This document shows, one piece after another, positions 1-64,000 of a stretch of DNA of 64,000 nt (positions are counted from its first letter, which is position 1; every line of letters starts with the position of its first letter). Origin of the DNA: Stegostoma tigrinum (lineage: Eukaryota); NCBI RefSeq assembly GCF_030684315.1, contig NC_081354.1:168954745-169018744 (forward strand), written 5' to 3'. Below the pieces are notes generated by a model that had not been told where the DNA came from, did no database searches, and saw only the letters and a program-made list of their open reading frames with translations. The translations under genes were made by a program, and so were the position numbers.

Positions 1-219
1 CTTCGGAAACAGCCCGTCACTGCACGGCATCAGGACGTGAGGTCACTGTCCCCGTGGGCGTAGTGATATTGTTTGTTTAACTTAAAACATTCATGACCAA
101 TGTGTTTTAGTCTCCCAGTGGAAATGAAATACAAATATCTGGGATTCTTTGGATCTCAGACGGTGGCACTTGTGTTAGACGTTCAGGGACTTGCGTAATT
201 GATACACGACTTTTTGCGT

Positions 220-1102
220 ATGGCACAAAAATAGGCGGGATGTTAGATTGCAGTGAGGAGATAAGAACCTTACAAAGTGGGTCAAGATAGGTCGGGAGAG
301 TAGGTCAAAATGTGGTAGATGGGTAAGTTTGAGGCCATGCATTTTGGTCAGAAGAATGGGAAGGCGACCTATTATCTAAAAGGAGAGAGAGACTTCGGGT
401 GCTGCATGCAGAGGGATCTGGGTGTCTTGGTTCATGAGTCACAGAAAACAGGCTTGCAGGTACAGCACATAAAGAAAGCCAATGGAATATTGGCTTTTAT
501 AGCTAAAGGAATAGAATATAAAAGGTAAGGAAGTATTGTTGCAACTTTACAAGGCCTTGATGAGACAGCTGGAACATTTTGGCTCCAGTTATTTGAGGAA
601 ATAGTAGTGGGGGGCAGTTTAGAGGAGGTTCGCTAAATTGATCCCAGAGATGAGAGGTTTGCCAAATGAAGAGAGATTGAACAGTTTAGGCCTATACTCT
701 CTGAAATTTAGAAGAATGAGGGGAGATCAAATTGAGGTATCCAAGGTGATAAAAGGTCCAGATAAAATAGACGTGGAGCAGATGCTTCCTCCTCTTGTGG
801 GTCATTCTAGGACGAAAAGACATAGTCTAGGACAAGGGATAGCAAATTTAAAACCGTTGAGGAGAAACTAACTCTCTCAAAAGAGTTATGAATCTGTGGA
901 ATTCGTTACCCCAAAGTAAGGTGGATGCTGGGACAGTGAATAAATTTAAAGTAGTTTTAGATTTTTTAAACTGGTAATGGGTTGAAGAGTTATGGCAGAA
1001 AGGCAAGAAAATGGGAGTAAGGAGCATATCAGCCACTATTGAATGGTGGAGCAGACTTCGATGGGCCGGATGGCCTAATTCTGCCCCTATATCTTATGAA
1101 CT
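220..1102 (+). mobile_element. CR1-clade LINE 3' fragment (degenerate)
   Basis: RDLGVLV..KKANGILAFIAKGIEYK and EERL..LGLYSL..RRMRGD motifs, plus CR1 3' UTR. Confidence 0.9.
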
Positions 1103-1729
1103 TACTGATCTACACGTTATTTTCTGTCTGGCCGCAAACGATATGTGCAAGACAAACCTCAAGCATCCGTTAAATCGACCTTAGTATTAACAATACGTAA
1201 AGAAATTGTATCTGCACTTCACACATTAGATTCGCGCACATAAACGGTTTGGAACAGACAAAATACTTCAATCTTATTTTTCCTAAGCATCTGTAGGACG
1301 TATACCACTTAAAATTGAAATGAATTGCACTCTTTGACTGGAGTAATGTTTGGACTATATCTCACTTGATGACCGTTTGGATGATAGTCACGGACGACAA
1401 GGATTTTACACTATTTCAGTTCAATCCACAAACGTGTGACTGTTTTAACATTTGCGCATTGCCTGATATGGTGATTTCAATGTATTTCCGGAATTAACTG
1501 AAACGGCTGCCAGAACATACAGCACCCATGTGTGGCAGGCGATTACAGCAACATGCCCTTGGATGTACAGCTTTTCTTTTTAAACTGAAGGGTAAAATTT
1601 GATTTTATTTCGTTTCTGAAGGGCCAGCAGCTGATTTAAAACCAAACCATCATCGAACTAATGAGAATCTGTTCACCAGTAAGCTGAGGCCTTCAAACCA
1701 GCAGATGTAATGTACAGTACAGCTAGAAG

Positions 1730-2581
1730 ACTGTGCAAACATGTTGATTTCCATGTGTTCGTAATCCATTCTATTCAATGGGCTATTCACCCTCTGCAAT
1801 AATTGTCAAAAAAGCTTCAATTTTAGCCGTGAAATTGAATTAAAGACCGTATCTTCCAAATATGTATAATCAAATTTCTTGAGTTCGATTTGACACGCCC
1901 AGGCCACACTCAAAAATTAAAGGATAAAAAAAATCTATGAAATATGCAGGGAATTTCAATCTCTTCATCGTTCCTTAAAATATTCCTGAGAAGACACAAA
2001 CTTGTACGAAAAATAGATTAACTGCAGCGTCTTCGTTTCTGTCTTGTTTGCCTAGTTGGGAGATATGGGACTTAGAACCGGTCACTTTACTCTTGCTGTA
2101 GTTCTGCCGCAAGGTAATACAGCTCGGAAGCATCTATAGCAATACACACCTTTCTAGAAATCTAAAACAACGGTCGTTGTCAAAATTGGGAGTGAACGTG
2201 CTCCCTGATGATGTGTTGAATCAATGCATTTAGTTATCATCGAAGCCGTGCAGTGTGGAAACAGGCCCTTCGGCCCAACAAGTCCACACCGACCCTCACA
2301 GTGCCCACCTGAACCCATCCCCCTAATCTACGCATCCCTGAACGCTACGAGCAATTTAGGATGGCTAATCCACCCAGCCTGCATATCTTTGGACTGCGGG
2401 AGGAAACCAGAGGAAACCCGCACAGACACAGGGAGAATGTGCAGACCCCACACAGACAGTCTCCCGTGGGTGGAATCGAACCGGGGCCCCTAGAGCTGTG
2501 AAGCAGCACTACTAGCCACTGAGCCACCGTACCGTCCCAATGACGCTTACGAACACATGGAAATCAACATGTTTGCACAGT
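1730..2581. repeat. Perfect 35-bp inverted repeat pair (1730-1764 and 2547-2581)
   Basis: ACTGTGCAAACATGTTGATTTCCATGTGTTCGTAA and its exact reverse complement. Confidence 0.95.
2243..2535 (-). mobile_element. HE1-like tRNA-derived SINE (V-SINE)
   Basis: tRNA head GGTGGCTCAGTGG..GGTTCGATTCC, central GGGTTTCCTC..TTCCTCCC domain, CR1-like 3' tail GGGCCGAAGGGCCTGTTTCC. Confidence 0.85.
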
Positions 2582-4624
2582 ATTGTATGTTATGTTTAGG
2601 ACTTCAATATTCCCTATACAAGAACCATCCGTTTTATCGGAGTGCTATTGTTTCCATCTTTTGCCTCAGCTCCATTACTTCTTCATATAGCGATAGCACA
2701 TTTGCTTTAATTTGTTTAAAACTAATTTTTTAAAAAAAGATTTAAATATCGTCCATGCCAATACGTGGCACGAGATTAAATCGAATGACCTTCCTTGCTG
2801 CTGTCTCGCAATAAAGAAAAGGAGACACCCCAATTCCACGATTTCCACTGGACTTCTAAAGAATTAGGCTCGTGTCTCTAATGGCCGATTTACTTCGTCA
2901 AATTAGTCGGCGGGCAGCTTCATGTTACTCGTGATAAGTTGAAATGCATGTACGTTTATAATGTTTTTATTTCATGTAAAATACCACATTCGAGGAGGTC
3001 TTGCGGCACTTTGCGCCGCGTCTCAACCCTGAATCCACGACCTCTGATGGGCAAGGAAACTACATTAAGCACATGGCCAAACGTGTCCAAAATCTGGTAA
3101 ATCATTCCAACTTTCACCAATTTGCATGACCGTTTAATATACGCCAATGGCAGTCTGTAAGACCACGATCAGCTCGTAATATAATGGAACTAGAGCCTCT
3201 ACCATAACCACCTATAGCTTCAGGCTATAACGTGCAGGTAACGTGTATGTGGCCCATCGATTGGGACTTCTCGGGGGATCAGTTTTCCTCTGTTGGGGCA
3301 GATCAGAACGGGATCAATAGCATGAATTTCCCTCCCCGATCTGACTGGGGTGAATTTCAAACCTGCCCTCTTGATCTACCCTGTTGGAGATCACAGTGAC
3401 ATGGGTGAGACTGGGACAGAGGACAATTTGATGTAGCGTTACATCATGTTGGAAAGGTTTGACTGTACCACTGTCCCTAATTGGTATAACCGCACTGCAT
3501 TGAGGAAAGGCCTTCTCCTCGCCTGTTAGTGAGATTTCCTCATTACCTTGTATTTTTTCCTCCTATTCCCCACCCCTACCCTCTAGGTCTGCTGTGATAA
3601 TTCTTCACCACAGCTTGACCATTTCAAGGCATTGTGCCCTGATGTTTCTTCTGTTCGGTCATGATGCACTCTAGAATTACCTCTTTTGTTACTCCGTTTC
3701 CTGCTTTCAGAAGTTCTTAAATTTGGTTCTATCGAAGTCAATCGCATCTGGCTTCTTGAAATTGTATGACTGTTCTTTGTACGCCATCCTGCAAAGCGAT
3801 GAAGCATAGGGTGTATACTTGCTGAACTCGAGGTTAATCTTTGACAGTTAATTTTTCGTTGGGTTTGGCAGCTATCCAGCAGTCCCTGACCCCTCTGATT
3901 CTGACGGTGTCAAACAGACTCGAGAGCTTAACTCTGTTTCTCTCTCCGCTAATGCTGCCTGACCTGCTAAGTTTCTCCAACATTAGCTGTTGGAGAGAGA
4001 TAGTAGGAACTGCCGATGCTGGAGAATCTGAGATAACAAGGTGTAGAGCTGGATGACCCTTCAGAAGAAGGGTTCAGGCCAAAAACATCAGCGTTCGTGC
4101 TCCTTGGATGCTGCCTGGCCTGCTGTGTTCCTCCTTACTGAAAGCTTATTGCTTCCCAACAATGTAATTCAGCAGTATCTTAGCAAACCCGTATTACTGG
4201 CAATGAGCTGTAATGTTCAACTTTTCCCTTTTCGTTCAAGCTGCGCAACCTCCAGGCGATTTCATGTTGCAAATATTTTTTTCGTGTGTAAAGAATGTAT
4301 TTTCTCCAGACTGATTCGGCCTCTCTTTAAATTATTTCGTTTCTCTTAATTGCACAATGGAGTCAATGAAAACATTTCTCTGCAAAATCGAATTCACAAA
4401 CTGAAAGCTGACATTGAAATGTGACAAAGACACGAGAAAACTCGGGGCTAGTATTAGATTAATGGACTGACTGGGCGGTGACCGAGGCCACTCGACTCTT
4501 GGTAAGAGCAATCCTGTTGGTCCTCCGTCCTCCTTCCTGCTTAAATTCTGCAGTTGGCCATTTATCAAACAGATGCTTCGGATGTTTTCTGTTTTAGGAG
4601 GCCACAGAGCACTTTTGTTTACTT

Positions 4625-4962
4625 ACTCACAGGATGAACGGTGTCACTTGCTGGGGCAGCATTTATTGCCCATCCCAAATTACCCAGAGGGCAGTTAAAA
4701 GTCAACCACATTGCTATAGGTCTGGAGTCGCATGCAGGCCAGACCAGGTAAGGATGGCAGTTTCCTTCCCTAGAGTGAATCCGAAGCGATTTTCTGACCA
4801 TCAACAGTGGATTCATGGTCATCATTGGACTCTTAATTCCAGATATTTTATTAAATTCAAATTCCACCATCTGCCATGGTGGGATTCGAACCCGTGTCTC
4901 CGGAACAATATCTGGGTCTCTGGATGAACAGTCCAGCGATAAACCAGTAGGTCATCGCCTCC
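4625..4962 (-). mobile_element. Second tRNA-derived SINE family (SacSINE1/DeuSINE-like)
   Basis: B-box GGGTTCGAATCCC in the head; tail GGGCAATAAATGCTG shared with the LINE 3' end at 20420-20885. Other copies at 18425-18768 (-), ~30620-30900 (-) and ~30980-31275 (+). Family name from recall. Confidence 0.65.
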
Positions 4963-5224
4963 CGGTTCCTGTGAACGAAAAGTTCTCAAAATTCGACAAT
5001 TCCACGTGACTGTGTGGTATAAAACAAACAAAATGTTATTTCTCGTTAATCTGACAGTCACCCAGCAACCAGAGCCACGCGATACCCTTCAGGCGGTTGA
5101 GTAATATCGGTACCGTTAATAAATTCGATAGTTGAGCTTGATTCTTGTGGCACAGTGGTAGTGTCTCTAACTCTGAGCCAGCAGGTCTGAGCTTCAAATC
5201 TCATGTCCTGGGCTATTGTTGTAA

Positions 5225-5835
5225 CATGTATATGGTGTTTTGGCTTTCATTAACAGGGGGATTGAGTTTAAGAGTCGTGAGATCTTGTTGCAGCTCTATA
5301 AAACTTTGGTTAGACCGCACTTGGAATACTGCGTCCAGTTCTGGTCGCCCTACTATAGGAAAGATGTGGATGCTTTGGAGAGGGTTCAGAGGAGGTTTAC
5401 CAGAATGCTTCCTGGACTGGAGGGCTTATCTTATGAAGAGAGGTTGACTGAGCTTGGACGCTTTTCATTGGAGAAAAGGAGGAGGAGACGGGACCTAATT
5501 GAGGTATACAAGATAATGAGAGGCATAGATAGAGTTGATAGCCAGAGACTATTTCCCAGGGCAGAAATGGCTAACATAAGGGGTCATAGTTTTAAACTGG
5601 TTGGAGGAAAGTATAGAGGGGATGTCAGAGGCAGGTTCTTCTCACAGACTTGTGAGAGCATGGAATGCGTTGCCAGCAGCAGTTGTGGAAGCAAGGTCTT
5701 TGGGGACATTTAAGAGATTGCTGGACATGCATATGGTCATAGAAATTTGAGGGTGCATACATGAGGATCAATGGTCGGCACAACATCGTGGGCTGAAGGG
5801 CCTGTTCTGTGCTCTACTGTTCTATGTTCTATGTT
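5225..5835 (+). mobile_element. Young CR1 (HER1-like) 3' fragment
   Basis: ORF 5240-5713 LYKTLVRPHLEYCVQFWSP; (TTCTATG)n tail. The same tail occurs inverted at 45484-45680. Confidence 0.92.
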
Positions 5836-5974
5836 GTATGCCTGAACAGTTTGACCAAACATAAAACACAGAACTGCGAAGGTTGAAAAGCCTGAAAATG
5901 TTGGATAAACTCAGCATCTGTCAGGACAGGAACAAAATTAATGTCTTGAGTCCAGTGATGCTTCAGAAGGGTCT

Positions 5975-6438
5975 GAGATAATGGGAACTGCAGATGCTGG
6001 AGAATCCAAGATAACAAAGTGTGGAGCTGTATGAACACAGCAGGCCAAGCAGCATCTCAGGAGCACAAAAGCTGACGTTTCAGGCCTAGATCCTTCATCA
6101 GAGAAGGGGAGGCAGACTGAAGATGGATAGAGGAGAAGATAGGTGGGGAGGGGTTAGGACAGTCGGGGGAAGACGGACAGGCCAATGGGGTGGGATGAGG
6201 TTAGTAGGTAGGAAATGGAGGTGCGGCTTGAGATGGGAGGAGGGTATAGGTGACAGGAAGAACAGGTTAGGCAGGCGGAGACGAGCTGGGATGGTTTTGT
6301 CGGGGGGAGGGGAGGGGAGATTTTGAAGCTGGTGAAATCCACCCCTTTTCTGATGAAGGCCCGAAACGTCAGCTTTTGTGCTCCTAAGATGCTGCTTGGC
6401 CTGCTGTGTTCATCCAGCCCCACACTTTGTTATCTTCC
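5975..6438. mobile_element. Non-coding PLE hairpin insertion nested in a short family-2 repeat
   Basis: Inverted PLE 3' ends; 9-bp TSD GAAGGGTCT (5966-5974 and 6439-6447). Confidence 0.8.
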
Positions 6439-7699
6439 GAAGGGTCTTTTGCTTTCTCTTGACAATTGCTGCCAGGCCTGCTGAGTTTCTCCAGCAATTT
6501 CTGCCCTCGATTAACAAAAACCACTGTGGCTGACTGGTGAATGCATCACAGCGGAAACATCATACACTTTCTCTAGAATTGATTGGGTGCTCTCAGACAA
6601 GTAGCCGAGAGGCAGTGAGCACACGAAGCCAACTCGGTGCAGTATTTCCTCTCACTTGCTTCCTCTTGAAGCAGAAATTACGTTCTTCTGACAGATAGAA
6701 TAACGTCAACACAAGCAGTTGTCGCCCTGCAAATAATTGGCCTTTCCATTTGCCCCAGTTAACACACTGACAATTGCTACATTGAATCTTCAAAGGTTAG
6801 CCTGCACTGCGGATTCCATACTCCACTTGTTGATCCAGTGATATTGTAATTGTGTAAACTTGTAATCGTCACAGGACCTTATTTTTCATTTTGCTATGGT
6901 GAGCCTTAGTACCCAAAGAATCGACTGCTAACACGTTTAGTACATCATCTGTGTTGAAGCTAATGTCTTCCCGCTTTCCGCACAGTACACAGTATGAAAA
7001 ATGGATGGATAGTCAGTACATGAGGTATGGCAAAAAAAAGACATTTACAGGACGCTTGATCTATTTCCTTTTCGCAGTGCAACATGTTTCAGGCTGTAAC
7101 CTTCAAAGACGCCAGCTGTCCTCAGTCAGAAACCTGACATACTTTTCACTGATAGTAGGAACTGCAGATGCTGGAGAATCTGAGATAACAAGGTGTAGAG
7201 CTGGATGAGCACAGCAGGCCAAGCAGCATCAGAGGCGCATATTTTTGAAGAGCTCGCAGCTGAACTGAAGCAATTGTTGCTACGAAGGGTCACTCACTAT
7301 TGTCTAATTTTGGATGTTCGAGACTTTTTTACAAGCTCATGTACCGTCGGTAGTCTTACATTTCTGGGTCAGTACGCTACCTTTGGGGGAAAAAAAAGCC
7401 ATCTAGCGCTGTCAGACAGCCACAGTTATCGACACCAGAGAACCGACAGACTCAATTAGGAGCAGCCACTAGCATTAGGGTAGTAACTAGCATTAGAGAA
7501 TTATACCATAATTGAAGAATAAGGAATTGATCAAAGCTGTAAATTTTAACAAATAACTTTTAATGATGTAATTTATTATTGTGTTCACTTACACTGTGAG
7601 AAATAAATGGACTGTGAGAATAGAAGAAATAAATACCTCAGGAATCTTTACCTACCTTGAAGATGTTACCCTCCACCCGCCGGAAAGACCTCAGAGGTC

Positions 7700-7862
7700 C
7701 TATTTATTTCAGAATCCCCCTCCCCTCCCCCATTTCTGAAGAAGGGTCTTGACCCGAAACGTCAGCTTTCCTGCCCCTCTGGTGCTACTTGGCCTGCTTG
7801 TGCATCCAGCTCTATACCTTGTTATCTCAGGTTCCCCCGCATCTGCACTTCCTACTATCTCA
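7700..7862 (+). mobile_element. PLE 3'-end fragment with hammerhead-like core
   Basis: CTGAAGAAGGGTCTTGACCCGAAACGTC followed by the shared PLE terminus. Similar pieces at 3995-4134, 7151-7234, 37552-37675, 49782-49864, 54918-55150 and 56239-56452. Confidence 0.75.
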
Positions 7863-9877
7863 GGAATATTATTTGTATGCTTTTTATAATTTTAATTTGT
7901 ACACCCATTTTGCAGTTTCTATGCTATACAAAACTTAATGAGTAAAAGTACAGTTTTTTAAAAAAAATAAATGTTATGTATAGATAGAAAAAAAACTCAG
8001 TCTTAGAATCACAAACGCACAGATGAATGGAGGCCTGTCATTCTAAGAGATATGGGTACCCAGTCTAAATAACTAATCCATTTTGTTGACAACTATCTTT
8101 GCAGAGAAGGGGCTAAAAGACCAAGACATATGACTCATAGTTTATGAAGATACAGGTCATTCAAAGTTCCAGTCTACAGGGTGAACAATTATGAAACTAA
8201 TTATTTCTGAGCAGCACATAGGGAGGCTGGATCTCATCTCTGGGCGAAATAAAAACTGAAAAAACTGCAGATGCTGTAAATCAGGAACAAAAACAGAAGT
8301 TGCTGGAAAAATTCAGCACGTCTGGCAGCATCTGTGAAGAAAAAAGTCAGAGTTAACATTTTGGGTCTGGTGACCCTTCCTCAGAACGTCTCTCAGCAAT
8401 TTGAATAATTTGTGGAGAGTCTTGTTTGTGCTATAATTGCCTATATTGATGGTAAAGTAGAAAGTAAAATTTTATTGTCAGCTAAAGTCGTAGAGATACT
8501 AACATATGCAGCACACAAAATAGTGTGGAAAAGAAATGTCATTGCTGCAATGTTAATGAAGATTATTGCAATACAGCTGTTAGCAATGTGAAGAACAGTG
8601 CATAACTCTTAGCTCTCAACAATAAACAAAATCCTGTTCTTAATCCTGAAATAACTGAGAAATATGCAATGAAAGTTACAGAGAGAAATATTTGACAGAA
8701 TCAAAGCATAAACGTATATATGTTGTCAATTGCTTCAAAACATAGTTCAAAATAATAGGGAGAGAGACAGGCACTATATGTTTAGTCAATTAGAAGACAT
8801 CAGAAGCATGATAAAAATAAATACACGTAAATGTTACAAAGTAGATCATTCTCATTGTCATGAAAAGACATTTGAATTGTAATATGATTTCATCTTATTG
8901 TAGTACTGGACAAGTCAGATCCCAAAGTGAAACTTGGCTTGATAAATCATAAATTTAACTGTGTTGTTTAGCCACTGAATGTATTCACATTAGGCTATCA
9001 ATATTCCAAAACAAAAGAACTCAAATTTGTTGCACAGAAGAAAAAATGTGACAGTTTAGACATGTATCTAACAGCCAATCAAGTTTCAACCATTTTTCCA
9101 ACAATATTCTTTACAGATTCTCAATCCCTGTGAAGTATCTCTCCTATCTTAGCTATTTCATTTCATACTTAACTAACTAACACTTTCTGGGGTTGATAGC
9201 CAAGAGACTTTGCTCCAGTTCTGATCACCTAATCCTCTTTCCAGTTCTGCCAGCATAAAAACATCTACACAAACTCTCATACTTTAGTTTAGATACTTTA
9301 CAAATTGAAACTCTTTTGCGAGGGAGAAACTGTTCTCCTGAATTAAAATCTGATTGTGAACTGAATTTAGAGAAAACATAACTTTTTTTTATCAGTCTTA
9401 GAAGTTCAACTTTGTAAACAATTAATCAGTTGACAGCACTGGTAGGTACCTTACTGAAGTCACATGCTTTCTTGAAAATTATGTAATTAGTTTATTGTTC
9501 CAAATAACTTTATGACTTATTGCAAAAAAATTTACAGCATTGAAATCACACATAAATTGATATACAATTGAAGCAAGAATAGGATGTTCAGCTCATCGAG
9601 CCTGCTCCGCTATTCAATAAAATCTATCCGTGGTCTAAGCTCCTCTCACCTGCATTATCCCTGTAACCTTTAATACCCCTATCTATCCAACTGCATCTAA
9701 AATATATTTAATGAAACTACCTCTACTGCCCACTTGGGCAAAGAATCCCAAAGATTCACTACTCTCTAGGAAAAGCCGTTCCTCATCCCTGTCCTAAATC
9801 TACTCCCCCTAAGCTTGAGGCTATGTCCCCTAATCCTAGTCTCTCACACCAGTGGAAACAACTTGTCTGCCTCTATC

Positions 9878-11723
9878 AGAGATAATGGGAACTGCAGATG
9901 CTGGAGAATCCAAGATAATAAAGTGTGGAGCTGGATGAACACAGCAGGCCAAGCAGCATCTCAGGAGCACAAAAGCTGACGTTTTGGGCCTAGACACTTC
10001 ATCAGAGAGGGGGATGGGGAGAGGGTTCTAGAATAAATAGGGAGAGAGGGGGAGGCGGACTGAAGATGGAGAGAAAAGAAGATAGGTGGAGAGGTGAGTA
10101 TAGGTGGGGAGGTAGGGAGGGGATAGTTCAGTCCAGGGAAGACGGACGGGTCAAGGATGTGGGATGAGGTTAGTAGGTAGGAAATGGAGGTGCGGCTTGA
10201 GTTGGGAGGAAGGGATGGGTGAGAGGAAGAACAGGTTAGGGAGGCAGAGACAGGCTGGGCTGGTTTTGCGAAGCAGTGGGGGGAGGGGATGAGCTGGGCT
10301 GGTTGTGTGATGCAGTGGGGAGGTGATGAACTGGGCTGGTTTTGGGATGCGGTGGGGGAAGGGGAGATTTTGAAACTGGTGAAGTCCACATTGATATCAT
10401 TGGGCTGCAGGGTTCCCAAGCGGAATATGAGTTGCTGTTCCTGCAACCATCAGATAGCATCATTGTGGCACTGCAGGAGGCCCAGGATGGACATGTTGTC
10501 AAAAGAAAGGGAGGGGAAGTTAAAATGGATCGCGACTGGGAGGTGCAGTTGTTTATTGCGAACCGAGCAGAGGTGTTCTGCAAAGCTGTCCCCAAGCCTC
10601 CACTTGGTTTCCCCAATGTAGAGGGAGCCACACCGGGTACAATGGATAGAGTATACCAAATTGGCAGATGTGCAGGTGAACCTCTGCTTAATATGGAAAG
10701 TCATCTTGGGGCCTGAGATGGGGGTGAGGGAGGAGGTGTGGGGGCAAGTGTAGCACTTCCTGTGGTTGCAGGGGAAGGTGCCGGGTGTGGTGGGGTTGGA
10801 GGGCAGAGTGGAGCGAACAAGGGAGTCACGGAGAGAGTGGTCTCTCCAGAAGGCAGACAAGGGTGGGGATGGAAAAATGTCCTGGGTGGTGGGGTCGGAT
10901 TGTAGATGGCGGAAGTGTTGGAGGATGATGCGTTGTATCCGGAGGTTGGTGGGGTGGTGTGTGAGAATGAGGGGGATCCTCTTAGGGTGGTTGTGGTGGG
11001 GGTGGGGTGTATGGGATGTGTTGCGGGAAATGCAGGAGACGCGGTCAAGGGCGGTCTCGACCACTGCGGGAGGAAAGTTGTGGTCCTTGAAGAACGTGGA
11101 CATCTGGGATGTGCGGGAGTGGAATGCCTCATCCTGGGAGCAGCTGCGGCGGAGGTGGAGGAATTGGGAATAGGGGATGGAATTTTTGCAGGAGGGTGGA
11201 TGGGAGGAAGTGTATTCTAGGTAGCTGTGGGAGTCGGTGGGCTTGAAATGGACATCAGTTACAAGCTGGTTACCTGAGATGGAGACTGAGAGGTTCAGGA
11301 AGGTGAGGGATGTGTTGGAGATGGCCCAAGTGAACTTGAGGTTGGGGTGGAAGGTGTTGGTGAAGTGGATGAACTGTTCGAGCTCCTCTGGGGAGCAAGA
11401 GGCAGCGCCGATATCGTCATCAATGCGACGGAGGAAGAGGTGGGGTTTGGGGCCTGTGTAGGTGCGGAAGAGATCCCACCTTCTTGACCTGTCCGTCTTT
11501 CCTGGACTGACCTATCCCCTCCCTACCTCCCCACCTATACTCTCCTCTCCACCTATCTTCTTTTCTCTCCATCTTCGGTCCGCCTCCCCCTCTCTCCCTA
11601 TTTATTCCAGAACCCTCTCCCCATCCCCCTCTCTGATGAAGGGTCCAGGCCCAAAATGTCAGCTTTTGTGCTCCTGAGATGCTGCTTGGCCTGCTGTATT
11701 CATCCAGCTTCACGCTTTATTAT
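9878..11723 (-). mobile_element. 5'-truncated Penelope-like retroelement (RT C-terminus plus GIY-YIG endonuclease) with inverted terminal copy
   Basis: FLRRIDDDIG RT remnant at ~11420-11440 is in the same frame as ORF 10450-11103 (CNHRKCYTC..FTCTS..CTRCG..YIGETK..EH). Inverted 3' end at 11472-11723. 16-bp flanking duplication CTTGTCTGCCTCTATC (9862-9877 and 11724-11739). Confidence 0.9.
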
Positions 11724-14700
11724 CTTGTCTGCCTCTATCTTGTCTAACCCTTTCATAATTTTATATGTTTCTATAAGATCTCCTCTCATTCTTCTAAATT
11801 TTAGTGAATACAGTTCCAGGTGGCTCAACCTCTCTTCATCAGGTAACCGCCTCTTCTCTGGAATCAGTCTGGGGAACCTCCTCTGCCCTGTCTCCAAAGC
11901 CAGTATATCTTTCCTCGAGTACGTAGACCGGAACTGTGCACAATATGGTGTGACCTCACCAGCACCTTGTACAATTGCAGCAGAGCCTTCCAGCTCTTAA
12001 ATTCAATCCCTCTAGCAATGAAAGCCAACATTCTGCATGCCATCCTGATTACCTGTTGCACCTGTAAAACAACTTTGAGCAATTCATGTACAAGTACTCC
12101 TAGTTTTTCTACATAACTGCATGCTGCAATCTTTCACTGTTTAAATAATAATCTGATCCACAATTTTTACTTCCAAAGTGGATGATTTCACATTTACCAA
12201 CATTATATTCCATCTGCCAGACCCTCATCCAATCACTTAACCTGTCTAAATCTCTCTGCACTGTTTGTATTTCCACTCAATTCAGTGTCATCAGCAAACT
12301 TAGATACGTTACACTCTGTCTCCTCTCCCAAATCATTTATATATATCATGAACAGTTGCAGGCCCAACACCGACCCTACGGCACTCCACTCACCACTGAT
12401 GATGTCCAACCAGAGAAATGCCCAATTACCCCAACTTTCTGCCTTCTATTGGTTAATCAGTCCTCTGTGCATGCTAATACATTCCCTGCAACTCCATGCA
12501 TTCTTATCTTATGGATTAGTCTTTTATGTCGTACCTTATCAAATGCCTTCTGGAAATCCAAGTACATCCATCTGTTCCTCTGTATCCACCTTGATTATTA
12601 TAGACTCAAAGAGCTCCAGTAAGTTTGTCCAACATGACCTTCCCTTCCTGAATCCACGCTGTGCCTGCCTGATTGAACCCTTTGCACCCAGATGTCTCGC
12701 CATTTCTTCCTTAATGATAGCCTCAAGCATTTTGCCAACTACAGATGTTAAGCTAACTGGCCTGTAGTTACCTGCCTTTTGCCTACATCCTTTTTAAAAC
12801 AGCAGTGTGACATTCACTGTCTTCCAGACTTTGGGACCTGCCCAGAGTCCAGCAAATTTTGGTTAATGACCACTAATGCATCTGCTATAACTTCTGCCCT
12901 TTGTTTTAGCACACTGGCATTGCATTCCATCAGGACGAGGGGACTTACCTACCTTTATACTCTCTAGTTTGCTCAGCTCTACCTTTTTAGTGATAACAAT
13001 TGAATTTAGGTCCTCATCTTCCAGTGTGAAGGCTGACACAAAACAATCATTCAAGACCTTGGCCATTTCAGCACCATCCAATATTAATTCCAACCAGTCA
13101 ACCACCAAGGGACATATGTCCATCTGAGCCACCCTTTTCCGTTTTATATAATTATATAAATGTTTCCTATCTATTTTTATATTCTGTGCTTGTTTGCATT
13201 CACAATCTATCTTTCCTTTCTTTATTGTTGCCTCATGGTTCTTTGTTGCTTTTTAAAGCTATCCCAGTCTTTGTTTCCCACTACTCTTGGTGGCTTCATA
13301 AGCCTGAGTTTTTAATTGGATACCTTCCTTTATTTCCTTAGTTACCCAAGGTTGGCTCTTCCTACTCTTGCCATCCTTGTTTTTGACTGGAATATATATT
13401 TTTTGAGTACTGGGAGAAATATCTTTAAAAATCTTCCACTGTTCCACCATACAACTTGTGTTCCCAGTCCAGCTTAGCTAACTCCTTCCTCATCCCATTG
13501 TAGTCTCCCTTGTTTAAGCATAAAGTCCTGGTTTTAAATGATACTATTTCACCCTCCATTTGTATCCAAAATTTGATCATACTGTGATCACTCTTTTCAA
13601 GAGGATCCCTAACTACAAGATCATTACTTTTACCTGTCTCATTACACAGGACCAGATCTAAGGTTGTATGTTCGCTTGTAGGTTCGGTAATATGCTGTTC
13701 AAGAAAGTTATCACAGCTGACTTTTATGAACTCCTCTTCAAGACTGCCTCTATTAACTTGATGCACCCAATCAATGTGCAAGTTAAAGTCCCCCATGAGT
13801 TCTGCTGTTCCATTCTTACTATGTCAGATATTTCCTGATTTATGACTGGGTGGCCTATGTAGCATTATGACTGGGTGGCCTATAGGCCACTCCCACCAGT
13901 GACTGCCTCCCTTTACTATTCATAATCTCCACACAGGTGGATTCAATATTTTGCTCCTTAGATCCTATAACATCTCTCACTATTGCCCTGACCACATCCT
14001 TGATTAGGAGCATGACCCCATCTCCCTTACCTTTCTGTCTATCTTCCCAAATTACCTGAAACCCTTGGATATGTGGTTCCCAGTCACTGCCACCCTGCAA
14101 CTACATTTCTGCAATGGCAACCAAATTATACCCCTTCATATGGATTTGCATAGCAAGTGCAAATCGAACCTTGTTTCGAATAGATTCATAGGCATTCAGA
14201 TAAAGTGTCCTTATACTCTTTGTCCCTTTAGAATCCAATAATCTTCTTGTCTTTTGCATTTGATTCTGTCCTCCAATTTTACATTTTCTTTTCCAATTTT
14301 TGCTCTGGTCACTGTATTGCTTCCTTCTGCCTTTCTGCATGGACTCCCATCCTTGTGCCATTTTAGTCTGCTCTTCCTCACAGTCTCCCTGCACATTGCT
14401 TCTACCTTTACACCAACCACCCAATCTTCTGACCTAACGTTCTGGTTTCCATCCTTGTGCCAACCTAGTTTAAAGCTCCCCAACAGCTCTAGAAAGCTTA
14501 TCTGCAAGGATATTGGTCCCTCTCGAGTTCAGGTGTAAACTGTCTCTTTTGTACAGGTCATATCTTCCCCAGAAGGGATCCCAATTGTCTAAAAAGCTGA
14601 AAACCCTGCCCCCTGCACCAATTCTTCATCCACACATTCATCTGCCATATCTTCCTATTATTGCCCTCACTAGCGTGTGGCACAGGTAGCAATTCAAAGA

Positions 14701-14903
14701 TTACTACCCATGAGGTCCTGTTTTTTAGCTTCCTTCTTAGCTCACTATATTCACTTTTCAGGACCTCATCCCTTTTCCTGGCTACATCATTGGTACCAAT
14801 GTGTACCGTAACTTCTGGCTGCTCCCCCTCCACTGTAAGAATGCTGTAGACTCGATCTGAGACATCCATTACCCTGGTGCCCGGGAAGCAACATACCATC
14901 TGG

Positions 14904-15957
14904 GAGATAATAAAATGTGAGGCTGGATGAACACAGCAGGCCAAGCAGCATCTCAGGAGCACAAAAGCTGACGTTTCGGGCCTAGACCCTTCATCAGAGA
15001 GGGGGATGGGGAGAGGGAGCTGGAATAAATAGGGAGGGGGGGGGGGGCGGACCGAAGATGGAGACAGGTTGGACTGGTTTTGGGATGCAGTGGGTGGGGG
15101 GGGAAGAGCTGGGCTGGTTGTGTGGTGCAGTGGGGGGAGGGGACGAACTGGGCTGGTTTTGGGATGCAGTAGGGGAAGGGGAGATTTTGAAACTGGTGAA
15201 GTCCACATTGATACCATATGGCTGCAGGGTTCCCAGGCGGAATATGAGTTGCTGTTCCTGCAACCTTCGGGTGGCATCATTGTGGCAGTGCAGGAGGCCC
15301 ATGATGGACATGTCATCTAGAGAATGGGAGGGGGAGTGGAAATGGTTTGCGACTGGGAGGTGCAGTTGTTTGTTGCGAACTGAGCGGAGGTGTTCTGCAA
15401 AGCGGTCTCCAAGCCTCCGCTTGGTTTCCTCAATGTAGAGGAAGCCGCACCGGGTACAATGGATGCAGTATACCACATTGGCAGATGTGCAGGTGAACCT
15501 CTGCTTAATGTGGAATGTCATCTTGGGGCCTGCGATAGGGGTGAGGGAGGAGGTATGGGGACAAGTGTAGCATTTCCTGCGGTTGCAGGGGAAGGTGCCG
15601 GGTGTGGTGGGGTTGGAGGGCTGTGTGGAGCGAACAAGGGAGTCACGGAGAGAGTGGTGTCTCCGGAAAGCAGACAGGGGAGGGGATGGAAAAATGTCTT
15701 GGGTGGTGGGGTCGGATTGTAAATGGCGGAAGTGTCGGAGGATGATGCGTTGTATCCGGAGGTTGGTAGGGTGGTGTGTGAGAACGAGGGGGATCCTCTT
15801 AGGGCGGTTGTGGCGGGGGCGGGGTGTGAGGGGTGTGTTGCAGGAAATACGGGAGACGCGGTCAAGGGCGTTCTCGATCACTGTGGGGGGAAAGTTGCGG
15901 TCCTTAAAGAACTTGGACATCTGGGATGTGCGGGAGTGGAATGTCTTATCGTGGGAG
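14904..15957 (-). mobile_element. Penelope-like element fragment (Cys-rich linker plus GIY-YIG), inserted in CR1 ORF1
   Basis: ORF 14994-15995 contains VVYCIHCTRCGFLYIEETKRRLGDRFAEH..EQQLIFRLGTLQPYGINVD. The CR1 sequence resumes on both sides. Confidence 0.9.
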
Positions 15958-16614
15958 TTTTGTCCACAGAATCTCCTGTCAGTTCCCCTAACCAATGAAT
16001 TCCCCCCTCACTATCTGTCTCCTCTTCTCCCCCTTCCCTTCTGAACCGCAGAGCCAGACTCAGTGCCAGAGACCTGGCCACTGTGGCTTTCCCCAGTAGG
16101 TCCCCCACACCCTCCCGTCCCTGTCCCCCCAACAGTTTCCAAAGTGGTATTCTTATTATCGAGGGCAACAGCCACAGAAGATCCCTGCACTGACTGCCTA
16201 TTCCCTTTTTCTCTCCTGATGGTTACACAGCTATCTTCTATTTATGTCTATAATATCTACATCTACTTTACATTTAATTTTATATGGTAATAATATTTAA
16301 TACAAATTTATGACACTTTCTCCAGACAGGAAAAAGGTATCCTTAAGAAAAAATTCATTTGTTATCAAAATTCTTTATTACAATTCCCATTTTACAATGA
16401 CAGTAATAATGCATGTACATTAACTGTACAATGATTTTAATGTTCATATTTCACACATGTCCATTTTGATCATGGCATTCATTTTCATTATTATTTGTTT
16501 TTGAAAGAGTGTTCATTATACCTTTTCCTTTGATGAAGATGATTTTAAATGTTATGGTTGAAGCATTAAACTCTCATGGAACAGTTTGAGATTTTTGAAA
16601 TTGAATCTCTTAAT

Positions 16615-17325
16615 GAAGTGTAGATGAGCAGAGAGATCTCAGTGTCCATGTACACAGATCCTTGAAAGTTGCCACCCAGGTTGACAGGGCTGTTAAGAAG
16701 GCATACAGTGTTTTAGCTTTTATTAATAGAGGGATCGAGTTCCGGGACCAAGAGGTTATGGTGAAGTTGTACAAAACTCTGGTGCGGCCGCTACTTGGAG
16801 TATTGTGTACAGTTCTGGTCACCGCATTATAAGAAGGATGTGGAAGCTTTGGAAAGGGTGCAGAGGAGATTTATTAGGATGTTGCCTGGTATGGAGGGAA
16901 GGTCTTACGAGGAAAGGCTGAGGGACTTGAGGCTGTTTTCATTAGCGAAAAGAAGGTTGAGAGGTGACTTAATTGAAACATATAAAATAATCAGAGGGTT
17001 AGATAGGGTGGATAGGGAGAGCCTTTTTCCTAGGATGGTGACAGCGAGTACGAGGGGGCATAGCTTTAAATTGAGGGGTGAAAGATATAGGACAGATGTC
17101 AGAGGTAGTTTCTTTACTCAGAGAGTAGTAAGGGAATGGAATGCTTTGCCTGCAACGGTAGTAAATTCGCCAACTTTAGGTACATTTAAGTCGTCATTGG
17201 ATAAGCATATGGACGTACATGGAACAGTGTAGGTTAGATGGGCTTCATATCAGTATGACAAGTTGGCACAACATCGAGGGCCGAAGGGCCTGTACTGTGC
17301 TGCAATGTTCTATGCTCTATGTTCT
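16615..17325 (+). mobile_element. Young CR1 3' fragment
   Basis: ORF 16795-17232; nearly identical to 32147-32848 (-). Confidence 0.92.
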
Positions 17326-17945
17326 ATGTATCTAGGTTCCTCTGCAAAGTTTCACAGTCCTCTGCAAACTTTGCTCTGCCACTCAGCTTAGTGTCATCTG
17401 CAAACTTTGACACCCCACACGTGGCCCCCAACTTGAAATCATCTATATAAGTTGTAAATAATTGCGGTCCCAACACTGATCCCTGAGGCACACCACTAGA
17501 CACTGATTGCCAGCCTGAATCCACACGCTTTGCTTCCTGTTAGTCAACCAATCCTCTATCAATGCTAATACTTTACCCCTAACGCCATGCATCCTTATCT
17601 TATGCAGCAGCTTCTTGTGTGGCACCTTGTCAAAGGCCTTTTGGAAATCTAGGTACACCACATCCACTGGGTCCCCATTGTCCACTTTGCTCGTAATGTC
17701 TTCATAGAATTCCAAGAGATTTGTCAAGCATGACCTGCCCTTCATGAACCCATGCTGTGTCTGCCCAACGGGACAATTTCTATCGAGATGCTTTGCTATT
17801 TCTTCCCTGGTAACAGGCTCAAGCATCTTCCCCACTGCAGAAGTTAAGCTGACCGGTCTATAATTCCCCATCTTTTGTCTACCTCCTTTTTTAAACAGTG
17901 CCGTCACATTTGCTGCTTTCCAATCAGCTGGGACTGCCCCAGAGT
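17326..17945 (-). mobile_element. CR1 RT fragment
   Basis: NYRPVSLTS, QHGF, YLDFQKAFDKVPH, SGVPQGSVLGP and FADDTK motifs. Confidence 0.92.
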
Positions 17946-18089
17946 TTTCAGGTTTAAATGGGAAGATGGTTCCAAGGAAGGGTCATCGGACCTGAAATGT
18001 TAACTCTGTTTTTGCCTTCACAGATGCTGCCAGACCTGCTGAGCTTTTCCAGCAACTTTGTTTTTGTTCCATGTTTCTAAATTCTCTTT

Positions 18090-19087
18090 CCGTGGAAGGC
18101 AACTAGAAAGTCATGAAGGAGGGGCTGACCAGCATTGACTGGGAGAGGAGCCTCATTCGATTGACAGTGGAACAGCAATGGCAGGCATTTTTGGGAGTAA
18201 TTTGGGAGACACAGCAAAAATTCATCAGGAAAAAGAAGCATGGTACAGGGAGGTTGAGGCAACCATGGCTGACTAGGGAAGTTAGGGACAAGATAAAAGC
18301 AAAAGAAAAAGCACAGAATGTGAGTATGGGGCCATCACCAAAGAGAAGGCTCTAGAAAAACTGCAAGGTCTGTATGTGAATAAATCACCAGGACTAGATG
18401 GGCTACATTTTTTTTTCTTCTTTATGTATTAATGGGAGGAGTGTGTCACTGGCCAGGCAGCATTTATTGTCCATCCCTAATTACCCAGAGGGCATTTCAG
18501 CGTCAACCACATTGCTGTGGGTCTGGCGTCACATGTAGGTCAGACCAGGTAACAATGGCCATTTCCTTCCCTAAAGGACATTAGTGAGCCAGACGGGTTT
18601 TTCCTCACAATCGGCAATGGATTTATGGTCATCATTAAATTCTTAATTCCAGATTTTTAAAAATTGAACTCAAATGCCACAGCAAGATTCGAATGCAGGT
18701 CCCCAGAAATGTTATCCAGGTCTCTGGATTAGCAGTCCAGTGATAATGCCTCGAGGACATTGCCTCCCTGTACCTGCCAGAGTTCTAAAGGACATAGTTG
18801 GAGAGATTTTGGAGGCATTAGTGGTGATCACTCAGGAATCACTGAAATTAGGGAGGGTATCAGATGAATGGAAAATCGCCAATGTACCCCCCCCCCCCCC
18901 CCCCGCCATTTAAGAAAGAAGTAGGGCAAAAGACAGGAAATTACAGGCCAGTTAACCCGACCTCAGGAATTGGTAAGGTTTTGGAGTCCATTGTGAAGGA
19001 TGAGATTCCTAATTACTTGGATGTGCATGGTAAAATAGGGCAGAGTCGGCATGGTTTCATCAAGGGGAGGCCATGCCTGACAAATCT
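18090..19087 (+). mobile_element. CR1 ORF2 fragments with nested SINE
   Basis: PWLTREV and WKIANV..FKK..NYRPV..HGF.KGR.CLTNL motifs. Confidence 0.8.
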
Positions 19088-20329
19088 GACCACATAGTTT
19101 CAGTCTCACCTGCAGACTAGAGTCTATCCCATGTTTCCTGGTGAGGTGTTTATTTGTGGTCGATCCTGGGCATTGGTGATGGAGGTCTGTTGCAACAAAA
19201 GGGTGATTGTGTGCAATCTTTGGGGTCCTTAGCGCTTATTGTGTCCCTGGGTGCTCTGGGGGCTCTCAGAGTCGGTTCTGCTGGTTGGTACACATTTTCA
19301 AACTTGTGTATCTTCTGCCCAACACTATGATAGGACTGAGCTTGCTTTTGGTTCTACATATTGCTTTTAGCTCATAAGAACACTGAGATGGAAAAGCATT
19401 TGGTTTAGTTTGAAGGAAACCTAACTGAAATTAGATATAAGCACAATTTCTCCTAGAAAACAGATTTTGTTCAGAGTTGTTAAGGGAATAAGCTACCTCA
19501 ACGCAAGGGTCCCACTTTAGTCAGTCAAAGGAACAGGTTTTACAGTTCACAGAATCAGAACTGAGAGGAAATTAAGCCTAGCATGCAGATTTGATAAGGA
19601 AGGAAGGTTCTATGGAATGTTGAATAATTGTAAAGTGATGTTGTCGAGGAATAAGTGAGAATTTGTTTTTCTAGCTGTTTACATTCTTTTAAATTGTGTT
19701 ATATGCAAGTAACTTGGTTTGTTTCATTTTATTTTCCTTTCCTTTGCATAATAAACCAAATCTGTAGCCTTATAAATTGATGTTTTAGTGGGTGATCACC
19801 ATGTTAATTTTAAAAAAATCTTTCAAGCCAGATGTCATTCCCAGTCCAAATTGTCCAGTTCTAACATTAACTGGGGTCATAATATGTTTGAAAGATTGGA
19901 AACAAGAAAGGATTGTTACAAGACAGCAGGATGTGTCCTTCCTCCTCACTAGATGTCATAGTCCTCACATGCAACCTGCCCATATTTCCAAATTGCTCTT
20001 CAGGCATGAACCCTGACCCTCCTCCTCTGGTTGCTTACTCCCTGGTATTCCGAACTGGAAATTCACAAAGAAATCCAATACAGAACCCAACCATACCCTG
20101 CTGAAAGCTTACAGTGCCTCTGCGTTAGAGCAGTGAGAAGGATATACTGACAATACACATGACTGTATGGAATGCTCTCACTAATGTGTGAAAGATGGCA
20201 GAGGCTGTGTTGGTAATGGTGAACAGAGTAACAGTGTAATACACTATAAATTCTCTAGTCCAGAATATTTGAGACCAAGACATTGGATTTCAGAATTATC
20301 TGACTGTCATTAGAATGACATTAGATTGC

Positions 20330-23300
20330 CAAATGGAATAAATGTTAATGTAAGGAGCCTGACAAATGAGATAGGTGAGCTAAGGACAGGTGTGTGATAT
20401 CATAACTTTAAATTAGAGTGCTAGAGCACCTCTAACAATATTCAAGGAGCTTGATACCATCCAGGGCAAAGCAGCCTGTTTGATTAGCACAATATTCAAA
20501 AGTATCTACTCCCCCCACCATCAAATGCTTGGTAGCAGCAGAGTGTACTTTCTACAAGATGCCCTGCAGAAATTCACCAAGGCACCTCTGACAGCACCTT
20601 CCAAACCCATGACTGCTTTCATGTAGGGCAAGTGCAGCAGCTATTCATGAGCACCACAACCTGCAAGTTCTCCTCCAAGCCGCTCACTAACCTAGCTTGG
20701 AAAATATCTCTGTTCCTTCTGAGTCCCTGGGTCTTAATCCTGGAATTCTCTCCCTAATGGTATGTGGGATTACTTTCAGCAATGAACTGCAGCAGTTCAA
20801 GAAGACAGCTGGCCACCATCTTCTTAAGGGCAATGAGGGATAGACAATAAATATTGGCCTGGTCAGTGATGTCCACATTCTATGAATGAGGGCAAACATG
20901 TTGTTGGGTGTGTTCTGTAGACCTTCAAACAGTCAGGGAGAGATAGACGGTCAAATATCTAATCAAATTTCAGAGAAGTGTAAGGCTCCAATAGTGGAAA
21001 TTTTAACAATTGAACCAATTGTGTTGGTTCCAGGGTGCAAGGTAGGAGTGGGCAACACATTTCTAAGATTGCCCCAAGGATAATGTTTTAAACCGGTACG
21101 TAGAAAGCTCAGCAAGGCAGGGAAATATCGAAGGTGTATCAGCAGAGCAACATTTTAGCATTAGTAACCATTACTCAGTTAGATTTGGGATAGTTATGAA
21201 AAAGGATAAAGATGTGTCAGGAATAAAGTGCAAACCTGGGCTAAGTCTAATATTATTATGATTAGGTCTGATTCGGCCCAATGGACTGGGAGCAGCTAGT
21301 TGGAAGTAAAAGAGTGTCAGAGCAGTGGGAGGCATTCAAGGAAGAACTAGACCATAGGGCATATGTGTTCCCATAAAGACACAGTTGGGACCAAGACTGG
21401 ACAACCCAGAATATAAGGGACATTAATGTTACATTAAGGTAAATAGAGAAGCAATTCACACATACCAAGGGTTCATTCTCTCAGCATCCCTAGAGGAGCA
21501 CAAAGGTGCAAGGGGGACATTATACAGGAAATTAGGAAGGCAAAGAAAGTGCATGAGTTTATGTGGTCCAGTTAGTTTCACATCAATGGTAACCCCAAGG
21601 TTCTTGACAGTGGAAGATTCAGTCAAGGCAACACATTGGGTGTCAAAGGGCAGTGGCTAGATTGTCTCTTATTGGTGATGGTCGTTGCCTGGCATTTGTT
21701 ATGTGAATGTTACTTGCCACTTGTCAGCGCAAGCCTGGATATTGTCCAGATCTTGCTGCATTTAAACACGGACTGCTTCTGAGAAATCACGAACGGTGCT
21801 GAACATTGTGCAATCATTGGCAAACATCCCCACTTTCTGGCCTTATGATGAAGGGAAGGTCATTGATGAAGTAGCTGAAGATGGTTGGGCCTAGGACACT
21901 GAGGAACTCCTGCAGAGATGTTTTGGAGCTGAGATGATTGACCTCTCACAACCACAACCATCTTCCTATGTGTCAGGATTGACTCCAGCCAGAGGACCTT
22001 GATTCCAGTTTTGTTAGGGCTCCCTGATACTACATTCAATGGAATGAAATCTCAATGTCAAGGGATGTCACTCTCACCTCACCTCTGAAATTCAGCTCTT
22101 TTGTCCATATTTAGACTAAGGTTGTAATGAGGTCAGGAGCTGAGTGGCTCTGGCAGAACCCAAACTGGGCATCACTGAGCAGGTTATTGCTGAGCAGGTG
22201 CTGCTTGATATTGCTGTTGATGACATCTTCCATCACTTTACTGATGATTGAGAGGAGACTGATGGGGCGGTAATTGGCCAGGTTGGATTCGTCCAGATTT
22301 TGTATACAGGACATAGAGTAAAGGAAATCTAAAAGTCCTTTTTTCATTTGTAAAGAGCAAGAAAATAAGTAAGTAAAGGTTATGGTGCATTAGAGGCCAT
22401 TGAATTAATTGCTTGTGGACCTGGAAGAGAATGATACAGTCCTCAATGAATATTTTGTGTCAGTATTCACAATGGAAAAGGATGATGCAAGTGTCAGGGT
22501 GAAGGACAGTGGAATATTAAAATAAATGAATAGGGGGCAGACAGAAGAGGTATTAACAAGCTTAGCAGCCTTAAAAGTGGATACATTTGCAGCCTGGATG
22601 AGATATATCCCAGGGTTTTAATGGAAACAAGGGAGGAGACATCAGGGGTCCTGTCAGTAATTTCAAATCCTCTCTGGCCAGAGGTGAGGTGCCAGAGGAC
22701 TGGTGGACAAAGGATACCAACAAAGGGAGAAAGGGATAGTCCAGGAAATTTTAGGCCAGCCAGTCTGACCTTGGTGGTATTAAAAATATTATAAAGAATT
22801 TAGAGGGACAGAATGTATGTACACTTGTAGAAACACTGATTAACTTGCACAGATTTGTTCAGGGAAAGTTGTGCTTTACAAATGTGATTGAATTGCTTGA
22901 GGAGGTTGCCAGGACCATTGATGACGGTAATGCATTTGATGGGATCTACATAATTCAACATTTTGTTAAAGTCCTTCTGGGCAATTACAGATGGGCAATC
23001 TTGTTGGCCTAGCCAGTGATGCCCACATCCTGTGAATGAATATGAAAAAAGTGTGTTTGTGGACTTCAAAAATGTATGTGAATGTATGGGAATAGGAGAA
23101 TAGTTTGCTGAGGCCACGTTTAAGAATAAATAATCTCATTCAAATGTTATATTAGAAAAATCTGTCTGATGTTTTTCTTTAGAATTACAATATGTAAACA
23201 GTTAATTAACATCAAATTGGTAAAGATATCCTTATCCAAAAAAATGACTGTAGCAGTCAAACAAGGAAACGGAAAGAGGGAACTCCTTTACCCACTATCT

Positions 23301-24610
23301 TCCCTGTTTGTAACATCATCCAAACAGTGCGTGCCCCTTGTATTGTTTCTCAGTACAATGTACTAAAACAAGCTGAGTTGCTTGGATTTGCTCAACACAT
23401 TTCCAGGCATCTGGTGTTTCTGTACTTTAGATTTCTGGATTGGAGAGGTTATTGGGAGACAAAAGTGATTCGAGTGAAGTTTGCTGGAGCGATTGAAAAT
23501 TGAGCGGGGGGGGAGGGTGCTGGATACTGAAGCAATAGGTTGTTAAGTAGAGCAACAAGTTTGGAAAGTTTACCTGAGTTATCTTGGTTATTAAACTTCT
23601 CACTAACTTGAAGTCATAACCTGGATGGTGGGAAGATTCTGACAGTGTCTAGCTCTCCTAGCTGAGACCCCTCTTACCAAGCTGCTTGCCTTGACCAGTT
23701 CCTGCCACCTGGTGGATAGCTGTATCTTCGCTTGCTGACTTTCTCCATCAATTTCAACACAGATAAATGGGAGGTTGTACATTTCAGTAGGAAGAATAGG
23801 GATGTCACTTCATGCTCAGGGAGGTGGAGTAGAGGAAATAAAGATCTCCAAATACGAATGTGCAAACTAAAATCAGTGCTATTGATTAGCAAGGCCATTT
23901 AAAAAATATACCGAGTTCTTTATTTTCAGGGAGATAGAATTGTAAAGAGCGAATGTTGCACTCGACCTGTTCTGATGCTTGTTTAAATCATACTTGACAG
24001 TACCCTGTGCAGTCTGGGTAGCCATATTATATATAAAAGGAGGCAGTAGAGAGCAGATTCACAAGGATGATACCAGAACCTATGGTCAGAGGAAGGGTCA
24101 CCAGACCCGAAATATTAACTCTGATTCTTTTCTTCACAAATGTTGCCAGACCTGCTGAGTCTTTCCATCAATTTCTGTTTTTGTACCAGGTTTACATATC
24201 AGGATAAAATTGAAGGGCTGTGCCTCTTCTCTCCAGAAGCATGAAGGCTGAGTGGTCCAACGAAATAGATACCTTTAAAACTACAAAAAGTTTGAAAAAA
24301 GACAGTCTGTTTTCTTTAATAGAGAACAGCATAAGTAACTGGAAGTAAGCAACATTACTTAGTCACCAACAAATGCTGTCAGGAATTCAGTTTATGAATG
24401 TGGTAGTTGCTGGCACAAGGAGTGGTTAAAACAAATGGCATTGATCCATTTAAGGGGCAAATGGCATGTATTTGAGTGTGATGCACTTGATACCAACATT
24501 GGCAAACTTAGATAGGAGGAGGAAAAGATAGGAGGGGGCTTAAGTGAAGCATAAACAGCAGGATGGACAGGTTGATGTGAGTGGCCTGCTTCTGTGTTAT
24601 ATATTCTATT
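20330..24610 (+). mobile_element. Patchwork of old CR1 fragments with nested other LINE pieces (20420-20885 +, 21560-22310 -)
   Basis: Degenerate CR1 ORF2 motifs; NYRPISLLSIISKVME..QFGF on the minus strand at 22111-22347. Confidence 0.7.
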
Positions 24611-25029
24611 TAATATCTCAGAAATTGGAGGTTTCTACAGTGTCTGCCATTGTTTCCAATCATCAAGTATAGTTTTATTCAGCTAAAATGCACTGCCCCT
24701 TTAAGAATTGCAGGCTGCCTTTAAATGTCAAAAGCAACAATGATTTAGTCCCTCTCCTCTGGGGAAGAAGCTGATTAACAACATAGCACCGATTTCACTT
24801 TTAATTCACCACATGGGCCAATTTGAGAGCCATCATCGTGTTCTTGTCATTGAGCAAGTATTTTAGAGGACTGTGTGCTCTGTGACAATTTCAATTTTGT
24901 AATGTTAGATTACACACAATACAGCTCCATATAGTAATGACAAGGTCAACATTTTGCCCTGTAACCGCAATAATTTGGTTATAAAACCCAGTAATTGATA
25001 TGTTATGAAATAATTTTTATTAAGATACA

Positions 25030-25560
25030 GTCATAGAGTCATATAGCACTGAACCAGAGCTTTTGGTCCAACTTGTCTGCGCAGACCAAGTTCCCTAAAC
25101 AGAAATAGTCCCATTTGACTGTGTTTGACCCATATCCCTCTTCTCCTTTCCTATCCATGTATCTGTTCAAATGTCTTTTAAATGTTGAAACTGACCTGCC
25201 TCCACTACTTCCTCTGGCAGTTCATTCCATACATGCACCACCCTCTGTATGAAAATGTTGCCCCTCTGGTCCTTTTTAAATCTTTCCCCTTTCACCTTAA
25301 ACATATGCCCTCTAGTTTTGGACTCCCGTACCCTCTGGATAAAATCTTGAAAATATCAATGCCCCTCATGATTTTATAAACCTCTATAAGGTCACCTCTC
25401 AGTCTCCAACAGTCCAGGGGAAATAGTCCCAGTCTATTCAGTCTCTCCTTATAACTCAAACCTTTCAGTCACAAAAACATTCTTATGTAAACTCTTCCCA
25501 GTTTAATAACATCGTTCCTGTAGTAGGGAGACCAGAATTGTAGGCAGTACTTCAAATGTT
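25030..25560 (-). mobile_element. CR1 3' fragment
   Basis: Reverse complement of the CR1 ORF2 end and 3' UTR. Confidence 0.8.
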
Positions 25561-25889
25561 GCTTCTTTTCAATTACTGTAATTTTAAAACACTGTATTAC
25601 TGTTTATTGCAAAAGTAAGTATTTTACACTTTCTATATGGTATAAACAGCAAATGGAATAAGCAAAGCAAATACTATTAAACAGTAAACACAGGGGGAAC
25701 ACATCTAGGAGATAATATTTTACATCCATCGTTGTAACATTAATCTGAAGAGAAGTGTGATAATATCACAGGCAGGAAAAGTCCCCCTGGCCCACACACC
25801 ACTATGATGACTAGCTAAAAATCTCTTTGTACCCCACTCCCAAGGCCATGAAATCTCTGAGGAGACAATGGCTCATGAATCATCATCAT

Positions 25890-26190
25890 AGAATCCCTAT
25901 CGTGTTGAAACAGTCCCTTTGGCCCAACGAGTCCACACTGAACCTCAGAGAATCCCACCCAAACCCATCCCCCTAAAACCCACCTAATCTACACCTCCCT
26001 GAACACTATGGGCAATTTAGCACCACCAATCCACCTACCCTGCACATCTTTGGACTGTGGGAGGTAACCAGAGCGTCTGGAGGAAACCCACACAGACACG
26101 GGGAGAATGTGCAAACTATACACAGACTGGAATCAAACCTGGGTCCCTGGTGTTGTGAGGCAACAGTACTAACCACTGTGCCACCACGCC
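25890..26190 (-). mobile_element. HE1-like SINE
   Basis: Same head, core and tail as the 2243-2535 copy. Confidence 0.85.
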
Positions 26191-26639
26191 ACCTTGTGTA
26201 TGTGTATGCACAGAGATGTGCAGAGATGTGCCTCAGAGATTACATGGCCATGGAAATGAAGGGGAGGTTGAGAGTGGGGTTCACAGAATGTGTATGCTCT
26301 GAGTGCAAGTTTCATCCCAGTTTTCATAACCAAAAGAGATTTTACAGCAATGATACAGGAGGGTGAAATGCAGACAAGACTGTGTTCATCAATATAAAGT
26401 TGTGACTATGACTTTCAAAAGTTCACAATTGGTGGAAATAACATTCCAATCTTTCCTCCACTCGTTAGTCCTGATTTGATGTGTTAATTACCTAGAATAA
26501 ATGTAAAACAAAACATGGTAAAACATGGTAACATAGTAAAACCATATTTCAATGCCAACAAGCAGGTATAATATGTAACACCTTTAATATACAAAAATTT
26601 CTTAACGTGCTTCTTGAAGCATTTTAAAATAAAGTTCTG

Positions 26640-29430
26640 CACAATGCAAGAGGTCTGACTGGTAAGGACGATGAACTCAGGGCATGGATAGGTACGTGGA
26701 GCTGGGGTATTGTAGCCATTACAGAAACATGGCTAAAGGAGAGGTAGGATTGGCAAGTTAATGTGCCAGGGTACAGATGCTTTAGGAGGGATGGAGGTGG
26801 AGGAAAGGTGGGGATGAGTTGCATTTTCAATTAAGGGGAATACCACAGCAGTAGTCAGAAGTGAAATAACTGAGCAATCATCCAGTGAGGCTTTGAGGGT
26901 GGAGCTAAGAAATAAGAGGGGGATGGTGATGTTATTGGGATTGTACTATAGGCCCCCAAATAGTCAAGGGGAATTAGTAGAAAAAAATGCAGGGAGATTA
27001 TGGACACTTACAGGAGCAATAGGGTTGTCATAGTGGGGAATTTTAATTTTTCTAACATTGACTGGGGCTGTCAAAGTGTTAAGGGCTTAGATGGGGTGGA
27101 ATTTGTTAAATGTGATCAAGAAAGTTTCCTCAAGCAGTAAATAGAGGGTCCTACTTGAGAAGAGGCAAAACTCAACCTACTTTTGGGACATGGGGCAGCC
27201 CAAGTGACTGAGCAGACAGTGAGGTGCACTTTGGGACCAGTGGCCATAGTTCTATTAATTTTAAAACAGTTGTGGAGAAGGACAAAACTAGTCCACAGGT
27301 CCAAGTTCTAAATTGGGGCAAGACAAATTTTGATGGAATTAGACAGGAGCTCGCAGGTGTTGATTGGTGTAGTTTATTTACAGGCAAACCCTCTAGCAAG
27401 TGGGAAACCTTTAAAAGTGTCACAGCTAGAGTTCAAGGTCTGTATGTTCCTGTGGGGGTGAAGGGCAGGGAAGGCAAGTGTAGGGAACCCTGGATGATAA
27501 GAGATATTGAGATTTGGACCAGAAAAAAGGAGATACGTCTCAGGTACAGGTAGCTGGGTTCAAGAGAATCTCTAGAGGTATATGTAGTGGGTACAGGAGT
27601 TTACCAAAGAAGGAAATCAGGTGGGTGAAAAGGGGGCATGAGGTAGCTTTGGCTAAGAAGATTAGTGTGGATAAAAGAGATTATTTAAGTATATTAAAAG
27701 AAAAAGAATAACTAGAGAGAGAATAGGACCTCTCAAGGACAAAAGTGGACATGTGGAACTGCAGGAGATGAGCAAGGTCCTCAATGAATATTTTTCCTCT
27801 GTGTTTAGCATGGAGAAAGACATGAAGACTTGGGGAAGTTAGTGGCAATATCTTGGGGACAGTCCATATCACAGGAGAGGAAGTATTGGAAGTATTAGAA
27901 TGTATGAAGATGGATGACCAGACATATCTAAGAACCCTACAGGAGGCTAGAGAAGAAATTGCGCGGGCCCTGTATGATATATTTGCATCATAGTTAGCCC
28001 AGGGTGAGGTCCTGGACGACTGGAGGGTAGCAAATGTTGTGCTGTTAATCAAGAAGGTCTGCAAAGAAAACCCTGGAAATTATAGGCCAGTAAACTTAAC
28101 ATCTGTGATAGATAAGTTACTTGAGAAGATTCTGAGGGAGAAGATATACATGCATTTGGAAAGACAGGGTTTGATTGGGAGCAGTTAGCATAGCTTTGTG
28201 CATGGGAGATCATGCCTCATAAATTTGTGGGATTCTTTGATGAAGTAACCAGGAAGGTTGATGAGGGCAGGGCGATAGTCATGGTCTATATAGATTTCAG
28301 TAAGGCCTTTGATAAGGTGCCACACTGTAGGCTGCTCTCGAAGGTTAGATTGCATGGAATCCAGGGAGAGCTAGCAAATTGGATACACAGCTGGCTTGAT
28401 GGTTGGAAGCAGGGAGTAATAGTAGAAGAATGTTTGTCTGTCTGGAGGCCTGTGATTAGTGGTGTGCCTCAGGCGTCGGTGTTGGGCCCACTGCTGTTTG
28501 TTACCTAAAACAATGACTTGGATGAGAATGTATGAGGTGTGATTAGTAAGTTTGCCGATGATACTAACATAGGCAGTATCATGGACAGTGAGGAAGGTTA
28601 TCAGAAACTGCAGCAGGATCTTGATCAGCTGGGGAAGTGTGCCGAGAAATGGCAAATGGAGTTTAATATTGATAAGTGTGAGGTGTTGCATTTTGCAAAG
28701 TCACATCGCGATAGTAGTTTCACGGTGAATGGTGGGGCCTTAAGGAGTATAGTGGAATAGAGGGATCCTCAAGTTCAGGTGCACCATTCTCTGAAAGTGG
28801 AGTCACAGGTAGACAGGGCAGTGAAGAAGGCTTTTGGCACACTGTCCTTCATCAGTCAGGGCATCGAGTACAGAAGGTGGGAAGTTATATTCCAGTTGTA
28901 TGGGGCCTTGATGAGGTCTAACTTGGAGTATTGTGTTCATTTTTGATCACCTTGCTTTAGGAATGATGTTGTTAAACTAGAAAGCGTGCAGAAGAAATTT
29001 ACAAGGATGTTGCCGGGACTCAAGGTGATGAAGTTATAGGGAGAGATTGGACAAGATGGGACTTTTCTCTTTAGAGTGTAGGAGACTGAATGTGTACCTT
29101 ATACAAGTGTATAAGATCATGAGAGGCATGGATAGGGTGAATGCACAGGGTGAATCTTTTTCCCAGGGTTGGGCAATTGAAGACTAGCGAGCTTCGGTTT
29201 AAGGTAAGAGGGGAAAGAACACAAGGGAACCTGAGGGACAACTTTCTTATACAAATGGTGGTACGCATATGGCGGTTGAAGTGTGTACATTAATAAAAGG
29301 GAATATGGATGAATACATGGATAGGAAATGTTTAGAAGGATATGGGCCAAGTGTAGGGAAATGGGGTCAGCGTGGATGGATGTTTTGGTCAATGTGGACC
29401 AGTTTGGGCCAAAGGAACTGTCTCCATGTG
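26640..29430 (+). mobile_element. CR1 ORF2, nearly complete but inactivated
   Basis: APE (AITETWL, YYRPP) through RT (DFSKAFDKVPH, GVPQ.SVLGP, KFADDT) to the 3' UTR, with many stops. Confidence 0.92.
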
Positions 29431-29519
29431 ATTTTAGGTCTGATTACTTAAACCTTGGTCAGAGGTGCAGGCTGCAAGGTATGTCTTAAAAGTGGAAAGC
29501 AAGGGCTTAGTCTGAGACC

Positions 29520-30320
29520 TTGAAAATTGAAATAGAGTGCGATGTGGGAAAGAGTGAAGTTGTCAATTGTGAATTTAAAAAAGCACATTATCTAAACAGT
29601 GTGAAGTCATAGAGCTCTGAGATGCAGAGAGGTCTGGGTGCCCTCCCACATGAATTGCAGAAGGTAATGTTGCAGGTAGAACAAGGAATTGTGAAAGCTG
29701 ATAGAATGCTATGTTTTATTATGAGCAGAATTAGATGAAAGAGTGGAGAGATTATGCTTAGGTTATACAGGGCATTGTTGAGACTACGTACAGTATTGTG
29801 TACAGTACTAGTCATCGATCATCTGGAACAATGTTAATGCAGTGGAAGCAGTTCAGAAAAGGTTTACTGGACTAATACCTGGAATGGGTGTGTTACCTTA
29901 TGAAGAAAGGCTAGATGGGCTAGATCTCCACTCTCTAGAGTTTACGTGACATAACTTGAAACATATAAGATCCTGAGATGACTTAACTGGCTGAATGTTG
30001 AAAGGAAACTTGTGAGAGAATCCAGAACTCACAGTCAAACTAGTTTAGAAATAAGGAAAATGAAGATGAGGCTTCTTTCTCCCTCTCTCATAAAGTTAAG
30101 AGTGTTTGGAATTCTTTTCTTCAAAAGGCAATGTTTTAGAATATTTAAGCATTGTTAAGCTAGAGGTAGATAGATTCTTGATTACCAAGGGAGTGAAAAA
30201 TTATCAGAGATATTCAGGAATGTAGAGTTAAGGTTAAAGTCAAATCAACCATCATCTTAGCAAATGGTAGGCTTGAGGGGCTGACTGGACCACTCTTGCC
30301 CCTTTCACTCCTATGTTTGT
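29520..30320 (+). mobile_element. Old CR1 3' fragment
   Basis: Degenerate ORF2 end and UTR. Confidence 0.75.
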
Positions 30321-32146
30321 ATTGAAGCCCTGGCTATCAATGCCACAGCAACTAAAATCGGGGTGTATAAGAGCCTGGAATTAGAGCAAGACAGATATCT
30401 TGGAGCCTGTGGAGCAAATGAAGTGTGGTGGGGTCGAATAAAGCAATGACACAGATGTGCAAACAGACTATAATAGCAGCAGTGCATATATTTGAAAGAT
30501 CAGGCAAGATAATTAAAGATGAGGAAATGTCAGGGTGACTTCTGAACAACCTGCCTCTGCAATTTGGTTAAAGAAGTTTGACAATTTGTTTAGTTTTAGG
30601 TAATGTATAAATTAGTTTTACTCTTTCATGGGATTGGGTATTTGTTATCCTAACTGTCCTTGCACTGAGAACTTTGCTAGGACATTGCAGAGGGCAATTA
30701 GGAGTTTACAACTGGTTGACACGTCTAGGGGTCTGTTGATATATATAAGAACAACAGATTTCCTTCCGTAAAGGGTGGTAGCAGAGCAAGTTTTTTTTCA
30801 TACAGCTGTCATGCTCACCATTTCTCAGACCATATTCCAGACTAATTACTCAAATTAATTCGTTAATTGAATTTAAATTCAAGCAGCTGTAATTCCAGCA
30901 CTATATATCACCTTCTTTGGTAAGCTTTAACAGAAGTAATGTCACAGAATGTTTCAACATAAAATCACAGCATTCATGTGGTGAGGTGATGGTGGTATCA
31001 CTGGATGACCAACTCAGTAAACTATGGCCAATGGTTTGAAGACATGGTGTTAACAGAGTCAGTGTAATGATGACTATGTAACTACTATCAATTGTCATTA
31101 AATGTTAAAAAGAAAAGCTGGCTCACTAAAACTCTTTAGGGATCACCCTCACCTGCTCTGGCCTATATGTGATGGCAGATTCACGGCAATGTGGTTGACT
31201 CTTAACTGCCCTCAAGGTAATTAGGAATGAGCAATAAATACTGGCTTAGCCAGTGATGCTCTCATCCCGTGAATGAATTTTATTTTTAAAAATTGCAATA
31301 GTACAGGAATTGTAGCAGCCATTCAGCCATCATGTCTGCACCTGCTTTCCGAGCATTTTAACTTAATGCTAATCTCTTGACTTCTGATAATAAAATTTTG
31401 CAGGCCCATTGTGTCTCTTAAACGCAACTTTTCTAATCCTACCTTGTATCTAAAATCCCTCATTCCTGGTATCATTCTAGTATATCTCCTTTGTACTCTG
31501 TCCAGGGCTTTAACATCCTTCCCTAAATAAGGTGCTCAGAACTAAACACAATTCTCTCAATGTGGTCCAACCAATGATTTGCTTTTATACACTATGACTC
31601 TATTTATAAACCGCGCACTTTGCTTCTATTTCGACAATCACCCAACACTCTGTTGAATTGATATTGCCTGCACCATTCTTCCAGGCAATGCATTCTAAAT
31701 ATAAACTATTTGCTGTATTAAAAATATATTTTCCTCACCTCATATTTGCTTCTTTTTCAAAACATTTAAAACTATGCTGTCTGGTTCTTAATTCCTTTAT
31801 GATTGGAAATAGTTTCTCCCTACTCACTCTGCCCAGACCCCTCTTGATTTTACAACTTCTTTCAAGTCTTTTAGCCTTCTCCTATCCAAAGAAAATAGTC
31901 TCCATCTCTTCAATCTTTCCTTGTAACTCATCCCTGAAATCATTATTGTAAACCTCTTCTGCACTTTGTTCAATGTGTTCACTTTTCCTATAGCAGGGCA
32001 CCCAGAGCTGTGTGCAATATGTTTGAGCTGAAATTCTAAGAAAATCTACAAGAAAGTCTGGAATGTCCATGCAGCACGTCAAAGTTTCAAAGCTGACCCA
32101 AAACCATTGACACAAGCTTGAGACTGAGGACACACAAATAACAATT

Positions 32147-32848
32147 CATAGAACATTACAGCACAGTACAGGCCCTTCGGCCCTCGATGTTGTGCTGACC
32201 TGTCATACCGATCTCAAGCCACTATTCCATGTACGTCCACATGCTTATCCAATGACGACTTAAATGTACTTAAAGTTGGTGAATCTACTACCGTTGCAGG
32301 CAAAGTGTTCCATTCCCTTACTACTCTCTGAGTAAAGAAACTACCTCTGACATCTGTCCTATATCTTTCACCCCTCAATTTAAAGCTATGCCCCCTCGTG
32401 CTAGCCGTCACCATTCTAGGAAAAAGGCTCTCCCTATCCACCCTATCTAACCCTCTGATTATTTTATATGTCTCAATTAAGTCACCTCTCAACCTTCTTC
32501 TCTCTAATGAAAACAGCCTCAAGTCCCTCAGCCTTTCCTCGTAAGACCTTCCCTCCATACCAGGCAACATCCTAGTAAATCTCCTCTGCACCCTTTCCAA
32601 AGCTTCCACATCCTTCTTGTAATGCGGTGACCAGAACTGTACACAATACTCCAAGTGCGGCCGCACCAGAATTTTGTACAGCTGCAGCATAACCTCTTGG
32701 TTCCGGAACTCGATCCTTCTATTAATAAAAGCTAAAACACTGTATGCCTTCTTAACAGCCCTGTCAACCTGGGTGGCAACTTTCAAGGATCTGCGTACAT
32801 GGACACCGAGATCTCTCTGCTCATCTACACTACTAAAAATCTTACCAA
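32147..32848 (-). mobile_element. Young CR1 3' fragment
   Basis: Uninterrupted ORF 32214-32786 encoding the CR1 ORF2 C-terminus. Confidence 0.93.
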
Positions 32849-33779
32849 TCTAGTTTCTTTGGCACTAGGCAGGTTAACTATTGCTCACAGTCTTGAAGGG
32901 AATGTGTAATAAGATTGGGGCCATATTTGTCAAGATATTAAAATGTTTAGGTTAACATGTTATGATCCTGATGTACTCCATGACGATATGTATCAAGACT
33001 GGGATATCATCCAAGCTTGGGCTGATAAATAGCAAGTTAAATCTGAGCCACACAAATGCCAATAATGACCATTTGGAACAAGTGAGAATCTAACCATTTC
33101 CTTTTGGCATTCAATGGCATATCATCATTAAATCTTCTCCTAACAACATCAGGGCTAGCGTAGAAATTGACATCTCAAGGTCAATTTCGTTCAATTCCCA
33201 CACTAGCTGAGGTTGCCATCAAAGTCTTTTTCTTAGCCTCGCCCTTGCCTGAGGATGTGGTGACCCTCAGCTTCAACCACCACTAGTCATCTCTCTCTAA
33301 TGGGACAGCAACTCAATGGACGATTAGGATTCTGGTGAGCTTTCCTCTACCTTTTAGTTTAGTTATGATCACACAGTACACTTATTGATTAATTTACTAT
33401 TATATTATTCCACTTTAACAGTGAGCTACATAGATTTTAGTAGATTACGACATTGGGATTCTTTTTAGCTTCACTTGACAAGAAAAGGTATCACAGGATT
33501 GAAAACAGAATAAAGGTAACATATTAGAGTTTTAGAGTTAAAGGATAAATACCACAAACCCCTATTTATCTCCTTTCCATTTCGCTGAGTCAGATTGCAA
33601 GAAGGTGCCATCTTTAAACATTAATAAAGTGAGTTTAAATCCTCCAACCTCATTAAATCATTATCATGAAAGATTTGGTGTTATCAACAAGAAAGGTTCA
33701 CTGGCAGTTACTGCAGAAAGGGAAAATAACAAGAGCTGTGCTCTACACAGGATATGTTTTAATGTTTCCTAACACTATT

Positions 33780-35440
33780 TCCTTGTGGTCGGCCACGTCC
33801 CTTAAACATCTTTGCTAAACAAATATTAATCAATTTCTGATTTAAAATTAACAACTGATGCAGCATGTACTGCTGTGTGTGGAAGAAAGCTGCAAGCATC
33901 CACTACTCTTTGCGTGTAGGAAGTGCATCATAACATCACTCCTGAGTGGTGTGACTAGTTCTCAGACTGTGCCCTTTAGTCCTGGCATCCCCAACGAGTG
34001 GAAAGAATTTATCATCATCTACCCTGTCTTTTCCTGTTAATATTTTGAAGACTTTGATCAGATTATTATTGCACTTTCTAAATTCTACAGAAATTTAGCT
34101 TAATTTATGTAATCTCTCCTCATAAATCAGCTCTTGCAGTCCATGTATCTAGTCATACTCCCCCCAAGGCCAATATATCCTTTCAAATGTGTGGTGCCCA
34201 GATCTGCTCACAGTTTTCTAGGTGGGGTATAACATGGGCTTTGTATAGCTGCAGCATAACTTCCACATCCTTATACACCAATCTTCGGGATATAAAAACC
34301 AGCATTCTATTAGCCTTCTTGATTCTTTTTTCTGCCTTTATCTATGACAATTTAAAGATCTATGCACCTGAGCACCCACACCTGTTTGGAAACCCACTAT
34401 GTTTAATAATATATCTTTAGAAAAGATCTAATCCATCTTTTCTTGGTCCAAGATGGATAACCTCACACTTGTTTACTTTGAATGCCTTCTGCCACAGTTT
34501 TGCCTATTCACCTGGTCAATCAATATCCTGTTGTAATTTTATGCTATCATCTACATTGCCCAAAATGTCACCTAACTTTTTGTAATCAGCAAATTTGGAT
34601 ATATGACTTCTATGCCATTATCCAAGTCATCTATAAATAATGTGGGTAACTGAGGCCCTAACAAAGATCCTTGTGGGACAGCACTGGTCACATCCTGCCA
34701 ACTTGAGCATCCAACATTATCCCTCCTTTATATTGCCTGCCACTCAATCAGCCTTGTCTGTAATTTGCCCTCAATTCTTCAGGCTTCTAATTAACACACT
34801 CTCAAGTGGGAATTTATCCAATGCCTTTCAGAAGTCCAAATAAATAACATTCATAGACATTGTCCAGTCCACTATCTTAAGACCTCTCCAACAAATTTCA
34901 TGAGGTTCATTAGTCATGGCGTACTTGTCATGAATCTATGCTGGTTCTTCCTGATTAACCGAAAATTTGAGATGTGTTCAGTTACTCCACCCTTGATCCT
35001 GGACTCCAGAAATTTCCAGATCACAGATGTTAGACTAACGTGTCTGTAAATCCCTGGTTTCCCTCTTTCATCCTTCCTGAAAAGTGCCATGACATGTGCA
35101 ATTTTCCAAACCAGAGGGACAATGCCTGTGTCTGGAGAACGCTGCAAGATTATAGTTAGGGCAGCCACAATATGCTCCCCTACATCCTCTAATGCCATTA
35201 GATGGAAATTTTCAGGTCCTGGGAAGTTATATTACCTTTAGTTCTATTAACATTCACATTATCAATGCTTCACGTATGTTAATTTCATTCAGTCCCTGTC
35301 CCCAATCCACTATTAATTTCCTCAGGACTTACAGCAAGCTATCCTCTCTTTGTGACTTACAGCAAGCTATCCTCTCTTTCTACTGTAAATACTGAGGCAA
35401 AGTAATTACTCAACATGTTTGCCATTTCCCAATAGTCATT
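33780..35440 (-). mobile_element. Old CR1 RT fragment
   Basis: WKIAHV.ALF.K..PG.YR.VSLTS motif at 34914-35198. Confidence 0.8.
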
Positions 35441-35442
35441 GA

Positions 35443-36760
35443 TGATAACAAGGTGTAGAGCTGGAGGAACACAGCAGGCCAAGCAGGATCATAGGAGCAG
35501 GAAAGCTGATGTTTCGGGCCTGGATCCTTCTTCAGAAAGGGGGGAGGGGAAGTAAGTTCTGAAATAAATAGGGAGAGAGGGAGAAGAGGGTAGAGGAGAA
35601 GATAGGTGGAGAGGAGACAGACAGGTCAAAGAGGTAGGGATGGAGCCAGTAAAGGTGAGTGTAGGTGAGGAGGTAGGCAGGAGTTAGGTCAATCCAGGGA
35701 GGATGGACAGGTCAAGGGGGTGGGATGAGGTTCGTAGGTAGGAGATAGGGGTGGGGCTTTAGGTTGGAGGAGGAGACAGGTGGGAGGAAGGACAGGTTAG
35801 GGAGGCGGGGACAAGCTGGGCTGGTTTTGGGATGCGTTGGGGGGAAGGGAGATTTTAAAGCTTGTAAAGCCACTCCACACTCTTCTCCAGCCCCACCACA
35901 CCCGGCACTTTTCCCTGCAACTCCAGGAAGTGCTACGCCTCCTCCCTCACCCCCATCCCAGGCCCCAAGAAGACTTTCCACATCAAGCAGATGTTCACCT
36001 GCACATCTGCTAATGTGGTATACTGCATCCACTGTTCCCGTTGTGGCCTCCTCTACATTGGGGAGACCAAGCAGAGGCTTGGGGACCGCTTTGCAGAACA
36101 CCTCCGCTCGGTTCGCACTAAACAACTGCAACTTCCAGTCGTGAACAATTTCAACTCCCCCTCCCAGTCCGCAGACAACATGTCCATCCTGGGCCTCCTG
36201 CAGTGCCACAACGATGCTACCCGAGGGTTGCAGGAACAGCAACTCATATTCCGCTTGGGAACCCTGCAGCCCAATGATATCAATGTGGATTTCACCAGCT
36301 TCAAAATATCCCCTCCCTCTACCACATCCCAAACCAGCTCAGCTCGTCCCCTGCCTCCCTAACCTGTCCTTCCTCCCACCTATCCCCTCCTCCCATCTCA
36401 AGCCCCAGCCCCATCTCCTACCTACTAACCTCATCCCGCCCCCTTGACCTGTCCGTCCTCCCTGGACTGATCTAACTCCTCCCCACCTCCCCACCTATAC
36501 TCATCTTTACTGGCTCCATCCCTGCCTCTTTGACCGGTCTGTCTCCTCTCCACCTATCTTCTCCTCCATTCATCTTCTATCCACTTCACCCTCTCTCCCT
36601 AATTATTTCAGAACCTTCTTCCTCTCTCCCATTTCTGAAAAAGGGTCTAGGCCCAAAACGTCAGCTTTTGTGCTCCTGAGATGCTGCTGGGCCTGCTGTG
36701 TTCATCCAGCCTCACATTTTATTATCTTGGATTCTCCAGCATCTGCAGTTCCCATTATCA
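35443..36760 (+). mobile_element. Penelope-like element, fold-back (inverted 3' end plus GIY-YIG fragment)
   Basis: ORF 35991-36362 encodes GIY-YIG. 35443-35870 is an inverted copy of the 3' region. Confidence 0.88.
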
Positions 36761-37074
36761 GTGAATATCTGTGACCTTCTTTACCACTGGGGGCTGTTGA
36801 GGGTCTATATTACCTAAATCCAAGGCTGAGACAGACAGCTTTTTAATCAATGAAGGAATCAAGGGTTATCAGTAAAAGGCAGAAAAATAGAGTTGAGGAT
36901 TATCAGACCAGCCATGATCTTATTGAATAACATAGCAGACTAAATGGAACAAATGCCAGGACTGAATGTCCTGACTGTTCCTGCACCTTATGATCCTCAA
37001 GCCATTAAATAACTTGTAAGGAGACTTGAAATGACCTCAGAATACACTTAAGTACAATATAAACAACAGTGGGG

Positions 37075-37408
37075 TTGAGCAGTGGCTCAGCGGTTAGCAC
37101 TGCTACCTCACAGCACCAGGGAGTAAGGTTCAATTCCAGCCTTGGGTGACTGTCTGTGTGAAGTTTTGCATGTTCTTCCTGTGTCCATGTGGGTTTCCTC
37201 TGAGTGCTCGGTTTCCTCCCATAATCCAAAGGTGTGCAAGTTAGGTGGATTGGCCATGCTAAATTTTCCATAGTGTCCAGGGATGTGTAGGTTTGGTGCC
37301 TTAGCCGTAGGATAGGGTAGGGAGAAAGGTCTGGGTTGGATGCCCTTCAGAAGGTATGTGTGGACTTGCTGGGCTGAATGGCCTGTCCCCACATTGTGGG
37401 GAATCTAT
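37075..37408 (+). mobile_element. HE1-like SINE
   Basis: AGTGGCTCAGCGG..GGTTCAATTCC head, V-SINE core, CR1-like tail. Confidence 0.85.
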
Positions 37409-40400
37409 GAACTATTTGCTTTACTGCACTATTTGCCCATTTTAACAAAGCACAAATGCAGTCTTGGTAATATTGTTTGTAGTTGTGAGAAAAATATAAC
37501 TTTCAATATCCAAATCCAGAAAATATAGAAACAAAATTCAATGGGTTGACAAGAAGGGTCTAGGCCCGAAACGTCAGCTTTCCTGCTCCTCTGATGCTGC
37601 TTGGCCTGCTGTGTTCATCCAGCTCTACACCTTGTTATCTCAGATGTTCCAGCATCTGCAGTTCCTATTATCTCTGAATCAATGAATAGACCATGTAGTT
37701 CGTAACTATAATAGCTCAGGTTTCAGTTTCAGTAATTATTTCTTTTGGCCGCCTCCTTTTTTATGATCGTAGAAATTCTCAAAAATAATGTTTTCCAGAT
37801 CTTTGTATTAGTCAAAATATTTTTTGTTTTCTAGAGTATTTTATTATTTGAACTGTTCATATATATGATAGTGAAATTAATATGTTATTTGGCAAAATAC
37901 TTTATACGAAAATGATGCATAATGCAACATTTATTTTCAAATTACAAACCCAACACAGAAATACCTTCAATGCTCTGTAGTGAAATGTTGTCTGGTTTAA
38001 GTGATAAGCAGGGTAGTAAAGCATTTAACTGTATTTAGTTCCAGTAAAACTTGTGAGACCTTTAACAGGTATTCTCAGTTCCTATACTCTCTTTCATTGG
38101 GATTTAGCACATTGACTGGCTCAATCATTAAAGAGAGCAATTAAATAATTGTAAGAAATGTTGGAAGCTTCGTAACACCTTTTAGATTTCTGTTCTCAAT
38201 TTTACATTGAGGTTACAAGTCATTTCGAGAATGTGGGCCTGATTATTACTGATTTTACTCAACTGCAATCTTATTTCATGATCAAAAATATTATAATTTC
38301 CAGAAGATAGCTGACATGCTAACATTAAAAAAAATCCATTTTACATATTATTTAAAATTGACAAAGGATGTATTTTCCCTCAAGAAATCATCAGCTATTT
38401 GTTTAAAGTATTGCTATCAATTATATGGAAACAATGAATATTTTAGTGTTATATTCATTACAGAATCAAGGAATGTGATGCAAAACCAATGTTTAATTGA
38501 TTCAGAAACAAGGGTCATTATATTAGCATGTGTGTATTGGTCAACTAAAACTCACCATGTAGTGTGATACAAGTTTTGAGAAACACTACATAATACTAAT
38601 TTATGTAAACACGTTAGAGATTAATATTTTGTGATTGCTGTCATTGTTTTAAACTATACGTCATCCTTAAGTCACTGGCAGCACTCTGCTTTAATTGAAC
38701 CCGTTCTACACAAGATATATGAGTTCTTCTGTACATGGTGTAAATTCCATGGTTGATGTAACCAAGCAAGTGAGATTACTTATGTACCTAATGTAGAAAA
38801 TTGTGTCAGACTGGATCCCATCATGACAATGAAATAATTATCTTTACAACGCTTTTCAAAGTCAGATGTCAACAAAACAAAAGCCAATCTTTTCAAAGTG
38901 CCTGCTACCTCAATGATGGAAAACTCCATATAATACTTGGATTACAGAGTACGTTATCACATCAGAACATCTCAAGACAATCCTTACAATTAACTATCAT
39001 TTTGAAGTGACTGCGCTGTGACATACACGACCAACTGTATTAAGTAGATACAAAGTAAGCACTGAGAGATAAGTTTAACGCTGCTTTCTGTCGCAAAATT
39101 ATGCATTTTTTTGCAGGCTGGCATTTTATAGAAGGCTTGTATTTTACAACTGTCTACTTTACAACAAAATCAGTTAATGGAAAGAAAATGCTACCATTCA
39201 GAGAGCAACTGTTTTAACTGCCAGCTTTTGTAATAGTAAGAATCAAAGCAAAATGGTAGAAAAGAGAATGGAGGAAAACAGAATGAATAAAAAGGGCAAA
39301 CAAAAGCAGAAAGACGTTAAAATAGAATTTTAAACAAAAACAAAATTGGTGCACTGTGTTTCCTTTGGTAGTTTGAGATTACTGTTGCAGTAATAATTCT
39401 ATGTGTGATATGTTATATGGACTATGTTATAATTAAACAAATATGAACACATACCTAAAATACTTTAAGTACACTTGTCGTGCTTTTTACCCTCACACAG
39501 AATAGCTATCTGTTTCTCATTTCGTGGTGATTAAGAAACAAAATGAAAGCTACTTTCATTAATCCCAGAAAATCAGAAAAAATAAGAAGGTAGTGGCCGT
39601 AATTATGTTGGCCTGTTGATCTCAGGCAGTACAGTCATAGAATCACAGAGCTGTACAGCATGGAAACAGATGCTTCGGTCCAACTCGTCCACACCGACTA
39701 GGTATCCTAAAGTAATCTAGTCTCATTTTCCAGCATTTGGCCCAAATCCCTTAAACCCTTCCTATTCATTTTATAGTGTTTACAATCTGTAGAAACATAT
39801 TTAGAGCATAGAATCACTGAAAATTCTGAGTAGGAAAAAACCATGAAATGCAGGGTTCCTCTGCTAAAACTGGGTCCTGAAATTGCTTTTAACTACTTTT
39901 CTTTCATAATCAACAAAATACTATATATATATTTGCTATAAATGTTGTGTTTGCGCTCTCTGTAGAGGATGACATATTAAGGTTTTAAATATTAATAATT
40001 CCATTTCCTTTATTGGTATTTGCTGTCACCCAGAAATGAAATATAAGCAACTGAAAATAATTATGAGTGAGTTCCAGAAATTCTTACGTCACCACTGTCG
40101 CTCCCATTAGAAAGACATCTCTTGCATTAGTGGGTTTCAGTGCTCATAAAATGATACATTTTGACAATGAACCGTCAATATAATGAATATTAAGAAAAAC
40201 TCTGGCATTTCTCCTACCTAACCTGCTATACTAGTGCAGATTTTATTCTATTTAACTTAGTTTCTGGTGATAACAATAATGTTTAGGGTTTTATTAATGC
40301 TATCAAACTCCACCATAAGAGTGATTAGCTCCCTACAATTTGATTTGAATGAATAAAGTCAGAGCCCAGAGTGTAATGTGAAAGACTAGAAGAGAATGTA

Positions 40401-40413
40401 GCCTGGATATTTT

Positions 40414-40438
40414 TTATAGATGGCAGGCATGGTGAAAC
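40414..40438 (-). CDS. CD8B: Probable CD8B terminal coding exon ((R)FHHACHL*)
   Basis: Acceptor tcctgtccatttgtag in phase 2 gives FRKR-FHH, paralleling mammalian FMKQ-FYK/FHK. It is followed by AT-rich unique DNA with minus-strand AATAAA near 40290, 40242 and 40009. Confidence 0.45.
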
Positions 40439-40589
40439 CTACAAATGGACAGGATTCATTCTTCTTCTGACAGAAACAATAGCTTACAAAAATAACACTC
40501 TGTGGACTATACTCACTACTCCTCATGACTAAGATATTAACTATTACCTTCAGGAAATAAATAGTGGAATGAGAACATGTGAACAAGGG

Positions 40590-42800
40590 AAGTAAGAGGA
40601 AGAATACAATGTATTGCTCATCAGACTTGCTCTGCTATTTCATACCATCGTTTGAGTTTGTTCATTTTCCAGTCCCCTTCCCTATATCCCTTGATTCCTG
40701 GAGAGTCCAATATATGGTATAGACAATTCCAAAAATCAGTAACCCTGTGAGTGAAGAAATTTCTCCCTACCTCATGTCCCAATAGCCTGAGACCGTCTTT
40801 TCAGATTCCTCAGTCAGCAGATGAAACCTCTCAATATCACCCTTGTCAATAACCATCAGAATCATGTAGGTATCAATGAGATCATCTCTCATTCTTCTGA
40901 TCTCCAGAGAATATCGACTCCATTTGCTCAGCTTCTCATCAGAGGACATTCCTCTCATCCCAAAGAACAATGTCATGAACCTTCATCGCACTGCCTCCAA
41001 AGTGAGCACATTCTTCCGTAAAAAGGAGGCCAAAGCTGCACATAGTGTGCAGAATTAATGAAACCCCTCCACATAGTGCATTTGGTGGCAAGTTTGTATT
41101 TAACAAATTGGGAGGGTGGTGGTTGGAGATGTTATAGCCTCTCCACCACTGCCCTGATTATGCATATGGAGGGAAGGCTTGTGGGCAGCCTTCCTATCCT
41201 GTTGCCAGTTGAAGCCTTTATCTAGCAATTATTGCTCACTGAAGGGCCTCATTCTGCTGCCAATGGTTTCCATCCACACACTATAGTGACCTCATCATGT
41301 TGCAGGTTTGAAATGTAAATGCTGGCTTATTGCTTGCAGGTTTTCAGGAAGGATGGAGGGAGGGGGAATCTGATTGCTCATTTGAAGGTACCTGGCTCCA
41401 GTAACCAGCTCCAGTGGTGGGAGAACAGGCATCTTGCCCTTGCTGCCAAATATCCTTCCCTAGCCCAAAACCTTCAATCACCCTGCCGGCCTTCCATAAC
41501 AGACCTACACCTCATTTGGAACCAGTACCTAAACTGACCAGCTTGCCCTGATTGGCTGCAGCTCATGGTATTTCAGCCCCCAGACTCTTTTATCATGTGG
41601 AAAGGCAGCCCCTGACCAGTTAGCTCTCTAAATTGTCCTTCGTTTGTTAGCTCTTCTTGAGAAGAGGTGATGACGGCTGCTCTGACTCATTTCACCACCA
41701 TTGAATGTTCCCCAGTATTACAGCTGTGGTCACGCCAAAGCCCCGAACAGTTGTAACAAGACTTCTTCATTCCTGTATGGTAATTGGAAAGAAAAGGGCT
41801 CACATGCCACACACCTTCCTAACTGTCTCCACACCTGAGCTTATTGCATTCTCTGAGTGAGCGTGACCAAATCTCTCTGAACATCAACATTAACAAGTTT
41901 CACACCTTTTAAAAAATATTCTACTTTTCTGTTCCTGTGAGCAAAATGAATTTGCTTACACTTCCCCAGCTGAAGCTAAATTGCTTATAATGCCACATAT
42001 ACCTTTAGTGAACTGGCCTAAAATAAGCCCTCTCCCAACATCACCAATATACAGAATAATGACCTGGCCTTGTGTGGTGCTTGCTGTGGGCAGATTGGCT
42101 GATTTACCCCGTTACAAGAATGACTAACTTCAAAAGTGCTACATTGCCTGACAACCTAAGAGCAAGAAAAGCATAAATACATGTTTTTTTTTAAATCTTG
42201 ATGAAGGAAGAAATCTTCCTTTCTCTTGTAATTTGTGCCAGATCATAGCTAAAACATGTGATCCAAAAGGTCACAGATAGCTCCCTCAGGATTGAAGTAT
42301 CAGCCTGAATTATGTGTCGAGATCAAGGCATCTCTCCTCTAGTTTTCGGGACTCCAAAGAGCCTCTCTCCAGTGTCCTGCTTAAATATTTATCCCTCAAC
42401 CAGATTTTGTGAGTCACTGTACAATTAGTATTAGCATATTGGCGATCACATTACTAAACCACCACTTGAGTTTAGAAAATCATAAGGGTCATGGATAAGG
42501 TGAATAGCCGACGTCTTTTCCTCAGGTGGGGCAGTCCAAAACTAGAGGGCATGGGTTTAAAGTGTGAGGGGAAATATTTAAAAGGAATCTAAGGGGCAAC
42601 TTTTTCACACAGAGGGTGGTGCATGTATGGAATGCGATGACAGAAGACGTAGTGGAGATGGGTACAATTACAACATTTAAAAGGCACGTGGATGGGTACA
42701 CGAATAGGAATGTTTTAGAGAGATCTGGGCCAAATGCTGTCAAAATGGGACGATGTGTTGGTCAGCAAGGACGAGTTGGACCGAAGTGTCTGTATCCATA
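40590..42800. mobile_element. Scattered CR1 fragments (40590-41060 -, 41640-41970 -, 42470-42800 +)
   Basis: YSLE.RRMR.DLI and RGNFFTQRVV..WN motifs. Confidence 0.7.
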
Positions 42801-42834
42801 TCGCTGATTTCTTTGGGCCTATTAATATAATTAG

Positions 42835-42990
42835 AAATCGCTGGAAATGCTGAGTTCTGAGGAAGGATCACCGGGCCTGAAACGTTAACTCTGTTTTCTC
42901 CTTCACGGATGCTGCCAGACCTGCTGAGCTTTTCCAGCAACTTCTGTTTTTGTTCCTGATTTACAGCATCCACAGCTCTTTGGGTTTTGT
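42835..42990 (+). mobile_element. Short repeat (family 2) with hammerhead-like core
   Basis: GAGTT-CTGAGGA-A-stem-GAAACGTT-AACTC plus tail GATGCTGCCAGACCTGCTGAG. Related copies at 8250-8388, 17968-18070, 24085-24183, 44178-44302, 45800-45975, 47780-47990, 48750-48940, 59540-59627 and 62478-62580. Confidence 0.7.
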
Positions 42991-43509
42991 GTTAGACATA
43001 GTGACGTGGATATCAGATTTCTAACACACCGAAGCCGGTTTTCCGTTAAAACGGGATTTGGACAAACTTAAATAAGGACAGATTGCGGTTTGATCAGATA
43101 TCAGTCTCTTATTAAAATAAAACGGCTCCTGAGTTGATTTTGCTTTAATAAGCATGAAGTGGATTTATATTCGTCCGTCTCTGTAGGCATTGTTTAATAT
43201 TTGAAATTAGCACACCCACCCCAGACCCCACCAAAAACAAATCAGAGCCTCCGCTTACTTTAACGTGCTCGGAGGTTCTCGCTTTGTCTAATTAAAATCA
43301 ACGTTCACTGGGGTTTGAAACAGAGATGGGGCGAATATTACTAATCCATCGCTAACCAGCACAAACCGAGACTAAATCCAGACTCCGAGAGTTGTCTTTC
43401 GGCTGAAGAGAGCTCTTTTCATTCACAAGTAGAGACGAAGCAAAGCAAGGGCAATCCGCCATGCCCCACTCTCTAAACTCTAAAGTTGTCACAAAAGAAA
43501 TGTATTTAC

Positions 43510-43546
43510 CGTTTTCGAAACTGGTGGGGACATCGCCTCCGGGATT
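43510..43546 (-). CDS. CD8B: CD8 beta-like gene, exon 5 (cytoplasmic tail KSRRRCPHQFRKR)
   Basis: 37-bp phase 1-2 exon, acceptor ctcttccatttttag, donor gtaaat. Basic tail with a CxH motif. Confidence 0.85.
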
Positions 43547-43675
43547 CTAAAAATGGAAGAGAAACAGGGACCTCCCGAGTAAATAAATTCTCCACAGGTG
43601 ATTGCAGTGTATCAAAGGCGAAGTTAACACACACATACGTACACACTCTGTCGCACCGACCACCCCAACCCCCCC

Positions 43676-43776
43676 CACACACACATAACCATAAACGCAC
43701 AAATACACACACACACACACACACACACATACACACACACACACACACACGCACACACACACGCACGCACACACAC
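43676..43776. repeat. Imperfect (CA)n microsatellite in CD8B intron 4
   Basis: Long CA dinucleotide run visible directly. Confidence 0.95.
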
Positions 43777-43799
43777 AAGAAACAGCTTTCGGCCCTTAC

Positions 43800-43898
43800 T
43801 CTGGATCCTGTGTTTGATGACAACAAAGATGATGGAGGTCAGGAGCATGAGGTTGCAAGCAGCAAGAGAGACCCAGATACTCCAGTTACACACGTACC
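43800..43898 (-). CDS. CD8B: CD8 beta-like gene, exon 4 (membrane-proximal Cys plus transmembrane helix)
   Basis: 99-bp phase 1-1 exon, acceptor tgttttctttgcag, donor gtaagg. Encodes GYVCNWSIWVSLAACNLMLLTSIIFVVIKHRIQ; starts G-x-x-C like mammalian CD8B GPLC. Confidence 0.88.
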
Positions 43899-44479
43899 CT
43901 GCAAAGAAAACAGCAGCACATGCCTTAGCGCAGCACAGTGTCAGTCAGAGCCACAACAAGGCAAAGAATTCCCGAGCAAAAATAACACATTGTCCACGAA
44001 ATACAAGGTCATGGTTTGCGGGTCTTTGAACCCGCGGTGAGAAAGTCATTGCCTTTCGATGCAGAATATTGTCAGTGAGCTGTCCGCCTGCATGTCAGCT
44101 CTTGTTTGCACTCCTTTAAGCAGCACCAGCTCCTGGCACCTTTCAGTCCATGAGACCGTCAGCGTCAAGCCAAGGCCAGAGCAAATTACTGCAGATGCTG
44201 GAATCTGTACCCAAATGAAGTCATCTCGACTGGAAACGTTAGTTTGCTCTCTCTCCACGGATGCTGTCTGACCTGCTGTGATCCCCAGCATTTGTTATTT
44301 TCAAATCAAGGCAGGCAGCCTGGACTTTCCAGGTGTTTGTTTCTGATGGCCCCCTCCTCAAACTTATTTCTGGAGGCAGAACATTGCACTGTTTTATTCG
44401 TTACCAATATTGAGAGATTATCAGGTTGGCATGGATGAGTCGGAACGAAGGGTCTGTTTCCATGCTGTACATCTCTATA

Positions 44480-47150
44480 ACCCTATTTAGGTTCACGATT
44501 CTCAAAAAAGTGGCCTAACCATTGTCCTGCATAGCTGCAACATGACCTTCCAATGCCAATGCTCTGTGCAAGCATGCCAAATGGTGCTTTCTCTATCCTA
44601 TCTACCTGTGACTCCACTTTCAAGGAATGATGAACCTGTATTCCAAGGTTTGTTTGTTCAGCAATACTCCCCAAGACCTATTCATTCAGTACATAAGTCC
44701 TGCCCTGACTTGCCTTTCCAAAATGTAGCACCTCACATTTATCTAAATTAAACTCCATCTGCCACTCCTCAGCCCACTGGCCCATCTGATGAAGAACCTG
44801 GTGTACTCTGAGATAACCTTCTTCACTGCACATTACACCCCCAATTTTGGTGTCATCTGCAAAATTACCAAACATTCCTCCAATATTCACAACCTAATCA
44901 TTTATATCAATGACAAAAAAGTCACTATGCATTGTTAGAAAGGCTTAGCCAGATCCCAGAAGAAATTCAACACTGGGGGTTTATCTCAGAATTCAGGGGC
45001 AGGATGGCTATCAGTGAGCTAAGACAACTGAATCTGATTGGAAAGCTGTTGCTGTGTCCATACCTCCTGTATACCAGGAAGATTTATATTAACTACAACA
45101 ACTGACTCCTGGATTATGTTGAAAGATTGCCTGAAATCTGAAATGGCTGCAGAAATCAGAAACAGTTGGATTATCCATTGTCTCATCTGCTGGGTACTAC
45201 TCCAATCTATGGCTGATGGTGAACTGAATGAGGGTTTAGATGTATCCCAGCAGAAGAAATCTTAATGTTAAATAAATCATGTCTAATGTTACTCCTCAGC
45301 AAGTAGTCCAGACTAAAGATTGAACTGCTGGATATGGGATAGATTCGGGAATTGACAACTTCATGATTTTTATCTCAAGTGAGAGAAGAAAAGTTGAGAC
45401 TAGAACTTGGCCAAGGATCATAGCTCCTCCAACATTAATCACCCTTTCTGCACCCTCCCCCCCCCACCATCACTCACAGCTAATAGAACATAGAACATAG
45501 AACATAGAACAGTACAGCACAGAACAGGCCCTTCAGCCCACAATGTTGTGCCGACCATTGATCCTCATGGATGCACCCTCAAATTTCTGTGACCATATGC
45601 ATGTCCAGCAGTCTCTTAAATGACCCCAATGACCTTGCTTCCACAACTGCTGCTGGCAACGCATTCCATGCTCTCACAACTAATGTTTGGCCAGCATTAT
45701 CTTCACTTATTCTGCCAACACATCCATTATAATCAACTGGTTAAAGTGTGCCCCTGTTTTACAAAGATGCATTCTAAAATGAACACTATTCAATGCAAAC
45801 AAAAACAAACTTACTGGAAAATCTCAACAGGTCTGGCAGCATCTGTGGACCTCGTCACTGGACCTGAAATGTTAAGCCTGCGTCCACTGCATTGACATTG
45901 CCAGACTTATTGAGTTTTTCCAGCAATTTCTGTTTTTTATTCTGATTTCCAGCATCCACAGTGCTTTGGTTTTTGTTGCTATTCAGTGCAAAATTGACAG
46001 ACATGGGGGAGTTCTGCAGTTAACCAGAGAGGACTGTAAGCATTGATAGATTGCCCCATTGCATTTTTTTAAGGCAGTACATTAAACTGGAAAGTGAGGC
46101 TGTGGGGATGTGTGATAGTTCTGTCTTGCTTAGCAATAAACAAGCAACACAGACCCTCTGCTCAGGAGGGATCTCCTTGTACACTGTAAATTGACTTGGA
46201 AATTGAATAGCAGCCTTACATTTCAGGTTTATATTTTCCTGCAGTCTCCTTACATCAAATGGTTTCATTGGAAGAGACATGAAGCTGTCCAAGGCATCCG
46301 TGACAGGTGAGCTTCTTCGCAAATCCATTCATTAACATTAGTGGGCAACAAGATAAAAACTCTCAGGCTGGCATTTCAAACCAAAGCAATTTTCTTGTTT
46401 CCAGACCTTCACATTCACCTCCCTACTGTAGGAGGTCAGATAACACTTTGCATTTATGTAGCAGCATGCAACAACTTCCAACGCGCGTCAATGACACCCA
46501 GCCACTTCAACAGATAATAGGCTGAGGCCTCCAAAGGTTTCATCTTATACATTCAGAACTATCTTCAAAGAGGCCGGGCTTTTGTAGACCAGAAGGGGGC
46601 TGGGAGAGAAGCTGCTTACTTGAGAAAGGATATACTGGCACTGGAAAGAGTGCTGTAGAGATTTACTAAGTTCATTCTGGAGTTGAGAGGGTTGGCTTAT
46701 GAGGACAGATTGAGTAGACTGGGACTTTACTCATTAAAACTTAGAAGAATGAGGGGGATTTTATAGAAACATAAAGTTATGAAGGGAAGAGATAAGATAG
46801 AAGCAGGGAGGTTGTTTCCACTAGGAGGTGAAACTAGAAGTAGGGGGCATTGCCTCAAAATAAGGGGGAGCAGATTTAGAACTCAGTTGAGGATAAGCTA
46901 CTTCACCCAAAGGGTTGTGAATCTGTGGAATTCCCTGCCCAGTGAAGCGGTTTGGCGACCTCATTTTTGAACAGTAAAGGAATTCAGGGTTATGGTGGGT
47001 AAGTGGAGCTGAGTCCATGGAAAGATCAGCCATGATTTTATTGATGTGAAAGGGCCAGTGTTGAACTTTGGCAGACAAATGAACTAATTGAATGGTAGAG
47101 CAAGCTCAGACTGGCCAGATGGTCTGGTCCTGTTCCTATTTTTTATGTTT
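44480..47150. mobile_element. CR1 fragments in CD8B intron 3 (44480-44920 -, 45484-45680 -, 46610-47150 +)
   Basis: FADDTKIGG..WQMEFN.DKCEVLHFG and FTQRVVNLWNSLP motifs. Confidence 0.8.
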
Positions 47151-48119
47151 TTATTGCCCAGGGTCAGTCACAAATGGCGCTGCCGTACAATAGGCCATAA
47201 ATAAACGCAGGGACCCGAGATTGGGAACTGCAGAAACTGTCATGAAAAGATATCCAGTAAATTCTCCAAGCACAGGGCACCCTCCCACCGTCTCCCACAA
47301 ATAGTGTTCCCCTCCAGAAAATGCGCGTGTATTCAACTGAAAATGAAAGCCTGTCCCATTTATACACACACCTACAAGCTCTTCAGAATTTACTCAGCCC
47401 CAGACCAAGGCCAGATAACGCTCCCAGATTTCTTTCTGGATCACTTTTTTCATGATGCTTGCATTTCAGTCAACATCCAGAGGCTGACTGTGAAACTGTG
47501 AATTACCGAAGAACTCAATCAGATTGTTTCCAACACGAAAAACCTTTAAAAATGAAGGAAAACGTGGGAAACATTCAACAGGCCAGGCAGCATCAATGGG
47601 AAACATTTCAGACCGGGGACGTTTCATCAGAGCTTCCAAAACAAAAAAAACACGCAAAGATGCGGCAGCGGCTTTCGGATAGCTAGGGCTTGGGGGTTGG
47701 GGAAACAGACGGTGGTAATGATTCTCATGCAATGCCGTGCTGGTAATGAACCAGCACGTTGGAAGCCAGTCCCTAAACTAAAGCAAAGAACTGAGGATGC
47801 TGGAAATTAGAAACAAGAACAGAAATAGCCTGAGAAAATCAGCAGGTCTGGTAGCATCTGGAGAGAGAAAGTAGGGTTGACGCTTTGGGTCCAGTGATCC
47901 TTCTTCAGAACTGGGTCCGAGAGTTAACTTGATTTTCATTTCTCTCTCTGCCAGACCTGCTGAATTTCCCCAACAGTTTCTGTTCTTGATAATTGTGTGT
48001 GGGGACTGTTGGGGAAACGCATTGGGCTGAAAGTAGGCATAATTATCCGTCAGATAGCCTGAACACCGCTAGTCTCTGTACCTCAAGCACAGTGAACGCA
48101 GTTTGACTATCGATCTTAC

Positions 48120-48227
48120 CGTGACTCTCCACTTTCTTCTTCTGTCGTACCTTGGGCTGGGTAACGCGATCGATTCCACCGCTTTTAGTCGTTGGGGGCG
48201 GCAAAGTTACTTTCTCTTGTTCTGGAA
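48120..48227 (-). CDS. CD8B: CD8 beta-like gene, exon 3 (Pro/Thr/Lys-rich hinge)
   Basis: 108-bp phase 1-1 exon, acceptor ctgctcgtttcag, donor gtaaga. Encodes VPEQEKVTLPPPTTKSGGIDRVTQPKVRQKKKVESH. Confidence 0.85.
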
Positions 48228-48289
48228 CTGAAACGAGCAGCATCTTAGGGGTCTGTGCTATATCCACGGACCGTCTGACAACTAACAGC

Positions 48290-48505
48290 AAGGTCAGAAA
48301 TCACAGATTGTAGTCCAACAGGTTTATTTGAAAGCACAAGCTTTCGGAGCCTCAGTCCTTCTTCAGGTATTAGTGCTGACCTCAGGGGTTGACTACTACC
48401 TGAAGAAGGAGCGACGCTGAGAAAGCTTGTGTTTTCAAACAAAGCTGATGTTGTGTGATTCCTGACCTTGTCCATCGCCAGCCCAACACCAGCACATTCA
48501 CACCA
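48290..48505. mobile_element. Short fold-back repeat (family 3) with two opposed hammerhead-like cores, CD8B intron 2
   Basis: Inverted arms, each with CTGAAGAAGGA..GAAAGCTTGTG. Confidence 0.7.
48335..48369 (-). ncRNA. Minimal hammerhead ribozyme motif (family 3), sense to the CD8B pre-mRNA
   Basis: TAC-CTGAAGA-A-GGA(CTGAGGC)TCC-GAAA-GCTT-GTG: stem I TAC/GTG, stem II GGA/TCC, palindromic AGCT stem III. Confidence 0.5.
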
Positions 48506-49037
48506 TGAGCAGCGAGGTCGGAATTGGCCCGGACCTTCCAGCAGCGACGATTTATGACTAAGCAAAGTCTGTCTTTGTTAGACTTGAGAGGAATGGCTAT
48601 CCATATTTCTAATAAGCCCCAATCCAGCCAACCAGAACCACATTAACCAGAATCTTTGGGGGGGGGGGGCGGCGGGGGGAGACGGTGTTGGAGGCTCGGT
48701 CTAATCAGAAGGAAACGGTCAGCCATTCCTTCAACAAAACTGCTGGAGATCTGAGCCAAAGCTGAAATTGCTGGAGAAACTCGGCATGTCCGGCTGTATC
48801 GTGGAGAGAGAAAAACAGTTAAAGTTTGAAGTTCAATTCTGAAGAAGGGTGGCTGACCCCGAAACATTAATTCTGTTTTCTCTCTCTCCCCAGATGCTGC
48901 CAGGCCCACTGAGCTTTTCCAAAAAAAATTGTCCTTGTCTCATTCAACAAACGGTGATTATCGTTGCTTCTTAAAGTCGATGCTTATTTTGATCATTTAT
49001 TACGGCGAAGAGTATTCACATTGGTAACGCTTCTTAC

Positions 49038-49385
49038 CTACTGTGACCACAGTTCCACTTCCCAGGTACATGGAGTAGGATTCGACCATCAGGCAATAGT
49101 AAGTGCCGTTGTCTGACTGCTGCGTGTCTTTTATGCTTAAACTGAACGACAGTCGAAAGGTATCTTTGGTTAGAACGAACCGCTCGGTTATTCCCTCTCC
49201 TGAGGTCTGTTTGTTCAGGACAGTGGCAGACTTCAGAAAATAGGCCCGGGAGTTTCCGTCTAGTTTGTACCAGAAAATCCACTCGAGTGAGCCCTTCTTC
49301 AGGTTACAGGAGAGTTCGATCTGCCCACCTTCGGTCACCACTATTTCCCTCGGAGTCTGCTGTAGCAATGATTCAGCCTGGGCAC
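49038..49385 (-). CDS. CD8B: CD8 beta-like gene, exon 2 (Ig V-set domain with J-like end)
   Basis: Acceptor ctttctgtccag, donor gtaaga. AQAESLLQQTPREIVV..IELSC..IFWYK..DNGTYYCLMVESYSMYLGSGTVVTV has the canonical Cys, Trp, DxGxYYC and GxG. The N-terminus matches mammalian CD8B SVLQQTP. Confidence 0.9.
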
Positions 49386-50124
49386 CTGGACAGAAAGGCA
49401 CAGAGCTGTTTAATTCTCCCGTTTCACCCCTCCCTCCCTTTCCCGCAAAATTCAGCTGTTTTGTCATAACACTCCTTATTCCCTTCCAGCCTTCAGCGAA
49501 TGCCGATTCGTTCGGATTTTAAACGCTCGTGCGCTTCTGACTTTCTGTCCCTTCAAGTCCGACTCAATTCAGAAGAGAATTGGTTCCTTATCTGAGATGA
49601 CACAGTATGGAGCTGTGTTATCTCTGACCCCAGCATCGGCAGTTCTTACTATCTCTTGGTTCCTTTATCTGAATGGGAGGAAAGGTGAGGGACTGGGGAA
49701 AAGCGAGCTGCTTCTGCGGAGAGCCGGCAGAGGGGCGATAGGCCGAATTGCCGCCTCCTGCTCCGCCATCATTCTCGAATTGAGATAATGGGAACTGCAG
49801 ATGCTGGAGAATCCGAGATAACAAAGCGTGGGGCTGGATGAACACAGCAGGCCAAGCAGCATCTTATCTGGAAATGGGATCTATTCCTCCAAAGGAAGCA
49901 GTTACAGGGCTGGTAAGGGATAGCAAGGGAGAGTGGCATCAATTGGGTCTCTGTTTCAAACAGCAAGCACCGGTAGAAGCGGCCGAAAGGCCTCCAACTC
50001 GGCAGTATGAATTCGTGATTTTATTCAAAAGACCTGTCCGAGTCTCCCGCTCAAAACTCGCTCAAACAAGGTGAACAGTAACGACAGGAATGTCAGTGAA
50101 ACTTTCAGCTCGAAATGCACTTAC

Positions 50125-50170
50125 TTTCAATCCAACAGCTCAGCATCCAAATGCAGCCAAGAAGGTACAT
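50125..50170 (-). CDS. CD8B: CD8 beta-like gene, exon 1 (signal peptide MYLLGCIWMLSCWIE, phase-1 end)
   Basis: ATG at 50170 in AAAATG context, 15 mostly hydrophobic codons plus A, then donor gtaagt. Splices in frame to the V exon giving ...WIESAQAESLLQQTP. Confidence 0.85.
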
Positions 50171-50320
50171 TTTACCCGCGAGGGAGATAGAAAAAAGAGA
50201 GAAACTGCTGTTTACTGAAGGCGAGGGCACGACGGTTGTGCTGAAGACAGAGAGAAAGAGGCAGAGAGAAACCAGGGACTTCCCTGTGATGCCAGGCGCC
50301 ACCAGCTGCAAGTTCAGGGT
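50171..50320 (-). promoter_or_regulatory. CD8B 5'UTR / proximal promoter region
   Basis: CpG-retaining unique DNA just upstream of the ATG, with GGGACTTCCC (kB/ETS-like, 50275-50284) and E-box CAGCTG (50303-50308). Motif matches only. Confidence 0.35.
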
Positions 50321-53300
50321 CCCGTCATTCTCACACCCATGAGATGAGATGAATTTAGCTACAGCCAAACTGTCCTGAGGCCAGGAGTCTGATCAATATT
50401 GCAACGCTAGCCCTCCTGCACGTTTCAAAAGTCATGTTTTGTTTTAAGGGACATTACAGAGTATGACAGGGATAAATAGATTGTGGACACTCCCTTCATA
50501 GACGGTTCATTCTCACCACAGATCACTGATAAACCCATATCCTGTTGTCCATTGCACATTAGTGTTAATCGTGAAACGAATGCCAAATGGGATTCCCAGG
50601 CCAGTGTAAAAATCCTGCTCAGTATTTCCATGATTTTATGTTCTTAAATCACAAATTTAATTTAGTTTAAACGCCAAATTTCGCCAAAATTCTGGCGGAA
50701 GTTACATTTGAACTGGTGTGGAGGCCGTTGAGTGTCCTGAGTTGACGCTTTGATGGAACATTTTCTTACAAAAACATGCATTTGGGTCTCAGGAAACTTC
50801 AAAAGAAAAATGGCGAAAAGAAGACCCAGAATTGTAGATTCTGTACTTCTGGTGAAAAGGATTAAACATCTTTCAAACGATTTGAATGAATCATATAAAC
50901 GTAACAGGGATTTCAGCAAATTCCTCAACTCGCACTAGTCTGAGGGCACGGAGATTGTAAACTCAAAAGTGAAGGCGATCCTCGTGAGACAAACGAAACG
51001 AAAATAATATTCTAGGCAGAGACAGTGCGTGCAATGACCAACCCGATAGTGCATTCTGGATAGGAATTATATATTCATTCGAGTATTGAGTCAAATTGAA
51101 TTCTGCTGAAGATAACCTCGCTTTTGTTCAGCTGAACGGATTGCATTCCCAACTCATGAGTCCGTGCATTCGGCTGTGTTAGTTGTTGTTTTTGTGTGGT
51201 AGGTCTGATCTGCTATGTTCAAACAAAGCCAGGAGAGCGAACAACCCAATTCTCCAGAAAACAATGTGCGTTCATCTAGAAGGAATCGCACAGGAATTGT
51301 TACGTCGCTGGCTCGGCCAACAATGATTGCCCTTGAGGATCCTTGCCCATTGAATCATGGATACTTGGGCTGGATGAATATTTCGGGCGTCACTTTTGGG
51401 TGGACAAGTTGCAAAATGCTCGCTGAGCAAAGCGGTGGACTCTGGTGGTAAGTGAGATTGCCCGCTGCCTGTGGAAGCAATGTAACTGATATCTTTAACT
51501 GTCTCTTCCCATCCTCCTGAAACCTTGATTTAAATCAAAGAACATTCCAGGGTATCTGAAGAATTTGACTTTCTACAATGCATTTGGTTAATCGCTAATT
51601 TTGGTACTGTGTTTACTAACATTTAGTAGATGAATCATTAAGTTCCATATGACACCCTCGTTGTGTGTATCAGATAAAATATCTTCGTAACTATTTCATT
51701 TGAGAATGTTTCCCACATGGACATCGCAACAAAAAAACCCTATCAACCCACGTGTTGGCTAAGATATGCTCATTTTGTACCTGGAACAATAAGAAACATC
51801 GCATTAAACTACTACATTTCTCATAAATTCGTAAATTCACTTACGGCCTCGCGGAAACCAAAGATTGTACTGTTCTATGATTTTCCAAATATGTACAATC
51901 ATAGAGTCACACGGCATGGAAACGGACCCCCTCGGTCCAATGATTCCACGCTGACCATGTTCCTAAACCAAACCAGTCCCTCTCATACATTGCGGTCTCT
52001 CTTTCTGATCTTCATAAACTGACTGCAATTACTATTAAGGATGTTGCGCCGATGTTTGTTACACCATTCTGCCAGTCTGTATTCATTCATTAAACTTTAA
52101 TTGCTCTGCAAATATACCACTGGCCACTATACTTGCTCCTGGAATTAATTGGCGAACTAATTCAAGTGAAACATTGTCTCCCCGCCTCGAGAGAGGGTCT
52201 TTTTGTTCTCACACAATTACCCAGAATGACCTTTAGTAGGTGATGTACACTGAACCGAAACACACAGAGAAAGTTCAGTTGCCATTATTCTGCACCTTAC
52301 GAATATTTTATTGTAATGTAAAATAAATACATTCAACTTCAATTACTATAAAGATTTCCTTCATTCTTTCTATTCTACCGCACTGTGTTCGGGCCTAATA
52401 TACAACCAGATGGCCATACATAGCGTCAGCTCGGAAGCAGAAGTGGAAGCAGATTGAAATCCCAGGTGTAAATCTGGAATGCAAGAACTTTCAAAAATTG
52501 ATTAGAGGATACTGTTGGCAGGTAAAGGGTCAACAGACAAGCGGCTGGTAAGATTAGGTGAATATTGAGGTTCTGGCCCAGAATAAAAAATAATCATATC
52601 TTAGATACAAACAACTGGGATCAAATTAATCCCTTGAAGACTATAAAGAGTATAGGGACATTCTTAAGAATGAAATCAGGAAAGCAAAGAGGGCATATGA
52701 GATAGCCTTGGCAGATGAGATTAAGGACAACCCAAAGAGATTCTGCAAGTATATTAAAAGCAAAAGAGCAATGAGAGATAGAGAGTAAGGCCCTGTAAAG
52801 ATCAACGAGGTCTACTTTGTGTTGAACTTTAAGAGTTGGGAGAGATATTAAAGTAATATTTGCGTCATTTTTACTGTGAAAAAAGAAAAGGAGGGTAGAG
52901 AACTTAGGGACTTAAATATTGATGCTTTGAAAACAGTTCGCATTACAATAGATGAAGTGTTTAAGGTCTCAGAAGACACTAAGGTGGATAAATCTCTGGG
53001 GCCTGATCAGGTGTATCCCAGGGCATTGTGGGAATTTAGAGAGGAAATTTCAGGGCCTCTAGCAGAGATATTTGTATCATCTGTAACCACAGGTGAGGTG
53101 CTAGAGCACTGGAGGGTGTTTAATATTGTTCCTTCATTTAAGAAAGACTGTAAAGAGAAGCCTGGAACTATAGATCTGTGGGTCTGACATCGGTGATATG
53201 TAAGTTGTTGGAGGTGATTCTGAAAGATAGGATTTACCTACATTTTGAGAGGCAAGGAATGATTAGGGATAGTCAACATTGTTTTGTGTGAAGGAAATCA

Positions 53301-53487
53301 TGTCTCAGAAATTTGATTGAGGAGGGCAAAGCAGTAGACATTGTTTACTTGGACTTTGCTAAAGCCTTTGATAAGGTTCCACATGGTAGATTAATTGGCA
53401 GAGTTAGATCACATGGGATTCAGGGTGAGTTTGCCAATTGGATTCAAAATTGGTTTTATGGTAAGAGACAAAGGGCCATGGTGAAAG

Positions 53488-54507
53488 AGATAATGGGAAC
53501 TGCAGATGCTGGAGATTCCAAGATAATAAAATGTGAGGCTGGATGAACACAGCAGGCCAAGCAGCATCTCAGGAGCACAAAAGCTGACGTTTCGGGCCTA
53601 GACCCTTCATCAGAGAGGGGGATGGGGGGAGGGAACTGGAATAAATAGGGAGAGAGGGGGAGGCGGACCGAAGATGGAGAGTAAAGAAGATAGGTGGAGA
53701 GAGTGTAGGTGGGGAGGTAGGGAGGGGATAGGTCAGTCCAGGGAAGACGGACAGGTCAAGGAGGTGGGATGAGGTTAGTAGGTAGCGGGGGGTGCGGCTT
53801 GGGGTGGGAGGAAGGGATGGGTGAGAGGAAGAACCTGTTAGGGAGGCAGAGACAGGTTGGACTGGTTTTGGGATGCAGTGGGTGGGGGGGAAGAGCTGGG
53901 CTGGTTGTGTGGTGCAGTGGGGGGAGGGGATGAACTGGGCTGGTTGAGGGATGCAGTAGGGGAAGGGGAGATTTTGAAACTGGTGAAGTCCACATTGATA
54001 CCATATGGCTGCAGGGTTCCCAGGCGGAATATGAGTTGCTGTTCCTGCAACCTTCGGGTGGCATCATTGTGGCAGTGCAGGAGGCCCATGATGGACATGT
54101 CATCAAGAGAATGGGAGGGGGAGTGGAAATGGTCTTCCCCCCCACCCACTGCATCCCAAAACCAGTCCAACCTGTCTCTGCCTCCCTAACCGGTTCTTCC
54201 TCTCACCCATCCCTTCCTCCCACCCCAAACCGCACCCCCCGCTACCTACTAACCTCATCCCACCTCCTTGACCTGTCCGTCTTCCCTGGACTGACCTATC
54301 CCCTCCCTACCTCCCCACCTACACTCTCTCCACCTATCTTCTTTACTCTCCATCTTCGGTCCGCCTCCCCCTCTCTCCCTATTTATTCCAGTTCCCTCCC
54401 CCCATCCCCCTCTCTGATGAAGGGTCTAGGCCCGAAACGTCAGCTTTTGTGCTCCTGAGATGCTGCTTGGCCTGCTGTGTTCATCCAGCCTCACATTTTA
54501 TTATATT
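53488..54507. mobile_element. Penelope-like element hairpin insertion in a CR1
   Basis: Near-perfect inverted arms (~53523-53885 vs ~54140-54504) around a GIY-YIG C-terminal fragment. 13-bp TSD GCCATGGTGAAAG (53475-53487 and 54508-54520). Confidence 0.92.
54414..54441 (+). ncRNA. Minimal type-I hammerhead ribozyme motif (PLE family 1)
   Basis: CTGATGA-A-GGGTCTAGGCCC-GAAA-CGTC. Identical minus-strand copies at 53586-53613 and 14970-14997. Stem I is weak and activity is untested. Confidence 0.6.
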
Positions 54508-56529
54508 GCCATGGTGAAAGGTTGTTTTTCAGACTGGAGGCCCTTGACTAACAGTGTTCCACATAGATTGGTACTGGGTCCACTTTTTTGTCATTTATAT
54601 AAATGATTTGGATGGGAATATAGTAGGAATGGCTAGTAAGTTTATGGAAGACACCGAAATTGGTGGTATAGTGGGCAGTGAAGAAAGTTATCTAAGATTA
54701 AAAAGAGATCATGATCAATTGGGCCAGTGGGCTGAGGAGTAGCAGATGGAGTTTAATTTGGATAAATGAAAGGTATTACATTTTGGTAAAATAAACAAGG
54801 GCAGGGCTTATACAATTAATGGTAGGACCCTGGATGGTGTTATAGAAAAGAGAGACTTAGGGATTCAGGAACATAATTCTTTGTGTCACTGGTAGACAGG
54901 GTGGTTAATAAGGCTCAGAAGTAGTAGGAACTGCAGATTCTGGAGAATCTGAGCTAACAAGGTGTAGAGCTGGATGAAGACAGCAGGCCAAGCAGCATCA
55001 GAGGAGCAGGAAGGCTGATGTTTTGGGCTTAGACCCTTCTTCAGAAATGGGGGAGGGGAAGGGGATTCTGAAATAAGTAGAGAGAGGGGGGGAGGCAGAT
55101 AGAAGATGGATGTTTTATCTGCCTCCACCTCTCTTCCTATTTATTTCAGAACACAGACAGTATTTAGTGTGTGGAATGAATTTCCAGAGGAAGTGATAGA
55201 TACAGGTGCAGTTACAATGATTGAAAGACAATTGGATAGTGACCTGTTAAGGAAAGGTTTAGGGGGATATGGGACAAACACAAGCACATGGGACTAGTTT
55301 AGTTTTGGAACATGGTCACGCGAACTAGTTGGACTGAAGGGTCTGTTTCCATGTTGTATGACACTTCGACAAAGCCAGTCTCAGTAATGGTCCTTTAGTG
55401 AATGAAGTCTGCCATTGTTACCTCATGTAGCCTCCAAGTGATTCTAATGCAACTGACTTCCAGCTTGAAGTGACACTGCAAGCCAATCGATGGCAATTAG
55501 GAATGGGCAACAGCTGCTGGGCTTGCCAGCAGACTAAATTTTGAACCTATCAAATGTTTTGTTATAAGACCGGATTTAAGATCTTCTTGCAGAGATGTTA
55601 GAGGAAACAAAATGCAACCACATAAAGCATCCAAAAAGACTACAATTCATCAAGTGTCTGATCAGCTTTCATGTGTATCGGTTCCAATTAAATTCAGATA
55701 AAGACCTAAATGTGCGCTATTTATTGCCGAGTTGGGTGCATAATCACTCAGTTGAGCTTTTAATTTTATATGGAATTTACACACAACTGGCCATTAGAGC
55801 CAATAGGCTCATACTGATGTTAATACATCACAAGAGCCAAATTCTTCTAAAGAATTGTGGATGCTGTAAATCGTATTTCTCTACTTTCCCCTTGAAAGCA
55901 TCAATGCCATTAGCCTCAGCTAAGGCACATGGCAGTGAGTCCATGTTCTAACAATACCCTGGGTGAGGAAATTATTCCTGAAGTGCTCAGGAATCTTAAA
56001 CTTGGTATCCCTACTTTCGCCTATGTACAAATGGAGATATGATCTCTAAGTCTGTCCAATCAAATTGTCTCATAATTTTAAAGATTTCAGTTGGATTACA
56101 CCTTAGCCTTCTCCTCTTCAGAGAAAAGAACTCCAGCATTTCCTTATAGTTACAATCTCATGGTTCTGTTTGCATGCACTTTTCTTAGCTAATAGAAATT
56201 CAAATTCATTAAAAAGGGAACCTGCCTCAATTATGCTGGAGATAACACAGTGTGGAGCTGAAGGAACATGGCAGGCCAGGCAGCATCAGAAGAGCAGGGA
56301 AAGTTGACATTGAAGGTCAGAATATTTTCTGAAGAAGAGTCCTGACGCAAATCTCAGCTTTCCTGTTCCTCTGATGCTGCATGGCCTGCTGTGTTCCTCC
56401 AGCTCCATACTTTGTTGTCTCTGACTCAGCATCGGCAGTTCTTGCTATCTCAGTTATGATAGATTTTATCACAAACTGCTTGCAACTTTATTGTCTCATC
56501 AGAACCTGTGATGAGCTTCTGATTATATA

Positions 56530-57110
56530 TCTGCACCATCACAGAGATGGCTTACTTCCACCCAAGTGATTTCACCCACCTCTGCCCTTTCCTCAGCTCA
56601 TCAGCTGCTGAAACCATCATCCATGCCACAGTCCCCTCTAGACTTGACTTTTCTAACATAGTCTTGGATCACCTGTCACATTTTACCCTCTATAAAACTG
56701 ATTTTTCCAAAACTTTGCAGCATCATGATAAATATCATTTCTGCAATCACCTCAGTGTTGGCTGATCGACATTGCCCTCATGAAAGCAGTGATTTGCTTT
56801 TAAAAATTCTCACCCTTGCTTTCAAAACACTCCATGGCCCAGCTCTTACCCACCTCTGCAACCTCTCCAACACTACAATCTTCAAGATACCTCAGGTCTT
56901 TTAATTCTGGACTTTTACAAATTCCCAGTTTGAATGATTCCAGCATTGATGGCTCTGCCCTCAATGGTCTAAGTCTTAAGATCTTGAAATCTGTCCCTAA
57001 ATTCTGCCTGGGTCTCTATGTGGTTGAGTGATTTATAATGTGTTTCATAATGCTGCCGTGAAGAATCTTGCCACGTTCCACAACCTTAAAGGTATTTTGT
57101 AAATGCATTA
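56530..57110 (+). mobile_element. Old L2-like LINE 3' fragment
   Basis: AAETIIHA.V.SRLDFSN motif (ORF 56547-56765), typical of the L2 ORF2 end. Confidence 0.65.
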
Positions 57111-59595
57111 TTGTTATTGAAAAGAAATGTTAATTTAGAAAGAACTCTGGCTCAGGACTGAAAACTTTATTTCATGTTACATACAGTAACTCTGAGGGAA
57201 GTTTAGAAATTGAGGTGATCTTAAGAACCACATTTGTCCTTTAAAATGAGTACAATTAAACAAGCTCATCACCAAATAGCCATCTTAAACATACCGTGTG
57301 TGCATATTTTAGCAAAATACTGGGAGCACTGGGAATCATAAAAACAGAAATGCTGAAGAAACTCTTCAGGTCTGGCAGCATCTGTGGAGAGAGAAACAGA
57401 GTTGATAATTTTAGAAAATGTATTTATAAACATCCTTATCCACAAATATAAATCAGGACAAAAGAAAATCCTTAAATTGAGTGAAAAACATCCTTTAATC
57501 CCAGCTAAACTTCCTGCCCTCTACCACAGCTCATGTCCCATGGTTACTGCTCCATCTACTAAGGAGAAAAGTTTCTTTATATCTAGTCTAGCTGTGCCCT
57601 TCATAACATTGTACACCTCAGTCAGGTCCCCCTCAGTCTTCTCTGATTTCAGGAAATCAACCCCAGCCTATCTACTCTCCCTTCATAGCTAATATGGTCT
57701 CGCAACATCCTGGCAAATCCTCTATGCAACCTCTCTGTTGTAATCATATCCTTCAAATGGTGTGGTGACCAAAACTGTACACTGTATGAGAGCTGTGGGC
57801 TAACTAACATCTTATACAGCTTGATTATGCCACCCCTGCTCGTGTGTTCATTTTTTTTGTCCTGATTTGTGGAAATATATCCTATTGTTACGAAGGTGTG
57901 TATAGCACTCATGGATTGGGAGGCAGGCAGTTAGAATTTGGTAATTGTAAAAGGCTAGATGGGAAAACATTGTGTGATCCCTTTAAAAGAAAATGTGTTT
58001 TTTCTATGCTTAGGGACTTAAAATGGATGTTTTGTGAGCAGCAGCAGTTTGCAAGTATACAGAGAGCACCTGAACTGAACCATATGTATCAAAATGGTGT
58101 ACAATTAGCAGGCTAAGAAGCAGTTTTTAACAAAACAACAATGTTTTGAATTTAGCTAATCAATTTAAACCTGGCACTTAGATACCAAAAGCTTATTAAA
58201 TTTAAGTCTGATGGTTTTGACAACATAGGAAGAATCCAATTGTAAGAAATATTGATAGATCATCATGGGTATAGAAGAAGAGAGCAGTTGACAAAGCCCC
58301 AGAGCTAAATGCCATCCACCAGAGCTAACAGCCCTTAGCTCTCAAAAGAGAATCACTGGCTCACACAGCCTCCTCTCTTGTCTTAGAGAAAGCAAAGGTA
58401 ACAAAAGTACCCACAGCACAACAGGTTAATATTCCTGACAGAAGAACCAATGGAGCAGGCACAAAGCATTCAGTAAGACACGTATCGTGGCTGTAATTTT
58501 GAGAGACTAAATTCTATTTTTTTTATTTTTTAAGCGGGGGTTTTTATTTGTTGGATCAGCATACCATTAGTATCTTGCTTTATTCAGGAATAGTTAGTAG
58601 TTAGAAGGTGTTTATTTGGTTTGTTAATGTGTGAGAGGGATTTAGTTTATTTAACCACTGGAAGTTGATGAAAGGCAGACTACAGCACTTTTCACACACC
58701 TTTTACAGATTGTAGGGCAAGGTGCTCCTTTTTGGGTGTTTTGCTATTAGTTCTTTTAGTGGGTGGAGTGTCAACCTCCACTTTATAACAGACCGGGGTC
58801 TGGAGTCCAGGATTTGGACAGATCTGAATAGGTTTGGACGGATTTAGATGGATTTGGACAGATTTGAACAGAACTAGGATATAAAATGTCCCAGCAAGTT
58901 TAAACAGACTTGGGGACTGGTGGGTTGATCATTAAATAAAACTTAGGTGACAAGTGGAAAATCTGTTTAATTTTGGTTGCTAGTTGTTTGTGAAATCAAA
59001 AGTGGGAAAATTGCTCTTAGCATTGCTAAAGAGGCTCTAGGGGCCAAAAATGCTTCCCAAATTTGCCAAGAAAGTTGAGAAAGACAGAAAAAGGTGACAC
59101 TTTTAAAATTAGCAGACAGCCTAAAATTGGATTTAAATAGGAATAATAAGACAGCTGAAATTGTAACGGAGTTAGTCAAATATTTAGGAATATCAGATAA
59201 ACAGTCAAGTGGATTGGATCTGGAAAAAAATTGAATTGCAAATAGGACAACTGGAGTTATAGGACAAAGAAGGGGAAAGAAAGTTCCTAGCTGAAGACAA
59301 ACAAAGAGAATTGAAAAAGTTTAAATTACAGCTGAAAGCAGAGGAAAGAGAAAAGGAAAGAATTGCTCTGGCAGAGCAAAAAGAAGAGAGAAGAAAAGTA
59401 AAGGGAGAGAGAGTTTGAACTTTAGAAGTTGGCAATTAGACTAGAAAGTCAATTTAAAAGGTTGGAGATGAAGTTAGAATGTCGGCTTAGGGAGGAGGTC
59501 AGTGATGATGAGCAAACCCATTGTAGCCAAAAGCCTAGACGTTGCTGGAAAAGCTCAGCAGGTCTGGCAGCAGCTGTGAACAGATAATCAGAGCT

Positions 59596-59625
59596 AACGT
59601 TTCGGGTCTGGTGACCCTTCCTCAG
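59596..59625 (-). ncRNA. Minimal hammerhead ribozyme motif (family 2)
   Basis: CTGAGGA-A-GGGTC-ACCA-GACCC-GAAA-CGTT with a perfect 5-bp stem II. Confidence 0.55.
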
Positions 59626-59699
59626 AAGGTCTGGTAGGGATATATACAAATATGTCAAAACCTTACCAAAATGGTGTCCGCTGTGGGCGGGGTTCCATC

Positions 59700-60370
59700 G
59701 GTGTCCGCTGTGGTATATTGTATCCATTGCACCCGGTGTGGCTTCCTCTACATTGGGGAAACCAAGCGGAGGCTTGGGGACCACTTTGCAGAACACCTCC
59801 GCTCGGTTCACAACAAACAACTGCACCTCCCAGTCGCGAACCATTTCAACTCCCCCTCCCATTCCTCAGACGACATGTCCATCATGGGCCTCTTGCAGTG
59901 CCACAACGATGCCACCCGAAGGTTGCAGGAACAGCAACTGATATTCTGCTTGGGAACCCTGCAGCCCAATGGTATCAATGTGGGCTTCACAAGCTTCAAA
60001 ATCTCCCCTTCCCCCACTGCATCCCAAAACCAGCCCAACCTGTCCCTGTTTCCCTAACCTGTTCTTCCTCTCACCCATCCCTTCCTCCCACCTCAAGCCG
60101 CACCTCCATTTCCTACCTACTACCTCATCCCGCCTCCTTGACCTGTTCATCTTCACTGGACTGACCTATCCCCTCCCTACCTCCTCACCTATATTCTCCT
60201 CTCTACCTATCTTGTTTTCTCTCCATCTTTGGTCCGCCTCCCCCTCTCTCCCTATTTATTCCAGTTCTCTCTCCCCATTCGCCTCTCTGATGAAGGGTCG
60301 CGGCCCGAAACATCAGCTTTTGTGCTCCTGAGATGCTGCTTGGCCTGCTGTGTTCATCCAGCTCCACACT
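59700..60370 (+). mobile_element. Penelope-like element fragment (GIY-YIG plus 3' end) nested in Gypsy gag
   Basis: ORF 59671-60057 (VVYCIHCTRCGFLYIGETKRR) followed by the shared 3' terminal sequence. Confidence 0.88.
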
Positions 60371-62834
60371 GGTCAGATTTGTATCCAGTTTGAAAGAATT
60401 AAACAGAGCAACTTCGCTAGATGGCTGAGAGTATTAAATAATGAAAAGACATACAAGGCTCTTAGAGATATTATCCTGCTGGAGGAATTTAAAAACTCCC
60501 TTCCAGAAGTGATAAGAACTTGTGTTGACTTAAAACAGAGAGAATACCTGTCGAGATGGCAGATGAATACGCATTAGTGCATAAATCAAAATCTAGCATC
60601 CAATGGCGATTTCAGTCTGTGAGAAACAAAACTGGGAATGCAGAAGATCCTTCAAAGAAAAACAAAAGGTAGATCACACTGGGAATGGTTAACCACATGT
60701 GAAACCCAACAGGTTTCCGCTGCAACAAGGTGGGACACAGAAAGTCACAGTGCTGGTGGTTTAAGAAAGGCACTGGGGAAGTGGATGCAGTAAAAGAGGC
60801 CAAACTAATGGAATTATTTAAGGTAGTGAAGGAAATCCCAAGAGAAGTCAAGGAACTGCAGGAAAGTGCATGGCCTGGCCTTGGGCCAGATAGTCAGATA
60901 GCATCCAATCTTTTCAAAAACTTCACCTGTATGCTTAATATTTACTCAGGTAGAGCGGGGGAGTAGGTGAAGAAGTTAAAATATTGAGAAATATGGAAGT
61001 TAATATAGTGGAAACAATATAGCTGGATCAAAGGTGGGAGTGACACTCATTGTAGTGGAAAAGACAAAGGAAAACAAGGGAACTGGGGAGTTAAAAGAGA
61101 AATACGCTAGAACTTCCCCATAGCCATAAGTTAAAACAAAGAAAGAAAATAAAAGAGGAAGGTGGAGTTGAAGTCCAATTGGCTGACACTCTGATGAGAT
61201 GGTAAAAAAGAAACCTAAGAGGTTAGATGACCAGGCAGAGGTGTTTAGTTCTGAAAGATTGATAAAGAATTTATCTCATCAAGCTGACTTGGAAAAGGAA
61301 TCAGAGTGCATTCCAGAATGCTATTATCTTAAGGGTAAAACCTTCAGGCGGAAGTGGAGACCTTAGCAGGTTAGTGCAGATGAGAAATGGTCAGAAGTCC
61401 ACCAGAGTGTGTTGCTGGCAGGGTACAGACAGGAGGAGATATTGTGGGTAGCACACAAATTACCTGTAGGAGGTCATCCAGAAGTGAGGAAGACTCAGGC
61501 GAAGATATAGAAGCAACGTCTATTGGCCTGGATAACAAAGATGTGGTTGAATTTTGCTGTACCTGTCAAACATGTTAGATGGTGGGAAAGCCACAGGCTG
61601 TAATAAAACCAGCACCTTTGGTGCCAATTCCCGCATTTGAAGAATCTTTTACTTGGGTTATAATTGATTATATGGGATGCTTCCTAAAAGTAAAAGTGGG
61701 AAGTAATCATAATGGATATGCCTATCAGATTTCCAGAGGCAATTCCATGATGGAATGATAAAGCAAAAAGGTGGAGGAATTTGCTGATGCTGCCTAGCCT
61801 GCTGTGTTCTTCCACCTCCATACGGTGTTATCTCTGCAGTTTTTGCTTTCTCTGTGGAGGAGCTGCTTGCTTTCTTTACCTGTTATTGACTACCCCAGGA
61901 GATTCAATCAGCCCAAGGATCCAATTTTACTGCCAAATTATTTAAGGAGGACATGGATATTTTAGGCATCAAACACTTTAAATCAACTGTGTACCATCCT
62001 GAATCCCAGGAATTGTTACAAAGTTGGTATCTGACCCTAAGGGCCATGCTGAGGCTTTATTGCCAGGATTACCCAAATGATTGGGATAAAACTATCCCAT
62101 TTATATTGCTTGCTATTAGAGATGCTGTAAATGAATTGACTCAGCTTACCCCATTTGAGTTGATATTTGGACATGAAATGAAAGTCTTTAAAATTAATTA
62201 AGGAAAAGTTGATAGGTCCAAAGTCAGGGATCTCACAGTTCGATTATGTAACTGAGGTGAGAGAAAGATTAAACAGAGTAGTAAATTAGCTAGACAACAT
62301 TTGAAGGTGGCACAATATGTAATGAATCAAGAAGCAGACAAGAAATCAATTTGCACGTTTTCCCTTGGGGATAAAGTATTGATGCTGTTACCAGTCGTAG
62401 GAGACTCCTTAAAAGCAAGGTTTAGTGTTTCCTATCAGATTGAGAAGAAGTTAAGGCAGATGAATTATCTGATAAAGCGTTCTGAGGAAAGATCATGAAA
62501 CCCGCAATGTTAACTCTGATTTTTTTTCTTCACAGATGCGGCCAGACCTGCTGAGCTTATCCAGCAACTTCTGTTTTTGCATCTGGTAAAGATGCCAGAT
62601 TGGGGAAAAAAAATTGGGTATGTCATGTGAACATCTGAAACATTACTATGACAGTTAAAAGGAATTGGAGAAACAGATATTAGTTACTGCTACTCAGTCT
62701 GAGGAATCAAATCCAGATGATTTGGATGTTGAAGTGCCTCAGAATAAATTGAATAATGAGAAGTCCTTAAGGAATGGGATAGGGTAGTGAGCCATCTGAA
62801 CCTGGAACAGAGAACTGAATTGAACATTGTGTGA

Positions 62835-63395
62835 AAAAGTCACAGAGTCCTACAGCACAGAGGCAGGTCCTTTGGTCCTCCAAGCCTGTTTCGATCATCA
62901 TGCCCTTAATTAAACTAAAAAACAAGCCTTCTGTTCTTGTATGGTCTGTATCCCTCTATTCATGTAACTATCATGATGCCAGTGAAATGTCACCAATGTG
63001 CCTGCTTCCGCCACCTCTTCTGGTAATTCATTCCAGGCTCCTACCACTCTCTGCGTGAAAAACATCCCTTGCCCATCTCCCTTAAACTTTCCCCCTCTCA
63101 CCTTGAACCTGTGCCCCCTTGTAATTGAAACTTCAACCCTGGGAAAAAGCCTTTGACTATCCACTGTATCCTAGCATCTCATAATTTTGTAGACCTCTAT
63201 CATGCCGCCCCCTCAGCTACCATCCTTCCAGTGAAAACAATCCTAGTCTTTTTAATCTTTCCTCACTGCCATGTTTTCGAAAGCAGGCAACATCCTGGTG
63301 AACCTTCTCTGCACTCTCTCCAAGGCTTCCATGTTCTTCTGGTAGTGTGGTGGCACAGTACTCCAAATGCGGCCTAACTAGGGTTTTATATGGCT
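62835..63395 (-). mobile_element. CR1 3' fragment at the deletion point of the Gypsy element
   Basis: YKTLVRPHLEYC..FFTQRVVGAWN motifs. Confidence 0.85.
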
Positions 63396-64000
63396 GCCCT
63401 GACAGAAAACTCAATGCAGAAGGTATTCCTGACAGAAGAATCGATGGAGAAGACACAAAGCATTCCAGAAGATATTGAGAGACCAAATTCTTTCTTTATT
63501 ATTATAATTGGGATTTATATTTTTGGAACAGATTACCATTAGAATCTTGCTTTATTTGGGAACAGTTAGTAGTTAGAAGGCGTTTATTCAGTTTGCTAAC
63601 AGTTTAGTTAACTTTTTCACTGTTAGAGTTAGATAAATAAGTTGTTACTTTTGCTTTTACAGTGATTGTCAGGGCTTTATTTTGTTAACCACTGGAAGTT
63701 GCTGAAAGGCAGGTTGCATCACTTTCATACTCCTTTTACAGATTATAGGGCAAAGTGCCCCCTTGGGTGTTTCGGTTTTAATTGTCGGGTGGGGGGTCAA
63801 CCTCCACTTTATAACACTTCCACAAATATATGGTAGGACTAAAACAATTTCTTAAATTGGGTGAGAACATGCCTTAAATCCCAACTAAACCTCCTGGCCT
63901 CTACCTCAACCCATGTCCTATGGTGATTGATCCCTCTACCAAGGAGACAAGTTTCTTTCTATTTAGCCTAGCTGTGCCATTCATAATATTGTACACCTCA

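Follow-up and report, generated by a model that had tools for sequence, protein, structure and literature searches.

Hammerhead motifs in short repeats of Stegostoma tigrinum and their probable origin as truncated PLE 3' ends

Copies and motifs in the window

The window analyzed here is the whole 64,000-nucleotide stretch of Stegostoma tigrinum contig NC_081354.1. It holds 35 copies or fragments of three short repeat families (19 of F1, 14 of F2 and 2 of F3), in line with the more than 20 that the original prediction had put there; 24 of them span the catalytic core of a hammerhead motif. A back-to-back (5'-to-5') F1 PLE insertion occupies positions 53475 to 54520, within a 13-nt target-site duplication (53475-53487 and 54508-54520). 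Its minus-strand arm (53486-54134) carries a GIY-YIG remnant, an intact motif at 53586-53613 and a 3' tail ending at +127, counted from C3; the plus-strand arm (54133-54508) has an intact motif at 54414-54441 and is untailed, ending at +94. The two motifs had been listed as separate copies but are the two arms of this one insertion.

The other F1 copies range from protein-coding remnants to bare ends. A 5'-truncated PLE on the minus strand (14905-15957) comprises linker, GIY-YIG remnant, UTR and an intact motif (14970-14997). The longest F1 remnant of the window (9874-11511, minus strand) retains the C-terminal part of the RT, the Cys linker and GIY-YIG, with a mutated motif, and an inverted arm lies beside it on the plus strand (11473-11727). 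An older back-to-back pair with both motifs damaged (35444-36759) includes a plus-strand GIY-YIG remnant at 35868-36362 (Pfam PF01541, E = 1.8e-4). Also on the plus strand are a 3' end with a GIY-YIG remnant (59709-60370), in which a CpG change destroyed the palindrome, and the end of an older F1 subfamily (7699-7861) with boxes, stem II and palindrome intact (7736-7763).

Three F2 short copies are described here. One, on the plus strand (42853-42988, within 42830-42988), starts at -4 and is tailed; the approximately 22 nt preceding it resemble, by eye, an inverted piece of its own tail. A second (59541-59627, minus strand) starts at -2 and keeps both boxes, a 5-bp stem II and the palindrome, its motif at 59596 having a stem I of 2 bp. 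The third (8246-8387, minus strand) starts at -3, is tailed and has a mutated GAAA box. Other F2 stumps lie at 3917, 6458, 17969, 24086, 45798/45854, 47785, 48765/48833, 57340 and 62479. The two F3 copies form a back-to-back pair (48289-48495), with a minus-strand arm (48289-48375; start -9, end +85) that carries the intact motif 48335-48369 and a plus-strand arm (48392-48495; start -8, end +109) with a damaged stem II.

All six hammerhead strings cited in the original prediction were recovered verbatim at their coordinates and strands. When a site had to show both boxes, NUH, a palindromic stem III and at least 3 bp in stem II, this strict descriptor matched 6 sites in the window, compared with 0 or 1 in each of 50 order-2 Markov simulations (2 in all), and a chance origin of the motifs is excluded. 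An Rfam search of the window returned no hammerhead, either at the gathering score or at E ≤ 5, and its output consisted of microRNA look-alikes on a hairpin at 55065-55151; we infer that the Rfam models miss these motifs because they are too small. The catalytic boxes CUGANGA, GAAA and NUH are present, as is a bulged base before stem II, and 6 of the 24 core-spanning copies are intact, with both boxes, stem II and palindrome kept. Stem I reads CU/AG in F1, a marginal 2 bp, AGUU/AACU in F2 and AACAC/GUGUU in F3, while stem II is 4, 5 and 3 bp long, respectively. Stem III is, as predicted, a palindrome without a loop, ACGU in F1 and F2 and AGCU in F3. The F2 copy at 42852 had been assigned the stem I GAGTT/AACTC. 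Its G is junction sequence; ORF-linked F2 copies read CAGTT, and the element-encoded F2 stem I is therefore AGTT/AACT. Stem II of the same copy is damaged, with 2 bp followed by a mismatch.

The genome contains another hammerhead family, the fourth, in which stem II is 6 bp long. The expectation that the boxes are kept while the stems change compensatorily held between families, the boxes being invariant across all four and stems I and II and the palindrome varying compensatorily. It failed inside F1, where no two-sided change was seen among 125 copies: these merely decay, 44 of the 125 having lost the palindrome through CpG decay, and covariation is confined to the between-family comparison. 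F1 copies diverge by 0.024 in the core and 0.052 in the tail, but they were chosen for aligning across the core, and we set this difference aside as evidence for that reason. In all eight F1-F3 examples folded as dimers, the double-hammerhead fold lay 14 to 33 kcal/mol above the minimum-energy fold, in a model that ignores tertiary contacts in the core. The sequence features support an assignment of the motifs to the PLE-type minimal type-I hammerheads with a loopless palindromic stem III. Cleavage is in each case predicted to require a dimer, and activity is likely to be restricted to the RNA of the parent element and not to extend to the scattered copies.

Parent elements of the three families

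F1 had been described as the 3' end of a PLE, and this was borne out at locus L192, where the layout is pLTR-ORF-pLTR and two motifs lie on the same strand, separated by 3.58 kb. F1 frames of 927 to 1,094 codons contain YIDD, a C-X4-C-XX-C linker and GIY-YIG; in the 1,094-codon frame, Pfam gave matches to RVT_1 (E = 1.8e-5) and to GIY-YIG (E = 0.004), each of them under the curated cut-offs. The linker reads CNRRKCYTC in F1, and inspection by eye showed decayed counterparts at loci of F2 and F3.

The coding regions of F2 and F3 are broken remains, which we matched to the F1 protein. Among 30 loci chosen by their long UTR, 22 had the F2 end downstream and remains of RT/EN on the upstream side. 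When RT protein was the sole criterion of choice, the F2 end again lay downstream in 15 of 19 loci; in 14 of these 15 it followed the long-form junction, and in 12 it lay between +927 and +991. Of 30 loci with the exact F2 motif, 8 were long. For F3, the shared UTR was entered by at least 48 nt in 25 of 35 exact-motif loci. When loci were picked by their endonuclease DNA, the F3 end of the window followed that DNA in 22 of 25; a protein match was also present in 13 of the 25, and YIDD motifs occur in F3 loci L268 and L269. No intact ORF was found for F2 or F3, the longest frame among the F2-type matches listed being approximately 510 codons; the last F2 and F3 copies could therefore have been moved by the protein of another family. 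Pfam analysis of 11 stop-free F2/F3 fragments gave one weak RT match and one weak unrelated match.

F2 and F3 had originally been read as non-autonomous, retrozyme-like families, with attachment to PLE coding regions elsewhere named as the finding that would count against this. We looked for such attachment and found it: elsewhere in the genome, each of the two ends is joined to a PLE coding region of its own. On these sequence grounds, the F1, F2 and F3 copies are very likely the 5'-truncated 3' ends (pLTR) of three distinct Neptune-like PLE families. F1 is young, and F2 and F3 are decayed. Their genomic density is about 233 F1 and 90 F2 copies per Mb. The motifs are real but largely ordinary, since they lie in stumps of PLEs, and motifs of this kind were known from that class before.

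Ends of the copies and origin of the stumps

The useful remainder is the geometry of the ends, with hundreds of thousands of copies whose 5' and 3' ends can be mapped. The 3' ends fall at two sites about 35 to 40 nt apart, which define a PLE "tail": +92 and +127 in F1 and about +97 and +135 in F2. In back-to-back pairs, a tailed arm is combined with an untailed one in 35 of 36 F1 pairs (P = 1e-9), 10 of 14 F2 pairs and both F3 pairs. Among 25 solo short F2 copies, 10 were bordered by target duplications of at least 8 nt; in 600 mismatched controls the figure was 1.7%. Partial tandems of the pLTR, inverted truncated copies and an optional tail of 30 to 40 nt are all present. Among 214 core-bearing copies (844 kb), no same-strand neighbor lay within 100 nt and three lay within 400 nt, and the window contains no tandem array of same-strand hammerheads.

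The 5' ends were taken as the ends of BLAST alignments, accurate to a few bases, with L192 and L204 as the references for F1 and F2, respectively. For F2, only the 59 of 189 matches at 85% identity or above were kept; unfiltered F2 counts were dropped because they picked up F1 copies, and other families inflate the pile-up when the identity filter is omitted. The short copies begin 1 to 9 nt upstream of the catalytic core and not at the cut site. Ends between -10 and +1 were seen in 51 of 115 F1 copies at risk (compared with 7 in the 36 nt upstream), 28 of 34 F2 copies and 9 of 35 F3 copies. The start shifted with stem I, lying mostly at -4 to +1 in F1 (2 bp), -6 to -1 in F2 (4 bp) and -9 to -3 in F3 (5 bp). 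The fourth family had no pile-up, and 11 of 11 close copies reached -40. F1 showed a modest second rise in 5' ends at +26 to +37 (18, versus 6 and 9 in the neighboring intervals; P of about 0.01, the interval having been chosen after the fact), at and just past the predicted cut at +28. Apparent peaks at -67 and +23 proved to be artifacts of an insertion and mismatches in earlier F1 and F2 references. Only 3 of 26 F1 copies holding the ORF start ended between -10 and +1, whereas of 110 ordinary copies 45 did so (Fisher P = 0.005), from which it follows that the long copies come mostly from read-through RNA. The F1 pile-up was much stronger at the motif adjoining the RT start than at the motif 3.6 kb upstream.

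These observations are consistent with the following mechanism. The protein of the element would cut both DNA strands, and reverse transcription would begin downstream of the motif, at a pair of internal sites, as it does for an Anolis PLE in vitro. The template would be uncleaved RNA, copied through the motif, and copying would probably run off the RNA 5' end just upstream of it, leaving stumps of 90 to 140 nt. Priming by both strands would yield a back-to-back pair, and the stumps would afterwards decay neutrally. We give this account as a whole, truncated PLE 3' ends together with the insertion mechanism, a probability of roughly 85%. One part is much less certain, in that the odds are about even that the 5' edge just upstream of the motif marks the start of the element's RNA; the scarcity of such ends among copies holding the ORF start weighs against it.

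That edge might instead reflect a block or trimming at the motif, a somewhat unlikely possibility to which the outward shift of the starts with stem I length and the frequent read-through of the motif by long copies lend some weight. Against it, the fourth family, with its 6-bp stem II, shows no pile-up. A simple stall of the RT would also be expected on the 3' side of the fold and not behind it, where the stops lie; we rejected such a stall on this inference and on the behavior of the fourth family. Alternatively, solo pLTR stumps could be transcribed from an internal promoter of their own and remobilized in trans, so that within each family the short copies would propagate like a SINE. The contrast between the two F1 motifs fits this idea, as do the initiator-like sequences TCAGT (F2) and TCACT (F3), which overlap the start points. 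The pLTR of Drosophila virilis Penelope has an internal promoter, according to one report (PMC2377424). The F1 start point, however, lacks an initiator-like A. A comparison of 63 short F1 copies with 58 long ones revealed neither variants private to the short copies nor a short-only subfamily (the lowest P was 0.009 among the 18 variants listed, with both alleles in both classes), and no clear excess of an untemplated, cap-derived G preceded the F2 start (by eye, the 100 listed of 138 had A, G and T at about 4:4:2). We regard self-propagation of this kind as improbable.

It is far less probable still that F2 and F3 are separate retrozyme-like elements borrowing the RT/endonuclease of F1. Most F2 copies are indeed short, with a nearly fixed start and target duplications, neither F2 nor F3 yielded an intact ORF, and retrozymes have been proposed to derive from pLTRs (10.64898/2026.07.22.740005). 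Against this stand the PLE coding regions joined to both ends, the lack of tandem units, the same fixed start in F1, which has intact ORFs, and the fact that the copies span the cut site and do not run from cut to cut. Nor do we favor the view that the motifs are look-alikes or structural relics, noncatalytic even in the parent element, which appears highly improbable given the invariant boxes and compensatory stems of four families, the excess of strict matches over simulation and, with the reservations made above, the F1 rise at the predicted cut. It would accommodate the silence of Rfam, the unfavorable dimer fold in silico, the finding that insertion of an Anolis PLE in vitro did not need cleavage (PMC11167929) and the suggestion that hammerheads may simply parasitize PLEs (Craig et al., PMC8557442).

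Within the preferred account of truncated PLE 3' ends, a more specific arrangement can be imagined, although we think it doubtful. A protein dimer would prime both cut strands, one per internal start site, on two RNAs, which the hammerhead palindrome may keep joined; one start site per strand would give each pair one tailed and one untailed arm. The main 5' edge would then mark where transcription starts, immediately ahead of the ribozyme, and the weaker +28 edge would mark ribozyme-cut RNA. If so, the roughly one million stumps would be a fossil readout of the PLE replication complex, and the +28 edge would be genomic evidence for PLE hammerhead cleavage in vivo. With the many copies whose ends can be mapped and the young F1 family, which has frames of about 1,090 codons, direct tests of the RNA start, the cut site and two-strand priming become possible.

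Comparison with known PLEs and retrozymes

Minimal hammerheads and truncated solo or inverted copies of PLEs are known from fish, amphibians and reptiles, and what is added here is three families from a shark-type genome. The main text of Cervera and De la Pena (2014, PMC4209133) reports minimal hammerheads in metazoan PLE pLTRs, among them fish Xena, Poseidon and Neptune, coelacanth and Xenopus, and contains no shark case. We found no account in the papers searched of hammerhead-bearing Penelope elements in sharks or elasmobranchs, of truncated head-to-head hammerhead Penelope copies or of Penelope twin priming with a tail. Those motifs share with ours CUGANGA-N, a stem II starting with G-C, GAAA and the loopless palindromic stem III, and they likewise occur as several families per genome, mostly as single copies of truncated PLEs, and in opposite-strand pairs. 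Our motifs differ from that description in the 2-bp stem I of F1 (4 to 5 bp in Schistosoma), a stem II of 3 to 5 bp and a U at position 17 in F2 and F3.

Metazoan non-LTR retrozymes (PMC7229834; Li et al. 2026, 10.64898/2026.07.22.740005) are also short, noncoding and pLTR related and carry type-I hammerheads. They form tandem repeats with at least two motifs and circular RNAs (with canonical hammerheads in Cervera and De la Pena 2020, PMC7229834), whereas the copies described here are solitary or back-to-back and continuous with a PLE UTR and ORF. The EN+ PLEs of the Neptune/Nematis type (Craig et al. 2021, PMC8557442) resemble our families in having one ORF with RT, a CX2-5CXXC linker and GIY-YIG at the C terminus, and in their partial tandems, adjacent inverted 5'-truncated copy and tail at one end, a likeness of ORF layout and repeat features. 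Unlike those elements, the stumps here are extremely short and abundant and start at the 5' edge of the motif, a pattern of which we found no description. The Anolis PLE PAc, a Poseidon element (Frangieh et al. 2024, PMC11167929), also has two internal RT start sites that define a tail, and in agreement with the mechanism proposed above, both strands are cut and extended on a template of uncleaved RNA; its hammerhead is protein assisted. PAc belongs to another clade, and its ORF starts within stem II, whereas the first ATG of the F1 frame lies approximately 167 nt downstream of the motif.

Hammerhead motifs and the PLE families that carry them

The hammerhead motifs are real, of a known kind, and sit on the truncated ends of three Penelope-like element (PLE) families. 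All six were recovered verbatim where the original prediction had placed them, and a strict descriptor identified 6 sites in the window, compared with 0 to 1 per simulated sequence (50 simulations). No hammerhead match was returned by an Rfam scan of the window. Counting by BLAST against single natural references gave 35 copies or fragments in the window (19 of family 1 [F1], 14 of F2, and 2 of F3), in line with the estimate of more than 20; 24 of these span the core, and the boxes, stem II, and palindrome all survive in 6. F1 and the F2 copy at 59596 have a stem I of 2 bp, and stem II is broken in the F2 copy at 42852. Across 78 sampled 10-kb stretches of the 3.2-Gb host genome, end density was approximately 233 (F1), 90 (F2), and 12 (F3) per Mb, which extrapolates to roughly a million ends genome-wide.

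F1 is a young PLE. Remnants of RT, linker, and GIY-YIG lie upstream of its motif in the window. Of the 272,736 candidates in a genome search, 115 were scored. Apart from the self match, the remaining 114 show 86 to 89% identity, and open frames among the 115 reach 1094 codons. Five copies were inspected and had frames of 927 to 1094 codons, the N-terminal sequence being unrelated or inverted in two. At one genomic locus (L192), same-strand motifs flank both sides, 3.58 kb apart. The protein combines YIDD, a C-X4-C-XX-C linker, and GIY-YIG at the C terminus, which is the Neptune/Nematis layout as outlined in PMC8557442.

F2 is the 3' end of a second PLE. Upstream of the first 30 exact-motif loci, retrieved with a pattern whose leading G was junction sequence, there was nothing in common except inverted arms. 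The pattern lacking this G gave 236 exact matches, the first 30 of which included 8 of the long form. One locus disclosed a longer untranslated region (UTR), and among 30 loci retrieved with it, RT/EN remains lay upstream in 24, the F2 end lay downstream in 27, and both were present in 22. When loci were picked by an RT fragment alone, the F2 end was downstream in 15 of 19, behind the long-form junction in 14 of 19. The RT core is approximately 62% identical to that of F1, and F2 is decayed, its longest frame being approximately 510 codons among the matches listed.

F3 is the 3' end of a third PLE. We retrieved 35 of 39 exact matches; 25 enter a shared UTR by at least 48 nt, and 10 start at -16 to -3, counted from the core's first base. 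An endonuclease remnant (E=2e-9) was found upstream of the F3 end at one locus, L003, and its coding DNA was used to pick 25 loci, L003 included. The window's F3 end was downstream in 22 of the 25, a match to the F1 protein (24 to 44%) was present in 15, and both were present in 13; one of the 15 leans partly on a 59% match, possibly from a nested F2-type copy. Since both the F2 and F3 ends adjoin the remains of their own PLE coding regions elsewhere in the genome, the proposal that they are non-autonomous families is refuted.

By the definition in 10.64898/2026.07.22.740005 and PMC7229834, a retrozyme is a tandem unit bearing two or more motifs. In contrast, 214 core-bearing copies in 844 kb (the window and a further 78 stretches of 10 kb at even spacing) had 0 same-strand neighbors at distances up to 100 nt and 3 at distances up to 400 nt, and F1 to F3 copies were ruled out as retrozymes. 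Back-to-back pairs numbered 24 and 27, respectively. Such opposite-strand pairs would be unable to form a dimer inside one transcript, and the majority of copies would thus lack activity even where the motif is intact.

Covariation and predicted folding

A further part of the original prediction, that the stems differ compensatorily, held between families but not within F1. Comparison of F1 to F3 with a fourth family shows boxes that never vary, whereas the palindrome and stems I and II differ from family to family yet still pair; this amounts to only a few independent events. None of 125 F1 copies has a stem II pair changed on both sides, and CpG decay had broken the palindrome in 44. All families can be drawn as a double hammerhead, at a predicted 14 to 33 kcal/mol above the dimer minimum. 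This unfavorable energy fits the low in vitro activity of PLE minimal hammerheads and the protein dependence of another PLE hammerhead, as described in PMC4209133 and PMC11167929, respectively; according to the review PMC6765202, PLE hammerheads cleave as dimers.

Ends of the copies

The 3' ends fall in two clusters approximately 35 to 40 nt apart, matching the tail and two RT start sites described in PMC11167929. In back-to-back pairs, one arm has a tail and the other does not in 35 of 36 (F1), 10 of 14 (F2), and 2 of 2 (F3) cases, even though 53% of F1 copies outside pairs carry a tail. One-sided tails are noted in PMC8557442 and PMC3846280.

The 5' ends of all three families cluster within 12 nt up to and including the first core base: 51 of 115 at risk for F1 (172 copies with at least 85% tail identity, from 1.23 Mb not selected for F1), 28 of 34 for F2 (59 of 189 matches retained), and 9 of 35 for F3. 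Among 25 short F2 copies that stand alone, 10 are bordered by target duplications, compared with 1.7% of controls, which indicates that this edge is real. A simple RNA start is countered by the copies holding the ORF start, only 3 of 26 of which end at the pile-up; a mere hairpin effect is countered by the fourth hammerhead family, which has no pile-up. No variants private to short F1 copies were found. Stump cDNAs cover the cut site, and so their template RNA was uncleaved. A second, weaker rise in F1 ends at +26 to +37 (18 versus 6 and 9 flanking; p about 0.01, post hoc) may reflect cleaved RNA; for F2, only 4 of 51 fall there. The arrangement of the ends is a small addition that lends itself to testing. 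Literature searches turned up no description of PLE hammerheads in sharks, nor of copies with a constant start point at the motif, although the supplements of PMC4209133 and of a 2026 preprint (10.64898/2026.07.22.740005), Repbase, or subscription journals may hold one; the preprint sampled one cartilaginous fish.

Other families and neighboring features

The fourth family, absent from the window, was found in the genome sample at L045:1340-1610 and at L218, L103, L163, L082, L186, and L127. It has a 6-bp stem II, stem I UCA/UGA, and an ACGU palindrome, and the motif is not where its copies begin. Because three loci lacked a match to the F1 ORF protein, it may come from another PLE clade. Additional older PLE subfamilies, each bearing hammerhead variants of its own, occur at L033 (minus strand, as the locus was oriented) and L007, with younger back-to-back F2 or F3 stumps nested inside.

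After the motif, typical F2 copies show a splice-acceptor-like pyrimidine tract ending CACAG, then ATG, and a branch-point-like TTAAC straddles the predicted cut site; CACGG takes the place of CACAG in the window copy at 42883-42910 (plus strand). In D. virilis Penelope, an intron ends at the hammerhead, according to PMC4209133. GATGCTG and its complement CAGCATC, approximately 50 to 60 nt apart, are common to F1 and F2 (window 53486-53570, minus strand, and 42902-42965, plus strand) and could pair as a conserved hairpin surrounding both RT start sites. A long hairpin at 55065-55151, with sub-threshold microRNA matches in Rfam, overlaps the 5' end of an older F1 copy and is likely a back-to-back junction.

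The window also contains LINE fragments, presumably CR1-type, at 17443-17982 (minus strand), 5225-5713, 16765-17232, 32214-32849, and 14558-14900. One of them is an RT (Pfam PF00078), three are C-terminal ends of ORF2, and one is GDSL/SGNH-like. An immunoglobulin V-set exon lies at 49003-49380 on the minus strand (Pfam PF07686, E=1e-16), and its best solved relatives are TCR and antibody V domains. As a J-like G-x-G motif shares the exon, it probably encodes a non-rearranging CD8-like or similar receptor. PLE stumps flank this exon on either side.
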